A program made the translations under genes and the position numbers. This document shows positions 1-64,000 of a stretch of 64,000 nt of DNA, piece by piece. The stretch's first letter is position 1, and every line of letters starts with the position of its first letter. Location of the stretch: contig OZ253442.1 in assembly GCA_965261085.1 (NCBI GenBank), positions 3,200,001 through 3,264,000 of the forward strand, written 5' to 3'. This stretch comes from a bacterium. GTDB taxonomy: Bacteria; UBA8248. A model generated the notes under the pieces. The model saw nothing but the letters and a program-made list of their open reading frames with translations. It had not been told where the DNA came from and searched no databases.

Positions 1-36
1 GACGGGGCCCCTGCAACAGAAATTCAAATTCTAGGC

Positions 37-1653
37 CTACTTAAGGTAAGCGTCCTCCCGCGTACAATAAGCGCAGTAGGGACGCGTGACCACATCCGCC
101 CATTTTGCTGAATGCGTGTGGACGAACGGCGTCTCGAACAGCGGGATCACGGGCGCGTCGGCCGCGACCATATCGGCGATCTGACGCCAAGCGGCGCCCC
201 GCTTCTTTACGTCCTGGATCTGCCATTCGGCGTCAAGAAGACTCTGAACGCCGACGTTGATGTAGGATGGTGCATTGTTGAAGTTCGCCGAGCCGATGTT
301 GTTTCTGTCATAGACCCGGGTCACGCTGATCTTGGGGTCCGGACCGGTGGTGAAGAACTGCATCATGATGTCGAAGTTGTGGTTGATGTACACCTTCTGC
401 AGTGTCGCCGCCCGGTCGAAGGATTCGATCTTGATGTCGATGCCGACCTTCTTGAGTTGTTGCTTGATCACCTCGGCCGCCAATCCCTCAAAGTTGCGGC
501 CACGAGCCCAGGTTAGCGTGAGGCCGAAGCGTTTGCCTCCTTTCATCGGGTAGCCCGCCTCATCGAGCAGCCTGTTCGCCATGGCCACGTCATGCTTGTA
601 CTGATCAAAGCTGCCCTTGTGCGCCCACCTCATGGCAGAGTGCATGATGCCGTTCGCCACTTTCGCGGTGCCCCCGGAAGCCAGTTGGCTGATCTGGTTC
701 TTATCCAGCGCATACGCAATCGCCTGGCGAACCTTCACGTTTCCGGTAATCGGCCGCCGGAGGTTCAAGAGCATGAAGTCGACCTGTCCTGTCGCCTCTC
801 CCCCTTTATCTAGGACGACGAGTTTCGGGTTCTTCCTGAGACGGTCGGCCTGATCCCAGGGGACGAGGGCTGCGCGCAGATAGTCGATCTCCCCTTTCTC
901 CAGGGCAATGAGCCGGGTGTTGGCGTCCGAGATGAACCGGATAACCAATTCATCCGCGTAGGGCTTGGGCGCGTTCCAGTAATTCGGGTTCCGCACGAGC
1001 CTGACGTGGCTTCCCTTCTTGTATTCCTTGAGCATGAAGGGCCCCGTTCCTACGGGTTTCTTGCTCCACGGAGCGTTCAGGAACGCCTTGCGGCTGCCCA
1101 CATGATCCTTCCAGAGATGCTTGGGGTAGATGGCGGGTCCACCGAAGATCACGCCCATAACCGTGAGCAACGGGGCGAAAGGCTTCTTGAGGCGCACGAC
1201 GACGGTGTACTTGTCCGGCGCTTCCACCTTCTCCGCCACCGGCTTCCAGAAAACGCGCGACCGGGGATTGTACGGGAGGCACTTCTCCAGCGAGAACTTG
1301 ACGTCCTCGCTCGTCATCTCCTTGCCGTCATGGAACTTCACGCCCTTTCGGAGGTGGAAAATGAGCGTTTTCCCTCCGTCTTTGACCTCCCAGGACTTCG
1401 CCAATTCCGGCTTCGGATTGAGATTGAAGTCGAGGGTGATCAGCTTGTTGTAGATGTTGACGGCCGGCACCTGGACCGTGGTGCCCGGTTTGACGATCAG
1501 GTTGAAGTGCCCCGGGTCGGCTTCCAGGCCGATAACCAGCGTGCCTCCCCGCTTCTGTGCCCATGCGACCCCTTGAACCTGGCCGAGGGCAAGCAACGCC
1601 GCGAGAACAAAGAAAATAGCGACGCTTCCAAATCGGATCTTATTCCGTTCCAT
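37..1653 (-). CDS. ABC transporter substrate-binding protein, family 5 (peptide/nickel)
   Basis: Family-5 motifs (PELAKSWEV, FHLRKGVKFHDG, PVGTGPF, VRQAIAYALD). Start moved to ATG 1653 (MERNKIRF..., signal peptide) after a GGAGGG RBS. C-terminus contains YCAYC. Confidence 0.93.
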   Translation of the reverse strand: MERNKIRFGSVAIFFVLAALLALGQVQGVAWAQKRGGTLVIGLEADPGHFNLIVKPGTTVQVPAVNIYNKLITLDFNLNPKPELAKSWEVKDGGKTLIFHLRKGVKFHDGKEMTSEDVKFSLEKCLPYNPRSRVFWKPVAEKVEAPDKYTVVVRLKKPFAPLLTVMGVIFGGPAIYPKHLWKDHVGSRKAFLNAPWSKKPVGTGPFMLKEYKKGSHVRLVRNPNYWNAPKPYADELVIRFISDANTRLIALEKGEIDYLRAALVPWDQADRLRKNPKLVVLDKGGEATGQVDFMLLNLRRPITGNVKVRQAIAYALDKNQISQLASGGTAKVANGIMHSAMRWAHKGSFDQYKHDVAMANRLLDEAGYPMKGGKRFGLTLTWARGRNFEGLAAEVIKQQLKKVGIDIKIESFDRAATLQKVYINHNFDIMMQFFTTGPDPKISVTRVYDRNNIGSANFNNAPSYINVGVQSLLDAEWQIQDVKKRGAAWRQIADMVAADAPVIPLFETPFVHTHSAKWADVVTRPYCAYCTREDAYLK

Positions 1654-1823
1654 TGCTCTTCCCTCCAAAATGATGGATTGACACCAACACCCCTGTATGG
1701 AACGGGATGTTGCGCCGCAATGTCCTATCACCCCCGGCATTGAACCCCCGCCATTCGGCAAGGGCTCAATTATCGGGTCCGATAGGGTGTTGACTCCGTT
1801 CCTCTCCCGAGTCCGACTCACGT

Positions 1824-2879
1824 TCAGTCGGTGAAAGAAAATTCAATCTTGCGCGTAACGCTATGCGTGGTTCCGAATGTCGGGATGACGAGGCTATGCT
1901 TCCCGAGACCTCCTGCGACGAACAGGCAGATGCTCTCCTCATCGTCGACGACGGGAATGCTCTCCAGGTCTTCTCTGGCGAAGAGTTCGCCTCGGCGCCC
2001 CCGCGCCCGTTCGAGGTTCGCCGGCGCAAAGAAAGACGTTGGCACCCTGCCCCTCTCATAAAGGAAAGCCCGGATTCGCGGTGGATCCCAGCCGTCGCGA
2101 ACAAACATGTCGACGTGTTCGGGGCCGAGAATGACCACCATCTCCCCGCCGAAAAGCGCGTTGTTGCTCCCCGCCTGCATCATCGACGAGGCGATGGATT
2201 GAAGCACTCCCTCGCCCTCCGTGCTGCTCGCGTCGTTGACCATAATATGCGGGTCGATGGCGATAACCGTCACGGCGCTGTCCGAACGCTCGAGGCCGCG
2301 CTCGACGTGGAGCGGCGGCCACGGGCTCGCCTCTTCGTTTTCGCCGATACAGCTTGAAAACTTGCCCTGGTGGCCGAAGGTGCTGCGATCGGTGTCGCCC
2401 GGTATGGCGCCCCCGATGTTTTGCAGGATGAACCGGAATGCCCTGCCGATGGTGGCGTTGGCCCGCCAACCCTGGCCGAAGAGGTTTTCCTTGCAATTGA
2501 TTCCCAGCGCGTGGCGAGCGGGCCCGTGGACAACGATGAGCTGCGCGATACAGTTCGTGGTCCCCTGAACTCCCGGGAGGTTGTAAATGGGGTCAAAGAT
2601 GGCATTGACGGCGGTAATGAGGATAGGCATGTACTCGGGCTTACAGCCCGCCATGGCGGCGTTGATGGCGATCTTCTCGATCGTGGCGTCGCCGAAGAGG
2701 TGGGGGATGCGTCCATGGGACTCCGGGGGTGGCCGCCCCGAAGCCTCCACCATGTTTGCCACCAGCTCTTCGGTGGGCGGGATGACGGGCATTCCATCTC
2801 CCCAGCCCTGTTGCATTATGTATTCAAGCAGTTCCAGGGGGGAGTCCGCCACCTCGTGGCGCTTGGAGGTCAGTTTCAT
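1824..2879 (-). CDS. conserved protein of the type found next to UGSC (seleno)proteins, function unknown
   Basis: 351-aa ORF with GWGDGMPVIPPT, EKIAINAAMAGC and RANATIGRA motifs that I recognise from UGSC-linked proteins; start overlaps the upstream stop (ATGA). Confidence 0.75.
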   Translation of the reverse strand: MKLTSKRHEVADSPLELLEYIMQQGWGDGMPVIPPTEELVANMVEASGRPPPESHGRIPHLFGDATIEKIAINAAMAGCKPEYMPILITAVNAIFDPIYNLPGVQGTTNCIAQLIVVHGPARHALGINCKENLFGQGWRANATIGRAFRFILQNIGGAIPGDTDRSTFGHQGKFSSCIGENEEASPWPPLHVERGLERSDSAVTVIAIDPHIMVNDASSTEGEGVLQSIASSMMQAGSNNALFGGEMVVILGPEHVDMFVRDGWDPPRIRAFLYERGRVPTSFFAPANLERARGRRGELFAREDLESIPVVDDEESICLFVAGGLGKHSLVIPTFGTTHSVTRKIEFSFTD

Positions 2880-3433
2880 TCTTTGTCTTCCGGAGGTGGC
2901 GTCACTGTAAGAGACTTCGCGACGCTTTCCAGTATCTGGTCCGCGTGGGTATGCACCGTATCGATCGGGATTCCAGTGATGGGGTGGGGGATCGAGACCA
3001 TGGGGAGGTCCGCAAAACCCAAGGCCCCCGCCTTCTTGCGACCAAAGGCCTCGAACATATCCGTGATGATGGTGAGAGTGGGTATCCCGCGCTGTTCCAG
3101 CTTAATCGCGTCGTGGATACTCCACGGCGTGCAAGACCCTCAGTCGGGCACCGCGTTCACCACGAAGTCGCACTCACTGGCCATCCGTTCGACCAGATCC
3201 TCCTCCAGGGGGAGCGCGCTGCCTCCCTTGCGGTAGTGAGTGAACGAGCCGATAGGAAATTTCCCGCGCAACCGCTCCTCCAACCGGCGGAGCAGCTTGT
3301 CGGAGTTGGGTTTCGTGTTGTCGAGAAGCCCGAGGCGAATTCCCTCAAGCAAGGCGGGCCGGGCGGCCGGCCGCACCTTTTCAATCAAAGGGGGTATTCC
3401 CGAGGGATCGAGGATCACCAAAGTCTTCCCCAA
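2876..3433 (-). CDS. UGSC-family selenoprotein (Sec at TGA 3142-3140), about 185 aa
   Basis: ORFs 3140..3433 and 2876..3058 are in one frame. Reading through the TGA gives ...VNAVPD-U-GSCTPWSIHDAIKLEQRGIPTLTIITD-MFEAF... with no other stop. TTG start follows a GGAGGAG RBS. Confidence 0.88.
3109..3129 (-). promoter_or_regulatory. putative bacterial SECIS element
   Basis: The minus strand after UGA reads GGGTCTTGCA-CGCCGTGGA-GTA-TCCACGACG. This forms a 9-position stem with one mismatch and an apical loop starting with G-U, 19 nt from the UGA. Confidence 0.7.
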
Positions 3434-3494
3434 AAAAGACTCCTCCCCAACAAATACGTGGATTCGCGCTCAACTTGGTTTGCACTTATTAAAG

Positions 3495-3560
3495 CAAGAT
3501 CCGATATTGATATGATGTTTTAAGATAAATCATCCTGTCATATATCATGGATTGTGTCAA
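3495..3560 (-). promoter_or_regulatory. sigma70-type promoter with AT-rich operator-like repeats, upstream of the UGSC gene
   Basis: TTGACA (3560-3555), 17-nt spacer, TGn-CAGGAT (3540-3532); repeated ATGATATA/ATATC motifs overlap it. Confidence 0.5.
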
Positions 3561-3780
3561 CAAACCCTTGATTTGCCCCTGCGCCAAAGGGTTCGACAGA
3601 ATCGGCATTCAATATGGGCAGCTAACTGATCTCACGCCCGTTCAGAAATTCCCGCACGGCTGAATGAGCCGAACCGCTCCGCCGCCATACATGCCCGCGC
3701 CCGGCATCCACCCACCGCAAATGCGGATTTAACCCATCCAGGAAAGGAGTGATTTTGAAGGCCGCGCTCTTTTGAAGTCT

Positions 3781-5082
3781 TTACAACTCGATCACGTCCA
3801 TCGCGTCGGGAGTGAGAATCCGGGGGCCGCTCTCCTCGACTATCACCTGGGGGCCGAAGACGATGAACATCCTGTCCTCGTGCGCGGCCTTTACCTCCAC
3901 AGCCAAGGCCATGCCCGCCTCGACCTCGAAATCCTCCAGAAAACCGTAGCGATCGCCCGCTAGTTCGCGCCATTCGGGGTTCTCGGCGAGGCTCCCCTCA
4001 ACGTACGGCTCGCGCCACGAAGAATCTCTTGGAATATCACCCGCGCATATCGTCGTCATGGGCGGCTCGATGCCGTCGATTCCCACGCCGTGCACCTGGG
4101 GGATTTCGTGGTAATACCCGCTTCTGAGCACCGCCTCGTTCGATGCCCTGTCCACCTCGGACCATGGCGTCCCGGGCTTCAAGGCGCCCAGCGCGGCGCT
4201 TAAGCTCTCCAGCACCGCCTCGCGCAGGGGCTTGTATTCCTCATCCATCGGGCCAATCGACATCGACGTGTGCGGGTGGCTCCAGTAGCCCCCGTAGCGC
4301 GCGTAATAGCCGATGCACAGCATGTCGCCCGTGCGCAGAATCCTGTCCGTGGGTCTTCTGTTCACCGGATATCCCTTGCCCGAGCAGAGGATGAGCCAGC
4401 TATCGCGGCCCGGCTCCGCCCCCGCGCGCAGGCTCGCGCTGAAAAGCTGCGCGTACACCTCGCTCTCCCGCACGCCCGGGCGGCAGCAGCCGAGCACGGC
4501 GTCTATCTCGATGTTCACCATCTCGGCCGCTTTTTCCAGCATCGCGACTTCCTCGGCGCTCTTCACCATGCGGAGGCGCGTCAAGATGTCCGAAGCGTCG
4601 GCGAACGCCGCGTTCGGCAGGAGGCGCTTCAGGTTTTGGTACGTCATGTAGGGAATCGCGCCCTCGGCGCCGTATCCCCCGCCGATCAGGCCGACGATTC
4701 CGATTCTCCCGCTCTCATACCCCAGTTCCTTGATGGCGTCGGTGGCCACGATGCTCACCTTCCCCTCGTGCCCCCGGTAGCGCACCCCCTCGAAACACGA
4801 TTCGGTGTACCACTTGCCCCAGTTCTGCAGGAGCCAGAAGGTGACGGGCGCTCCTTTCCGGGGAAACACCATGCTGCGCTCCCCGTAATCACCCCCGTCG
4901 AGCCAGCGGGTGTCGCCGTTTCCGTTCGAGCCGCGTCCGATGACGATGAGGCAATCGAGCCCGCGCTCATCCATGGCGGCGCGAACCGCGTTCCACCGCC
5001 TGTCGCGCTCTTCAGCAGAAAACGAAGCCGCAGCGTCGCCCGCGCGGCCGTCTTTCGGGAAAAACCTGGGATCCGTTACCAT
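3781..5082 (-). CDS. M24 (Xaa-Pro aminopeptidase/creatinase) fold protein with atypical metal site
   Basis: Creatinase-like N-domain (ERDRRWNAVRAAM..LDCLIV), LRMVKSAEE, HGVG. Start near 5082-5085 after AGGAGA. Confidence 0.85.
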   Translation of the reverse strand: MVTDPRFFPKDGRAGDAAASFSAEERDRRWNAVRAAMDERGLDCLIVIGRGSNGNGDTRWLDGGDYGERSMVFPRKGAPVTFWLLQNWGKWYTESCFEGVRYRGHEGKVSIVATDAIKELGYESGRIGIVGLIGGGYGAEGAIPYMTYQNLKRLLPNAAFADASDILTRLRMVKSAEEVAMLEKAAEMVNIEIDAVLGCCRPGVRESEVYAQLFSASLRAGAEPGRDSWLILCSGKGYPVNRRPTDRILRTGDMLCIGYYARYGGYWSHPHTSMSIGPMDEEYKPLREAVLESLSAALGALKPGTPWSEVDRASNEAVLRSGYYHEIPQVHGVGIDGIEPPMTTICAGDIPRDSSWREPYVEGSLAENPEWRELAGDRYGFLEDFEVEAGMALAVEVKAAHEDRMFIVFGPQVIVEESGPRILTPDAMDVIEL

Positions 5083-5201
5083 CATCTTCTCCTGAAATTT
5101 TCGGGGCGAATCTCCTCCGCGCGACTGGACGCCGACGCGCGGAATCATTTAGCCTCAGTTGTCATTTACCCTCACTATAATGGATGCGCAGGCGCCTGAA
5201 A

Positions 5202-6335
5202 ATGATGGATACGGAATTCGCTTGTATCGACTGCGGGGAGAAATACCCCGCGAACCTCCCCCGCTGGCGGTGCGGCTGCGGCGGACCTTTGGAAGTGGAG
5301 CCGAGCGGCATATTCACGCGCGAGTCCCTCGCAAAACGCCCCGCCACCCTTTGGCGCTACCGGGAGGCGATTCCCATCGAAGCGGATGAGAACATCGTCA
5401 GCATGAACGAGGGCATGACGCCGCTCGTCCCCCTCGATTTTTGGGGGATGGAAATTCTCTGCAAGCTCGATTTCCTTTTTCCCACGGGCTCTTTCAAGGA
5501 TCGGGGCGCCACCGTACTGATGAGCAAGATGAAGGAGTGGGGACTCAAGCAAGTGCTCATGGATTCTTCGGGCAACGCCGCCGCCGCCATCGCCGCCTAC
5601 GCCGCCCGCGCAGGCATCGAATGCGATGTCTACGCGCCCGCTTCCACCTCAGCGGCCAAGTGCGCGCAAATCACCGCCTATGGCGCGAATCTTCACAAAA
5701 TACCCGGCCCCCGGGCCGCCTCCACAGACGCCGCCATGAAAGCGGCGAAAGAGCGCTTCTACGCCTCTCATTTCTGGAACCCCTGGTTCAACCACGGAAC
5801 CAAGACCTGGGCGTTCGAGGTATGGGAGCAGCTTGGATTCCGTGCGCCCGACGCCGTGGTCGCCCCCGCCGGACACGGTTCGGCCCTCATCGGCGCGTAC
5901 CTGGGCTTTTCGGAACTCCTCCGGGCGGGCTATATCGATAAACTCCCCAAAATCTTCGCGGCCCAGGCGGCCAATTGCGCGCCGATGGTGCGGATGTGGG
6001 AGGAAAACCTCAAAACCGTCCCCGAAGTCACTCCTCAAGATACGCTCGCGGAGGGCATATCCATCTCTACGCCCGTGCGCTGGAAGCAGATGCTTGAAGC
6101 TATCCGCGAGAGCGGGGGTTGTTTCATCGCTGTCGACGATGCAATGCTCCCTCCCCTCCTCCGGGAGTTCGGCGGAAAAGGAATCCTGATGGAGCCTACG
6201 AGCGCCGTCGCCTTCGCGGCGCTCGCTCTTTTGAAGGAGCAGGGAAAGGTCAAGCCGTCTGAAATCGTGGTCGTTCCGGTGACGGGCCACGGCCTCAAGG
6301 CCGCCGATAAACTCGAAAAGATAATGAGCGCCTGA
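5202..6335 (+). CDS. thrC: threonine synthase-family PLP enzyme
   Basis: FPTGSFKDRG (PLP lysine), SSGNAA, EPTSA, TGHGLK; N-terminal Cys cluster. Confidence 0.85.
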   Translation: MMDTEFACIDCGEKYPANLPRWRCGCGGPLEVEPSGIFTRESLAKRPATLWRYREAIPIEADENIVSMNEGMTPLVPLDFWGMEILCKLDFLFPTGSFKDRGATVLMSKMKEWGLKQVLMDSSGNAAAAIAAYAARAGIECDVYAPASTSAAKCAQITAYGANLHKIPGPRAASTDAAMKAAKERFYASHFWNPWFNHGTKTWAFEVWEQLGFRAPDAVVAPAGHGSALIGAYLGFSELLRAGYIDKLPKIFAAQAANCAPMVRMWEENLKTVPEVTPQDTLAEGISISTPVRWKQMLEAIRESGGCFIAVDDAMLPPLLREFGGKGILMEPTSAVAFAALALLKEQGKVKPSEIVVVPVTGHGLKAADKLEKIMSA

Positions 6336-7060
6336 TGGATTTTCGCCTCACGGAAAAGACCAGGGGAGCCTATTTTCGCCAGGGCATGAAACATTGCGTC
6401 CAGGCGCCCGGAATCGGGCTTTTCGCCGCCATGTCGGGCTTCGGCGCCCTCGCCAAGGAGAGCGGCGTGTCGCTCCTGATCGCGCTGGGCATGACGGGCG
6501 GCCTCTGGAGCACGCCGGGCCAGGTGGCCTTCGCGGAGCTGTTCGCCACAGGCATCGGAGGAGTCGCCCTCATCGCCTCGGTCACCATCGCCAACGTGAG
6601 AATGTTCCCCTTGACCATCGCCACCATGCCGCTCTTGAGATCGCGGCCGGGTCTGCAGCCCGTGCAATTCTGGATAGCACACATCAACTCGGTCACCTCC
6701 TTCGTCCAGGTCGTCGAGATGAGCCACCACGTCTCGGACAGGAGCCTGCGCACCGCCTATTTCTTCGGCTTCACGACGGCCACGATGTCCCTCGGGCTTC
6801 TCGGCACCACGTTCGGCTACACGGTGGCCAATCAATTGCCCGGCGTGGTGGGCCAGTCGCTGGTGTTCATCACCCCTTTGTATATGCTGCTGCTGGCGGC
6901 CCAGAGCAGCCAGCGCTCGGTTCTGATGTCGGTGGTCCTGGGCTGCGTCCTCGTGCCCCTGGGGCACCTCGTCTCCACCAACTGGGGGCTGCTCACGGGC
7001 GGCGTCCTGGCCGGAACGCTCGCGTACGCAATCGAAAGAGCGAGGAAGCGCCATGCCTGA
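6335..7060 (+). CDS. azlC: AzlC-family membrane protein
   Basis: Multi-TM protein with FGALA...GQVA...NVRMFP pattern; coupled to an AzlD-like gene. Confidence 0.8.
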   Translation: MDFRLTEKTRGAYFRQGMKHCVQAPGIGLFAAMSGFGALAKESGVSLLIALGMTGGLWSTPGQVAFAELFATGIGGVALIASVTIANVRMFPLTIATMPLLRSRPGLQPVQFWIAHINSVTSFVQVVEMSHHVSDRSLRTAYFFGFTTATMSLGLLGTTFGYTVANQLPGVVGQSLVFITPLYMLLLAAQSSQRSVLMSVVLGCVLVPLGHLVSTNWGLLTGGVLAGTLAYAIERARKRHA

Positions 7061-7385
7061 CGCCGCGAGTCTGCTGGGAATCGCCATCGTCTGCACGTAT
7101 TCCTGGCGGTGGCTGGGCGTACTCGTCGCGGGCCGGATGGATGACGACAGCCCCATTTTCGAGTGGGTGACCTGCGTGGCCTACGCCATCGCCACCGGCT
7201 TGATGATGAAGATCATCCTGCTGCCCGGCGGCGCGCTCACCGAGACGCACCTCGTCGACCGCCTCGCGGGGCTGGCGGTCTGCGTGGGCGTCTTCTATTG
7301 TGCGGGAAAAAACCTGCTCGCAGGACTTGGCGCGGGCGTGTTCGTATTCATGCTGTTTCCGGGCTTGCGGAGCCTGCTGTTCTAG
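7053..7385 (+). CDS. azlD: AzlD-family membrane protein
   Basis: 110-aa hydrophobic ORF (TYSWRWLG) overlapping the azlC stop. Confidence 0.75.
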   Translation: MPDAASLLGIAIVCTYSWRWLGVLVAGRMDDDSPIFEWVTCVAYAIATGLMMKIILLPGGALTETHLVDRLAGLAVCVGVFYCAGKNLLAGLGAGVFVFMLFPGLRSLLF

Positions 7386-7412
7386 CGTCACACAAACGAG
7401 AGGAGAGAAGCC

Positions 7413-8252
7413 ATGGACACCCCGGACACCCCCTGGACGCATGAAAAAAGCTGGCGCGAGGTGCGCGAATATCTCGATTCCGGCCACGATCTGGCCCTCC
7501 TGCCCGTGGGAAGCGTGGAGCAGCACGGCCCGCACATGCCCATGGGCCACGACGCGTTCGCCGCGCACTACGTCGCTCGAGACGCGGGGCAGCGAGCGGG
7601 CGTTCTCGCCTACCCCACCCTCTGGTACGGGTGGAGCAACAACCACATGGCGCTTCCGGGCACGATAACGCTCAGGCCCGAAACCCTGACCGCGATCGTC
7701 ACCGACATCATCGCGAGCATCCTCTACCACGGCTTCAACCGGGTGATCGTGGTGAACGGGCACAGAAGGGGCAACCTGGCGCCGCTCGAAATCGCCGTCA
7801 ACCAGATGCGGCAGAAAACGGGGGCCGCAATCGCCGTGGTGGACGTAGGGATCATCGCCTTCGATAAGGTGGCGGAAATCAGGACGACTCCTCCCGGCGG
7901 CGTGGGCCACGCGGATGAGCTGGAAACATCGCACGCGCTTCACATGTATCCCCACCTCGTGAACCAGGAGAAGGCCAAGCCCCGGATGTCCAACCCCAAC
8001 CCTGATTGGATGACGGCGCACCACATCACCGACCCGGCGGTGGACGCCCCCCGGTTTTTTTACCCCAAGACGGTCGCCGAATACCGGGCCGAGATTGGAG
8101 ACCAGGGGCAATCCGGCGACCCGACGGCGGCGACCGCAGAGAAAGGGCGCGCCTTCCACGAGGCCGTGGTGGAGAGGCTCATGGGCGTCATCGAATATAT
8201 CAAGACGCGCGAGGTGAAGGTCCACCACCGGCCCGCGCCGTTTGATGATTAA
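7413..8252 (+). CDS. creatininase-family amidohydrolase
   Basis: GSVEQHGPH-x4-D, NGH..GN, GHADELETS, GDPTAATAEKG. Confidence 0.9.
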   Translation: MDTPDTPWTHEKSWREVREYLDSGHDLALLPVGSVEQHGPHMPMGHDAFAAHYVARDAGQRAGVLAYPTLWYGWSNNHMALPGTITLRPETLTAIVTDIIASILYHGFNRVIVVNGHRRGNLAPLEIAVNQMRQKTGAAIAVVDVGIIAFDKVAEIRTTPPGGVGHADELETSHALHMYPHLVNQEKAKPRMSNPNPDWMTAHHITDPAVDAPRFFYPKTVAEYRAEIGDQGQSGDPTAATAEKGRAFHEAVVERLMGVIEYIKTREVKVHHRPAPFDD

Positions 8253-8350
8253 AAAAAAAGGCGCATACCACAAGGCTTTTTCACCAATAGGGACTTTGAA
8301 AAAATCCCTTGAACGAGGGTTTGACGCGACCGATGAATGAGCAAGAAACA

Positions 8351-8515
8351 CTCCCCCCTTGAGGGGGAGTCGACGAGCTAAGGGCGCAAGCCCGAAAGCG
8401 AATCGGTGGGGGGTATGAATTTGAAGCGAATTCCTGCAGAAAACCAGAAGCATCCCCCCACCAGCTCGACTTCGGGCTTCGCCCTCGTCTTGCTGGCTCC
8501 CCCTCAAGGGGGGAG
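8351..8515. repeat. REP-like inverted repeat pair (two ~63-bp units)
   Basis: 8351-8414 (CTCCCCCCTTGAGGGGGAG...GGTGGGGGG) and its diverged reverse complement at 8453-8515; partial third unit at about 8548-8562. Confidence 0.75.
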
Positions 8516-8669
8516 CGATTCTTCCTCTTTAATTTGACGCCAATGACCCTCAAGGAGGAGTGGTTGGTGAGTGCTCTAAAATGGGGGAGTGTTGTATCCT
8601 GACTCGTCGGTCATCTAAATACCCAGAATCACGAAATCAGTTTTTTTTAACAACCCCCAATACGGGAGA

Positions 8670-9854
8670 ATGAGGTTGCCTAGAAAAAGAGTAGGAAATT
8701 CCTTCATGGGCTACAGGCGGCCGAGCGGACCGCCCGGGGCCAGGAACCACCTCGTCGTAGTGAGCGCGATGGACAACGCCAACCCCCTCGTGCGCCGGAT
8801 CGGAAAACTCCTGCGCGAGGCGGTCATCGTGAACACCACTTTTGGCAGAAATCTCTTTGGGGATGATGAGAGGCAGCACTACCGGGTGATGGGCCGCACG
8901 GCGGGCCACCCGAACGTGGGGGCGGCCATCGTCGTGAGCCTGGAACCCAAAAGCGCGCAGGACGTGGCCGACGTGGCGGCGGAGGCGTCCCCCTGGATGC
9001 CCATCGAGACCCTCACCATCCACGAGACGGGCGGTACGCTTCAGACGGCGGCGCGCGGAGTGGTAATCGCCCAGAAATTGTATCAACACTTAAGCGCCGC
9101 AAGACGCAGGCGGTGTAATCTGTCCGAAATCACCCTGGGCACGGAATGCGGCGGTTCCGACACCACGAGCGGGCTGGTGGCCAACCCGGTCACCGGAGTC
9201 CTCTCGGACAGAATCGTGGACGCAGGGGGCGTGGTGCTTTTTTCAGAAACCATGGAAATCGTCGGCGCCGAACACCTTCTCGCAAAACGGGCGGCGAACG
9301 CGAAGGTGCGGAAAAAACTACTGGGAGCGGTCGCGCGCACGATGGACTACGCCCATGAGATGGGGATGGACATCATCGGCTGCAACCCGACGGAGGACAA
9401 CATTCAGGGCGGTCTTTCCTCGATTGAAGAAAAAAGCCTGGGCGCGGTGAAAAAAGCGGGCACGCGCGATATCGTGGACGTCATCTTTCCCGGCGAGCGG
9501 ACGAAAGAGCGCGGCTGCGTATTCCTGGACGCCCCGAGCGCGGGGGTCGAGAACGTCACGGCGCTGGCGGCGTGCGGGTCGCAGGCCATCGTATTCAACA
9601 CGGGGAACGGAAACCCTCTTGGGCATCCCGTCTCCCCCACCATCAAGGTGACGGCCAACCCCCGGACGGCGGCGCGCATGGCGGAGAACACGGATTTGGA
9701 CATCAGCGGCGTCATGCGCGGCGAACTCTCAAAGGATGAGGCCGTGGACCTCCTCCACGAGGAGTTGATAGCCGTTTTGAGCGGGAAATGGACGCGGGCG
9801 GAAATTCTGGAGGAAACCGAAATCACCGTGAGCCGCCTCGCGCTTAATTTGTAG
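8670..9854 (+). CDS. UxaA/GarD-family dehydratase or lyase, large (beta) subunit
   Basis: FMGYRR..G.RNH, HPNVGA, ECGGSDTTSG, GGLSSIEEKSLG, PTIKVTAN; no N-terminal SAF domain. Confidence 0.88.
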   Translation: MRLPRKRVGNSFMGYRRPSGPPGARNHLVVVSAMDNANPLVRRIGKLLREAVIVNTTFGRNLFGDDERQHYRVMGRTAGHPNVGAAIVVSLEPKSAQDVADVAAEASPWMPIETLTIHETGGTLQTAARGVVIAQKLYQHLSAARRRRCNLSEITLGTECGGSDTTSGLVANPVTGVLSDRIVDAGGVVLFSETMEIVGAEHLLAKRAANAKVRKKLLGAVARTMDYAHEMGMDIIGCNPTEDNIQGGLSSIEEKSLGAVKKAGTRDIVDVIFPGERTKERGCVFLDAPSAGVENVTALAACGSQAIVFNTGNGNPLGHPVSPTIKVTANPRTAARMAENTDLDISGVMRGELSKDEAVDLLHEELIAVLSGKWTRAEILEETEITVSRLALNL

Positions 9855-9928
9855 ATTTCCAACCGGGCGGACATTTCACTCGCCCGGATTCTTATCAGAT
9901 GAATTTTTCGATTGGATAGGAGTTTTTC

Positions 9929-11134
9929 ATGAACAACGCCATCACCCCCGTTCCCGTGGATGGGGACTACGTCGTCAGCCTCGCGCAGGAACTGATTCGT
10001 ATACCGGCGGAAAACCCGCCGGGGGACTGCTCCGCCATGGCCGAGCGCATTCTCGCGGAACTGAAAGCCATCGGCGTCGATGACGTCACCACCCATGAAT
10101 ACGAGGCGGGGATGCCCAATTTCATCATCCGCACAGGCGATGGCGGGCCGGGCGGGCACTTAGTCATCGGCGGCCACATGGACACCGTGCCCGTTCATCC
10201 CGACGAGGTGGAAGCCTGGGAGGTTCCCCCCTTCAGCGGAGAGCTCATAGGCGGTGAAATCTGGGGACGCGGCGCCGCCGACATGAAGGGCGCGCTCGCT
10301 TCGACCATCGGCGCGCTGAAAGCTCTCAAGGATGAGAAAATCTCTCTCAAGGGCACGCTCACCTGGGTCCTGCTCTCAGACGGGGAGAAGGGTGATTACT
10401 ACGGCGCGCAATCGCTCGTGAACCACGGCGTCCTGAAAGAAATCGGCGGCGACATGGTGCTCTACACCGAATCGACGGGCAACAACATCATCCGCTCCTT
10501 CAAGGGGCGGGTATTCTTCGAGGTGAAGGTGCGGGGCCGCTCGGTGCACGTGAGCGTGCCCGAGAAGGGAATCAACGCCATCGAGAAGATGGCCAAAATC
10601 ATCGACGCCTTCAGGGCGGAGCGCATCGCGCCGCCGCCGCACCCCTTCCTCGGGCCGGGTACTCTTGCCTTTTCCACCATCAAGGGGGGCTCCGCCGTGA
10701 ACGTCGTGGGCGGGCGGTGCAGCGCCACCTTAGACGTGCGCATGCTGCCGGGCCAAACTTCTGCGGGCGTCAAGGAGAAGTTAGAGGGCATTCTCGCCGA
10801 ACTCGCGGCGGATGACCCCGAATTCGACGCATCGGTGGAGATAATGCCCAGCGGCGCGCGCGAGGTGACCGAAGTCGCCGAGGATGAGCCCGTCGTCCAG
10901 CTCATGCGGGAAGTCGTCCCCGCCGTGCGCGGCAGGCCGAACGAGTATCTGCCCGGCATCGAATCGCCCGGCGCGCTCAGGCTCTTCATCGATAACGGAA
11001 TTCCGGGCGTTTTCTTCGGGCCGGGCGAATTCATCTCCGAGGCCCATCTGCCGAACGAGCGCGTGCCCGCGCAAAACCTCATCGACGCCGCCGGCATGTT
11101 CGCCACGGCCGCACGGGCGCACTGCAACGGGTAA
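9929..11134 (+). CDS. M20-family (ArgE/DapE-like) metallohydrolase
   Basis: GHMDTVP, GRGAADMKG, AHLPNE; SDGE where SDEE is usual. Confidence 0.88.
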   Translation: MNNAITPVPVDGDYVVSLAQELIRIPAENPPGDCSAMAERILAELKAIGVDDVTTHEYEAGMPNFIIRTGDGGPGGHLVIGGHMDTVPVHPDEVEAWEVPPFSGELIGGEIWGRGAADMKGALASTIGALKALKDEKISLKGTLTWVLLSDGEKGDYYGAQSLVNHGVLKEIGGDMVLYTESTGNNIIRSFKGRVFFEVKVRGRSVHVSVPEKGINAIEKMAKIIDAFRAERIAPPPHPFLGPGTLAFSTIKGGSAVNVVGGRCSATLDVRMLPGQTSAGVKEKLEGILAELAADDPEFDASVEIMPSGAREVTEVAEDEPVVQLMREVVPAVRGRPNEYLPGIESPGALRLFIDNGIPGVFFGPGEFISEAHLPNERVPAQNLIDAAGMFATAARAHCNG

Positions 11135-11181
11135 GAAAGGGGGAGAGATACCAAGATACGCCTGCGGCATCTGCGCGAATA

Positions 11182-11475
11182 CTAGTCCGCGTCCTCGCGC
11201 CTGAGAAATTCCACCTTGAACCGAACCATTCCGAGGAGTTCCACGCGGTGTGGTTCGGTGGGCCTGATGACGCCGTCGAAGCCGGGTTCTAACCTTTGAT
11301 ATCGCTCGGGCGCATCCGGAACGACATAGTCGAGGCTGCCTTCGAGAACCACGATTCGGGCCCAAACGCCCGGCTTCGTGTCGTGCAGGGTCAGGAGTTT
11401 CTCGGGTACGGTCTTCTCGGTGAAGACTTCGCTTTCGAAGTACTTGACGAGCCCGTCTGGAATACTCTCGCTCAT
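11182..11475 (-). CDS. DUF1971 (YeaR/TehB N-terminal-like) cupin protein
   Basis: FTEKTVPEKLLTLHDTKPGVWARIVVLEGSL...PHRVE; ATG 11475 overlaps the upstream stop. Confidence 0.85.
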   Translation of the reverse strand: MSESIPDGLVKYFESEVFTEKTVPEKLLTLHDTKPGVWARIVVLEGSLDYVVPDAPERYQRLEPGFDGVIRPTEPHRVELLGMVRFKVEFLRREDAD

Positions 11476-11921
11476 ACGCCCGACCTCCCGAGACCGGATG
11501 CGCCGAACATGGCGATTTGGAGACCTTTGGCGATTTGCCCGGCGTGATCCATGAAATAAGTGACCGCCTCCGTCGTCGGCGCCGTGTCCCTCAAGGTTTC
11601 TTCGAACAACTCCAGCCAGACGTCGAAATGCCAGGGCTGGACCTCCAGGAGTTTTTTGTGGGCGGGGATCGGCTCCCCCGAGTAGCGCCCGGCGTTCAAG
11701 GCCACCGACGCCCAAAAATCCTTCATCTTCCCGAGGTGGTGCTCCCAGTTATCGCGAATGGTTTCTTCAAAAATCGGTCCGATGAGCCGATCTGCACGGA
11801 TGCGGCTGTAGAAGGTATCCACGAGCACCGAGATGTAGGCGTCGTCAACCCCCATCGCGGCGGCCTTCTCCTGCACTTCTTGTCGGTGCTCACCCACGAT
11901 ATGGAGATGCGTCTTGTTCAT
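11472..11921 (-). CDS. group III truncated haemoglobin
   Basis: LVDTFYSRIRAD.LIGPIF, WEHHL.KMKDFW, Y.G.P..AH, HFDVWLELF. Confidence 0.9.
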   Translation of the reverse strand: MNKTHLHIVGEHRQEVQEKAAAMGVDDAYISVLVDTFYSRIRADRLIGPIFEETIRDNWEHHLGKMKDFWASVALNAGRYSGEPIPAHKKLLEVQPWHFDVWLELFEETLRDTAPTTEAVTYFMDHAGQIAKGLQIAMFGASGLGRSGV

Positions 11922-12358
11922 GCGGCGTCTCCTGCAAGCAGGTCGAGAAGCGCGGGGTTGCGTTTCACGAGATCATAGACGGTATAGCGATCGAGAACGG
12001 TGAAAAAGGCTTCCTGCGCTTCGGCCAAAACGCTCTTGAGTTTGCAGTATGGCGTGATGAGGCACCCCCCGTTGCCGCCCGGAAAACACTCGACGAGGGC
12101 GCTGGCGCGCTCAGTTTGTCTCGCCACGGCCCCGACGGGGATATCCTCCGCCGGCTTGGCGAGCCTAAGGCCGCCGTTGCGGCCACGGAGCGTTTCGATA
12201 AACCCTGCGCGGCCCAACCCATGCGCGACCTTCATCAAATGGTTTTTCGAGATCCCGTATCGCTCCGCGATTTCGTGGATCGTGACAAGAGCATCCGTGT
12301 GGATGGCCAGATGCATCAGCATCCGCAGGGCATAGTCTGTTTGAAGCGTCAGCCGCAT
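11918..12358 (-). CDS. nsrR: Rrf2-family regulator, NsrR-like
   Basis: MRLTLQTDYALR, ISKNHLMKV, RGRNGGLRLA; three Cys (ECF..GCLITPYCKL). Confidence 0.85.
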   Translation of the reverse strand: MRLTLQTDYALRMLMHLAIHTDALVTIHEIAERYGISKNHLMKVAHGLGRAGFIETLRGRNGGLRLAKPAEDIPVGAVARQTERASALVECFPGGNGGCLITPYCKLKSVLAEAQEAFFTVLDRYTVYDLVKRNPALLDLLAGDAA

Positions 12359-12376
12359 CGGATGTCCTCCATATAA

Positions 12377-12395
12377 CATATATATAATATACATC
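12377..12395 (-). promoter_or_regulatory. candidate NsrR operator
   Basis: GATGTAT-ATTAT-ATATATG just upstream of the nsrR RBS, resembling GATGYAT-N5-ATRCATC; the right arm is imperfect. Confidence 0.5.
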
Positions 12396-12879
12396 TTTTT
12401 AGGAAACTTGCAACACCCACTCCCAACACAAAGGATGTATTCCCTGCCCGGTCAAAACCTCATCGCCCCCGTGGACATGTCCGCGGCCCCTACAGGCTCG
12501 CAAGGCATTCGATGAGGCCCCCTGAAACGAATACGGAAGAACACACAGGCAACATATATGTCTGCCCCTGCGAAACGATCGCAATTCCTCTCTCCCCGGT
12601 CCGCAATCGCTCCCTTTAGAGGCATCGAGCCGTTTTCATCGGCCATCAAATCTTGCTGTCATATTGATATTACTTTGCTACATTCATTATTTCCAATTTC
12701 GCTCGGAACAATGAATATTCATGATAATAGGGTTTCACGGCTGGAAAGAACGTTCGTGCTTATATAAGATAAAGCTGGCCAAACGCGCCGCATGAGATAC
12801 CCGTCACCAGCTTTCGGGCATAGTTCCGGATTGCCCTGGTATGACTACTGTGCCGCTGGGTTAAAAGCTGTTTCCGGCT

Positions 12880-12986
12880 CAAATAAACTCGTACGCCATG
12901 CCGAACAGCAGGGGCTTACCCCGCACCGGCTGGAGGTGGAGGAGTTGTTCGGCGAAAAAGTGCGCGGAGACGAATTTTTGTCCTGA
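12880..12986 (+). pseudogene. C-terminal remnant resembling 4,5-dihydroxyphthalate decarboxylase-like proteins
   Basis: KLVRHAEQQGLTPHRLEVEELF matches a tail pattern I recognise; no N-terminal part is present. Confidence 0.5.
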
Positions 12987-13004
12987 TATTCATGGAGAAG
13001 ACGC

Positions 13005-13691
13005 ATGGCAATCCTCAAAGCACGTCCCCAGGACGTGGAAATCGACTTGGCTCGAACCGCTTTCATCGTGGTCGACATGCAGAACGCATACGCAAAGAAG
13101 GGCGGAATGCTCGACCTGGGAATAGGCATTGACGAATCCCGCACGAACCCTGTCATCGCGGCCAACCAGCGCCTGCTCTCAGCGGCGCGCGCGGCCGGCG
13201 TCCAGGTATTCTATCTCCAGTTCGGGTACAAGCCCGACCTCAGCGACGCGGGGGGGCCGCGGTCGCCCAACATCCGCAAGCAGATGGCCATCAGGATGAT
13301 CAAGGAACGCCCGGCGGACCGCGATAAGCTCATCATCGAGGGAACGTGGGGGTGGGAGATTATCGACGAGCTCAAGCCCGAGCCGGGCGACCTGGTGGTA
13401 AAGAAAGCCCGCTACAGCGGCTTCGCGGGAACGACGCTGGAAAACCAACTCAATGGCCTCGACATCCGGCACATTCTCTTCACCGGCGTGGCCACGAACG
13501 TCTGCGTGGAGAGCACGGCGCGCGAGGCCTTTTTCCGCGAATTCTGGCCCATTCTCATCGAGGATGCGATGGATCACACCGGCCCGGACTTCACTCGCCA
13601 GGCCACCCTGTACAATTTCGAATCAAAATTCGGCTGGGTGACGAAAACGGATGACGTGCTGGACATGATGGAGCGCAACCAGGTCTCGTAG
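13005..13691 (+). CDS. isochorismatase-family cysteine hydrolase, RutB-like
   Basis: ARP...IVVDMQNAYA..GGMLD, KARYSGF, GVATNVCVEST. Confidence 0.88.
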   Translation: MAILKARPQDVEIDLARTAFIVVDMQNAYAKKGGMLDLGIGIDESRTNPVIAANQRLLSAARAAGVQVFYLQFGYKPDLSDAGGPRSPNIRKQMAIRMIKERPADRDKLIIEGTWGWEIIDELKPEPGDLVVKKARYSGFAGTTLENQLNGLDIRHILFTGVATNVCVESTAREAFFREFWPILIEDAMDHTGPDFTRQATLYNFESKFGWVTKTDDVLDMMERNQVS

Positions 13692-14233
13692 AGCATCTCC
13701 CGCGTGGCGAATCGGCGAGCCCGCCGAGATGGAAGCCGCCTGGTTCTCGTTTCCCCGGCAAACGCCCGGCTTCATGAAATATTCGGGATGAACATCACTC
13801 GGTCCGTATAGGTAAAGAGTGCTCTGGTCCGAATTCCAGGGGCAACGCCACTACCCATACCATCGAGCCGATGAACTGAATTCCCTGATCCAGTTAGAAT
13901 CACAATCAATCAGGCTCGTTGGAATCCCGCCGAGCCACGTCGCTCAGTCCGCCCTTCGTCACCCGGATGCTGAGGATCTCGGCGTGCGAACCCTGCGAAA
14001 CAAGCGACAGGATCAGCGCTATGGCAGAAGACTTGGCCCTATGCATTGCCATCTCCTCTATTTCCAACGTTTGATCGGCAATATTCAGTAATCAGTTTTG
14101 CGTTGCGACGATCCCTTTTCCCGTCTCTTTTTCACGAAGCGCCCTCTCCCCCGCATACCGGAGGCGGGACACCTATGCTACAATGGGTGTAGTAGGGAGG
14201 AATCCTCCTCCCTCAGAAGGAAAAGGATTCCCC

Positions 14234-14623
14234 ATGAAAACGCCTTCTTTTTTGGCTCCCCTGGTTGAAGGAAACTCCCTGAAAAGACTATTCCAGGGTT
14301 TTGCGGCAGGTGTAATTTGCACGATGATCATCGGCTTTGGCTGGGGCGGATGGGTGCTCGGCGGCACTGCTGAGCAAATGGTGGAAACAGCAAGCGAAAC
14401 AGCCATGGTCGCGGCTTTGGCGCCCGTCTGCGCTGACAAGTTTCAGCGGGCGGTCAATACCGATAACGGTTTGGTTCCTAAACTCGCAGCGGTCAGTTCA
14501 TGGGAACGGGGCAGTCATTTGCTGAAAGCCGGCTGGGCAACTGCACCGGGAGGAGCAAAGCCAGACGACAATGTGGCGGAAGCGTGCGCCAACTTGCTCA
14601 ACAAGACCTTTAAACTGAAGTAG
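14234..14623 (+). CDS. conserved hypothetical membrane-anchored protein
   Basis: IIGFGWGGWVLGGTA...ALAPVCADKF...VAEACA; AAAGGA RBS. Confidence 0.7.
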   Translation: MKTPSFLAPLVEGNSLKRLFQGFAAGVICTMIIGFGWGGWVLGGTAEQMVETASETAMVAALAPVCADKFQRAVNTDNGLVPKLAAVSSWERGSHLLKAGWATAPGGAKPDDNVAEACANLLNKTFKLK

Positions 14624-14774
14624 GTCGACAAAACCGGCCTCTAGCAGAAACCGCTCGCCCGTCGGCTATCGGGAGCAGCCTTTTACATCCCAGACGGGTT
14701 CGAATGCGGTACAGAGGCAGGGTGGTGAAATAGGTCCGATTTGTTGGACAGCCTGTCGGCTTGTTCATGTGTAT

Positions 14775-14814
14775 TCCGGATGCCCCCGCTACGGCCGTAG
14801 CGGGGGCATCCGGA
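14775..14814. repeat. perfect 40-bp palindrome
   Basis: TCCGGATGCCCCCGCTACGG|CCGTAGCGGGGGCATCCGGA is its own reverse complement. Confidence 0.95.
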
Positions 14815-15146
14815 TCGCATCCTCCTCCAGCATGTTGGCCAAGGTCGCGAGGCCCGCCGTCAGGCGGAAACCCTCGAAACTTGATGGACGCCGGCGGCTC
14901 GTGCGCTATCTCCTGGATCATCCGAAGGCCGGGACGGCCCGTGAAAGCCACGTTTCCGTCGACGTGCGGCTCATGAAGGGGCAAGTACGCAGAGGGCTTT
15001 CCAGGCCGGCGAGGGCGCGGAAGATGATTGCGGCCGATGAGGCCGTACTCTCCGGCGCCGCGTGCATCAAGGGAACCCGCATACCCGCTCACGATATCAC
15101 CGAAATGCTCGACAACGGCGACGGCGTGGACGACGTCCGCGCGGCT
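14815..15146 (+). pseudogene. DUF433-domain gene fragment
   Basis: DEAVLSGAACIKGTRIPAHDITEMLDNG; truncated at the msrA stop, no credible start. Confidence 0.6.
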
Positions 15147-15758
15147 TCAGTTGTGGCCGGGGATGCCCTCGTAGGCATGTTCGCCCCAGACTTGCTTGAC
15201 CGTTTTGTCGCGGCCGCAACCCCAGCGGTAAAATTGGTAGCGGCGCGGGTTCTTTTCATAATAGTTCTGGTGATAATCTTCTGCGGCGTAAAACGGCGCT
15301 GCGGCGAGGATCGGGGTGACGATCGGTTTGTCGAGCAACTTTTGCGCCGACTTCTTGGAGGCCCCGGCCGCGCCGCGTTGCTTCTCGTTCGCGACGAAGA
15401 CGGCGGTCTGGTAGGACTGGCCGCGGTCGCAGAACTGGCCGCCGCCATCGGTCGGGTCGACCGAGCGCCAGAAAGCGGTGAGCAGCGCCTCATAGCCGAC
15501 CTTTGCCGGATCGTAGGTGATCTCGACCGCCTCGTAGTGCCCTGTGCCGCCGGCCGTAACTTGATCGTAGGTCGGGTTTTCGGTCTTGCCGCCGGTATAG
15601 CCGGAGATCGTCGCGACTACGCCCGGCACCTTGTCGAAATCCGACTCGACGCACCAGAAGCAGCCGCCGGCGAAGATCGCCTTGTCGAGTTGCTGTGCGC
15701 TTGCGGTGTGAGCGCAGAGTGAAAGCACCGCGACAACCGTCAGCATGATCCATTTCAT
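15147..15758 (-). CDS. msrA: peptide methionine sulfoxide reductase A, secreted
   Basis: Signal peptide MKWIML...ASA, FAGGCFWC, SGYTGG, GHYEAV, AEDYHQNYY. Confidence 0.95.
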   Translation of the reverse strand: MKWIMLTVVAVLSLCAHTASAQQLDKAIFAGGCFWCVESDFDKVPGVVATISGYTGGKTENPTYDQVTAGGTGHYEAVEITYDPAKVGYEALLTAFWRSVDPTDGGGQFCDRGQSYQTAVFVANEKQRGAAGASKKSAQKLLDKPIVTPILAAAPFYAAEDYHQNYYEKNPRRYQFYRWGCGRDKTVKQVWGEHAYEGIPGHN

Positions 15759-16285
15759 GATACGTCTCCGTTGTTGTGGCTCGGCCTTTATAGGCAAGGC
15801 CGGCGTAGCGATGGGCTACGCGCCGATTATAATCGCTCAGATTATTACACCAAAGCCCTCTGAAGGCGACTCTCGGAGCGGGTTTTCACCGGGTTCGATG
15901 CCAGGGTGCATCCGCCGGGGCCGGGACCGCATCCGGAGATCGACTGGCTCGCGGTCCTGTCGAGGAACTCCGAACCCTCACCGGAGCGGACTCGTCCGGG
16001 TGGCGCTGGCCGGTTACGCAACAACATGCGAAAATCCGTCCTCTGCCGGTTCCTCGAAGTTGCCGGGAGGCGCCGACGCAGATTGGCTTCGGAACCAGGG
16101 GCGAGAGCGCCATATCATGAAGGATGAGACAGGTCGACGACTTGGCCGCTAACCTTGGCGGACACCGGTTCGGTAGAGGTTTTCGACCCCGATGATTCAC
16201 GAGACGCCAACCGGGCCGGGCGGTTACCGGAGCCCGAACCGCGAACCGGCGGGCGGAAGCTCCGCGTGGGCGTACAGGGAGCGTT

Positions 16286-19200
16286 ATGATTAGCCAGCCG
16301 CTGACCAATTTCCGCCGAATACTGGTAGCCAACCGGAGCGAAATCGCCATCCGTGCGTTTCGCGCCGCGGTCGAACTCGGCATCACGACGATCGCGATCT
16401 ACTCACAGGAGGACCGCTTCGCGCTGCACCGCTTCAAGGCCGACGAGGCCTATCCGCTGGGCCGGGGAATGGGCCCGATCGAGGCCTACCTCAGCATCGA
16501 CGAGGTGATCCGCGTTGCGCGCGAGAACGCCGCCGATGCGATCCACCCGGGCTATGGCTTCCTAGCCGAGAACCCGGACTTCGCCGAGGCGTGCGCGAAT
16601 GCGGGAATCGCCTTCGTCGGCCCGCGGCCCGGGATCATGCGCGCACTCGGCAACAAGGTGGCGGCGCGGGAGATCGCGCAATCGGCCGGCGTTCCGGTGG
16701 TTCCGGCGACCGGCCCGCTCCCCCCCGACCCGGAGGATGCCGCGCGTCTCGCCCGGGAGGTCGGTTTTCCCGTCATGCTCAAGGCGAGCTGGGGCGGCGG
16801 CGGGCGCGGAATGCGCACGATCGAGAGCGAGGCCGATCTCGCCGATGGGGTCGAGGCCGCGCGGCGCGAGTGCCTGGCGGCGTTCGGCAATGACGAGGTC
16901 TATCTCGAAAAACTGATTCGCCGCGCGCGCCACGTCGAGGTCCAGATACTCGGTGATAATCACGGCAACCTGGTGCATCTCCACGAGAGGGACTGCTCGG
17001 TGCAGCGGCGCAACCAGAAGATCGTCGAGCGCGCGCCGGCGCATTATCTCGACGCGGCGACCCGCGCGGCGATCCACGAGAGCGCGCTGAAGATCGGCCG
17101 CGCGGTGGGCTACAACAATGCCGGCACCGTCGAGTTCCTCGTCGACGACGACACCGGCGCGTTCCACTTCATCGAGGTCAATCCGCGCATCCAGGTCGAG
17201 CACACGGTCACCGAGGTGGTGACCGGCGTCGACTTGGTGAAGGCGCAGATCCGCATCGCCGACGGGGCCGTGATCGGTAAGCCTGAGAGCGGAATCCCGA
17301 GCCAGGGCGACATTCGGGTGAACGGCCATGCCGTGCAGTGCCGGGTGACCACCGAGGACCCGGAGAACAACTTTATTCCGGATTACGGCGTGCTCACCGC
17401 CTATCGCGGCGCCACCGGGTTCGGCGTGCGCCTCGACGGCGGCACCGCCTATTCGGGCGCCCGAATCACGCCGTTCTACGACTCGCTGCTCGAAAAGGTG
17501 ACGGCATGGGCGCCGACGCTGGATGAGGCGATCCGGCGGATGGACCGGGCGCTCCGCGAATTCCGCATCCGCGGCGTCGCCACCAACCTCGCCTTTCTCG
17601 AGAACGTCATCAGCCATCCGCAGTTCCTCGAAGGCGCTTGCACGACGCGCTTCGTCGACGAGACGCCGGAGCTGTTCAGCTTCGCCTACAGGCGGGACCG
17701 CGCGACCCGGCTGCTGCGCTATGTGGGGGAGGTGATCGTCAACGGCAACGGCGCCGTCGAAGGCCGGCCCGAACCCCCGACGCGCCAGACTCCGAGCGTG
17801 CCGGAGGTTATCGGCGTCGACATACAGGACGGTTCGCGCCAGTTGCTCGATTCCCTCGGTCCTAAGGCTTTCGCCCGGTGGATGCGCGACCAGGAACGGG
17901 TGCTGATGACCGACACCACGTTCCGGGACGCGCATCAGTCGCTGCTGGCGACACGGGTGCGAAGCTACGACCTTATCGCCATCGCGCCGGCCTATGCGCG
18001 GCTGCTGCCCCAGCTTCTCTCGGTCGAATGCTGGGGCGGCGCGACCTTCGACGTGGCGATGCGCTTTCTCGGCGAATGTCCCTGGGCGTGGCTCGAACGG
18101 CTGCGCGCCGCGATGCCCAACCTCCTGACCCAGATGCTGCTGCGCGCGTCGAACGGCGTCGGCTACACCACCTATCCCGACAATGTGGTGCGCTATTTCG
18201 TGCGCCAATCGGCCGAGAACGGGATCGACCTGTTCCGCATCTTCGATTCGCTCAACTGGGTCGAGAACATGCGCCCGGCGATGGACGCGGTGCTGGAGAC
18301 CGGCAAGCTCTGCGAGGCGGCGATCTGCTACACCGGCGACATCACCGACCCCAACCGCACCAAGTACGACCTCGGGTACTATGTCGCGCTCGCCCGCGAG
18401 CTTGAGGCCGCGGGCGCCCATATCCTGGGCCTCAAGGACATGGCGGGTCTGTGCAAGCCGGCGGCGGCCCGGCTCCTCGTCGAGACCCTGAGGCAGGAGA
18501 TCGGCATCCCCATCCACTTCCACACCCACGACACCAGCGGGATTTCCGCGGCAAGCGCGCTCGCCGCGGTGGAGGCCGGGGTCGACGCCGTCGATGTGGC
18601 GATGGATTCGATGAGCGGGCTCACCTCCCAGCCGAGCTTCGGCTCGATCACCGCGGCTTTGCGCCACTCCGCGCGAGACCCCGGAATCGACCCCGATACG
18701 GTGATGACGCTGTCCACCTATTGGGAGCAGGTGCGCAACCTCTATCGCGCCTTCGAGAGCGATTTCCGCGCCGGCACGTCGGATGTCTACAACCACGAAA
18801 TTCCGGGCGGCCAGTACACCAATCTGCGCGAGCAGGCGCGGGCGCTGGGTATCGACAACCAGCGCTGGCCGGAGGTCTCGCGGACTTATGCCGAGGTCAA
18901 CCGAATGTTCGGCGACATCGTGAAGGTCACCCCGTCCTCCAAGGTGGTCGGCGACATGGCGCTGATGATGGTGACGGGCGGGCTGACGCCGGAAGACGTG
19001 GCCAGCCCCGACCGCGAGATCGCCTTTCCGGAATCGGTGGTCTCGCTGTTCGCGGGCGAGATGGGGCAGCCGCATGGCGGCTTCCCGCGCGCCCTGCAGG
19101 AGAAGATCCTCAAGGGGCGGGAGCCGATCACCGTACGGCCCGGCTCGGTGATGCCCGACGCCGATCTCGAAGCCTGCCGCGAGGAGGCGGAAAGGTGCGC

Positions 19201-19750
19201 CCAGCGCCCGATCAGCGATGTCGAGTTCGCGTCCTGGCTGATGTACCCGCAGGTTTTCGCCGACTACGCCGCCGCGCGGCGCAAATACGGCGATGTCAGC
19301 GTGCTGCCGACGCCGGTTTATTTCTACGGAATGGAACCGGGCGAGGAGGTCGCCGTCGATATCGCGCGCGGGCGCACCCTGTTCATCCGCTACGTCGCGC
19401 GCAGCGAGACCGACCGGAAGGGCGAATGCACGGTCTTCTTCGAGTTGAACGGGCAGCCCCGGACGGTGCGCGTCGCCGACCGCAGCGCCGCCGCCGCGGA
19501 CATGGCGCTGCCCAAGGCCGAGGAAGGCAACCCCGGCCACCTCGGCGCGCCGATGCCGGGGATGGTGGTCAAGGTGTTCTTCGCCGAAGGCGAGGCGGTC
19601 GAGGAAGGCGACGTGTTGGTGGCGATCGAGGCGATGAAGATGGAAACCGTGATCCGCGCCGAGCGGAGCGGCGTCGTCCAGGAGGTCGTTGCGCCGGCCG
19701 GCACCACGGTCGACGCCAAGGATCTGCTGGTCGTCGTCGGCGACGCCTAG
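16286..19750 (+). CDS. pyc: pyruvate carboxylase
   Basis: Biotin carboxylase (ANRSEIAIR, HERDCSVQRR), carboxyltransferase (DTTFRDAHQS, HFHTHDT) and biotinyl (EAMKMET) domains in one 1154-aa ORF. Confidence 0.97.
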   Translation: MISQPLTNFRRILVANRSEIAIRAFRAAVELGITTIAIYSQEDRFALHRFKADEAYPLGRGMGPIEAYLSIDEVIRVARENAADAIHPGYGFLAENPDFAEACANAGIAFVGPRPGIMRALGNKVAAREIAQSAGVPVVPATGPLPPDPEDAARLAREVGFPVMLKASWGGGGRGMRTIESEADLADGVEAARRECLAAFGNDEVYLEKLIRRARHVEVQILGDNHGNLVHLHERDCSVQRRNQKIVERAPAHYLDAATRAAIHESALKIGRAVGYNNAGTVEFLVDDDTGAFHFIEVNPRIQVEHTVTEVVTGVDLVKAQIRIADGAVIGKPESGIPSQGDIRVNGHAVQCRVTTEDPENNFIPDYGVLTAYRGATGFGVRLDGGTAYSGARITPFYDSLLEKVTAWAPTLDEAIRRMDRALREFRIRGVATNLAFLENVISHPQFLEGACTTRFVDETPELFSFAYRRDRATRLLRYVGEVIVNGNGAVEGRPEPPTRQTPSVPEVIGVDIQDGSRQLLDSLGPKAFARWMRDQERVLMTDTTFRDAHQSLLATRVRSYDLIAIAPAYARLLPQLLSVECWGGATFDVAMRFLGECPWAWLERLRAAMPNLLTQMLLRASNGVGYTTYPDNVVRYFVRQSAENGIDLFRIFDSLNWVENMRPAMDAVLETGKLCEAAICYTGDITDPNRTKYDLGYYVALARELEAAGAHILGLKDMAGLCKPAAARLLVETLRQEIGIPIHFHTHDTSGISAASALAAVEAGVDAVDVAMDSMSGLTSQPSFGSITAALRHSARDPGIDPDTVMTLSTYWEQVRNLYRAFESDFRAGTSDVYNHEIPGGQYTNLREQARALGIDNQRWPEVSRTYAEVNRMFGDIVKVTPSSKVVGDMALMMVTGGLTPEDVASPDREIAFPESVVSLFAGEMGQPHGGFPRALQEKILKGREPITVRPGSVMPDADLEACREEAERCAQRPISDVEFASWLMYPQVFADYAAARRKYGDVSVLPTPVYFYGMEPGEEVAVDIARGRTLFIRYVARSETDRKGECTVFFELNGQPRTVRVADRSAAAADMALPKAEEGNPGHLGAPMPGMVVKVFFAEGEAVEEGDVLVAIEAMKMETVIRAERSGVVQEVVAPAGTTVDAKDLLVVVGDA

Positions 19751-20045
19751 CGCGCCGGACCGGACGGCAACAAACCGGGGGATGAGGAACGTACCTCGCG
19801 AGCTTAAGCCAAAGGGGTTCCGAACGCATCGGCGCCCGCATCGACGGTGATTTTTCCAGTTCGTCCACATCGAGACGAAGGCGCATTCGCCCGCATTTGC
19901 GGTGACGGGTTTTCGGGGCGATGGGGTATGCTCGGAAGGCCGCCCGACGGCCTTCGGTTTTTCAGGCGGCGGAACGGGCGCGGACCGCAGGAGTCGGGTG
20001 GTCGCTCAGGCGAAGTGAGGGACATGCAAAATGCAAAAAATAGGG

Positions 20046-20520
20046 ACTTATATACTTAACTATGCAGCATTAAGTATATATTTCTGGGTGTTACCACCCT
20101 GCGGGGAAAGTCCCTCCCGCAATATATTTATACTAGCATTTATGTCTCTATCCATAGAATGCCCACAATGTTTACATTCATACATCCTATCTCGAAGTGT
20201 CAATTTCTTATCAGGTAATTTTCCACAATTACTACATCTTTGTGTGGTATTCTTTGGATTAATTTTCTTTACCCATCCACCAGCATTTTCAGCTTTGTAA
20301 GTAAGTAATTGATAAAACAAACCCCAAGTCTGTTCTAACATATTTCGATTCTTTCTTTGCCTTGTATCTCATAATGCAATATTCGAGACTTGAATTCCAT
20401 AATTGTCTTTGTTGTTCTAAAAACAATTCAAGATTTTTATGTGTTGATTTACTTAAATATGCTTTATGTGTTTTGGTATAAATAGGAATAGCTGACTCTC
20501 CACCTTAGAGTTAGGAGCCT
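20046..20520 (-). mobile_element. tnpB: internally deleted IS200/IS605-type tnpB element
   Basis: AT-rich island. TnpB N-terminal-like segment (FLEQQRQLWNSSLE, about 20360-20490) is joined out of frame to the C-terminus (LLTYKAE, TTQRCSNCG, CKHCGHSMDRDINAS). Hairpins at 20049-20080 and about 20492-20514; exact ends uncertain. Confidence 0.8.
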
Positions 20521-20617
20521 TGGGAATTCGCGTTCCGTGAAGGCTATTACTTCTATTTATACAATATAAAATTTCTCCACATAGTTAAGTTTATAATTCC
20601 CAAAAAATAATATGTGA

Positions 20618-20665
20618 AAATATCGATAAAATTCGATAAATTCACGATGGTTTTCGATAAATAAA
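20618..20665. promoter_or_regulatory. AT-rich region with TCGATAAA direct repeats
   Basis: TCGATAAA at 20623, 20633 and 20654; similar sequence at 59197-59237. Confidence 0.5.
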
Positions 20666-20744
20666 TGAATGCTTTTGGGAGGGTCGAAAAGACGCCGCCG
20701 CATCGCGGCGCAGGGGAATTCTGCCATGGCCCACTACTCCTGCG

Positions 20745-21254
20745 ATGACGGAAAATGCGCGGATTTACGGGGAGTTGCGCGCACGCGCGGGATACCCGCC
20801 GCTGGGACCGCTCCTTCGGGGCGAGGTCGAGGCGTTCCTGGCCGTGAGCGGGACTAAGGCCTCGATACTGGGCGAGGAGGCCGCGGGCAATCCCTCCTTC
20901 GCGGGGAGGCTGCGCCGGGGGACCTCGCCGCGCCTTGCGACCTTCGACCGGGTGCGGGCCTGGATGGCGGCCAACGCGAGCGAGGACGAGCTCCGGGCCA
21001 TCCGCGTGAGGCTGGCGGACGTAGCGGACCCTTTCGCCGGGAGGGGGGACGCCGTACAGGCCCCGTCTGCCGGGGCAGACACCGAACGGGAAGGAGACCT
21101 GCGCATGCACGGGGACGCCGGGAACCGCCTGGACACGCGGGAGGCGGCCGCCTACAGGTCGGGTGAGGACGCAACCAATGAAACACAACGCACTGAAGTC
21201 ATTCAATTCATTACGGGCCGGACCCTTAGGCAATTCTTCGTTGAAGAATCGTGA
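20745..21254 (+). pseudogene. chimeric phage/ICE-type small DNA-binding gene with truncated excisionase-like HTH
   Basis: EVEAFL...LGEEAAGNPSFAGRLRRG.SPRLATFDRVRAWM, then LDTREAAAY, then an unrelated tail after about 21155. Confidence 0.5.
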
Positions 21255-21496
21255 GCCACGGCGTCGTTGGTCGCCTGCTGGACTTCGGCGCCGGGCGCAT
21301 CCGAGCGGCCACGGCGGATGTGCTCAAGGGAACGGCCGTCGAGATGTTTGTGTCTGATCTCGAAGTCGTGTAGATTACCCTCACCTAGTATCCTTAGCGT
21401 GGGCTGTTCATACGATGTTGCGGGTCTTGCGGTTAATGCCGGGGGCCGACAATTCAAGCTAGCGGGAATGCCCAATCTATAGAGGAGCATGGTGCA

Positions 21497-23266
21497 ATGT
21501 CATCTCGCCGAGCCCTGATCGATGTTGCCCTTGGCAATGAACCGGCGGAGCTCGCGATAACGAACGGTCGTGTCGTCAATGTACTGACCCGTGAAATCTA
21601 CAGCGCCGGGGTCGCAATCAAGGGCGACCGGATTGCGGCGGTCGGCGACATCGATTATGCGATCGATGAGAACACAGAAGTGATCGACGCGGAAAATCGC
21701 TATGTGACACCCGGCCTGATCGACGGCCACCTCCATATGTATCACTCCTACCTAGGCGTTAACGAGTTCGTCGAGGGGATGCTGCGCCATGGCGTCACCG
21801 CCTACGCAGACGGCTTCTATGGCCAGGGGATCGTCGGCGGTCGGGACGCGGTCCGATTTTTCAAGGATGCGTTAGAGGCCACCCCTCTCAGGCTTATATT
21901 CTTGGTTCCCACTCTCGCGCACCTGCAGAACCGCGAACTCGGCCTCAAGCCCGCACCAGGCATCAGCGTCGAAGAGATGAACGAGATGCTTGACTGGGAA
22001 GGCTGCCTGGGCTTGGAGGAGCCGCCGTTCTTGCCGATCTGCGAGAAGTGGAACGATTATCTGGACCTCTTCGACCGGTGCCTGGAGCAGCGCAAAACGA
22101 TTACGGGGCATGGCGCCGGTGCCAATTGGCGCCAGATGCAAGCATATGCCGCGGTCGGAACCAGTACCGAACACGAGGCCATTGCGGCCAACGAGGCGGT
22201 CGACAAGGCCCGGGCCGGCTTTCGCCTGCTCATGCGCCTCGGGTCAGGCGCGATTGACGTGCCGGAGCTCGTCAAGGCGTATCTTGAGCACAAGATCGAT
22301 CCGAGAACGCTTGCCATGTGCGCTGATCTTGCATCGCCGGAGAAACTGCTGCGCGAGGGCGGGGTCGACGCAAATATCCGCTTGGCCATTCGAAATGGCG
22401 TGCCGCCCGATCTCGCGGTTCAGATGGCGACCATCAATGTTGCCGAGGCCTTCTATCTGCAGCGGGATATGGGGGCGGTTGCTCCTGGCCGCTACGCTGA
22501 CATCCTGCTCGTCGACGACCTGGCCACATTTGATATCACTCGCGTATTCGTCGGCGGGGAGACCGTAGTCCGGGACGGCGAGTTCCTGGCGGATCTGACC
22601 CCCATCGAGTATCCAAGCAACTTCCGTGGGACGGTCAAGATCGAGCGTGAGATCACCGCTGGTAATCTCGAACCACGGACCGATGCCAAGGGCCCAGTGA
22701 CCGTTCGAGTGATCGGCGTGACGGACGGCAGCCTCGTAACCGATGATGGAAGGGCGGTCCTCAACGTCGAAGACGGCGTGATACAACCGGATCTCGTCAA
22801 CGACGTCCTGCCGCTGACGATGGCCGATCGGTTCGGCAAGGGAAAGGGGCGCATCGGTAACGGCTACGTCCGCGGCTTCGGACTAAAGCGCGGGGCGATT
22901 GCGTCGACTGTCAACGCCGTCTGCGAGAATCTGGTTGCGGTCGGCGCGAGCACATCCGATATGGCATTTGCCATGAACAAGCTCGCCGAGATCGGTGGCG
23001 GGAAGATCGTCGTTGCCGATGGTGAGATCCTCGCGCTGGTGGAGTTGCCCCTTCTCGGGCTTTTGTCCGAAGAACCGACGGAGGCGGTTACGGCGAAGTT
23101 CGATAAGGTGTTCGACGCCATACGCGAACTCGGGTGCGATCTCGCGAGCCCGTTCTCACAGCTTGAGTTCAGCTTCGCCTGCGGCGAAATCGGCGACCTG
23201 CGACTTTCTGACGAAGGGTTGTTGCGGGTTGACCCACCGGAGATGGTGTCGTTGGTCGTGGCATGA
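21497..23266 (+). CDS. ade: adenine deaminase-family amidohydrolase
   Basis: NGRVVNV, PGLIDGHLH, QMATINVAE, GAVAPGRYADI, LELP-type C-terminal domain; some active-site motifs diverge. Confidence 0.88.
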   Translation: MSSRRALIDVALGNEPAELAITNGRVVNVLTREIYSAGVAIKGDRIAAVGDIDYAIDENTEVIDAENRYVTPGLIDGHLHMYHSYLGVNEFVEGMLRHGVTAYADGFYGQGIVGGRDAVRFFKDALEATPLRLIFLVPTLAHLQNRELGLKPAPGISVEEMNEMLDWEGCLGLEEPPFLPICEKWNDYLDLFDRCLEQRKTITGHGAGANWRQMQAYAAVGTSTEHEAIAANEAVDKARAGFRLLMRLGSGAIDVPELVKAYLEHKIDPRTLAMCADLASPEKLLREGGVDANIRLAIRNGVPPDLAVQMATINVAEAFYLQRDMGAVAPGRYADILLVDDLATFDITRVFVGGETVVRDGEFLADLTPIEYPSNFRGTVKIEREITAGNLEPRTDAKGPVTVRVIGVTDGSLVTDDGRAVLNVEDGVIQPDLVNDVLPLTMADRFGKGKGRIGNGYVRGFGLKRGAIASTVNAVCENLVAVGASTSDMAFAMNKLAEIGGGKIVVADGEILALVELPLLGLLSEEPTEAVTAKFDKVFDAIRELGCDLASPFSQLEFSFACGEIGDLRLSDEGLLRVDPPEMVSLVVA

Positions 23267-23294
23267 CGCAAACCGGAAACACGAGGGCGAGATC

Positions 23295-24056
23295 ATGAGT
23301 AATGGAAAGCTGGCGGGCCGAGTCGCAATCGTGACCGGTGGATCGCGGGGGCTTGGACAGGCGATTGCGTGGGAATTCGCGAATGAGGGTGCTGACGTGG
23401 CGGTGGTCGGGCGAGACGAAGGCGCCCTCGCTGAAACAGTTCTCGGCATCGAGCAGCGTGGCGGAAAGGCCGTCGCTATCGCGGCGGAACTCCGTGAAGT
23501 CGCCTCGATTCCTGGGGTCTTCGACAAAGCCGAGAAGGAACTCGGCGAATCGACGATCCTTGTCAATAGTGCGGGCCTACAGGGGGATCGTCCTGCACTC
23601 GATGTCACTGAGGACCAATATGACGAGGTAGCCGATACCAACATGAAGGCGCTGTTCTTCTGCTGCCAGGAGGCCGGCAAGCGGTGGATCGATCGCAAGA
23701 GTGGAGGGCGCATCATCAACCTCGGTTCTATTTTCGCCGTCGTCGGGATGCCTAATTTCTCGGTCTATTGTTCAACAAAAGGCGGCGTGCTGCTGCTGTC
23801 CAAAGCTCTCGCGATCGAGTGGGGGAAACACGGAATTAACGTCAACCTAATCGGCCCCTGCGCCACGATGACAGACATGGTCAGGCCGCTGTTCGACGAC
23901 CCCGCATTCAAGGCAGCGTACATGCCGAGGGTGCCCGCCGGCGCCCTGCCTGATCCCTTGGACATCGGTAGAGCTGCCGTCTTCTTGGCCTCGGACGACG
24001 CACGGATGATTCATGGACACCATCTACTCGTCGACTCCGGCTATACGACCAACTAA
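23295..24056 (+). CDS. SDR-family oxidoreductase
   Basis: TGGSRGLG, LVNSAG, YCSTK; start at MSNGKL. Confidence 0.92.
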   Translation: MSNGKLAGRVAIVTGGSRGLGQAIAWEFANEGADVAVVGRDEGALAETVLGIEQRGGKAVAIAAELREVASIPGVFDKAEKELGESTILVNSAGLQGDRPALDVTEDQYDEVADTNMKALFFCCQEAGKRWIDRKSGGRIINLGSIFAVVGMPNFSVYCSTKGGVLLLSKALAIEWGKHGINVNLIGPCATMTDMVRPLFDDPAFKAAYMPRVPAGALPDPLDIGRAAVFLASDDARMIHGHHLLVDSGYTTN

Positions 24057-24074
24057 TCGAGGTTCGGGGGAGCT

Positions 24075-25178
24075 GTGACCCTGGTGACTGACCAGAGCGA
24101 AACACCAGGCGGTCCTGCAACAGGCGACCATTTCGGTAACGGTCCCCAACAGGAAACGACTTGGGCCGTCGGCGCTTTGGAACGAACGCGTGGTTTGTTG
24201 CGTCTCGAGGTGCAGCTACTGCTCGCCCTCGTCCTCCTCTACCTCGGGTTTTCGATCATAGAACCCGACATCTTTATTTCCGTTAGGACAATTGAGAATC
24301 TCGCCAGACAGGCGGGGGTGCTGCTGGTCGTCAGCGTTGGGCAGATGCTGGTGCTTGTCGTGGGTGGTTTCGACATCTCGGTCGGCGCGACTGCGGGATT
24401 CGCCTCCACAGCGCTCGCGCTGCTCGTTGACGATTTCGGGTTGTACGGGGCCATCACAGCGGCGTTGGCGCTTGGAGCCGTTGTTGGATCCGTCAACGGT
24501 CTTGTTATCGCGTATCTGGGGGTCAACCCCTTTGTGGCTACTTTGGCGATGCTGACATTCCTGACCGGATTGTCAAACGAACTGAGCAGCGGTGCTTCGG
24601 TTCCGATTACCGCCCGGGGAGTGAGTGCGTTCGGGGCGGACGAGTGGGGGCCGCTGCCGGGGACAATAAGCATTGGACTGGTTGTCGTATTCATTGCGTA
24701 CCTGCTTCTCAACCGCGTCAGGGCGGGTCTCTACATCTATGCGATCGGGGGGTCTCGTGAGACGGCGCGTCTGTCGGGGATTTCGGTCGCCCGTTACGAG
24801 GTTCTTGCCTATGCGATGTGTGGCCTTTTTGCGGCCGTCGCCGGGGTCATGCTCGCATCCAGGGTCACGCTTGGACAGGCAAGTCTCGGGGCTGGTTTGG
24901 AGCTTGAATCTATCGCCGCGGCGGTAATTGGGGGCGCCGCGATCGGTGGCGGAGTCGGTCGACTGCTTGGCGCTGCGATGGGGGTGGGGATCCTGACGGT
25001 ACTCACCAGCGGTCTCGAGATCGTCGGTATTTCGGAGTTCGCGCGCCAGATGGTTACCGGCGTTGTGCTGGTCGTAGCGGTCGCCTTCAACCAACGACGA
25101 CGGCTAGGTGAATGGGCGATCTTCAAGCGAGCTAAATCACTGCTTCGCGGCCGCGGGGCACGGTCCAGCGGTCCTTGA
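24075..25178 (+). CDS. ribose-type (RbsC-like) ABC permease
   Basis: GGFDISVG, PFVATLA, YAIGGS..ARLSGI, ELESIAAAVIGG. Confidence 0.92.
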   Translation: MTLVTDQSETPGGPATGDHFGNGPQQETTWAVGALERTRGLLRLEVQLLLALVLLYLGFSIIEPDIFISVRTIENLARQAGVLLVVSVGQMLVLVVGGFDISVGATAGFASTALALLVDDFGLYGAITAALALGAVVGSVNGLVIAYLGVNPFVATLAMLTFLTGLSNELSSGASVPITARGVSAFGADEWGPLPGTISIGLVVVFIAYLLLNRVRAGLYIYAIGGSRETARLSGISVARYEVLAYAMCGLFAAVAGVMLASRVTLGQASLGAGLELESIAAAVIGGAAIGGGVGRLLGAAMGVGILTVLTSGLEIVGISEFARQMVTGVVLVVAVAFNQRRRLGEWAIFKRAKSLLRGRGARSSGP

Positions 25179-25214
25179 CGCAACATATCGTTTTCACTGC
25201 CAAAGGAGAACACA

Positions 25215-26339
25215 ATGCGAATGAAATCTTTGATTGCCCTGCTGAGTTTCGTCATGTTTATGCCTATGTTCTGGGGAGGGAACGAGGTTAGCGCCCAGAC
25301 CATCAAAATCAGTCCCAACGATAAAGCCTATGCGAAGTATCAGGCGCTTCCGACGGCGAAGAAGTTGCATTCGAATCTTCCCTGCACGGTTTCTCCTACC
25401 CCAGAGGAAGCCGCGGCGTACCGCGTGCCAAAGGCGAAGCGCAGATACACAATCGGCTTTATGGAGCCCACGTTGGCCGGACACTACTATCAGGCAGGTT
25501 CCAGCGGCGCGGTTAAGGCTGCTGCCGAAGCGGGCGTGAAGCTGGAGTTCGTTTCGGCGGGTACCGGATACGCGTCGCCCGAGCAGCAGTTCAAACAGGC
25601 CGAGCGTCTCCTGCTGAAAGATGTAGACGCAGTCGCAGTCATCCCGACCGATATTCAGGGTGGCGTCGCAATCACCAATCTTTTCCTCCGCGAGAAAATT
25701 CCGGTTGTGATCGTGGCTACTGAGGCTAGCTCGCCAGATGCATACATGATTATGCAGGACGACTACCAGATGGGTCGTGATTCGGCTGACCTACTGGTGA
25801 AAGCGCTCGGCCCAAATGCCGGGTCGGGCATCGTGATCGCCGGTCCAGCCAACGCCACCTGGTCGGCCAAACGGGCAGCCGGTTTCGCGGATCGGGTTAA
25901 AGAACGGTACCCGGGTGTCAAGATCGTCGTCTCGGCGACGCAGAATGTCGATCCTGCCCAAGGGCTGAAATCATTCGAGAACGCGGTTCAGGCCCATCCT
26001 GATATCAAATGGGTGTATTCGGTCTTTAACCTGCTACTTGATCCCGACTCGTTGCCAGCGCGGTACAAGAACGTGGCTTTCATCACGAACGGTTTGGACC
26101 CTGCCTCCATTGGGGATTTGAAAGAGGGTCAATACTCGACGATCATAGGCATCACACCGACTCCGATGGGGTATCAGGGGGTCGGTCACGCTGTGTCGAT
26201 CCTGAATGGCGATCAAAACGTGCCCGCCCTGGTGTGCATCCCGCTGACGCGGTACACCGCAGATGACATGCCGCCCGACAAAACTGCGGTGACGTTGGAG
26301 CTTATCCAGAAAGGGTTTGAGGTCTCGGCTCAAAAATGA
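25215..26339 (+). CDS. sugar-type ABC substrate-binding protein
   Basis: Signal peptide; RbsB-like motifs (QDDYQMG, AKRAAGF). Confidence 0.88.
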   Translation: MRMKSLIALLSFVMFMPMFWGGNEVSAQTIKISPNDKAYAKYQALPTAKKLHSNLPCTVSPTPEEAAAYRVPKAKRRYTIGFMEPTLAGHYYQAGSSGAVKAAAEAGVKLEFVSAGTGYASPEQQFKQAERLLLKDVDAVAVIPTDIQGGVAITNLFLREKIPVVIVATEASSPDAYMIMQDDYQMGRDSADLLVKALGPNAGSGIVIAGPANATWSAKRAAGFADRVKERYPGVKIVVSATQNVDPAQGLKSFENAVQAHPDIKWVYSVFNLLLDPDSLPARYKNVAFITNGLDPASIGDLKEGQYSTIIGITPTPMGYQGVGHAVSILNGDQNVPALVCIPLTRYTADDMPPDKTAVTLELIQKGFEVSAQK

Positions 26340-26382
26340 CCAACCAGCAGCGCTTCGCTCGCAAGCTTGGTGGTCACAGAGG

Positions 26383-27921
26383 ATGGAATTGCTGAATTCC
26401 CCAGTCGCAGAACGCCGTGTCCCTGCCATCAGGATGCTGAACGTCACCAAAACGTTCCCCGGCGTAAGGGCTCTGGATAGCGTCAGTTTTGAAGTCGACC
26501 ACGGTGAGATACACGCGTTGGTCGGAGAGAATGGGTCAGGAAAGTCCACACTTTTGAAGTTGATGGTGGGCTCTTTCCCGATGAACTCCGGGCTGATCCA
26601 CATCAATGGGGATGAGGTTCGGCTGCGCTCACCGCGTGAAGCCAGGAAGCGATACGGTATCAAGATGATGCCGCAGGATGTCGAGTTGTGCGGACAACTG
26701 ATTACCGGTCGCAACATCATGCTGGGACTTGAGGGAGCGCTGGTCGACCGAAATAGACTGTCGCGGCGCGAGCGAGCAATAACGACGGAAGTGCTCCGCC
26801 TGATCGGTGCTCACGTGGATCCCCAGATCAAAGCGGAGGATTTAAGTACATCGGAGGCTCGATTTATCCAGATCGCTAACGCGCTCTTGCCTCCGGTGAG
26901 CGTGGTCCTTTGCGACGAGCCGACGGCGGTACTCTCCGCAGTGGATGCCGAGGCGCTTCTGGCCACCTTGACCAGGATTCGGAGCGAGGCAGGTACGGCC
27001 ATTGTATATGTCAGCCACCGGATCGGTGAGGTCCTCCAGATAGCTGACCGCATCACAATCCTGCGCGACGGCCGCAGCGTCGGTACGTTTCGACGCGACG
27101 AGATCAACCGACAACAAATGATTGAGCTGATGACCAAGTCCGCGCGCGTCGGCAAGCAAGGGGCGCCGGCTCAAGACGCTGCCCAGAGCGCAGCGAAAGG
27201 AGGCAAGCTGGCGGTTAAGGCACTTGGGCTTGGTCGAAGCTTTTCAGACGTCTCGTTCGAAGTAGCGGCGGGACAAATTGTGGGAATCGCCGGCGCACAA
27301 GGTGCGGGATTTGGTCCGCTGCTCGCTGCAATTGCGGGTCGTATCATATACGATGTCGGTACTATCGAGCTGGACGAGGTCACCATTCCGCCCGGCTCGA
27401 CCACGAAAGCGTACAAGCTTGGGATCGCGCTGGTCCCTGCCGATCGGCGGCAAGCGGGTATCGTCCCAACGCTCACGGTTCGGGAGAACATCGCCTTACC
27501 CGTTTCAGGCTCGCTTGGACGATACGGTTTCCGGCTTCGACGGGCCGAGCGAGAGACGAGCCGAAAGTGCGCTGAGTTATTCGATATCAGGGGAGCCGGG
27601 CTTAACACCAAGGCCGGAAACCTGAGCGGCGGCAACCAACAGAAATTAGCGATTGCTCGATCCCTTCAGGGGGACCCCAAGTTTCTTCTACTCGAAGAAC
27701 CCACGCAAGGCATCGATATTGGCGCCAAGACCGAGATCCGTCATCACATCAGCCAACTCGTTCGTAACGAGGGAATGGGCGCGTTGGTTGCAAGCTCCGA
27801 GTTTGAAGATCTAATCGGCTTTTCGGATGTCCTCCATGTGATGCGTCTGGGCCAGATAGTCGCAACATTCGACGGGAAGACGGCGACCTACTCGCAGATC
27901 CTTCACGCGGCGCTCCCATAG
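26383..27921 (+). CDS. sugar ABC ATP-binding protein (RbsA-like, two domains)
   Basis: FPGVRAL, GENGSGKSTL, DEPT, LSGGNQQK. Confidence 0.93.
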   Translation: MELLNSPVAERRVPAIRMLNVTKTFPGVRALDSVSFEVDHGEIHALVGENGSGKSTLLKLMVGSFPMNSGLIHINGDEVRLRSPREARKRYGIKMMPQDVELCGQLITGRNIMLGLEGALVDRNRLSRRERAITTEVLRLIGAHVDPQIKAEDLSTSEARFIQIANALLPPVSVVLCDEPTAVLSAVDAEALLATLTRIRSEAGTAIVYVSHRIGEVLQIADRITILRDGRSVGTFRRDEINRQQMIELMTKSARVGKQGAPAQDAAQSAAKGGKLAVKALGLGRSFSDVSFEVAAGQIVGIAGAQGAGFGPLLAAIAGRIIYDVGTIELDEVTIPPGSTTKAYKLGIALVPADRRQAGIVPTLTVRENIALPVSGSLGRYGFRLRRAERETSRKCAELFDIRGAGLNTKAGNLSGGNQQKLAIARSLQGDPKFLLLEEPTQGIDIGAKTEIRHHISQLVRNEGMGALVASSEFEDLIGFSDVLHVMRLGQIVATFDGKTATYSQILHAALP

Positions 27922-28279
27922 GCGTCGGCGCTGATGCTGCGGCGAACGGCGCAGCGTTAAACTCCGGTGATATTGCAGTTGCACGTAATGTCGGAGTACA
28001 GCAGCCCTCTCTCATCTGCGTTCACATGGTGGACCAACTGACATTGCTGAATGTTGGCGCGCGGTGGCGGCTACACGCGGATGCCTCTCTCGACCTTGCC
28101 GGCACGCGGCGCGAGCGCGAGGACGCCGAGGAGCACGAACTCATGTTGCAGGCGATGCTGCGCTGGTAGCGGACGAGGTCCGCATACCGCTCACGGGTTG
28201 CTTCTCCCGCCCGCTGCGAGGAGAATGGCGCGTACCGATGAGCGGGAACCGGATGGTGGAGTCCCCGGCGCCGTAACGA

Positions 28280-28585
28280 TGAAGGCCCGGACGGCGCCCT
28301 CGTCGCCTTCGCGCGCATCAACGCCTTCGTGGCCACCCTTGCCGGGATGACCATCTACCACGGCATCGCCCTCGTGGTCACGGATTCCTTTCCCGGTTAC
28401 GCGCTTCGGCGGGTGGTACCGCAACTTCGGGCAGGGGCACCCCTTCGGGCTGCCGATACCGATCTACGTTCTCATCATCGTCTACGTGGTGGCCCACATC
28501 GTGCTGACGCGCACGGCCTTCGGCGCGTCCGTCTACGCCGTGGGCGGGAATCAAGAGGCCGCCCGGCTCGGCCTCCCGTCGAGGT
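28280..28585 (+). pseudogene. frameshifted RbsC-like permease fragment
   Basis: INAFVATLAGMTIYHGIAL, then in another frame PIPIYVLII...TAFGASVYAVGGNQEAARL; no start or end. Confidence 0.7.
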
Positions 28586-29145
28586 GAGGCAAGGCTCAAG
28601 GATCTCTTACCGAGACTCGCGCCTCGCTTTTTTCTCACCCGCACGGGAATCGGTGCGCGATTATGCAGCAGAAAGGCCGGCCTCATCCGCATCTCCGCCT
28701 CCGACCCCCCTGAATCATGAAATTCCCCCCTTCGCAAACAGCCTCTCAAACTCAAACACCGGGGAAACCGCGTCTTTCAGGAAGTGAAGCCCGTTCGCAA
28801 ATAACCGGGAGCCGGAACGATGCATCCGCGGCACATCGGCGCGCGACGCCATCCTTCGAGGACACGCGCTCCACCCGCTCTCTCCCGAACCTCTCGGATC
28901 CGCAACCGGGTTCCGTCCTCCCGCGCTTTCGCTTGCATCGGCGGGGGTCCCGGTTGTATCATATGCGCATGTACAACCAGTTGAGCAGTCAGTCGACAAT
29001 CCATCGTGCGGGACGTAACGAACCGCCCGGCGTTTGAATTGCGGCGTGAGAGGTCGTCGGCTCGCGATGGCGCCCGTTCTCACACCCGTCGGGGATGGCC
29101 CGCATAGCGTAACGGTCCGATCGCACCCATTAGGGAGGAACAGAA

Positions 29146-30429
29146 ATGTCCAAGATCACGAGACGCGAGTTCCTGAAGTATTCGACCGCTGGTTCGTTGG
29201 CCGGCCTCGGCTCCCTGGCGGCGCCGGGAATCCTGACGTCGGCACGCGCCGCGTCCAAGCCCATTCGGATCGGCTGCCCGATGCCGCTCACCGGGCGGTA
29301 TTCCCGCGAGGCGCTGTACTGCGTCGAGGGCTACAAACTTTGGGCCAAGCACATCAACGAGAAGGGGTATAGCTACGGCAACGAGGGGCTTCCGCACCGC
29401 GAGCCCGGGCTCATCGGCGGGCGCAAGGTCGAGTTGACCATTCTCGACGATACGAGCGACCCCACCCAGGGCGCGCGGCTCATGCTTCATCTCATCCACA
29501 ACCAGAAGATCGACCTGCTGCTCGGTCCCTACGCCAGCTCCATCAACCTGGCGGTGCGGCCCATCATCGCCGCGGCGAAGATTCCTACTGTCAGCGCCAC
29601 CGCCTCCAGCCAGAAGATCTGGCTGGGCCAGAAGCTCAACTGGCAGGTGCAGCTCATGGTCCCGAGCCGCGACCGCTTCGCCGGCATGGAAGTGATGTGC
29701 AAGAACGCCGGGATGAAGAAGGTCGCCCTGTTGCACATCGACGACGCGATGCCGATCGCCGCGGCGGAGGGCGTGCGCAAGCGGATCCTGGCCGCGGGCC
29801 TCGACCTCGTCCTCGACGAGGCCTATCCCATCGGGATTCAGGACATGGTTCCGCTGGTCCGCAAGGCCCGGGACGCCGGCGCCGAGGTGCTCTGCGGCGG
29901 CGGCTACTCGGCCGACTCCATCCTGATCGCCAAGGCCGCCCTTTCGTTGAGATGGGCGCCCAAGGCGATCTGGTACATGTCCGCTCTCGGCCACGTGGAT
30001 TTCAATCAGGCGCTCGGGAAGAACGCGGCCTGGCATTGCAGCGACACCGAATGGCTCCCGACGGCCAACTGGCCCGGCAACAAGAAGTTCGTCGACGCCT
30101 TTAGCCGGGAGTACCGCAAGGCGCCCGACTGGCTCGCGGCGGCCGGATACGGCGGCTGTCAGATTCTCGAGGAGGCGGTCAAACGGGCCGGCTCGGTGGA
30201 GAATCGGGCGGCGATCCGCGACGTCATGTTCTCGCTCGACCGCGCCACCGTGTTCGGACGCTTCAGGGTGAACCCGTTGGGCCATCCCGACTCTGGGCTG
30301 CAGGTCGGCGGCACACGACTCGCTTTGCAGAACCAGCTCAAGAACGGCAAGGTGATGCCGGAGGTGATCTTCCCGAGCAAGATCGCCACCGCCAAGTTCG
30401 TGCACCCGTTCAAGTGGGAAGCCATGTAG
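29146..30429 (+). CDS. branched-chain amino acid-type ABC substrate-binding protein, Tat signal
   Basis: MSKITRREFLK Tat motif; IRIG.PMPLTG, DDTSDP, LLLGPYAS. Confidence 0.92.
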   Translation: MSKITRREFLKYSTAGSLAGLGSLAAPGILTSARAASKPIRIGCPMPLTGRYSREALYCVEGYKLWAKHINEKGYSYGNEGLPHREPGLIGGRKVELTILDDTSDPTQGARLMLHLIHNQKIDLLLGPYASSINLAVRPIIAAAKIPTVSATASSQKIWLGQKLNWQVQLMVPSRDRFAGMEVMCKNAGMKKVALLHIDDAMPIAAAEGVRKRILAAGLDLVLDEAYPIGIQDMVPLVRKARDAGAEVLCGGGYSADSILIAKAALSLRWAPKAIWYMSALGHVDFNQALGKNAAWHCSDTEWLPTANWPGNKKFVDAFSREYRKAPDWLAAAGYGGCQILEEAVKRAGSVENRAAIRDVMFSLDRATVFGRFRVNPLGHPDSGLQVGGTRLALQNQLKNGKVMPEVIFPSKIATAKFVHPFKWEAM

Positions 30430-30549
30430 GCGCAAGCGCCCCCCGGCGGAACCGTTGCATGCCGGAGGGAGTCCGCCTCGATTCGGGCTCCCGGCGGCTG
30501 CGCCGAGTCGCCGGCTTCGGCCAACCACCCATCGTTTGGGAAACCCGGC

Positions 30550-31425
30550 ATGATCGAAACACTCGGTACCTTCGGCGAGTTGATCGCGTTCGGGATCATC
30601 CTGGGGACGATGTACGCCCTGGTGGCCATCGGTCTGAGCCTGATCTTCGGCGTCTGCGGGGTCGTCAACGCGGCCCACGGCGACTTCGTGATGCTCGGCG
30701 CCTTCACCACCTTCGGCGCCTGGGCTTTCCTCGGACTGAACCCGCTGGTGGCGCTGCCCCTCAGCATGGCGGTGCTCTTCGCCGTCGGCTTCGGGCTGGG
30801 GCGTTTCCTGATCAACGTCGTCGCCGTCCGCGGGCTGATGCCGCCGATGATGCTGACCTTCGGGATCTCCATGATCCTGTGGAACACGGCGGAGGTGATC
30901 TTCACGCCGACCTTTCGCTCGGTCGACTATCTAGGCGAGCCGGTCACGCTCGGATTTCTCACCACCAGCAAGGCATATCTCGTCGCCTTCGCGCTGGCGC
31001 TGCTTCTGCTCGCCGCTTTCTTCGCCCTCCTCCGGTTCACGGCATACGGCGAGGCCATCCGCGCCACCGCGCAGAACCGGAATCTGGCGCAAGCCTGCGG
31101 AATCGACGTCAAACACGTCATGGCGGTGACCTTCGGCCTCGGCATCGCGCTCGCGGGCGCCTGCGGGACCATGGTGGCGATGGTATGGACGATATACCCG
31201 CAAATGGGGTTGATCTACGTAGCCAAGGCCTTCGCCATCGTCGTCATCGGCGGACTCGGGAGTCTGCCAGGCGCGTTTCTGGGGGCCTACATCTTCGGCA
31301 TCGTAGAGAGCGTCGGCACCTATTACCTGACGACGCGCATGGCGCAGGTGCTGCCTTTCCTGATCATCGTGCTGATTCTGGCCGTCCGGCGACGAGGTTT
31401 ACTCGGCCACGCGGTGGAGGATTGA
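30550..31425 (+). CDS. livH: LivH-like ABC permease
   Basis: YALVAIGLSLIFG..VVNAAHG, IGGLGSLPGA. Confidence 0.92.
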   Translation: MIETLGTFGELIAFGIILGTMYALVAIGLSLIFGVCGVVNAAHGDFVMLGAFTTFGAWAFLGLNPLVALPLSMAVLFAVGFGLGRFLINVVAVRGLMPPMMLTFGISMILWNTAEVIFTPTFRSVDYLGEPVTLGFLTTSKAYLVAFALALLLLAAFFALLRFTAYGEAIRATAQNRNLAQACGIDVKHVMAVTFGLGIALAGACGTMVAMVWTIYPQMGLIYVAKAFAIVVIGGLGSLPGAFLGAYIFGIVESVGTYYLTTRMAQVLPFLIIVLILAVRRRGLLGHAVED

Positions 31426-31432
31426 TTCGGCT

Positions 31433-32380
31433 ATGACCTGGAGACGCGCGGTTCCCGTCGTCGGCGCCGTGGGCCTGATCGCCTACGCGGTCCTCGCGGG
31501 TACTGCGCCGCTCTATCTGGGCCCGGCGGCGCTCTCCCTGCTGTTCCTGACCCTCTACTACATCTGCCTCGCCGGCGCCTGGAACTTCTTCTCCGGCTTT
31601 TCCGGCTATATCAATTTCGGCTTCGTCCTGTTCGTCGGGCTCGGCATGTACGCCTCGGTGATCGGCTTCGTCGATTTCAAAATGGGACTGATCCCGGGCT
31701 ACCTGACGGGCGGGCTCGCCGCCGCCCTCGTCGCGGCGGTGATAGGCTATCCGCTGCTGCGCATTCGCGGGGCCTATTTCGCGATCTCCATGCTGGCCCT
31801 GGCCGAGGGAGCCCGGGTGCTCATATCCACCAAATACCTGACGCCGTTTACGCGCGGCGGCGCCGGCATGCCCGTCCTCGCGGGAAACCTGACCCAGAAG
31901 TACTACGCCATCTTCCTGCTCGCGGTCTGCATCGTGCTGGCGACCATGTTCTTTGCCCGCTCGTACTTCGGCCTGTTGCTTATCGCCGTACGGGAAGACG
32001 AGGCAGCGGCGGGCGGGCTCGGGGTCAATACCACCGCCCTGAAGGTCAGCGCGTTCGTCGTCAGCGCCTTCTTCGCCGGAACGGCGGGCGGCATCCATGC
32101 CACTTTTCTGCACTACATCGAACCGTTCGCGGCTTTCGATATCAAGTACACCATGCTGTCCATCGTGATGGCCATGTTCGGTGGGCTGGGAACCGTCCTC
32201 GGTGCGGTGATCGGCGCCGTCACGCTCCAGCTCATCAGCGACTTCGTCTGGCTGCACCTCGGCCAGGCCAACATCACCGTCTTCGGTCTCGTTCTGGTCT
32301 GCCTGGTCATCTGGATGCCCGACGGCGTCGTGGTCCGCCTCAAGGAGATGGGGATTCTGCCGAAATCGAGGTGGATCTGA
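31433..32380 (+). CDS. livM: LivM-like ABC permease
   Basis: GYINFG, LRIRGAYFAI, AVREDEAAA, GGLGTVLG. Confidence 0.92.
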   Translation: MTWRRAVPVVGAVGLIAYAVLAGTAPLYLGPAALSLLFLTLYYICLAGAWNFFSGFSGYINFGFVLFVGLGMYASVIGFVDFKMGLIPGYLTGGLAAALVAAVIGYPLLRIRGAYFAISMLALAEGARVLISTKYLTPFTRGGAGMPVLAGNLTQKYYAIFLLAVCIVLATMFFARSYFGLLLIAVREDEAAAGGLGVNTTALKVSAFVVSAFFAGTAGGIHATFLHYIEPFAAFDIKYTMLSIVMAMFGGLGTVLGAVIGAVTLQLISDFVWLHLGQANITVFGLVLVCLVIWMPDGVVVRLKEMGILPKSRWI

Positions 32381-32441
32381 CGATGGAGGCGAAAACCCGT
32401 CGCGCCGCGGGACACCGCTTGAGTCCACCTGGGAGAGGAGC

Positions 32442-33149
32442 ATGACCGTCGATAGGCCGATCCTGGATATCCAGGACGTCCGGAAAAGCTTCGGGGGCGT
32501 TCATGCGCTCGCCGGGTGCGGCTTTTCCGTCGGAGAGGGCGAGATCGTCGGCCTGATCGGCCCCAACGGCTCCGGCAAGACGACCTTGTTCAATACCATC
32601 GTGGGATATCTGCCGCTGGACGGCGGGCGCATCCTCTATCGCGGAGAGAACGTGACGGGTCTGCCGCCCTACCAGATCGCCCGGAAGGGCATTGGCCGCA
32701 CCTTCCAGGTGACGCGCATTTTCCCCAAGATGACTCTGATGGAGAACGTCACCTTGCCGACGCGAAACGTCGCCGCGGGCGACAGGGCCCATGAACTTCT
32801 CGAGCTCGTCGGCCTGACCGACCTGCGGGACGAATACGCGAGCGACCTCTCCTTCGGCCAGCAACGCCTGCTCTCTATCATCCAGGTTCTGATGCTCGAT
32901 CCGGGGTTGATCCTGCTCGACGAGCCGGCCGCCGGCGTCAGTCCCGTTATGCAGAAGAAATTGCTGGAGTTGATCCATTATCTGAATGAGGAAGGCAGGA
33001 CCTTTCTGATCATCGAGCACAACATGGACGTGGTCATGAACAACTGCGAACGCGTCGTCGTCCTGAGCATGGGTGAGAAGATCGCCGAAGGATCGCCGGA
33101 AGAAGTCCGGCGGGACGAGGCGGTCCTCACCGCCTATTTCGGGGCTTGA
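32442..33149 (+). CDS. livG: LivG-like ABC ATP-binding protein
   Basis: FGGVHAL, GPNGSGKTT, GIGRTFQ, LLDEPAAG. Confidence 0.93.
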   Translation: MTVDRPILDIQDVRKSFGGVHALAGCGFSVGEGEIVGLIGPNGSGKTTLFNTIVGYLPLDGGRILYRGENVTGLPPYQIARKGIGRTFQVTRIFPKMTLMENVTLPTRNVAAGDRAHELLELVGLTDLRDEYASDLSFGQQRLLSIIQVLMLDPGLILLDEPAAGVSPVMQKKLLELIHYLNEEGRTFLIIEHNMDVVMNNCERVVVLSMGEKIAEGSPEEVRRDEAVLTAYFGA

Positions 33150-33152
33150 GCC

Positions 33153-33872
33153 ATGGCCGGGGATACGCTGCTGAAGGTCGAGGGAATCGTCTCCGGCTAC
33201 GGCAAGAAGGAAATCCTGCACGGCGTCTCGCTCGAGGTCGGCCGCGGCGAGACGATCGCCCTCATCGGGCCGAACGGCGCCGGCAAGTCGACCGTGCTGC
33301 TGACCATCCTGGGATATCTGAAGCCGACGGAGGGAAAGGTCGTCCTCGAGGGAGATGACATCACCGGGATCGAGCCACACCTGATCATCCGGCACGGGGT
33401 CGCGTATTGCCCCCAGGGTAGCAACATCTTCCCCCAGATGACGGTGAGCGAGCACCTCAACCTAGGCGCCTGGACGGTGGCCGACGCCGAGGAGCGGCGC
33501 CGCTCGCGCGAAGGGGTATTCGGCCTGTTCCCCATCCTGAAGGAGAAGGAGCGCAGCAAGGCCCGAACCCTCAGCGGCGGCCAGCGGCAAATGCTCAGCT
33601 TCGGGATGGCCATGGTTACCAGACCGACCCTCATCCTGCTCGACGAGCCGACGATCGGGCTGGCGCCCACGGTGATGGAAACCATCTTCGAGAGCATCGA
33701 GCGGATTCACCGCGACGGTGTATCGATCCTGGTCGTGGAGCAGAACTCGGCCAAGGCCCTGGAAAATTCCGACCGGGGATACGTGCTGGATATGGGTCGG
33801 AATCGTCGCGAGGGAGACTCGGCGGAGCTTCTGCTTGACCCGAAAATCCGACAGATGTATCTTGGCATGTAG
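33153..33872 (+). CDS. livF: LivF-like ABC ATP-binding protein
   Basis: GPNGAGKST, LSGGQRQM, LLDEPTIGLAP, VVEQN. Confidence 0.93.
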   Translation: MAGDTLLKVEGIVSGYGKKEILHGVSLEVGRGETIALIGPNGAGKSTVLLTILGYLKPTEGKVVLEGDDITGIEPHLIIRHGVAYCPQGSNIFPQMTVSEHLNLGAWTVADAEERRRSREGVFGLFPILKEKERSKARTLSGGQRQMLSFGMAMVTRPTLILLDEPTIGLAPTVMETIFESIERIHRDGVSILVVEQNSAKALENSDRGYVLDMGRNRREGDSAELLLDPKIRQMYLGM

Positions 33873-33951
33873 TCACCGGGATGCCCGCCACGAGAGTCCG
33901 AGGCGCCCTTGAAACCGCGCATCGCGCACACCGAAGAGGGAGGGACGAACG

Positions 33952-35274
33952 ATGAGCATGGTCGAAGACGCAATGGCATTCGTCGACGAGGACGCTATCG
34001 CCCAGTTGACGATGGAGATGGTCGACATCCCGAGCCCCCAGGGCGGCGAGAAGGCGCTCGCCGAATATCTCGCCGACCGCTTCCGGGCGGCGGGCCTTGT
34101 GACCTGGATGCAGGAGGTCGAGCAGGATCGATATAACGTCTTCGGCCGGATCGAGGGCACGGGCGACGGCCCTACCCTGATGTACTGCGGCCATCTGGAC
34201 ACGACCTACGGCGGCGACGAGGAGGGCATCCGCGATCTCGGGCCGGGATATCAGCCGAAATCCTGGCGCGAGGACGAGTGGGTCTACGGCATGGGCACCT
34301 ACAACATGAAGAGCGGTCACGCGTCGGCCATCCTCGCCGTGGAGGCCATGGCCCGGTCCAAGGCGAAGCTGCGCGGCAACCTGATGATCGCCGGCGTCGT
34401 CGGCGAGACTTGCCACACGCCGGTGGGGCGTTACCAGGGCGCCCGCTATCGGGGCTGTGGAATCGGCGCCCGCTTCATGGTCAACAACGGCATCACCGCC
34501 GACATGGTGGTCATACCCGAGCCGACATCCAACCGGATTTCGGTGGCCACGGGCGGATACGTGTTCTTAGAACTCATGACCCGGGGCAACCCTGCCGCCA
34601 CCTACAGCCGCGGCGGCTCCACGGTGCAGATCAAGCCCGGCGAAGACGCCATCGAGAAGATGCTGAACGCCATACCCGCCCTCAAAAGCTGGGGCGAGGA
34701 CTACCTGAGCAGGACCCGCTACAAGGGGGAGCAGGCCGGAAACGTCAACATCATCGCCATCGAAGGGGGGCATCCGTTTCGGGCGAGCAAGCTGCCGTGC
34801 TTCTGCCGACTCTATCTGGAAGTCGGGACCATGCCGGGCCAGCTGCACGGCGATGTCATCGCCGAAGTGGACCAGATAGTCCGGCAGCTGCGGGAGCGGG
34901 ACCCCGCCATCGAAATCGAGCTGCAGGTCCTCCAGACGGCGTACGCGGCCGAAATATCGCCCGAGGAATACGTCGTGCGCAGCATCTCCGCCTCGCACGA
35001 CCTCGTCTGGGGCGAGCGGCCCGAGATCACCTGGGACGGCTGGTACGCCGACACCGCACCGCTGACCCGCGCCGGAATTCCGGCGATCTGCTACGGCCCC
35101 CAGGGCCGCGCCCGCGGCGGCGGCACAGGCTACTACCCGAAGGAGGGAGAGCACGCATCGGTCCAGGATCTCACCAAAGGCACCAGCGTGTTCGTCCACG
35201 CCGCCCATGACATCTGCATGAAGGATCGCCTCGAGATACGCAAGCCGGATGTCGCAGGGACAATCGTGCGCTGA
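33952..35274 (+). CDS. M20-fold protein with atypical metal ligands
   Basis: IPSPQGGE, GHLDT, YGMGTYNMKSG, VGET, PEP, GIPAICYGP. Confidence 0.85.
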   Translation: MSMVEDAMAFVDEDAIAQLTMEMVDIPSPQGGEKALAEYLADRFRAAGLVTWMQEVEQDRYNVFGRIEGTGDGPTLMYCGHLDTTYGGDEEGIRDLGPGYQPKSWREDEWVYGMGTYNMKSGHASAILAVEAMARSKAKLRGNLMIAGVVGETCHTPVGRYQGARYRGCGIGARFMVNNGITADMVVIPEPTSNRISVATGGYVFLELMTRGNPAATYSRGGSTVQIKPGEDAIEKMLNAIPALKSWGEDYLSRTRYKGEQAGNVNIIAIEGGHPFRASKLPCFCRLYLEVGTMPGQLHGDVIAEVDQIVRQLRERDPAIEIELQVLQTAYAAEISPEEYVVRSISASHDLVWGERPEITWDGWYADTAPLTRAGIPAICYGPQGRARGGGTGYYPKEGEHASVQDLTKGTSVFVHAAHDICMKDRLEIRKPDVAGTIVR

Positions 35275-35718
35275 CGCGTCCCCGCAAGAAGCGGGAGCCG
35301 CCCCTCCCATCTAAGAGCGGAACAAGCCGGGCGCCCCCGGGAAAATCTGCGAACCGGGGCAACTTTACTCGGAATTCGACTTTCTGGGCATACCGCCTCG
35401 ACCATGGCGGCGGAATGCCGCTTGCCTTTGATGCTAGCGCCGTGAAGGCCCGCGCTTCAATGCATTTACCGACAGGGACGTTCGGGCCGCCGGAGGGCAA
35501 CCCCAGGCAAAACCCGAAAATCGCCGGCCAAAGGCGCCGTTAACCCCTCCGGCAAAAAAACCGCAACCAATCAAGTTTCTAAATTTAGTACACCAGACCG
35601 GGCAAAAAGAGTTCCCGATTATAAACGGAAAATCCCAGCCGCCAAACCAAACATCGAAACCGCCCGAGGGGATATCATACAGCCGCCCGCCGAAAGTTTC
35701 CGCCCCCGGTTTTTTCGC

Positions 35719-35830
35719 ACGCCATCGAAGGCGCGCACCGCGGTTTCGCTAAAAATCTTTCCAAACTCCTCATCGGCAAATCCCCATTCCACGAGGGCCG
35801 CGGTGAGGCTCGGCATCACCCGATATGCTC
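35719..35830 (-). pseudogene. membrane (renal) dipeptidase C-terminal remnant
   Basis: MPSLTAALVEWGFADEEFGKIFSETAVRAF resembles the family tail; only about 35 codons remain. Confidence 0.5.
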
Positions 35831-35957
35831 CCCTCGGCCGCCCCTCAGCCCCGAATAGAACGGGCCGGGGAAACATCGCGCCGCCCTTTTCCCTCTCCCG
35901 GCGGGGGTCTTGCCGTTGGACCCAAATGGAAGAGGACAACGGGCCGAATGAAAAACC

Positions 35958-36731
35958 TTACTCCTGCGTGCTCTCGTGCCAGCGGAGAAAGTGGTTGCGG
36001 ACCGCGCCCAGGCCGTAGATGGCGCAAAAACCAATCACCCCGATGAGCGCCATGCCCATGAAAGCGTCCGCGGTCAAGTTGTCTTCCCGCGCCAGCATGA
36101 TCATGAACCCGATTCCCTCCTGCGCCCCCGCCAACTCGGCCGCGATGAGCCCGCGGAAAGCATAGCCGAGTCCGATCCACAGCCCGGTCATAATGTGGGG
36201 CAAGGTGGCGGGCAGCGTGACCCGCCAGAAAAGCTGCCCCCGGCTCGCGCCCAGGGAGCGCGCCGCGCGGATGATGGCGGGGTCGGTCATTCTGACGCCG
36301 TCAAAGGTGCAGATGATGGCGGGAAACAACGCTCCATAGGTGATGATGAAAATCTTGGAACCCTCCCCCATCCGGAACATCAAGATGGCGAGGGGAATCC
36401 ATGCAACCTCGGGTATTTGCCGAAATATGTCCACGAGCGGTTCGAGCGCCTCGCCGATGATTCGGACCTGACCCATGAGCAAACCGATCAAGATGCCCAT
36501 GACGGAGCCCAAAAAGAACCCCTCGGTGATACGAACCACCGAGGCAATGATGTGGTGAAGAAGCTCACCCCCTTCAGCACGCCTGATTCCGGACTGGATG
36601 GCCATCCAGGGAGACGGCAGGATGAGCGAGTCCACCAATTCGAGGGTGACGGAGAGCTGCCAAAGGACGACAAACCCCGTCACCGAGATGGTGGATATTC
36701 CAAAGCGGCCTGACAAGGATTGCGTTTGCAA
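35958..36731 (-). CDS. sulfonate/nitrate-type ABC permease (SsuC/TauC-like)
   Basis: LPSP, RQIPEVAWIPL, AARSLGAS, LIAAEL; TTG start after AGGAG. Confidence 0.9.
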   Translation of the reverse strand: MQTQSLSGRFGISTISVTGFVVLWQLSVTLELVDSLILPSPWMAIQSGIRRAEGGELLHHIIASVVRITEGFFLGSVMGILIGLLMGQVRIIGEALEPLVDIFRQIPEVAWIPLAILMFRMGEGSKIFIITYGALFPAIICTFDGVRMTDPAIIRAARSLGASRGQLFWRVTLPATLPHIMTGLWIGLGYAFRGLIAAELAGAQEGIGFMIMLAREDNLTADAFMGMALIGVIGFCAIYGLGAVRNHFLRWHESTQE

Positions 36732-36739
36732 CGTCTCTC

Positions 36740-37510
36740 CTAGTAGAACGCGCCTTCCCGGCTCTTGGGATGCCAGCGGAGAAACCACCTCTCCGCGATT
36801 TCCACGAGGCGCGTGATGCTAAATCCCAAGGCGCCGATTACGACCATACCCAAGATGACCAAATCCCCGCGGAAATAATTCCGAGCGTCCTGAATCAGAA
36901 ATCCCAGGCCCGATGTAGAACCCACCAACTCCGCCGCAACCAACAAGGCGAAGGAGACCTGAACGCCCAGCCGAAAACCGGTGAAGATGTAAGGGAGGGC
37001 ACCGGGAAGGACCACGCGGAAGAAAATGTCCCGGCGGTTGGCCCCCAGGCTGCGCGCGGCGCGCACCAGAACGGGATCCAGCGAGCGGACCCCCATGAAG
37101 GTATTGGTGACAACGGCGATGAACACTCCCATGGATATGATGAATACTTTGGAGGCGTCTTCGATACCGAACCAGATAAGGGCCACCGGAATCCAGGCCA
37201 GGCCGGGAACGGGCCGGATGATTTCGACCAATGGCCCCACCGCCGCGTGGAAGAACCGGAATTGGCCCATCAGGATTCCGATGATTACGCCGGTAAAAGA
37301 ACCAACGACGAAACCCTTGAACATTCGCCAAAGGCTGACGGCAATGTGCTCTTGCAACTCACCCGCTTGAAAAAGATCAACCGCTCCCTCCCAAACTTCC
37401 TTAGGAGGTGGCAAGAAGAGCGGATTGACCAATTTGTAATTCGTGACCACGAACCAGAGGAGAATCAATCCCCCGATAGAGATGGCGCGCGTCACCATTT
37501 TTCTGTTCAT
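36740..37510 (-). CDS. sulfonate/nitrate-type ABC permease
   Basis: FLPPP, RPVPGLAWIP, AARSLGA, LVAAEL. Confidence 0.92.
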   Translation of the reverse strand: MNRKMVTRAISIGGLILLWFVVTNYKLVNPLFLPPPKEVWEGAVDLFQAGELQEHIAVSLWRMFKGFVVGSFTGVIIGILMGQFRFFHAAVGPLVEIIRPVPGLAWIPVALIWFGIEDASKVFIISMGVFIAVVTNTFMGVRSLDPVLVRAARSLGANRRDIFFRVVLPGALPYIFTGFRLGVQVSFALLVAAELVGSTSGLGFLIQDARNYFRGDLVILGMVVIGALGFSITRLVEIAERWFLRWHPKSREGAFY

Positions 37511-38319
37511 GCACCCTCTCCCAAAGCCGCGGAATCCGAATCCTGTACTTCCAACGACTTCTCCACCTCGACCCGGATGAGGTCGTCCATCATCCGATAC
37601 AGTTCGTTGAATTCGGGAGAAGTCCTCTCCCGGGGACGGGGAAGGTCAACGCCGAGAAGAGCCTTCACCTGGCCCGGGCGGGCCGTCATGACCACCACCC
37701 GGTCGGCCAGAACGATGGCCTCGTCGATGGCGTGGGTCACGAAGAGGACGGTTTTCTTCGTTTCACCGAGAAGCTTCAGGAGCTCTTCCTGCATCACCCG
37801 ACGCGTCTGGGCGTCCAATGCTCCAAAAGGCTCGTCCATCAACAGCACTTCGGGATCGTTCGCCAGCGCCCGGGCGATCCCGACGCGCTGCTTCATTCCG
37901 CCCGAAAGCTCGAAGGGGAATTTGTCCTCAAATCCCGTAAGGTGGATGCGCTGGATGAGCTCCCGTGCGCGGGCGTGCCGTTCGGCTTTTTCCATCCCCT
38001 TCAGGACAGGACCGAATTCGATATTTTCGAGCACCGTCCGCCAGGGGAAAAGGGCGAATTCCTGGAAGACGAAACCCCGGTCGGGTCCCGGCTCGATGAC
38101 CGGACGCCCATCGACGCGGACCTCCCCTCCGGAGGGGGGGAGGAATCCCGCGACGATGTTCAGGAGGGTGGATTTTCCGCATCCGCTGGGACCGAGGATG
38201 CAGATGACTTCGCCTTTTTGGACCTCGAGGTTTATTTCATCCAGCGCCCGCACCGTTGATTTGGTGCGCCGGTCGACGAATTCTTTCGAGACCCGATTTA
38301 CTTGCAGATTAACCATCAT
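37507..38319 (-). CDS. sulfonate/nitrate-type ABC ATP-binding protein
   Basis: GPSGCGKST, LSGGMKQR, MDEPFGALDAQTR. Confidence 0.94.
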   Translation of the reverse strand: MMVNLQVNRVSKEFVDRRTKSTVRALDEINLEVQKGEVICILGPSGCGKSTLLNIVAGFLPPSGGEVRVDGRPVIEPGPDRGFVFQEFALFPWRTVLENIEFGPVLKGMEKAERHARARELIQRIHLTGFEDKFPFELSGGMKQRVGIARALANDPEVLLMDEPFGALDAQTRRVMQEELLKLLGETKKTVLFVTHAIDEAIVLADRVVVMTARPGQVKALLGVDLPRPRERTSPEFNELYRMMDDLIRVEVEKSLEVQDSDSAALGEGA

Positions 38320-38371
38320 ATCGGAAATTCACTATACAGACACCCCAAACCGGTAAAGTGAAACTGTCCTG

Positions 38372-39418
38372 CTAAAGCTTGCAGGCCCCTTCGGTCTTCA
38401 CCAGATCCTTCGCGACCGACTTCAGGAGATCCGTATAGACGAATTCTTTCATGTTCGGCGTTCTTTTGAGCTTCCTGCCGACCCTTTTCATATTAACGGC
38501 CACCGCCTGCTCGGCGTTCACCATTTCATCCGTAATTTCAAGCCTGTAGAAAGTGTTGTCAAGAATGGGTTTCATCGCGGGAGCGGACATCTTATATGCC
38601 TTGCCCAGGATATTGAGAAACTCTGCGCGATTTCCCGAATCGTTCATGAACCGGTAGGACTTCAACATCGCGCGCATATACGCCCTCATGGCGTCCTGCT
38701 TGTTTTTCAGGGCCTCTTTCCGCGCGCTGATGAGGGTGAAGGAAAGATGGATATTGGCGGGCTTCGCCATTCCGCTAAACTTGTTGAGCAACTGGGAATG
38801 AGCAAAATGCGTCGGCCGGACCTGTGCCGCGGTCGTCAGATGCGGATACCAAACCACCCCGCCGTCCACGTCCTTGTTCTTGAAGGCGGCGAGGAGATCG
38901 TTCGGTGCCAGATTCACCACCCGGATCTTTTTGGCGTCCAGGCTGTATTTTTCAAGAAAATTGATCCACAGAATGTGGGCCGCAGATGCAAACCGCAACC
39001 CGATCTTTTTCCCGTAGAAGTCGGTAGGTTTCGTCATGCCCAAGTCCTTGCCGACAAAAATCTCGAGGTAATCCTTGTCCTGCCCGTTCTGGGCGATGAT
39101 GCAGGCGGGCACGTTGGCGGCAGCCAGCGAGACAAATGGCAAATCCCCCGAGTGGCCCAGCTCGACGCCGCCCGCCGCGAGCGCCTCAACCATGGCCGCG
39201 CCGGAGGAGAAGATCTTGTGTTCAATCACAAGGTCCTCTTGCGCGAAGTAGCCCTTATTCTTGGCGACGTGGATGGGCGCCCCGATGTTGCCACCGCCCG
39301 ATCCCACGACTAGTTTGTACTTGGCCGCTTCCGAGACGCCGGCGCCCGAGCCAAAGGCCCAGACCGCCACAACCGCAACGAGCATTAAAAAATTGAATCG
39401 TTTCCACGCGCACTTCAT
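38372..39418 (-). CDS. sulfonate/nitrate-type ABC substrate-binding protein
   Basis: Signal peptide; KGYFAQEDL, FSSGAAMVEAL, GKKIG; AAGGAGG RBS. Confidence 0.88.
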   Translation of the reverse strand: MKCAWKRFNFLMLVAVVAVWAFGSGAGVSEAAKYKLVVGSGGGNIGAPIHVAKNKGYFAQEDLVIEHKIFSSGAAMVEALAAGGVELGHSGDLPFVSLAAANVPACIIAQNGQDKDYLEIFVGKDLGMTKPTDFYGKKIGLRFASAAHILWINFLEKYSLDAKKIRVVNLAPNDLLAAFKNKDVDGGVVWYPHLTTAAQVRPTHFAHSQLLNKFSGMAKPANIHLSFTLISARKEALKNKQDAMRAYMRAMLKSYRFMNDSGNRAEFLNILGKAYKMSAPAMKPILDNTFYRLEITDEMVNAEQAVAVNMKRVGRKLKRTPNMKEFVYTDLLKSVAKDLVKTEGACKL

Positions 39419-39772
39419 ATCGCAAGTCCTCCTTTTCACTACGTTTTGGTGAGTAAAAACCCTCAAGTATGCACTCACTCCCCCACCTGGAGACGGGCTC
39501 AACGCGGACGCGCAACTCCGTTCTCCAGATCCTCAAATATACTTTAGATAATAAGGACATATGAGAGAAGTATTACCTAATTTGTCAATGAAGTGCAAGA
39601 TTGGAAAATTCGTTGGGGCCGGGGTGGTTTTCCCCTCCCGCAGAACGGGGCAAAAACGGTAAGACCAAAAGAAAATTTCATGAGGTATTCTTACGCCCGC
39701 ATGGAGAAACAAGCGGGATCGGGGAGACGGAACACGTACGGCCGAAATGGACCACCAAAATAAATTCTTTGT

Positions 39773-40165
39773 TTACCACTCCAAAACGATCCGCCCGACG
39801 GGGTCCCCCTGCCGGAGTTTGTCCAAGGCCCCGTTCGCCTCTTCCATCGCGTAGCGGTCAGAGATGATGGGTTTGACGCGCCCGTCGCTCACAAGCGACG
39901 CCACATCCTCGACGTCCTTCACCGTATGGTTATGGGACGCGATGATCTGGATCCACTTGGAGACGAGCGTGAAGGGTTCCAGCGGAAAGGTCTGCCCGGG
40001 CTGGTATCCCAATATGATGAGGCGGCCCCCGGGCCGGAGGAGTTCCAGGCATTGCTGAAGAACGATGGGCACGGCCCCCCCCCCGACGATTTCGAGCGCC
40101 ACGTCGGCCCCCACGCCGTCCGTCATGTCGAGAATGGCCTGGACGGGATCCACTTCGGCGATAAT
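39773..40165 (-). pseudogene. zinc-binding alcohol dehydrogenase, C-terminal fragment
   Basis: TDGVGADVALEIVG, LRPGGRLIILG, GRVKPII, GRIVL; N-terminal catalytic domain missing. Confidence 0.75.
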
Positions 40166-40229
40166 GTCATGAACCCGAAACAAGTCTCCCGCCTTCGTCC
40201 AGGGCGTCGGCCGCGATGCTCTCCGCGAC

Positions 40230-40690
40230 CCGTTCCGCCGCCTCGCGCACCGCCTGGTGAAGATAGGTGTCGGCGTTGCGGATGTGATGTGCCTCGTCGA
40301 GAATCACGAGATCGAACCTGGGCGGCGGATCGAGGCCTAGCAGCCCTTCGCTGGCCCGCGACCCTTTTCCCTCCTTGCCGAAGAGCAGGTCCGAATCGAA
40401 CAGGGAGAACGGGATGATGGCCCTGGCATAGCGGTCGGGCCATTCGCCTTCCAGGTCCGTTTCCCGCAGACAGTGACGCAGCGTTCGACCGTCGAGCGCC
40501 TCGAAGTGCTCGTCGAAACGCTTCATCTCCACGAACCACTTGCGCTCGGTCACCAGCGCCTTGGGACAGATGACCAGCACCGAGGAAATGTCCGTCCGGG
40601 CCCGCAGCTCCTTGATGATCAGTCCGGCCTCGATCGTCTTGCCCACGCCCACCTCGTCGGCAATCAGCAGGCGGGGCCGGACGCGAGGAG
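40230..40690 (-). pseudogene. SNF2/RapA-like helicase fragment
   Basis: PRLLIADEVGVGKTIEAG (Walker A) and LVILDEAHHIRN (DEAH); no start, no C-terminal domain. Confidence 0.8.
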
Positions 40691-40914
40691 GAAATCGAGC
40701 AAATCAGCCGAAATATCTCCGAAGTCGCTCCGGAATTGCCGAACAAATCGGCGAAGGACTCGCAGGATCGGGCGGGTTCGGGAAGCGGTGATGCATGAGT
40801 TGACCCTCCCCAATCCGGGTGGTTCAGCCAGATGAAGCCAAGGATGTTGGCGAGGAGGATCTCAGACGAGAAGGATTGTCAAGATCTTAAACTAAGAAAT
40901 TCTGTTGGTGTGAA

Positions 40915-41165
40915 AGAGCTACGCTCAGATCTGGTGTATGGGCTGAATTGAAGGTGGCGGCGCATTTCTGCTGAAATGTGGTTTTGAGGACCTTTATTTC
41001 AGCGAGAGAGGAGATGCGCCACCATGCACAACGATACGACGGTTACTTTTTCGAATCCAGCCTTTCGGGACATCCTCGGCGAAGTGGTGCGCAATGGCGC
41101 CCAGCGGATCATTCGACGGGCCTTGGAAGTGGAGTTGCAGGTCTTTGTGGAGGAGCATGATGCCT
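40915..41165 (+). mobile_element. IS256-like transposase 5' remnant
   Basis: DILGEVVRNGAQRIIRRALEVELQVFVEEH after a GAGGAG RBS; truncated. Confidence 0.6.
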
Positions 41166-41338
41166 CCGTTCCGCATCCGGGGTGTAGCCCCTCGCGGATC
41201 CTCTCCTGCCTAGTTGAATTTCCGTGAAGCGCCTCCAGTGGGTACCGCTTCACGGATGGGGTGTCAAAAACTCGGGCCCACTTCGGCCCGGGAGAGGACC
41301 CCCTGCAGAGCTCAGTCTTTAGCCGAGCGGGCTGGCCG

Positions 41339-42874
41339 CTACTTCTTCACGACGATCTCCCAGGGGTGGAGTTGCTCGTCGTGACGGGCGGTGAACTCGA
41401 TCCGCTTGTTGACGCCGAAGATGTCGTGGAGCCGGTAAAGGGGCTTGTGGGTAGCCAGCTCCTTCATCATGTCGGAAACCTTCTCGAAGGCAGCTTGCTG
41501 CTTCTTCAGGTCCTCGGTCGCGAGCGCCTTGTCGATTGCCTCGTCGAGCTCCTTGAAGCAGGCGCCGCTCCAGGCCCCCCGGCAACTGGTGGTGCCGCGG
41601 AGGATGGTGCTGTTCTCGCCGCTCGAGTTCCCGAAGGAGAGGAAGTACATGGCGGGCGTCTTGTTCTTCCCCTTGACGTATGTGTTGAAGCTCCTGCGGT
41701 AGAGAGCGAAAGGCTGCGCGAGGCATCGGGTATTGATCTTGACCTTCGAGAGCATCGAGGCCGCGGCTTCGCAACTCTCCTTGTCGAAGGGAGAGTTTCC
41801 GTGCGGGCTGATGAGGTCAGCTTGAAAGCCCTTCTCGTATCCTGCTTCCTTCATGAGCTGCCGGGCCTTCGCGAGATTGAAGCCGTACCACCGCTTCTTC
41901 GGGTTGTAGCCAAACTGGGTCCAGGGATGGAAAATTTGGTGGGCCGGCTCGGCGTAGCCCTCAAGGAAGGTCTTGTACATCGACTCGGCGTTCAGGGCAT
42001 AGTTCGCGGCCTTGCGCACCCGAACGTCCGCGAAGGCCCCCCCGTGCGTGGTGAAGAAGCCGATGTAGGCGATTCGCACGGAGGACTTGGAGGATACGTA
42101 CAGCTTGGGGTCCTTCTCGATTTCTGGGATGAAGTGGGGGAGCACCTTATGGGAAATGTCTATCTCGCCCGCCTGAAGAGCCTTCACGCGCGTGGTGGCC
42201 TCCACGATGGGGCGCAAGATGACCCGCTGCGGCCGGTTGGGGAACCTGTCGTGCGCCCACCAGGTGTCGTTTGCCTCAAACTCGAATCGCTGGCCTTTGG
42301 TCCAGCGTTTTAGGATGTAGGGGCCACCGGCGATGAGATCGCGGGAGATCTCGGGCAGGCTCCTGCCCTTGTTCTTCAGGGAGATGGCGTGGCCCCAGGT
42401 CGTGAGGCGCGGGATGAGGCCGTTGTCGGGCACCTTCATGCGGAAGACGAACTCGCGCTCGTTGAGAATGTCGATCCCGCCGAAGTCCTTCCAGTAGGAC
42501 CGTTGATAGCTCCTGTTGGCGGGGTCCACGATCCGCTCGATGGAGTATTTGATGGCTGCGGAGTCGATCGGCGTGCCGTCCCGGAACTTCATGCCCTTTC
42601 GGAGGGTGAATTTTACCCGCTTCGAATCCAGCCGTTCATACTTCTCGGCCAGCCAGGGGATGATTTTCCCCGTTTTAGTGTCGGAGATGACGAGCTTGTC
42701 CGCGTGCCAAGGCCAAACCATGGCCCCGATGAAGCTGGAGTAGACGTGGGGGTCCATGGTCTCCGGCTCGCCGTTAATAGCGATGGTGATGGTACCCCGA
42801 GCAGCCTGGGCCGGAGTGAGGGAGATGAGCACGGCGGCCACTAGTGAAGCGATTGCGAGCAAGGATTTGCGCAT
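41339..42874 (-). CDS. ABC peptide/nickel substrate-binding protein (family 5)
   Basis: EPETMDPH, PWLAE, FTLRKGMKFRDG, VRVRKAANYALN; signal peptide. Confidence 0.93.
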   Translation of the reverse strand: MRKSLLAIASLVAAVLISLTPAQAARGTITIAINGEPETMDPHVYSSFIGAMVWPWHADKLVISDTKTGKIIPWLAEKYERLDSKRVKFTLRKGMKFRDGTPIDSAAIKYSIERIVDPANRSYQRSYWKDFGGIDILNEREFVFRMKVPDNGLIPRLTTWGHAISLKNKGRSLPEISRDLIAGGPYILKRWTKGQRFEFEANDTWWAHDRFPNRPQRVILRPIVEATTRVKALQAGEIDISHKVLPHFIPEIEKDPKLYVSSKSSVRIAYIGFFTTHGGAFADVRVRKAANYALNAESMYKTFLEGYAEPAHQIFHPWTQFGYNPKKRWYGFNLAKARQLMKEAGYEKGFQADLISPHGNSPFDKESCEAAASMLSKVKINTRCLAQPFALYRRSFNTYVKGKNKTPAMYFLSFGNSSGENSTILRGTTSCRGAWSGACFKELDEAIDKALATEDLKKQQAAFEKVSDMMKELATHKPLYRLHDIFGVNKRIEFTARHDEQLHPWEIVVKK

Positions 42875-43108
42875 GGCTTTGTCCCTTTCTTTTTTCTTCT
42901 CCGCGGACTCACCCTCCCAATGGAGGGCTCTTCCGACGGTGTGAAGGCAACTCCTGAGATGAGAACCGCTGGCAGAATGTCCTTTTCATCTAGGGGAATT
43001 GCATGCGAACTTTCGTGGTGGCAACCCTCTCCTCGGCCTTTGAACGGAAGTTCCCCCCCGCCAGGGGCTCGGGCCTAGCCCATATCCTCCCGGGAAGGCA
43101 CGCTACCT

Positions 43109-43517
43109 AGTAGCGTTGCATAGAATGGGTTCCATAAGGAAATATATTATATAGGATCCCTTGCGTCAACCCTCTTTTGCTGATGTGCAAAAGAGGGTTG
43201 ACGCATTATGCGATAAAATGAAACAATCAATGTCTCTTCAAGTAGAGGAGGGGAAATGGCTACAGGATCGGAGGGACAGAAAAGACCTGGCGACGCGGTA
43301 GATTGCGCCGTTAAGGTAGCGAGGAACGCAACAGGTGAAATCACCGAGTCTCAACCCCCAGCCAGATAATCGCCCGCAAGGACGGCAAGGCGCGGTCAGA
43401 CAAATTCTCACCAGAAAGACGAAAAGAAATTGCGCAAATCGGAGCGAAGGTGCGCTGGAAGAAACGCAACGCGGCAGTTTGAAATTCCCTCATAAAATTT
43501 CAAGCTGAGACACTACC
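43109..43517 (+). mobile_element. non-autonomous IS1-family-like remnant with a decayed passenger gene
   Basis: Right end TTTCAAGCTGAGACACTACC, left end AGTAGCGTTGCA; perfect 19-bp inverted repeat 43162-43205; broken small ORF MATGSEGQKRPGDAVDCAVKVARNATGE...KLSPERRKEIAQ. Confidence 0.6.
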
Positions 43518-43690
43518 CAGCGATAAGCTCAGAAAACCAGGGATGTGGCGCCTTCGCGCGGCTCCGGAGGCGGCGCGTTGACGGGAGGGCTTGGATGGGG
43601 GAGAATTTGGGAAATTTCTCGAAATTGCGGAAGTTTTTAGCACTTCCACGAGTCCACGACAAGCGAACCGCGATCCACAGAGGCGAGTAG

Positions 43691-44632
43691 ATGCGCGTCT
43701 ATATCATGCGGCGATGCCTGCAGGCCATCATCGTCATGCAGATCGTCCTCTTCATCGTCTTCCTCATGCTGTATCTGACTGGGGACCCGGCGGCGTTGCT
43801 GATGCCGATCGACGCCGCGCAGGAGGACCTCGACCAGTTCCGCAAGATGATGGGCTTTGATCAGCCCTTCCACGTTCAGTACTACCGCTTCCTCTTCGGG
43901 CACGGCCGGACCCACGGGGTGCTGCGGGGCGACTTCGGCTTTTCCTTCCGCCACGAACTGCCCGCGATGGCCCTCGTGCTGCAGCATTTCCCGGCGACGC
44001 TCCAGCTTGCCTTCGCCTCGCTCTTCATCGCGCTGATCATCGGAATTCCGACCGGGTTGCTCTCAGCCACGTTCCGCGGGACATGGATCGATCACGTGAG
44101 CACCGTGGGTGGGACGATCGGCCAGTCGATGCCGGACTTCTGGCTGGGCCTGATGTTGATTATACTCTTCGCGGCGCGCCTCCGGTGGCTACCCACCTCG
44201 GGCTACGAGGGGCCCGAGTACATCGTTCTTCCAGCAATCACTGCGGGCACCTACGCCACGGCGCGGTTCATGCGCCTGATGCGCTCGGGTATGCTCGAGG
44301 TCCTGCGGATGGACTACATCCGCACAGCTCGGTCCAAGGGGGTGGATGAGACCCGCGTGGTCTTATACCACTCTCTCAAGAACGCCTCCATCCCGGCGGT
44401 GACGCTGGTGGGCCTCGAATTGGGGATCCTGCTCGGCGGAACCGTCGTCATCGAGACGGTCTTCGCCTGGCCCGGGGTGGGTTTCCTGGTGGTGGACGCA
44501 ATCAACCACCTGGACTACCCGGTGGTGCAGGCCGCGGTGACGCTCCTGGCTTTCCTGTTCGTTCTCGTGAACCTTGTGGTGGACATTCTCTACGCTTGGC
44601 TCGATCCCCGCATCTCCTACGCCAACGCCTAG
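43691..44632 (+). CDS. DppB/OppB-like ABC permease
   Basis: TGDPA, GDFGFS, SMPDFWLG, DYIRTARSKG, ETVFAWPGVG, DPRI. Confidence 0.94.
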   Translation: MRVYIMRRCLQAIIVMQIVLFIVFLMLYLTGDPAALLMPIDAAQEDLDQFRKMMGFDQPFHVQYYRFLFGHGRTHGVLRGDFGFSFRHELPAMALVLQHFPATLQLAFASLFIALIIGIPTGLLSATFRGTWIDHVSTVGGTIGQSMPDFWLGLMLIILFAARLRWLPTSGYEGPEYIVLPAITAGTYATARFMRLMRSGMLEVLRMDYIRTARSKGVDETRVVLYHSLKNASIPAVTLVGLELGILLGGTVVIETVFAWPGVGFLVVDAINHLDYPVVQAAVTLLAFLFVLVNLVVDILYAWLDPRISYANA

Positions 44633-44668
44633 CGGGGAGCGCCGGCGAAGAGGACCGGGAGGGAAGAC

Positions 44669-45601
44669 ATGGCACTGGATAAGGAGGCCGCGATGGCCAA
44701 CCCGGAGGGGGCGTCGGATATTGATGAGAGGGGGCCGTCGGATTTTCGCTTGGCCATGCGCGAGCTTGGCCGCAGGCCCCCCGCCATCTTCGGTCTCATC
44801 TGCGTGGTCATTGTGATATTCTGGGCGCTCGTTCCGCAGCTCTCCTCCCCGCTGGACCCCGTGGACCAGAACCTGGCGCGCTATTTGAAGCCGCCCGGCT
44901 TCACGGACGCCGCGGGAAACGTCTATTGGTTCGGCACCGACCAGCAGGGGCGCGACATCCTCAGCCGCGTCATCTGGGGCTCGCGCATCTCCCTCTTCGT
45001 GGGGTTGACCACCGTGGTTCTGAGCGGGGCAATCGGGATCACGCTGGGGCTCATCGCGGGCTACTTCGGGGGGTTCATAGACACCGTGATCAACCGCTTC
45101 GTTGACACCGCCCTGGCCATCCCCTTCATCCTGCTGGCCATGACCATCGTCGCGATCCTGGGGCCGAGCCTCCAGAACGTCATCCTCGCCATCGCGCTCA
45201 GAACCTGGGTCGTCTACGCGCGGGTGGTCCGGGGGGAGGTGCTCTCCCTCAAAGAGAACGATTACGTGATGGCGGCCAAGGCGGTCGCCTGCCCGACGTG
45301 GCGGATACTCGCACTGTACCTGCTGCCGAACGTTATGTCCTCCTCCATCGTGATCGCCACCCTCTACCTCGGCCGGATGATCATCATCGAATCAGCCCTG
45401 TCCTTCCTGGGGCTCGGCGTTCCGCCGCCGACGCCGACCTGGGGCGGCATGCTCTCCGACGGGCGGGTGTTCCTGGAGAGGGCCTGGTGGGTCGCCTTCT
45501 TCCCCGGCTTCACCCTCATGCTGACCGTTCTGGGCGTGAATCTCCTGGGGGATTGGTTGCGCGATGTGCTCGACCCGCGACTCAAGCGGCTGGTGGACTA
45601 G
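44669..45601 (+). CDS. DppC/OppC-like ABC permease
   Basis: FGTDQQGRDILSR, ARVVRGE, LSFLGLG, NLLGDWLRD. Confidence 0.94.
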   Translation: MALDKEAAMANPEGASDIDERGPSDFRLAMRELGRRPPAIFGLICVVIVIFWALVPQLSSPLDPVDQNLARYLKPPGFTDAAGNVYWFGTDQQGRDILSRVIWGSRISLFVGLTTVVLSGAIGITLGLIAGYFGGFIDTVINRFVDTALAIPFILLAMTIVAILGPSLQNVILAIALRTWVVYARVVRGEVLSLKENDYVMAAKAVACPTWRILALYLLPNVMSSSIVIATLYLGRMIIIESALSFLGLGVPPPTPTWGGMLSDGRVFLERAWWVAFFPGFTLMLTVLGVNLLGDWLRDVLDPRLKRLVD

Positions 45602-45974
45602 ACTTCGCGGAGAAAATGGAAGCAAGTCCTCAATCGGTAAAATCAACCTGCCTGTTGCGAACCGGACTTAGGAGGACGGTGCGACAGGGACACGTAGGTC
45701 TTTGCGGGCGTTTGAATTTCCTTGTTTCCATTTTGATTACAGACTGCGGAAGGCGGACTCCGAACGGGATTGAGGAGAGTGAATATTTCCCAATGACACC
45801 AATATGATAAATGGATCTCACGGCCGATAAAAACCCGCCTCCGTCTCTAAGCGGGCGAAAGGAGGTCTGGGCATTCTTGGGAAATAGATATCGATAGGAG
45901 CAAGTCATGCACTAATTGCTGTATACGTTGTCCTACTAGCGGGCTGGTTCATCGCCAAAATGTCCGATAAGAAT

Positions 45975-46172
45975 TTAGATACCATCAACCTCAGGCTCCA
46001 CCGGTGGTTCGTAAAACTGGAAATCCGTCGCATCGAGGTCATCCACATTGACATTTTCGAGTCGGATTGCGCCTCCGTCCTGATCGGTGAGGTTGATGAC
46101 GGCTGTGGTCCCATCTGCCGTGATCGTCAAATCCTCGAAGCTGGTGATGTTCGTGATCGCGGTGAGATCGAG
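45975..46172 (-). pseudogene. C-terminal remnant of an RTX/Ca-binding secreted protein
   Basis: Not in the ORF track: LDLTAITNITSFEDLTITADGTTAVINLTDQDGGAIRLENVNVDDLDATDFQFYEPPVEPEVDGI-stop. Confidence 0.7.
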
Positions 46173-46230
46173 GCGGAAGCCCTCATCGATTCGGAACGGT
46201 TGCGGATTTCCCGAGAGCCGCCGGGAGCGC

Positions 46231-46623
46231 TCAGGCGGGCAGCGCGGCTATGCACTCGACCTCGGCGAGCCAGTCGGGGTCGATGAGGCGGGCCACCTGG
46301 ACATGGGAGTTGGCCGGGAGATGCTCCCCGAACATCTCCTGGCGGACTTCGTTCATCACCTTGCGATTGTCCAGATCCGCGCTGAAGACCGTGGTCTTGA
46401 CGACGTTTTCGAGCCCTGCGCCGGCTTCTTCGAGAATGGTCCGGATATTCGTGAGAATCTGGCGCATCTGCGCGGCCGGATCCCCTTTGCCCACCAGGTT
46501 TCCCTCGCCGTCCACGGAGACGCAGCCGCTCACGAAGACTAGTGAGCCGCCGGTCACCTGGATGGCCTGATTGTAGACGCCGAGATTCCTGATCTCGGGT
46601 GAATTGATGATCTTGACGGTCAT
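46231..46623 (-). CDS. RidA-family protein
   Basis: YNQAI, VFVSG, AGLENVVKTT, PANSHVQVARL, EVECIA. Confidence 0.9.
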   Translation of the reverse strand: MTVKIINSPEIRNLGVYNQAIQVTGGSLVFVSGCVSVDGEGNLVGKGDPAAQMRQILTNIRTILEEAGAGLENVVKTTVFSADLDNRKVMNEVRQEMFGEHLPANSHVQVARLIDPDWLAEVECIAALPA

Positions 46624-46833
46624 GTGCTTTTCCCTTTCCCAAATAAAGGAACGCGATTTTGTGAAGCAACCCGCCAATCGTTCCATGCGCCGCCGTCCAG
46701 TATTCGAAACAACAAGACTATAGAAGAAGCGTATCCTATGACGATAGCCACGAGCCAGGCGGTTACGTGCTCCTATGTTGTCGAGGGCCCGGACGTTCCG
46801 GCTCTCTTACCGCGCCGGAAAGTCCGGATGACG

Positions 46834-47598
46834 TTATATCATCGCCGCCCCACCGTTCACGTCGAGGGTGACGCCTGTGATGTAGCCGGCCTCCCGGCTG
46901 CACAGGAATATGACAGCCGCCGCGACCTCTTCGGGTTGGCACAAGCGGCCGATGGGCGTCACTTCTTCGATATGCCGAATGCGTTCGGGTTTGCGTATGG
47001 CCATGGTGCTCGGGGTGGCCACGTTGGCGGGCGCGATCGCGTTTACGGTGATGCCGTGGGGACCTAGTTCGCCCGCCACTTGACGCGCAAGGCCGAGAAC
47101 GCCGGCTTTCGCCGCGGTGTAGTGTGGCGGGTTCGGGTTGACCGCGCTGCGGGCGGCCAAGCTGGAAAAGCAGACGATGCGGCCGTAGCGCGCCTCGATC
47201 ATGTAAGGCGCGACCGCCTTCAGCAGAATGAACATCGATTTCAGGTTGCTCGCCACCATCGGATCCCACGTCTCCAGTGGACAGTCGAGAAGGCCGACGA
47301 ATTCCGGGAATCCGCCGGCCACGTGCGCGAGCACGTCGATACGCCCATGCCGGTTGTAGGCCGCCTCAACGGCGGAGCGGGTGGTATTCCAATCGGTGAG
47401 ATCCACCTGGAAAGCCTGCGCGTCTCCTCCTCCCTCTCGAATGTCGGCGGCGACGTTCTCCGCTCCCTCGCCGTTGATGTCGAGGATGGCGACGGAAGCG
47501 CCCCGCTCGGCGAATAAGCGCGCGCTCGCCTCCCCCATCCCTGTCGCTCCGCCGGTCACGATGACGTCCTGCCCTTCAAAGCTCAGGAATGAATCCAT
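46834..47598 (-). CDS. SDR-family oxidoreductase
   Basis: TGGATGMG, YTAAK, YITGVTLDVNGG. Confidence 0.92.
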   Translation of the reverse strand: MDSFLSFEGQDVIVTGGATGMGEASARLFAERGASVAILDINGEGAENVAADIREGGGDAQAFQVDLTDWNTTRSAVEAAYNRHGRIDVLAHVAGGFPEFVGLLDCPLETWDPMVASNLKSMFILLKAVAPYMIEARYGRIVCFSSLAARSAVNPNPPHYTAAKAGVLGLARQVAGELGPHGITVNAIAPANVATPSTMAIRKPERIRHIEEVTPIGRLCQPEEVAAAVIFLCSREAGYITGVTLDVNGGAAMI

Positions 47599-47929
47599 GC
47601 TATCCCCCCCTCGGTGAAACGCCTTCCTAAATGGAATCGAATGCCGTCGGGCCAAGCCTTCATTATTGCTCCGGCTCTCCGGCTGAAGAAAGGTTTACCC
47701 AGCGATGTATCGCACGCGCCGCCCGAGTGAAGCCGCAGACCGCAATTGCCTGAAAAACAAGGGTATCCCCATTCGCCCCGGAGCCGAGGCGGCACTGCTC
47801 CTCCCATTCTAGCGGATTTCTCCAATCGATGGATATGATATACTAGGGTCCACACGAAATTTATTATGCTCATCCGAATTGCTGAAGCCGTCTTATCACA
47901 CGGGGCGCGAAGCTTGAGGGGAGGAGAGC

Positions 47930-48685
47930 ATGCGGGGGAAACAATGGTCGGGGATGCTCTCCGCCTTGGGATTTTCGCTCTTCATCTGCGCCTGGTGGAT
48001 AGTGGCGGAGTTCTCCCATCCCCTCTTTGTTCCCTCACCCTGGCTCACCGTCATGACGGCCATCGAGCTGGCGCGCACGGGCTTTCTCCAAGAATCCATC
48101 CTGATGAGCCTGGGCCGGATCATGGGCGGCTGGCTTCTGGGGTGCGCGTTGGGAATTCCCTTGGGCCTGCTCATGGGCTGGCTGCCCGGCGTTCGCGCCT
48201 TCGCCACCCCCTACATCCAGGGATTGCGCTACATTCCGCCCATCTCGTTCGTGGGCATCTTCATCGTCTGGTTCGGGCTGGGTGAAGCCTCGAAAATCAT
48301 GCTCGTTTTCTACACCTCGTTTTTCGTGAGCGTGATCAACACCATGGCCGGAACTTTGAGCGCACCCCCGGGGGTCCTGCGCGCCGCCCGAAGCCTGGGA
48401 GCGACGGAAACCCAAGTCCTGCTCCAGGTGGTCGTGCCCGAAACGGCGCCCTACATCGTGACGGGCATGCGGATGGCCATGGGAAACGCGTTCATCGTAA
48501 TCGCGGCGGCGGAGATGCTTGCCGCTCGTTCCGGAATGGGATACCTTATTTGGTCTGCAAGAAATTTTATGCTGACCGATCAGGTTTTTGTCGGTTTCCT
48601 AGGTCTGGGCCTCTTGGGGCTGGCCATTGATCGGGTGTTCCGGTTCCTCGCCTACCGGTTCCTCTCCCACTATCGGGTGGTGTGA
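47930..48685 (+). CDS. sulfonate/nitrate-type ABC permease
   Basis: FVPSP, RYIPP, AARSLGA, AAAEM. Confidence 0.92.
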   Translation: MRGKQWSGMLSALGFSLFICAWWIVAEFSHPLFVPSPWLTVMTAIELARTGFLQESILMSLGRIMGGWLLGCALGIPLGLLMGWLPGVRAFATPYIQGLRYIPPISFVGIFIVWFGLGEASKIMLVFYTSFFVSVINTMAGTLSAPPGVLRAARSLGATETQVLLQVVVPETAPYIVTGMRMAMGNAFIVIAAAEMLAARSGMGYLIWSARNFMLTDQVFVGFLGLGLLGLAIDRVFRFLAYRFLSHYRVV

Positions 48686-48880
48686 ACCGTATCAGCGGCC
48701 GGTCTGGATGAAAGGGCTAAGAATGATTTCATTCCGAAACCCTTCCGCACTTCGCTCACAAGTTAGGTCCGGGTTTTCGATTCCGCTCATCTCCAGCACC
48801 GGCGCAAACGGATGCGCCGGATCTCAATTGCGATGCGTTGCCTCATGGAACTTCACCCTGTGAAAAGAGGAGGATGACCT

Positions 48881-49879
48881 ATGAAGCGTGAAAGAAACTG
48901 GATACGGGGAATTGTCGGAATTGCCGTGTTGGCGTTCTTCCTTGCGGTCGGTCTCGAGCCGGCGGGGGCGGCCGACGATGGGGTGGTTCGCTTTTCGAGC
49001 GAGCCCACTTCGTTGGGGATACCCTACTGGCTGGCCGAGGACAAGGGGATTTTCAAGAAGCACGGACTCAAGACCACCAACACCATGGGCCACACCGCTT
49101 TGGTGGGTCTGCGGGCCATCGGCAGCGGCCAATTAGACATCTCCTTTCAGAGCGATCCGCCCACTATCTCGAACATCGCCAAGGGGATCGACGCCATCAT
49201 CGTGGCCGCGACGGCGCAGGGCAACCAGAGCATGAAGCTGGTGGCCAAAAAGTCGATCAAGAGCCCCCGGGACCTCATCGGAAAGAAAGTGACCTGGATG
49301 GGCGGAACCGGCGGAGAGTTCGGGTTCATCAAGTTCCTCGCAAACAGGGGCATCGACTACAAGAAGCTGGATCACGTCAACCTCCCCCCGCCCGAAGCCG
49401 CCCCCACCCTGGTGAAGGGCGCCGTGGAGGCCATGTGGTTCTGGGAACCCTGGCCGCGCAAGGTGATGCAGTTGAAGGGGGATGCCCTCCATATCCTGGC
49501 GGCAAGCAAGGCCAGCGACTACGAGCCCAACTTCCACTTGACGGTCCGCCGAGGTTTCGCCAAGGAGAAACCCAAAACCCTGAAGCGCTTCCTGCGGGCT
49601 CTGATCGAGGCGACGGATATGGCCAACGCGGATCCCGGAGCGGCGGCGGCCGTGTTCCAGAAGGTCACCCGCTCCAGCGCGGCGGACGCCAAGGCGGCGC
49701 TGAACGACTACAAACTGAAAATCTGGCTCGACAAGAGTTACTTCGATACCCTTCAGGAGGTTTCCGCGTTCAAGAAGAAGCTGGGCCACATCAAGCAGAT
49801 TCCGAACTGGAAGAGCATCATCGATCCGAGCTTCCTCCGGGCGGTGGACGCCTCCAGGGTGACGGACTTCCCGTACTAG
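48881..49879 (+). CDS. sulfonate/nitrate-type ABC substrate-binding protein
   Basis: Signal peptide; KGIFKKHGL, DLIGKKV, WEPW. Confidence 0.9.
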   Translation: MKRERNWIRGIVGIAVLAFFLAVGLEPAGAADDGVVRFSSEPTSLGIPYWLAEDKGIFKKHGLKTTNTMGHTALVGLRAIGSGQLDISFQSDPPTISNIAKGIDAIIVAATAQGNQSMKLVAKKSIKSPRDLIGKKVTWMGGTGGEFGFIKFLANRGIDYKKLDHVNLPPPEAAPTLVKGAVEAMWFWEPWPRKVMQLKGDALHILAASKASDYEPNFHLTVRRGFAKEKPKTLKRFLRALIEATDMANADPGAAAAVFQKVTRSSAADAKAALNDYKLKIWLDKSYFDTLQEVSAFKKKLGHIKQIPNWKSIIDPSFLRAVDASRVTDFPY

Positions 49880-49889
49880 AACGAAGCGG

Positions 49890-50663
49890 GTGAAAGGGGG
49901 AAAGGGAAGTTTGAGGATCGAGGGAACCGTCGCGATTTACACCCTTTCTGTGGCCATTTTCCTGGTGGCCTGGTGGGGTTTTACCTTTGTGTATCCCCCG
50001 ATCTTCCTCCCTTCCCCCTTGGCCACCACGCTGAAAGCCATCGAAATCACGCGCACCGGCGAGTTGCCCTGGAATATCGTGATGAGCTTGTTCCGGGTTC
50101 TCTCGGGATGGGTGCTCGGGGGCGTCGTCGGTTCTTTTCTTGGCATCATCATGGGACGGCTCCCTTGGGTGCGGGCGCTCGTTCTTCCCGTTTTGGAATA
50201 CTTCCGCTTCGTCCCGCCCGTGACCCTGGTCACGTTGTTCATCATCTGGTTCGGCTTCGGAGAAGAATCGAAAATCGTCCTGATCTTCTACACGGTGGTT
50301 TTCATCGTGGTGGTGAACACTATGGCGGGGGCCGCCTCGGTGCGGGAGGGCGCCATCCGGGCCGCCCGAAGCCTCGGCGCCACCGGGACCCAAGTCCTTT
50401 TCCGGATCGTCGTCCCCGAGACGATTCCCTACATGGTCACCGGCTTGCAGTTGGCCCTCAGCAACGCCTTCATGACCATCGTGGCGGCGGAGATGCTTGC
50501 CGCGAAATCGGGGGTCGGCTTCATGATCTGGGACGCCCAGATCTATACCAAGACGGAGCGGATGTTCGTCGCCTTCGTCACACTCAGCTTGATGGGCTTC
50601 AGCTTGGATCGCTCCGTTCACGCCCTCTCCCGCCGCATGTTCGTCCACTACAGGGTGGTGTGA
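49890..50663 (+). CDS. sulfonate/nitrate-type ABC permease
   Basis: FLPSP, RFVPP, AARSLGA, VAAEM. Confidence 0.92.
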   Translation: MKGGKGSLRIEGTVAIYTLSVAIFLVAWWGFTFVYPPIFLPSPLATTLKAIEITRTGELPWNIVMSLFRVLSGWVLGGVVGSFLGIIMGRLPWVRALVLPVLEYFRFVPPVTLVTLFIIWFGFGEESKIVLIFYTVVFIVVVNTMAGAASVREGAIRAARSLGATGTQVLFRIVVPETIPYMVTGLQLALSNAFMTIVAAEMLAAKSGVGFMIWDAQIYTKTERMFVAFVTLSLMGFSLDRSVHALSRRMFVHYRVV

Positions 50664-50799
50664 TGCGGAAAGAGAAGAAGCGTTTCTTCGGAAAAGGCGG
50701 GGGAAGGAGGGTGGGGGCGTCGTATCCGAAATCCACATTGTCGCCGCTCGCAGCGCGTCGCGGGGCGCCTGAAGACGCTCGATTAGGAACCCTCCCCAA

Positions 50800-51603
50800 A
50801 TGACGGAAAAAGTTCGGCTCGAAAAAGTTACCAAAATCTTCGAAGACCCCAGAAAAGGACGGGAGACGGTGGCCCTGAAGGATGTCTCCTTCGGCATCGA
50901 AGACCGGGAGATCGTCGCCCTCCTGGGCCCGAGCGGGTGCGGCAAAACCACCATCTTGAACATCATCGCGGGGTTCATCCTGCCCTCCGAGGGGGAGGCG
51001 CTGCTCGAAGGGCGCCTCATCACAAAACCCGGCCCGGAGCGCGGCGTCGTTTTCCAGGAACACTTCCTGTTTCACTGGCTTACCGTGGAAGACAACATCG
51101 CCTTCGCGCTGAAGATCCGGGGAGTGCCCAGGAAGGAATTCCTGCCCCGCGCGCACGAATTCGTCAAGCTCGTGGGGCTCACGGGATTTGAGCGCCACCA
51201 CCCGGACGAGCTCTCGGGAGGGATGCGCCAGCGCGTCTCCATCGCCCGTGTTCTCATCAACAATCCAGAGATCCTCCTCATGGACGAGCCTTTCGCGGCT
51301 CTCGACGCCCAGACCCGTCTCCTCATGCAGGAGTGGTTGCTCAAGCTCTGGGAAGAGCACCAGATGAGCATGCTCTTCATCACCCACGATGTGGACGAAG
51401 CGATTTTGATGGCGGACCGAATCTTCGTGATGGGGGTGCAGCCGGGGAGAATCATCCAGGAGCTCAAAGTGCCTCTGCCGCGGCCGCGGGCGCGGACGAT
51501 GCTGACATCCCAGGCCTTCATGGAGACCAAGGCGGGGTGCCTGGACCTGATCGCAAAGGAGAGCATCAAGGTATTCGAGGGGGTATTCGAGTACGGGGGA
51601 TAG
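50800..51603 (+). CDS. sulfonate/nitrate-type ABC ATP-binding protein
   Basis: GPSGCGKTT, LSGGMRQR, MDEPFAALDAQTR. Confidence 0.94.
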   Translation: MTEKVRLEKVTKIFEDPRKGRETVALKDVSFGIEDREIVALLGPSGCGKTTILNIIAGFILPSEGEALLEGRLITKPGPERGVVFQEHFLFHWLTVEDNIAFALKIRGVPRKEFLPRAHEFVKLVGLTGFERHHPDELSGGMRQRVSIARVLINNPEILLMDEPFAALDAQTRLLMQEWLLKLWEEHQMSMLFITHDVDEAILMADRIFVMGVQPGRIIQELKVPLPRPRARTMLTSQAFMETKAGCLDLIAKESIKVFEGVFEYGG

Positions 51604-51855
51604 CCCGACTCTTCTGAATCCATACTCCCCCCGGAGACAGGGAGACGCCCGATTTTTCCGCCGATCTGGATAAGGGCGTCGACGGCATGCGCTTCATGAC
51701 CTGTTTCGACCTTTTCGACGTCGATATCGACAAGTCGCTCGCGTTATCTCGTTCTGTTTTTTCTTCGGCGCGAATGGCGTGTTTACCCGGCTTCGCGCGC
51801 GGGATTGCCCCGGCAAGCGGGCGCACCGCCACGAGACCCCTCTTACGGGTAAGGC

Positions 51856-54800
51856 TCACCAGCGCTTCGTGCCGCGCAGGGTGATTCCGCTTTCGGGTTC
51901 CCCGTCCCCGTCGGGTTCGGTGAGGCTCGCCTCGAGGCTTACTTCGAGCGAGGAGCCGAGCCTGAAGCGCGCGCCCGCGCGCCAGGTATCCCCGCCTTCT
52001 GAGAGCGCCACGCCCGTATAGGGCGTCAGCAGGCCGCGCATGGCGCCCAGCCCGTAGCCCACCTCGGCGTCCAACCGCGCGTCGGGGTCGAAGCTCCCCC
52101 CCGTGAGCGCGCGCTGCGACCAGAGGCGCTCCACCCCGCCCGAGGCCGCGCCCCAGGCGGAACCCACCCGCATCGTGAGTCCCCGGCCTCCTTCGCCGGG
52201 AGAGAGTACGAGCGAGGCGCTCACCCCCCATTCCTCATAATCGCGCTCCTCGTGGGCCAGGAGCCCCCGGGCGCGCACTTCCACCGCGAAGCCCTTCAAA
52301 CCCGCCCAGCGCAGGCCGCCCCCGAGTTCCACGCCGCTTCCCGTCTCCGCGTCGCCTCCGTCATGGCGAAGGCCCACCTCGAGGGAGGGTGTCAGCACGC
52401 CGCTTTCGAGCTTCACCTCGCGCGAGCCCTCAAGCGTCAGGCGCAGGCGCCTCGTGCGCGCATCCGCCGCGGCGAGTCCAGCCGCCGCTTCCGATTCGGT
52501 CCGCACGAAGAGGACGTCGGTCTTCACCGCGAGGTCGTAGCCCCCAACGGAGGCGAGCTTGCCCCGGGCCCCGAACGCCGACATCGCGAGCGAGACGTCC
52601 GTCTCGATACGCTCGTTCGCCTCGTCCGCTTCTCTCGCCGCTATATCGAGCGTCAACCCGCCCTCGCCCAGGCCCAGGACGCCCCAGACCGAGAGGCGCT
52701 CGCTCACCGTGTAGCGCAGGTAGGGGTAGGCGCTCGCGAGCGTCGATTCCACCTCGCCCCCCCGCGCGTCGGCGCCCGTGTAGGAACCCTCCCCGGTGCT
52801 GTAGGCGAGCGCCACGCCCGCGAGGACCCTGCCCCGCTCGTAATCAGCGCCCATCACGCCCGTCGATACGTCTCCTTTGAGCGTGAGCGCGTCCTCCCTG
52901 CCGCTGAAACTCGAGCGCGACCCCCGGGCCCACAGCGACCAGCGCCCATCCCCGCCGTCCGCGGAGGCCAGGTGGAGTGAACTCGCCATCAGCAGCCCGG
53001 CCGTCGATATCTCTTGCGCGGGCGATTCGTCCGCCTCCGCCCGGAGGATATACTTCCTCTCCCTCAAGTCCTGCCCGAGGACGCCGGCCTCCCCGAGCAA
53101 GGCGTCCTCCGCCCGGGGCCAGGAAGCGCCCAGGACCACCTGGTGGCCGCCGATCGTCAACTGCGCCGGACCCGGAGAACTCCCCTCGAAGCGCGCGCCC
53201 ACGGCATCGAGCACCTGTTCCGCGACCGTGCGCCCGAAGCGTGACAACCATGCCCGTTGCAACGGGTCGGAGTTCACGATGGTGCCGATGGCTTTCCTGT
53301 CAGTTATCCGCGCACCCGAGGCGTTGGTGAGCTTCAACTTCATCGTCTCGCTTCCCTCATCGTGCGCATCGTCCAGGACCGGGACCGCCACCGTCCTGGT
53401 GGTCTCCCCGGCGGCAAACGTCAACGTCCCGCTGGTGGCGGTATAGTCTTGCCCGGCAATCGCCGTCCCGTTCCGGGTGAAATAGTCCACCGTCACCGTA
53501 CTCGTCGCGGAGCGGCTCAAGCTCACCACAAAGTCCAGTTGCGCACCTGCGCCTTCCGTCACGGTGGCGTCGGCCACCGAGATCCCCACCGGACCGTGGA
53601 TCGTTGCCGCCAGGGCATTCGAGAGTGGTCGATCATCGTTGGTGCAGATCGCCCCGGAGGCGGTGCAGTTCTTCGTGGCGGGCAATATCACCGTCACCGC
53701 ACCGTTCCCCGAGGGCTGCACCGTCATCGCCCACGTCTGATTACCGCCTTTGGTGGCCCGCTTCGCTTTCGTCACGCCGCCCCCCGTCACGTCGAAGGCG
53801 TCGTCACGGAGCGTCCGATAACTCAAGCCCCTCACGTCTTCACTAAACGTGAGCGTGAACGTAAATGGATGGGAGCCGTCATGCTCAGCCGGCAAATTCG
53901 ACAATGCCGCCGTGAGCGGCGTCGCCGCATGCCGGCTCTGCGCCACCGGACCCGGCACGCTGCGGGCCAGCCCCGTCGACAGCGCCCGCCCGTCCGCCGT
54001 ACAGAGCGCGCCCGCCTCCGTGCAGGCGCGGCCCAGCGGCGTGAGTATCGACACCGGACCGCTCCCGGCCGGCTCCACCGTCAGTTCCCACAGGTCCTTG
54101 CGGCCGTCCACCCGCGCGGCGGCCGTCACCGTCCCGCCGCTCACCGTCAGCGCGTGGTCGCGCATGTCCTGCGGCGTTATCTCCACCTCCGCGCTGAACG
54201 CGATACGGAAGGTGAACGCGCTCGACCCGTCGTGGTTCGACGGCACGTCCTCGAACGCCGCCGTCAGCGGGGTCTTTTCTGTCTCCTGCGCGCCCGTGTT
54301 GGAACAGCTCAAATGCACGTCCTCATCGTGGGTGCAGTTGTTGAGCCCCCAGCCCGCGTGGTAGCAGTGGTGCAGCTTGGTCGCGGGCTTCCCGGTCCAG
54401 TGGTTGGACCCGTCGGCGCACCGCACGTCGTCGAGCCAGATCTTCTGCGACGACGGCGCCACGGGTATGCTTGCTATTCTTGAGTCGCCTCGCTTCACCC
54501 ACTCGCCGGTCGCGTAGCCCATGAACTGGCAGGCTTTCTCCGGCGCGATGTTGCCCGGGTTGTCCAGGCGGTCGTCGCACACCGTGCCCCACTGCCCCTT
54601 GTGGAACACCTCCAGGCGGCCCACGTCCTCGGTGGGGCCGTCAGTCAGGCGCAACTCGCCGTTCACCCCGCTCGCCGGATACTCGTTGCTCGTCAGCGGT
54701 CCCTCCCTGAAGCCCGCGTCATCGGTGAAGCTCACCTTCACCTTGAACGTCTTGCCCGCGTCCGCCTGGACCAGCGTGTAGGTCTTCGACATCGCGCCCG

Positions 54801-56928
54801 CGATGTTCGTCTCGTTCGACCCGTCCACGCGGACCCACTGGTAGGTGAAGCTGGACGGCAACCCGTCAGCGTCCATGATGCCCGAGGTGCCGGCCCTCAG
54901 GGTCTGGCCCACCTGCGCCGCGCCGGAAATCTTCGGCTTGCCCGTCGCCGGGGTGTTGGTGGTGGTGGTGGTGGATTCTGTCAGCTTCAGTTCGACCTCG
55001 TCGCCGCTCGACCAGCTCAGGCCGGAGTTGTTCCAGTACCGGGCCAGCGTGAGCTTCTGATCCGCCTCCTCGAAGGCGAAGGTGTCGGAACCGACGTGAA
55101 GCACCAGGGACCGGCTGCCGGTGGCGATGTTGGGCAAAACCCACAGCTGGAGCTCGCCGCCGGAGCGCACCTGCACCGACGTCACGGCGTAGTCGGTCAT
55201 GGCGTGGGTGAACTCGTCCTCCGTGAGGTGGGCGGCATTCGAGCAATGATTGCCCGTGGAACCGTTCGCGCAGCCACGGTGCCCGTCGTCGAGGTCTTGC
55301 ACCGTCAGGGTCGCGCACCAGACGGCGTCGGCGGGGCACGACGTCTGCGCTCCCGTCGATCCGGTTCCGCTCGGCGACCACGCGCCGTCACCCTCGGGGT
55401 TTCTCGCGAGCACCTGCACCCGGTATTCCGTGCCCGCATCCAGGCTCCCGATGCTCGCGGTCGCCCCGGTCTGGTTCCGGGGACCGTTGGTCCAGCCCGA
55501 CTCCGTGGTCTTCTGGTAGCGCAGGTCGTAGTTCGTTATCCCCGGGCGGCCCGTGTTCGACGGCAGCGTCCAAGTCACATCCAGGCTGGTGGTCGATCCC
55601 GCGGTCGCCGACACCGAGGGCCTGTTCGGCGCCAGCGGCGCCTCGTCCTGGTCCGTGACGTTCAGCGTCACGGTGATCGTGTCGGAACCGCCGTTGCCGT
55701 CCTCGACCTTGACCATCACCAAGTAGCTCGTATTCGCCTCGTAAGAGTATTTTTCCCCGGCCTTGGTCTGAATCTGGCCGTTCGTCCCAATGATCCCGAA
55801 TCTGGCCGCGTCCGTGCCTTCCAGGCTGTAGAGCAGCGTGTCGCCGACATCCGTGTCCGTCGCGGCGATCCGCGCACCGATATTCGCCGCCGTCGAGACC
55901 GCCTCGTCGCCTATCGTCTCGTTGAAGGCCCGCGTCGCGTCGGCGCCCTCCGTGAAGGTCGGATTGGCGTTGGTGGTGGTGGTGGCCGTGCGCGTCACCA
56001 CGACCGTGTAGGTCTTCGTGGTGGTCGTGTCCTCGGCGGTTACCGTCACCGTGATCGTGTTGTCGCCCTCCGAGAGGTTCACCGTGGCCGTGTTCGGCGT
56101 GCTCGTGTCCGTGTCGCCCGTGATCTCCACCGTCGCATTGCTGTCGTTCTTCGTCGCCGTCACCGTGGTCTGCGTGACGGAGTTCGCCACCGTTGCGTTG
56201 TAACCCTCCGTGGCCGGCGCGAATACCGGGCTGAGCGTGACGCCGCTCAGCGCCAGCGCGTTCAGCGTCGCGTCGGTGGAGGTGGTGGTGGTGCCGTCGC
56301 CTACGGTGATGATCATGCCGTCTTCTCTCGGCATGCCGTCGCTTTTTATGGCGCCGAACTCAATGGTACTGCCAAGGGGCGCATCGGCGCCCACGTTGAA
56401 CGTGGCGGTAAGCGTGTGCGGCGACGTGCCGGAGAGAACTTCATAGCGGGTGTCGTGTCCCTTCACGTTGTCCCAGATACCGTCTGGCGGAGGCCCTCCT
56501 CCGCTGAAGGAGATGCAGAATTGTTTCGGCGAGGTGCAATCGTTCGGATCGGTTCCCAGCTTGTCCTGATTGTCCGAGGTGTCGGGCAGGTGGAATCCAG
56601 CGTATTCGTTTTGTGGTTTGGTCCCCGACGCCAGCGTGATCGTGAAGGTATATGTGCTCCCTGCTTCCACTGACGGGTATCCTGTCAGCGTCCAGGTCGC
56701 GCCCGCCGCTGTTTGCGTGATCGACGTCTGCGCCTGGGCCTGAAGGGGCAGGGCCAGGAGCGCGGCGAAGGCCACGAGAAGCACTACCGCAAGGCAGCGC
56801 GCCGCGAGTAAGCGCACGCGCAAACGTCCAGGCCGACCCGGTTCGGCTATCATCAGAGCGTCATCGTTTAGAGCGGCATCGTTTCTTCCGGCTTCAACAC
56901 CCGTATCGAATTTTCCGCGTTTTTGCAT
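51856..56928 (-). CDS. giant modular autotransporter-like adhesin (cadherin-like sandwich, cadherin, FN3, SRCR, Calx-beta, C-terminal beta-barrel)
   Basis: Probable ATG at 56928 after GGAGG; signal ...LLALPLQAQA. STDATLNAL...TKTYTVVVTR (cadherin-like), TDTDVGDTL.YSL (cadherin), LDVTW...EYRVQV.A.N..G..WS (FN3), LRL..G..GRLEV..WGTVCDD..IWLDDVRC..C.H.EDV.LSC (SRCR), GTAIAGQDY..GTLTFAAGET (Calx-beta). Barrel-like C-terminus ends in W. Confidence 0.9.
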   Translation of the reverse strand: MQKRGKFDTGVEAGRNDAALNDDALMIAEPGRPGRLRVRLLAARCLAVVLLVAFAALLALPLQAQAQTSITQTAAGATWTLTGYPSVEAGSTYTFTITLASGTKPQNEYAGFHLPDTSDNQDKLGTDPNDCTSPKQFCISFSGGGPPPDGIWDNVKGHDTRYEVLSGTSPHTLTATFNVGADAPLGSTIEFGAIKSDGMPREDGMIITVGDGTTTTSTDATLNALALSGVTLSPVFAPATEGYNATVANSVTQTTVTATKNDSNATVEITGDTDTSTPNTATVNLSEGDNTITVTVTAEDTTTTKTYTVVVTRTATTTTNANPTFTEGADATRAFNETIGDEAVSTAANIGARIAATDTDVGDTLLYSLEGTDAARFGIIGTNGQIQTKAGEKYSYEANTSYLVMVKVEDGNGGSDTITVTLNVTDQDEAPLAPNRPSVSATAGSTTSLDVTWTLPSNTGRPGITNYDLRYQKTTESGWTNGPRNQTGATASIGSLDAGTEYRVQVLARNPEGDGAWSPSGTGSTGAQTSCPADAVWCATLTVQDLDDGHRGCANGSTGNHCSNAAHLTEDEFTHAMTDYAVTSVQVRSGGELQLWVLPNIATGSRSLVLHVGSDTFAFEEADQKLTLARYWNNSGLSWSSGDEVELKLTESTTTTTNTPATGKPKISGAAQVGQTLRAGTSGIMDADGLPSSFTYQWVRVDGSNETNIAGAMSKTYTLVQADAGKTFKVKVSFTDDAGFREGPLTSNEYPASGVNGELRLTDGPTEDVGRLEVFHKGQWGTVCDDRLDNPGNIAPEKACQFMGYATGEWVKRGDSRIASIPVAPSSQKIWLDDVRCADGSNHWTGKPATKLHHCYHAGWGLNNCTHDEDVHLSCSNTGAQETEKTPLTAAFEDVPSNHDGSSAFTFRIAFSAEVEITPQDMRDHALTVSGGTVTAAARVDGRKDLWELTVEPAGSGPVSILTPLGRACTEAGALCTADGRALSTGLARSVPGPVAQSRHAATPLTAALSNLPAEHDGSHPFTFTLTFSEDVRGLSYRTLRDDAFDVTGGGVTKAKRATKGGNQTWAMTVQPSGNGAVTVILPATKNCTASGAICTNDDRPLSNALAATIHGPVGISVADATVTEGAGAQLDFVVSLSRSATSTVTVDYFTRNGTAIAGQDYTATSGTLTFAAGETTRTVAVPVLDDAHDEGSETMKLKLTNASGARITDRKAIGTIVNSDPLQRAWLSRFGRTVAEQVLDAVGARFEGSSPGPAQLTIGGHQVVLGASWPRAEDALLGEAGVLGQDLRERKYILRAEADESPAQEISTAGLLMASSLHLASADGGDGRWSLWARGSRSSFSGREDALTLKGDVSTGVMGADYERGRVLAGVALAYSTGEGSYTGADARGGEVESTLASAYPYLRYTVSERLSVWGVLGLGEGGLTLDIAAREADEANERIETDVSLAMSAFGARGKLASVGGYDLAVKTDVLFVRTESEAAAGLAAADARTRRLRLTLEGSREVKLESGVLTPSLEVGLRHDGGDAETGSGVELGGGLRWAGLKGFAVEVRARGLLAHEERDYEEWGVSASLVLSPGEGGRGLTMRVGSAWGAASGGVERLWSQRALTGGSFDPDARLDAEVGYGLGAMRGLLTPYTGVALSEGGDTWRAGARFRLGSSLEVSLEASLTEPDGDGEPESGITLRGTKRW
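54863..54966. repeat. 104-bp module shared with 57502-57605
   Basis: Ungapped hand alignment gives 92/104 identities; encodes TTTNT.A.GKP.ISGAAQVG.TL.A.T.GI.DADG. Confidence 0.9.
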
Positions 56929-57410
56929 TCTGAACGACCCTCCGTGCCTGTAAAAAAGAACCTGCCTTTTCCGGTGAACGTATTTGCGCACCCGGCGGCG
57001 GGGCGCCGGGTCGCCGTCTGTCCGTTTCCCTGGGCCGTGGCCTCCTGCGGCCGCCTCGAACCACGCGCGCCGCCGATAGTTGCGATTTAGTAACTGATAA
57101 TTGTTCCAACCGGGGCAATGGGCGCCCCGGCTCAACTCGTTTCTCCTCGCCGGGGGATCCGGAAAATCCCCCAAACACTCACACTCACCGAAAACTCCCC
57201 GTGAACCGCCCAAGGGTTGCTCTACGGAGCGCTGTAAATTATAAGACCCATTTATAGCATAAATTGTGTGAACTTATAGTGAGCATTTGCGCCATTTTAG
57301 TGTTTTTATCGTGTTATTTTGGATAAATTCCGCTGTGGGGCGGCAACTGCGCCGTGTACAAGGGGTTCCAAAACGGTTCGCCGAGGGTGGGACGCAGGGA
57401 CGCCGTCCGC
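56725..57410. repeat. ~685-bp direct repeat copy 1 (promoter, long leader, signal peptide)
   Basis: Near-identical to 58175-58855; similarity ends right after the QAQAQT signal-peptide end. Confidence 0.95.
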
Positions 57411-57491
57411 CTCACTCTCCCGGAATATGACCGCGTCGGCGGCGAACAGGGCTACGCCGGAACCGGAAAGACCGCGATGCTGAACCGCGCC
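57387..57491 (+). pseudogene. TrwC/TraI-type conjugative relaxase-helicase remnant
   Basis: GRRDAVRLTL..YDRVGGEQGYAGTGKTAMLNRA, the Walker A region typical of MOBF relaxase-helicases. Confidence 0.65.
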
Positions 57492-58375
57492 CTTCGTCTT
57501 GCCGTCAGCGTCCGTGATGCCGGTGGTGGCCGCCGTCAGGGTCCGGCCCACCTGCGCCGCGCCGGAGATCGCCGGCTTGCCCGCCGCCTGGGTGTTGGTG
57601 GTGGTCCCGTCAGCAACAACCGTGAATATCCCGGACAAGCCGTAGTATGGCTTAAGATTACCTGAGGGGGCGCCGTTTTGACTGAGTTCAAAACCCGGGT
57701 TTGCTGGAAATCCCTGGTAGACCTGGCCCGTTGCGCCGAGATGAAAAATCCCGGAAATCTCCCCGCTTGGATTACAGCCTTGAAACGTCGAAACGTCCGG
57801 CTAGCATTACCAATGGGCGTGGTCCCGTCCGGGAATTTGGGCGCATTGGAATCCCAGCCCCCGTCGTACAGATCCGCATAGTTGGCCACCTTGTTCCCGT
57901 TGAGCCAGTAGATCGGGGCACTCGTGTCGCTGCCGGCCGTGCTGGTGTTCACGATGGCGCTGGTGCTCGTAGTACACCCGAGGACCTTGAAAATCGAGGA
58001 GTGGCTTTGAATGTCCGTATGGCCGTTGGCCGATACGTCGGTCTGGAGAAACGTGTTGTAGGTCGCGATGTCCGTGGCTGTTGCGTTCCTTGTTCCGGAC
58101 GTGACGACCAGCAGGCGAAACGAGTCACCTACCCCCAGGCCGCTTGGCACCAGGCTCCAGTTCGCCGTCACCGTCGTCTGCGCCTGGGCCTGAGGGGGCA
58201 GGGCCAGGAGCGCGGCGAAGGCCACGAGGAGCACGGCAGCGGCGCGCGCCGCGAGTAAGCGCACGCGCAAACGCCCCGGCCGACCCGGTTCGGCTATCAT
58301 CAGAGCGGCATCCTTTAGAGCGTCATCGTTTCTTCCGGCTTCAACACCCGTCTCGAATTTTCCGCGTTTTTGCAT
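57492..58375 (-). pseudogene. truncated, frameshifted paralog of the adhesin (alternative passenger, no barrel)
   Basis: Same leader and signal peptide, then a different domain (NWSLVPSGLGVGDSFRLLVVTS...IYWLNG.KVA..ADLYDG.W). Frameshift at 57782-57797, then YYGLSGIFTVV-DGTTTNTQAAGKPAISG; ends at the relaxase remnant. Confidence 0.85.
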
Positions 58376-58855
58376 TCTGAACGACCCTCCGCGCCTGTAA
58401 AAAAGAACCTGCCTTTTCCGGTAAACGTATTTGCGCACCCGGCGGTGGGTCGCCGGGTCGCCGTCTGTCCGTTTCCCTGGGCCGATGCCTCCTGCGGCCG
58501 CCTCGAACCACGCGCGCCGCCGATAATTGCGACTTAGCAACTGATAATTGTTCCAACCGGGGCAATGAGCGCCCCGGCTCAACTCGTTTCTCCTCGCCGG
58601 GGGATCCGGAAAATCCCCCAAACACTCACACTTACCGAAAACTCCCCGTGAACCGCCCCGTAGTTGCTCTACGGGCGCTGTAAATTATCAGACGCATTAA
58701 AGCATAAAATATGTGAACTTATCGTGAGTATTTCCGCTAATTGCGTGTTATTATCGTGTTATTTTGGACGAATTCCGCCGTGGGGCCGCAACTGCGCCGT
58801 GTACAAGGCGTTCCGAAACGATCCGACGACGGTGGGACGCAGGGACGCCGTCCGC
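58175..58855. repeat. ~680-bp direct repeat copy 2
   Basis: Direct repeat of 56725-57410. Confidence 0.95.
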
Positions 58856-58869
58856 AGCGGACGCCGCCC

Positions 58870-59132
58870 CGGTCGAGGAAGGCGACGTGTTGGTGGCGAT
58901 CGAGGCGATGAAGATGGAAACCGTGGTCCGCGCCGAGCGGAGCGGACGGCGACAAACCGGGGGATGAGGAATGCGCCTCGCGAGCTTAAGCCAAAGGGGT
59001 TCCGAACGCATCGGCGCCCGGCCTTCCTTGAATCTTCTCCAGAGTCATCCGAATCGACCCCCGGCCGGAGCGATTTTTTGAGACCACCCCTATCGAGGCG
59101 AAGGCGCATTTCCCCGCATTTGCGGTGACGGG
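58870..59132 (+). repeat. deleted second copy of the pyc 3' end and its downstream region
   Basis: 58870-58945 matches 19596-19671 (includes EAMKMET), 58946-59020 matches 19764-19838, 59092-59132 matches 19869-19909. Confidence 0.92.
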
Positions 59133-59297
59133 ACGCGGGAGAGCGCGTGTATGATGGCGAAGCGCATCGCCGCGTTCGAGAATAAGGAATTTCTGAAAAA
59201 TACGATAAATTCACGGGGTTTTTCGATAAAAAAATAAAGGTTTAACTTATTGATATATATTGAGTTAAGAGCGAAATCGCCTCAGATCGGGGCGGAA

Positions 59298-60173
59298 TCA
59301 GGCGTTGATGGAACTCAGCAGCGCATGCACCGCCGCGTTCAGGGGAGTGGGAATTCTGCGCCTGGCGCCGATTCGAACGACCGCCCCCGTCATGACGTCC
59401 GCCTCTATCCGGCGCCCGGCGCGCCTGTCGGCGAGCATGGAGGTGGTCGCCTCGGGGTCCGCATCCTTTAGGCGTTCGATGGATCGCTCGGCGACGTCAT
59501 CCGCCAGTTTCGCGCCCTCCGCCCTGCCCACTGCGGCGCATTCACGCACGAGCCCGCGGCAAAGCTCGGCGACATCGGGCTCGCGCAGCACGCCCCTGCC
59601 CTTATTCGTCAGCGCAGTTGCGGGGCCTGCGCCGATGTTGTTACACAATTTGGCCCAGGAGGCGGTCGTGAAATCGGAAGTCGGCTTCACCTGAATGTCC
59701 GTGCCCTCATACAGGGAAGCGAGGAGCCGCGCGCCCCGGCCCTCTTCGGGAACGAGCTGGGCGCCTCCCTGCTGCGCCACATGGCCGGGAGCCAGCCTGT
59801 CCGCCGGACAATTCACCACGACCGGAACGATTTCCGCCCCTTTGGCGTACGGCTCCACCCGCTGTTTGTGCTCCACGCCATTTTGCAAAACGGCGATGAT
59901 CGTACCCTCACCCACGAGAGCATCCAGCCAATGAGCGACATCTTGTATCTGGTGCCCCTTCACCGCCAGGAGAACGCAGTCGACGGGTCTTGCTTCGGAG
60001 GGAGCGGTAACGCATTTCACCTGTGATTCGATAACGGAATCGCGTGTTTCCACCACGAGTTTGTCGATGGGCTTTCGCACACACAGCGTAACATCGTGCC
60101 TGCTCGATCGACATAACCGAACCCCGAACACGCTTCCAATGGCCCCGACTCCCAACACGGCTACCTTGCTCAT
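59298..60173 (-). CDS. panE: 2-dehydropantoate 2-reductase
   Basis: GVGAIG, LAVK, LQNG, WAKL..N, TSMLAD, E...GAVV, PTPLN. Confidence 0.9.
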   Translation of the reverse strand: MSKVAVLGVGAIGSVFGVRLCRSSRHDVTLCVRKPIDKLVVETRDSVIESQVKCVTAPSEARPVDCVLLAVKGHQIQDVAHWLDALVGEGTIIAVLQNGVEHKQRVEPYAKGAEIVPVVVNCPADRLAPGHVAQQGGAQLVPEEGRGARLLASLYEGTDIQVKPTSDFTTASWAKLCNNIGAGPATALTNKGRGVLREPDVAELCRGLVRECAAVGRAEGAKLADDVAERSIERLKDADPEATTSMLADRRAGRRIEADVMTGAVVRIGARRRIPTPLNAAVHALLSSINA

Positions 60174-60192
60174 CTATCAAGCTCCAGAAAAT

Positions 60193-61119
60193 TCATACCA
60201 AACCCCGGTGGCCCTTCCATGACGCCACGGCCCCAAAAACGCATACAACACCGGCCAGAGAATCCCAGCCCGAGGTATGTCCTATCTTATCCAACGCGCG
60301 CAAAGCAGAACTCAAACGCGTCTCATCCGCCATCCCTATCGCCGAGATCGATTCATGCAATGCTTGCGCTCCTTGCCCTCTGGCTGCGCACTCTAAATGC
60401 GCGCAACTGATTTTATTCGTCCGATATTTGGCTTGTGTCAATATGGCGCCCGATATTCTTTCTGAAATTTCAAAATACCCCAGTACGCGCAACGCTATCA
60501 TCGCACCGCACCAAAAATCATCCCCGGATGGCGTGAGCCCCGGACCCAGGCCAACCAGTTGGTGAGCGATGGCAGAAAATTCCAGGTTTCCCCCTTTATT
60601 CAGAGAGTGCGACAACCAATTCCCGAAGTCCGAGACTCCCTGCCAGGAGACTGTTTGAAATGCACCCGCATTTGAGATTTCCTCGCCGCTCGCAATGTAC
60701 GAAATGAGTGGGGCAAAACCCTCACGAGGGCCAGTTTCGGCTATCCACTCAACAAGAAACGGGAGATTTTGCAGAAAAGACCCCAAATCCCAGCCAACCG
60801 GGAGTGGCTCCGGTTCCCATACTTTGGGAAGGGAAGTATCAATTTTCATGTTGGAACTTAGATGAATAGAACCATTTTGAATTCTGGCAGGACTTCCGGA
60901 GTCCACCATTTCTGTGAAATCCACATCGTTCGAGAATTTACAAAGCGCATTCAGGGGTCCTGGCCCAATGCCCCATTCCCCGATGCACGTGAGTTGCCCA
61001 GATGTATTTTCCACATAAAAACTTCTGTGAAACACACCGATGATTTTCGCTTCGCCCGGTGAGCCTAGAAATTCTTTAGCAAATTCACCTGCAAGAACCA
61101 CCCGGAATGTATTCGACAT
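60193..61119 (-). CDS. DUF2877-family protein
   Basis: GLGPGLTPSGDD and IGHTSGWD motifs. Confidence 0.8.
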   Translation of the reverse strand: MSNTFRVVLAGEFAKEFLGSPGEAKIIGVFHRSFYVENTSGQLTCIGEWGIGPGPLNALCKFSNDVDFTEMVDSGSPARIQNGSIHLSSNMKIDTSLPKVWEPEPLPVGWDLGSFLQNLPFLVEWIAETGPREGFAPLISYIASGEEISNAGAFQTVSWQGVSDFGNWLSHSLNKGGNLEFSAIAHQLVGLGPGLTPSGDDFWCGAMIALRVLGYFEISERISGAILTQAKYRTNKISCAHLECAARGQGAQALHESISAIGMADETRLSSALRALDKIGHTSGWDSLAGVVCVFGAVASWKGHRGLV

Positions 61120-61159
61120 AAAACAGACCTGTATCATGAAACGATGGTTTCATCCAATA

Positions 61160-61200
61160 AAGAAAACCCCCCACCCACACAAGGGCGAGGGGATTCTCTT
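61160..61200 (-). terminator. probable intrinsic terminator
   Basis: Imperfect hairpin AGAATCCCC...GGGGTTTTCT followed by a T-rich run, just after the 61212 stop. Confidence 0.5.
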
Positions 61201-61211
61201 TTCAATAATGT

Positions 61212-61547
61212 CTATCCACAACCAGGTCCTCTAATCTCGCTCGCCGCAACACCAGATGGAACGAGTGTTTCGGCAAAATTCGGGTCCACCTGTTGTTTTT
61301 CGACCAATTCGGCAATCTGCGACAGCAACACCTCACGTTTCATCAACCCCAAACGATATATACCCATTGGGTTGATAAGTTTCATATAATAGTGGTTTCC
61401 AGCGTCATGCTCTGTAGAGCACGCAGAGGGTTTTTGGGCGATGGAGAGAGGGCCGCTAAAAACATCCGCAAATTGAGCCAGAACTTCCTCACCATGCAAA
61501 TCCGCAGGTATTTCGGGAAATCTGACTACGAGCTCTTGGATGGTCAT
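61212..61547 (-). CDS. hypothetical protein with C-terminal GPGCG
   Basis: 111-aa ORF with a strong AAGGAG RBS and a downstream terminator. Confidence 0.7.
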   Translation of the reverse strand: MTIQELVVRFPEIPADLHGEEVLAQFADVFSGPLSIAQKPSACSTEHDAGNHYYMKLINPMGIYRLGLMKREVLLSQIAELVEKQQVDPNFAETLVPSGVAASEIRGPGCG

Positions 61548-61682
61548 CGTTATAACTCCTTAGCGGGGTGGATCGTTTCGAACGGAACAACTCGCTGAGT
61601 TTAGCAGATGTTGAACCGCTTGGCTCCCCATTTCCTCTTCCTGCGACACTAAAACGAGCGAATCTCAAGAAAAGCGTAAGGA

Positions 61683-63656
61683 TTACATTTCTCTGATAAA
61701 CCGCGCAGCGTAGCTTCTAATATCTTTTCCGTTTAGAACATGAAAACGACGGATACGAGCGATGGTTTCTCCAGAAAATCGACCAATCGGAATGTGAATC
61801 AAATGTTTTTTGTACAACCGCGCTATCTGGCGCCAGCGTATATTGGGTGGTTGGGAACTCACTAGGGCGATGAATCGCTCTTTCGAGTGAAAACATGCCC
61901 CTGCGATCAGCCGCTCTTCTAGCGTCTGCGTGTAGTGAAAGTGCGAATCCCGCCAGACATCCTCGATATATCGGGGAGGAAAAACAAAAAATGCTCCCCC
62001 ATACTGAGATTCCGCGACCCCCGGCCCCACCAAATTACTCTCAAATGGGGTCGCATACATGCAAAGAGTTGATTCTTCATCATGTTCCGCATACCACATC
62101 GTACGCCAGGAATATTTTTCGGCATCTGCGGGCGTATCGAACAAAAAGACGACGACCTCCAGGTTTCCTCGCGCAGGGGGAATTTCTTTCACGTACAGGT
62201 CACCGGTGTGCCAGTTGCGGAGCGTTTCCCGGATATCGAGACCATCTTTTATCGATGTCGTGAACTTTTCGGTGCGGGCCAAATCTTCTCCCAATAGCGC
62301 CTTAGCCTGTTCACGCACATGGGTATGAAAACTCTCTATGGCTTCATCTTCCGGTGGCCAGGAACACATGCCAAAAGGATTCCACCTCTGCGCCCATTCC
62401 TGTTTTTCAATCGGAGTGGGATTCGGTTTCAGAGAAATACTCTTCCAAGTGACGGCCGAACCACCCAAGCGGCTCTTAATCGTCCCGATATCTCCATCAG
62501 GGAACGCCGCACGATTCACACCTACGTGGACAAGATCACTTTCATTTGATGAGGAAATTTCGCTTTGATACGGGTATTCCCTTGCAGTCGCCAACAATGA
62601 CAAGGCGAAAGCATCGCCGGCGGTCTGCTTGGCGGCAAGGGTAAGGGTAAATAAATCCGGTGTTAATCTTCTTCCCTGAAGCGTCAAATTCCGGGCGTAT
62701 TGCAAGAATATCTGGAGCCTTTGCGGTGTCACCCAGTTTTGCACGGGTCGATGTTCTTGTAACCATGCCGTTCTCGCCTCCAAGAGGAGTTCCTTTACGC
62801 CATCAATAGACAGGTTGGAATCGCCCACAAATTCTTCGCGTTTTTTTTCGTATAAATACGTCAGATAGGGAAACTCCCCCAGGAGGAAAGCCAAGGTATC
62901 TTCCGATACCCCATATCTTCGGGGCGGGTTGAGTGGCGCGCCTGAGTGGGATTCAAATAATTTTTTGTCTTTAGATGGCCCCTCTCGACAAGCCGAGCGA
63001 ATCCAGGGCCAATCCATCGCAGAGCACACGAAAACGATGCGCTTGTACCTCTCTTCGAGTTCCAGTAAGGCATCCGCCATCCAGCGAATTCTCGCATTGC
63101 GCTGTGACGAAGGAGAAGGTTTAGGAGCTATTGTCAAAAGAGATGCCGCAAAGGCCTCCATCGGTACTTTTTTGAGTGCATATGGATCCGGCAGGGTATG
63201 AACATCCTGATGAAAACACTCCACTTCCAAATCTATAAAAGCTCTGGAAATACGCTCTCCCATGGCCACTCTGAGAGCGGAAATCACGGGCTGGCAAGGG
63301 TCAATGGGCACATAGTTATAAGAAGATAAATTTATTTGATCCGCCAACAATTCATCTTTAGCGCCCGAATCATCTTCTGGCTGTTGATTCTGCTCCCATG
63401 GCTCATCAAACACTGTTTCATCATCTCTGAAATATGATGGGGCATCTTCATTCACCGACACCATGGAGACATACGGGAGTTCATCCACACCTGCTTCTAC
63501 TTCATTTTGAAAAGACGGGGGCAAAGGAACCGCAACACAATCAGGTTCAAGTCGCAAAATCCTGTCTCGTACCTCTACAGCAAAATCTCCCGCTCCATGG
63601 ATGATGGGAAGTGCGCTGATCCGATCCGTGATCGCCAGAAAATCTTGCGCGCTCAT
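61683..63656 (-). CDS. conserved hypothetical protein encoded beside a MoxR-like ATPase
   Basis: 657-aa ORF starting just downstream of the AAA gene stop; motifs PIDPCQP, CSWPPED, DGLDIRETLRNWH. Confidence 0.8.
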   Translation of the reverse strand: MSAQDFLAITDRISALPIIHGAGDFAVEVRDRILRLEPDCVAVPLPPSFQNEVEAGVDELPYVSMVSVNEDAPSYFRDDETVFDEPWEQNQQPEDDSGAKDELLADQINLSSYNYVPIDPCQPVISALRVAMGERISRAFIDLEVECFHQDVHTLPDPYALKKVPMEAFAASLLTIAPKPSPSSQRNARIRWMADALLELEERYKRIVFVCSAMDWPWIRSACREGPSKDKKLFESHSGAPLNPPRRYGVSEDTLAFLLGEFPYLTYLYEKKREEFVGDSNLSIDGVKELLLEARTAWLQEHRPVQNWVTPQRLQIFLQYARNLTLQGRRLTPDLFTLTLAAKQTAGDAFALSLLATAREYPYQSEISSSNESDLVHVGVNRAAFPDGDIGTIKSRLGGSAVTWKSISLKPNPTPIEKQEWAQRWNPFGMCSWPPEDEAIESFHTHVREQAKALLGEDLARTEKFTTSIKDGLDIRETLRNWHTGDLYVKEIPPARGNLEVVVFLFDTPADAEKYSWRTMWYAEHDEESTLCMYATPFESNLVGPGVAESQYGGAFFVFPPRYIEDVWRDSHFHYTQTLEERLIAGACFHSKERFIALVSSQPPNIRWRQIARLYKKHLIHIPIGRFSGETIARIRRFHVLNGKDIRSYAARFIREM

Positions 63657-63659
63657 AAA

Positions 63660-64000
63660 TCAATCATCTCGCTCGGGGTGCAACGGACTATCTCCGCCAA
63701 AGAAAAGATCGCCAAAATCAAGCGGTGGAGGCTCATCGCCGAGGGCTTGCCGTCTTCTGCCCGCAAGACCTTCCAAGTCCAACGCATCATCTCCTAAAAC
63801 CTTGGAGAGCGCCTCTCTCCACGCATCGTCTTGAGAGAGTGGGTGCTCCGGGTTCTGCGCAAGACGTTTAAGGGCGAATTGAAGGATGTGGATACCATCC
63901 CGAGGGGAATATCCAAGGTCCAATTCATGGGCTTCCTGTAAGAACTCAACCGTCAAGGCCAACATCTCGTTGGGAGCAAACGGCAAGTGGTACTTGAGAA
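63660..64000 (-). CDS. C-terminal part of a probable MoxR-like AAA+ ATPase (runs off the window)
   Basis: Frame open from the edge: LKYHLPFAP...FLQEAH...YSPRDGIHI (lid-like S.R motif); only the tail is visible. Confidence 0.55.
   Translation of the reverse strand, partial: LKYHLPFAPNEMLALTVEFLQEAHELDLGYSPRDGIHILQFALKRLAQNPEHPLSQDDAWREALSKVLGDDALDLEGLAGRRRQALGDEPPPLDFGDLFFGGDSPLHPERDD

Follow-up and report, generated by a model that had tools for sequence, protein, structure and literature searches.

Adhesins of secretion type Va, for which solved translocators are available (NalP 1uyn, BrkA 3qq2, Hbp 3aeh, EspP 2qom, AIDA-I 4mee, EstA 3kvn), combine on one polypeptide an extended signal peptide, a passenger that is usually beta-helical, and a helix that precedes a C-terminal barrel. 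Giant adhesins of the LapA/RTX type and Bap-like proteins carry a ligand-binding domain along a long stalk built from Calx-beta, cadherin and Ig modules, Ca2+-binding ones included, and depend on type I secretion and plug retention; type Ve intimins/invasins expose an Ig-like module passenger on a small, N-terminal outer-membrane barrel. In animals, SRCR domains typically bind bacterial surface polyanions, e.g., LPS and LTA, and those of group A (SCARA5 7bzz/7c00, M2BP 1by2, MARCO 2oy3, SR-AI 6j02) sit on collagenous trimers or secreted glycoproteins. The immune and aggregation repertoires of sponges are characterised by this domain (PMC4850255; PMC10855680). Metagenome-assembled genomes (MAGs) from sponges are enriched in eukaryote-like proteins and in cadherin/FN3, and genes have passed laterally between them; secretion systems that could serve the ELRs are encoded in few of the lineages (PMC8163846). 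SRCR does not occur in the main text of that study, nor did we find a description of a bacterial SRCR in the literature; its supplementary Pfam enrichment tables S2–S4 may list PF00530.

The gene described here lies in a window of 64,000 nucleotides, the whole stretch of DNA that was analysed. Like type Va adhesins, its product is a single polypeptide with an extended putative signal peptide and a modelled helix before a predicted C-terminal barrel, and BamA is encoded in the genome; unlike them, it has a passenger made of a string of beta-sandwiches and a cysteine-rich SRCR domain, and ~75 linker residues separate its conserved helix from the barrel. It shares the stalk composition and the placing of a putative binding domain along the stalk with the LapA/RTX-type and Bap-like adhesins, but would be anchored by its own barrel, and it differs from type Ve proteins in that this barrel is C-terminal and has type Va structures as best folds. 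Its SRCR domain has the fold of animal group A domains, with six cysteines, no C1–C4 pair and the acidic cation-binding cluster kept; it is 28–32% identical to them in fold alignments, bears two short loop insertions and stands in an outer-membrane protein. Finally, like the eukaryote-like proteins known from symbionts of sponges (ankyrin, LRR, TPR, WD40; cadherin, FN3; PMC8163846), it carries animal-type interaction domains and is patchily distributed and apparently transferred among symbiont phyla; unlike those, it has a predicted secretion and anchoring route (T5SS) of its own in the same polypeptide.

The organism is best explained as a diderm of the UBA8248/'Nitrospinota'-labelled lineage. 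Its nearest named relative is a MAG from a sponge, RHO1_bin_79: the two RpoB proteins are 95.9% identical. A supplement of PMC8163846 gives this MAG as 'sponge, Rhopaloeides odorabile, p__Nitrospinota;c__UBA8248'. A single 'sponge metagenome' run, which accounted for only 0.09 of words, was not used as habitat evidence.

Coding sequence and modular architecture

The span that the earlier note had given for the gene is exact: one uninterrupted frame of 1690 aa on the minus strand (table 1). A longer, TTG-started frame extends to 57213 (minus strand). The ATG start is supported by the homologs P0122, P0128, P0132, and P0134, which begin at the same conserved 'MQ..GK.D.GV.AGRN', and GGAGG lies ~10 nt upstream of it. 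These four proteins and L015 also have a near-identical leader, whose N-extension is charged and conserved. Read by eye, the basic stretch, hydrophobic core and final AQA|Q form a putative Sec signal peptide, and the 66-aa leader as a whole is read as an extended signal peptide. Scans for a promoter or terminator gave nothing credible for this gene, and no NCBIfam family matched the protein above its cut-off.

Table 1. Features of the SRCR-bearing gene, from the whole frame and its N-terminus to the C-terminal barrel (positions in the window)
Feature	Position	Strand	Basis or description
Whole coding sequence	51856..56928	-	1690 aa; ATG 56926-56928, stop 51856-51858
Leader, 66 aa	56731..56928	-	Charged N-extension (MQKRGKFDTGVEAGRNDAAL...), hydrophobic core LLVAFAALLAL, then AQA|Q
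N-terminal passenger domain, family-less	56254..56730	-	P0001 residues 162-320; no Pfam family
Cadherin-like beta-sandwich PF12733	55990..56241	-	Pfam 67.8 bits, cut-off 24.2
Big_9/cadherin-repeat-like Ig domain	55609..55980	-	Big_9 24.1 bits (cut-off 23.6)
Fibronectin type III (fn3)	55369..55617	-	Pfam 42.3 bits, cut-off 25
Cys/Trp domain, no known family	54949..55356	-	C..W C...GC.....C; ...SW..G..V.L.L.E
Ig-like 'ISG..VG.TL.A......DG....YQW' module	54658..54948	-	Sub-threshold Ig/PKD-type Pfam matches only
SRCR domain	54292..54660	-	Pfam envelope 54301-54642; six Cys
'HDGS..FTF' repeat 1, Ig-like	53941..54273	-	Short C.....C loop near its end
'HDGS..FTF' repeat 2	53596..53928	-	44% identical to repeat 1
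Calx-beta	53317..53592	-	Pfam 64.2 bits, cut-off 27
Junction	52948..53265	-	AF2 model; confident helix PLQRAWLSRFGRTVAEQVLDAVGARFE (53185-53265), then low-confidence linker
Outer-membrane beta-barrel translocator (predicted)	51859..52947	-	PF03797 on fragment, AF2 model, fold search; ends ...RGTKRW

Between leader and translocator, ~1250 aa are occupied by ~nine beta-sandwich modules; residues are numbered here as in P0001. None of these modules is a beta-helix: they are of the cadherin-like, FN3, Ig-like, SRCR, and Calx-beta types. The cadherin, FN3, and Calx-beta modules named in the earlier note are borne out by Pfam matches above their cut-offs, and its two tandem HDGS..FTF repeats are genuine (48 of 108 positions identical, E 6e-32). 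Repeat 1 scores just under the Big_12 cut-off (26.2 bits for 27), and an Atlas search with the HDGS repeat gave only a lead to Big_12 clusters (0.92). Cadherin PF00028 matches the Big_9/cadherin-repeat-like domain at 18.2 bits, below its cut-off. For the Cys/Trp domain (residues 620–755), Pfam gave no match and the Atlas search no usable one; this domain recurs in one paralog of the same genome and in L013 and L015, and the adjacent 'ISG' module in L013, L014, and L015. The N-terminal passenger domain is swapped for other modules in close homologs; P0122, for instance, is 86% identical from residue 530 (mature numbering) onward and differs at this domain. Taken from sequence matches and models, an architecture of leader, ~nine beta-sandwich modules including SRCR, and C-terminal barrel is thus put forward with high confidence.

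The SRCR domain, its cation site and its origin

An SRCR domain had been proposed at about 54304–54654 from its cysteine pattern. The PF00530 profile, which matched in none of 14 well-known control genomes, covers positions 2–100 of 100 on residues 858–971 (54301–54642) at 55.3 bits (cut-off 26.1, E 8.6e-15), and scores 60.9 bits in the scan of the genome. The AF2 model of the domain is confident (pLDDT 94.7, pTM 0.89). In a Foldseek search against the PDB it gave 53 matches at E ≤ 0.001, of which those listed to rank 50 are all SRCR, the best listed being SCARA5, M2BP, MARCO, and SCARA1 (TM to target 0.76–0.86); by phmmer, 22 of 22 distinct PDB matches are SRCR proteins. The six cysteines fall at the invariant columns, in agreement with the pattern first noticed, and neither C1 nor C4 is occupied by Cys, so that by sequence the framework is that of group A. 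Six Cys are also found in 114 of the 133 bacterial SRCR domains collected.

All six residues of the cation site are kept as well (D880, D881, D928, D929, N959, and E964). In domain numbering these are D29, D30, D77, D78, N108, and E113, and they correspond to SALSA D1019, D1020, D1058, D1059, N1081, and E1086, a mapping onto SALSA sites 2 and 3 made by residue spacing from PMC7043408, where D1019A and D1020A are reported to abolish ligand binding. A permissive form of the site pattern is retained in 106 of the 133 bacterial domains, a figure that is biased for positions 29–30 because these two were part of the search pattern that collected the set. Judged from profile and model, the assignment to a true SRCR domain, with fold, cysteines and cation-site residues intact, is solid.

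The label 'eukaryote-like' given to this domain holds for the fold, which is that of the animal domains, but not for its closest kinship: its nearest sequence relatives are bacterial, and identity to animal domains reaches ~40% at best. Animal multi-SRCR proteins, with DMBT1-like proteins giving the best summed database scores for the region, dominated the homology search because the scores of their domains are summed; that search did not bring out the closest kin. In a quick phylogenetic search on 183 SRCR rows and 106 columns, 121 of 180 inner branches were unresolved; the tree requires 19 changes of the bacteria/animal label, at least 2 being forced by the starred branches, and no donor or direction of transfer can be named from it. 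Base composition was rejected as a sign of recent transfer: the gene has a GC content of 0.673 (genome 0.587), but its GC3 (0.855) equals that of the neighbours (0.82–0.89), so that the excess reflects the amino-acid make-up. No mobile-element marker was found adjoining the gene and no tRNA in 45000–64000; the neighbouring ORFs 57536–58621 and 58664–59128 belong to no Pfam or NCBIfam family.

A very large, modular and laterally exchanged autotransporter family

In the Pfam scan of the whole protein no autotransporter barrel was matched at E ≤ 0.1, and a phmmer search of the PDB sequences with the C-terminus found no match at E ≤ 10. When residues 1320–1785 were searched alone, PF03797 scored 38.8 bits (cut-off 26), over profile positions 2–92 of 255 only. 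In the AF2 model of this region, which is of only moderate confidence (mean pLDDT 62.3, with residues 46–122 and 373–425 of the fragment below 50), a helix precedes a part that is all beta, and the first 15 fold matches listed from the PDB (ranks 1–16) are type Va translocators: NalP, BrkA, Hbp, EstA, EspP, AIDA-I, and AaaA (E 1e-9 to 1e-6, TM to target 0.57–0.80). The junction helix (fragment residues 18–44, block pLDDT 87–92) is strongly conserved in the alignment of the translocator family, and a second short helix is modelled at residues 105–110, before the first strand. The last residue of the protein is W, and the genome encodes an Omp85 protein (PF01103, BamA; 181.6 bits in an 801-aa frame). 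The match to the SRCR profile, together with a C-terminal model that is a barrel with solved type Va structures as best folds, supports the earlier proposal of an autotransporter-like adhesin that displays SRCR.

At E ≤ 0.001 the translocator family has 11,396 representative clusters, and 6,205 remain at E ≤ 1e-30; of the three source names seen among its members, two read 'hypothetical protein' and one 'SwmB domain-containing protein'. An SRCR domain is present in 14 of the best 150 members, and also in 23 of 120. The genome itself contains ~8 paralogous barrels, four of them behind an SRCR; two of these four SRCR paralogs look damaged, which indicates that selection on the module is not uniform. 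More widely, SRCR-bearing giant mosaic proteins were found in 64 MAG isolates with at least 10 phylum labels, among them sponge-derived MAGs of several phyla (e.g., the HTCC2089 MAGs COS2_bin_11, IRC4_bin_23, and SB0662_bin_58). MAGs titled as if from groundwater, sludge or lake carry the module too, so that animal hosts are not its only setting. The distribution is patchy: within its own phylum, SRCR occurs in 6 of 51 genomes, all six in one genus (6/23, against 0/28 in the other genera), which includes the sponge-MAG relative, and in two other groups it occurs in 2/61 and 5/61 genomes.

A homolog from a Binatia-labelled MAG is 74% identical over 1046 aa while the RpoB proteins are only 58% identical, which on sequence grounds points to lateral transfer of the gene between lineages, and an 82%-identical SRCR domain was found in a different phylum. 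Module order and content vary among alleles and paralogs. The gene belongs to a very large, modular and laterally exchanged autotransporter family.

Possible functions and their implications

The evidence tips somewhat towards a type Va autotransporter adhesin of this UBA8248/'Nitrospinota'-labelled diderm that would anchor the cell through its SRCR domain; for a role in Ca2+-dependent adhesion, its likely function, we put the odds at about even. In such a mechanism, Sec would export the precursor and BAM would insert the barrel, the passenger being threaded out C-terminus first and folding outside as a Ca2+-stiffened stalk of Calx-beta, cadherin-type and Ig modules, which would hold the SRCR domain ~450 residues from the barrel. 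In the presence of seawater Ca2+, the acidic cluster would bind polyanionic ligands, as in MARCO, SR-A, and DMBT1, the most likely targets being sulfated or acidic glycans of the host matrix and aggregation factor. Binding would anchor the cell in the sponge mesohyl, and swaps of N-terminal modules between alleles and paralogs would diversify specificity. The SRCR fold needs three long-range disulfides. According to a review, disulfide-bonded passengers are poorly translocated by autotransporters (PMC1533851), which speaks against a crossing of the outer membrane by this domain on the proposed route, as does the usually beta-helical make-up of type Va passengers. DsbA-family genes are present in the genome.

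Host mimicry or immune evasion, in which the displayed SRCR would be read as 'self' or would compete for host SRCR ligands and so let the cell escape phagocytosis, is a possible though rather unlikely alternative. It would agree with the place of SRCR in sponge immunity and aggregation, with the sponge MAG as closest named relative, with the recurrence of the domain in sponge-derived MAGs of several phyla, and with the enrichment of eukaryote-like proteins in such MAGs. However, the nearest relatives of the domain are bacterial, an identity of ~40% at best is not that of the close copy expected from mimicry of a given host protein, and the domain also occurs in MAGs without obvious host association.

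This last occurrence fits a role independent of the host, such as binding to other bacteria or to particles in co-aggregation, biofilm formation, or capture of polyanionic organic matter, which we hold to be slightly less probable still. The SRCR-bearing mosaic proteins of Myxococcota- and Bdellovibrionales-labelled MAGs, predatory or social lineages, point the same way, as does the retained cation site, through which SALSA, MARCO, and SR-A bind microbial ligands (PMC7043408). Against it, SRCR in the phylum of the organism is confined to the genus of the sponge-MAG relative. A role of the surface SRCR as a phage decoy is also conceivable.

The free variation in module order and content, the two paralogs that look broken and the disulfide problem would all be accounted for if the SRCR were an inert or decaying module, a spacer in a shuffling stalk or a domain not exported in functional form. 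We consider this improbable, given the intact 1690-aa frame with its six Cys and six cation-site residues, the 82%-identical domain in another phylum and the site pattern kept in 106/133 bacterial domains, which argues for selection on binding. Lastly, that animal host DNA was mis-assembled into a bacterial contig, as the mainly animal occurrence of SRCR and the DMBT1-like best scores could suggest, is dismissed, because the domain is in frame within an ORF that has a bacterial leader and barrel, GC3 is like that of the neighbours, the single-contig genome holds four SRCR copies, other complete MAG chromosomes carry homologous genes and near-identical pieces of the gene occur in contigs of 4 runs. 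The flanks in those contigs are near-identical; inside the gene the contigs break up, many of the joints probably coming from paralogous modules, and they give no reading of expression or of the exact allele structure. The sequencing runs listed include none labelled as RNA.

These results draw attention to an autotransporter family that is very large, has no name and bears modular passengers of beta-sandwiches, and they set a mechanistic puzzle, since a type Va passenger here holds a domain that needs three disulfides. SRCR counts from sponge holobiont data may include bacterial genes. The finding also bears on how sponges discriminate symbionts from food bacteria. The known 'eukaryote-like' proteins of symbionts are mostly ankyrin, LRR, TPR, cadherin, and FN3 proteins, while SRCR is the sponges' own expanded immunity and aggregation domain, and an intact SRCR with predicted ligand-binding residues on self-exporting surface proteins offers a concrete target. 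More tentatively, SRCR surface proteins might be a laterally circulating 'symbiosis module' by which ten or more phyla plug into the SRCR-based self and aggregation recognition of sponges. If so, the SRCR fold would have arisen outside metazoans or have passed at least once between animals and bacteria, and a large type Va family would be able to export cysteine-rich, disulfide-dependent domains, contrary to the current rule. The symbionts would also carry the very recognition domain that their host has massively expanded, and host–symbiont specificity would be partly written in SRCR–ligand pairs on both sides.

Reading frame, passenger modules and the SRCR domain

The open frame extends over 1785 codons from a TTG (window 51856-57213, minus strand), and its longer translation, P0001, is used here to number domains. 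The real start is the ATG at 56926-56928, which yields 1690 aa: a GGAGG lies upstream of it, and in four homologs (P0122, P0128, P0132 and P0134) the gene calls start at the same conserved 'MQ..GK.D.GV.AGRN', so that the span 51856..56928 given by the earlier note is exact. The first 66 residues, a charged extension followed by a hydrophobic core and then AQA|Q, can be read as a putative extended signal peptide.

A Pfam search of the whole protein gave four families above their own cut-offs, and further segments were scanned alone; residues 162-320 and 620-755 matched no family in the Pfam segment scan. The cadherin, FN3 and Calx-beta modules read by the earlier note all have Pfam matches, and its two tandem HDGS..FTF units are 44% identical across 108 residues. 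The Cys/Trp domain, an undescribed passenger module, recurs in a paralog of the same genome (L005/L006) and in another locus (L013); a copy with 43% identity stands at the N-terminus of the Binatia homolog L015.

Modules of the passenger, with residues numbered in P0001
Feature	Location	Strand	Evidence
Cadherin-like	residues 325-408	-	Pfam, whole protein, 67.8 bits
Big_9	residues 412-535	-	segment scanned alone, 24.1 bits
fn3	residues 533-615	-	Pfam, whole protein, 42.3 bits
Cys/Trp domain, ~130 aa	window 54949-55356, residues 620-755	-	no Pfam or Atlas match
Ig-like region	residues 756-852	-	segment scan, matches below threshold
SRCR	residues 858-971	-	Pfam, 55.3 bits (cut-off 26.1), profile 2-100 of 100
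Calx-beta	residues 1208-1299	-	Pfam, whole protein, 64.2 bits
'HDGS..FTF' repeat region		-	Big_12, 26.2 bits (cut-off 27), segment scan

The SRCR domain, the central claim of the earlier note, is borne out by the full-length PF00530 match and by its predicted fold. The AlphaFold2 model, built from an alignment of 133 bacterial SRCR domains, has a mean pLDDT of 94.7. Foldseek returned 53 PDB matches at E<=0.001, and those listed to rank 50 are all SRCR domains, with the group A receptors SCARA5, M2BP, MARCO and SCARA1 at the top; phmmer against PDB sequences retrieved 22 distinct sequences, all 22 from SRCR proteins. Six cysteines occupy invariant columns, without the extra C1-C4 pair of group B. 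By profile and model the domain is genuine. Passages of Reichhardt et al. (PMC7043408) describe two surface cation sites in SRCR8 of SALSA (D1019/D1020/E1086 and D1020/D1058/D1059/N1081), and report that neither D1019A nor D1020A still bound hydroxyapatite, heparin or the streptococcal protein tested. When these sites were mapped by residue spacing, all six equivalents were present (D29, D30, D77, D78, N108 and E113; P0001 880, 881, 928, 929, 959 and 964). A strict form of the pattern is kept in 67 and a permissive form in 106 of the 133 bacterial domains, with a bias at positions 29-30, both of which formed part of the pattern used to collect the set.

The translocator and its family

PF03797 is absent from the whole-protein Pfam scan at E<=0.1; with residues 1320-1785 as the only query it reaches 38.8 bits (cut-off 26), over profile positions 2-92 of 255 only. 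In a moderate AlphaFold2 model (16-row alignment, mean pLDDT 62.3), a helix predicted with confidence leads into a disordered linker, after which the chain is all-beta up to the last residue. For this model, the 15 PDB matches listed first (ranks 1-16) all belong to type Va translocators (NalP, BrkA, Hbp, EstA, EspP, AIDA-I and AaaA; E 1e-9 to 1e-6), with a TM to target of 0.57-0.80, and of 0.30 against the full-length chains of EstA and AaaA; TonB receptors and porins follow with much worse rmsd. The last residues are ...RW, and an Omp85/BamA gene is present in the genome. The partial profile match and the model thus indicate an autotransporter translocator, in line with the barrel proposed earlier.

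The translocator profile matches 11,396 representative clusters (50% identity) at E<=0.001, and a cut-off of E<=1e-30 leaves 6,205. Among the best 150, which are proteins of 589-3253 aa, the translocator always lies at the C-terminal end or no more than ~170 residues from it, and SRCR is present in 14; SRCR is also found in 23 of the best 120 90%-identity clusters. Precomputed annotations give PF03797 for only 6 of these 120 family members, and the Pfam Autotransporter model covers only part of this subfamily, in which a junction motif (D.MP.AWLARFGRTVAE; window 51859-53316, translocator alignment A3) is strongly conserved. Only three of the 120 rows carry a source name ('hypothetical protein' twice and 'SwmB domain-containing protein'). 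A binning error may explain the 'Chloroflexi bacterium' label of one family member.

The genome itself carries about eight full translocator copies, five 77-100% and three 48-65% identical, as well as fragments. Four of its ORFs bear SRCR. Two of the four, G000:C1:1164620-1167786 (L003, L109) and G000:C1:1427574-1431524 (L002, L108), look damaged: one has a frame break inside SRCR, just before the last Cys, which is lost, and the other has no leader, its open frame beginning inside a cadherin-like domain. Short remnants also occur, such as a leader fused directly to the last ~110 barrel residues (G000:C1:2487303-2487860). Among homologs, P0122 carries a different N-terminal domain, and its identity from mature residue 530 onwards is 86%; P0128, P0129 and P0134 share only residues 661-1690 with the gene product (72-74% identity). 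On a complete Binatia-labelled chromosome (L015) lies the gene for a homolog of 2067 aa, in which the last 1046 residues are 73.6% identical (SRCR 82%, translocator 84%, leader nearly the same); the RpoB proteins of the two genomes are 58% identical, a contrast indicative of lateral transfer. The gene belongs to a large family that is modular and exchanged.

Distribution and source of bacterial SRCR domains

A single SRCR pattern, run against 185,579 species with one genome for each, matched 134 stretches, 126 of which were confirmed; the best 80 matches represent 77 loci from 64 isolates, labelled Pseudomonadota, Myxococcota, Chloroflexota, Binatota, Acidobacteriota, Nitrospirota, Nitrospinota, Bdellovibrionota, Latescibacterota or Planctomycetota, or without phylum label (8/64). 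In all 22 ORFs scanned PF00530 exceeds its cut-off, and the domain is part of giant mosaic proteins that combine FN3, cadherin, Calx-beta, LRR and SWM repeats. One protein from a Binatia-labelled MAG contains seven tandem SRCR domains (L026:3835-7068) and one from a Bdellovibrionales-labelled MAG six SRCR and ten cadherin repeats (L047:1-6996), architectures that look like animal DMBT1 or protocadherin. Of the 77 loci, 8 have the same translocator downstream of SRCR within the locus DNA examined; they are labelled Binatia, Alphaproteobacteria, Acidobacteriota or Nitrospirales, and one is from a same-genus MAG. Giant SRCR ORFs also occur in MAGs labelled Dehalococcoidia or Caldilineaceae (L044, L057, L061, L071, L074, L075, L084, L089 and L018), lineages usually regarded as having no outer membrane. 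No autotransporter barrel was found within the DNA examined at these loci, so some other anchoring mode must presumably operate there.

Of the 51 genomes examined in the phylum, this one included, six have SRCR, and they all belong to one genus, where it occurs in 5 of the 22 other members; none of the 28 genomes from other genera has it. A second search agreed. Patchiness is also seen outside the phylum. With the seed genomes counted, the family that surrounds an Azotimanducaceae MAG has SRCR in 2 of 61 genomes, and the order that surrounds a Binatia MAG in 5 of 61 (four above cut-off). The SRCR MAGs COS2_bin_11, IRC4_bin_23 and SB0662_bin_58 are sponge-derived according to entries in the PMC8163846 supplement; the titles of others suggest groundwater, sludge or lakes.

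In a tree of 85 bacterial and 98 animal domains, a comparison suggested by the earlier note, the window's domain falls into a clade of seven bacterial rows (SH-aLRT 98), with two own paralogs and one row each from Alphaproteobacteria, Azotimanducaceae, Acidobacteriota and Latescibacterota MAGs. This clade is nested in a larger group, entirely bacterial (20/20 rows, support 83), and the proximate source is therefore bacterial. Beyond that group the tree loses resolution: the bacteria/animal label needs 19 changes (shuffled mean 61), of which starred branches force at least two. SRCR may at some time have crossed between animals and bacteria, in one direction or the other.

Full-text literature searching found no paper describing an SRCR domain in a bacterial protein and, by title and abstract, nothing related for SRCR with autotransporter. 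Papers with 'PF00530' have animal subjects by title or abstract, except one on peptide-vocabulary analysis; in SRCR passages of a sponge-symbiosis paper (PMC4850255) the domain refers to the host, and 'prokaryot' does not occur in an invertebrate SRCR survey (PMC10855680). Database proteins of this family are already tagged PF00530 in precomputed annotations. The finding can thus be seen in databases, yet the literature searched does not report it.

Genomic setting and predicted function

RpoB of this genome shares 95.9% identity with its counterpart in 'MAG: Nitrospinota bacterium isolate RHO1_bin_79', 95.2% with that of one MAG without phylum name, and 51-59% with those under the remaining labels in the comparison (Binatia, Nitrospirales, Acidobacteriota, Alpha- and Gammaproteobacteria, Latescibacterota and two Chloroflexota). 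An entry in the supplement of Robbins et al. (PMC8163846) gives RHO1_bin_79 as 'sponge, Rhopaloeides odorabile, p__Nitrospinota;c__UBA8248'. Public sequencing runs with the gene have coded labels and therefore add no habitat evidence.

The neighbouring genes are ordinary (ABC-transporter, dehydrogenase, PanE), and no tRNA or mobile-element marker was found near the gene. Its GC (0.673) exceeds that of the genome (0.587); its GC3 (0.855) equals that of its neighbours, and there is therefore no codon-usage anomaly. The ~2 kb upstream (57214-59297) hold only candidate ORFs without family (57536-58621, minus; 58664-59128, plus). Farther away, window 60001-64000 has a GC of ~0.50 (~0.60 elsewhere), and its ORFs 60193-61137 (AllH-like) and 61683-63656 (657 aa, without a match in Pfam or NCBIfam) show a GC3 of 0.49-0.50, compared with 0.73-0.89 in six neighbouring genes with a Pfam family; this stretch may be foreign DNA.

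The SRCR fold needs three long-range disulfides. Since disulfide-bonded passengers are poorly translocated by autotransporters, as stated in a review (PMC1533851), export is the weak point of the model. Passenger cysteines outside SRCR form short-range pairs, and DsbA-family genes are present in the genome. SRCR oxidation might be delayed until the domain is outside the cell, or this translocator family might be more tolerant than model systems. The best reading of sequence and models is a type Va adhesin with a putative ligand-binding SRCR domain. A Ca2+-binding stalk would present this domain, which would bind polyanionic ligands via its cation cluster; candidates for these are host matrix, the ligands of host receptors, and other bacteria.
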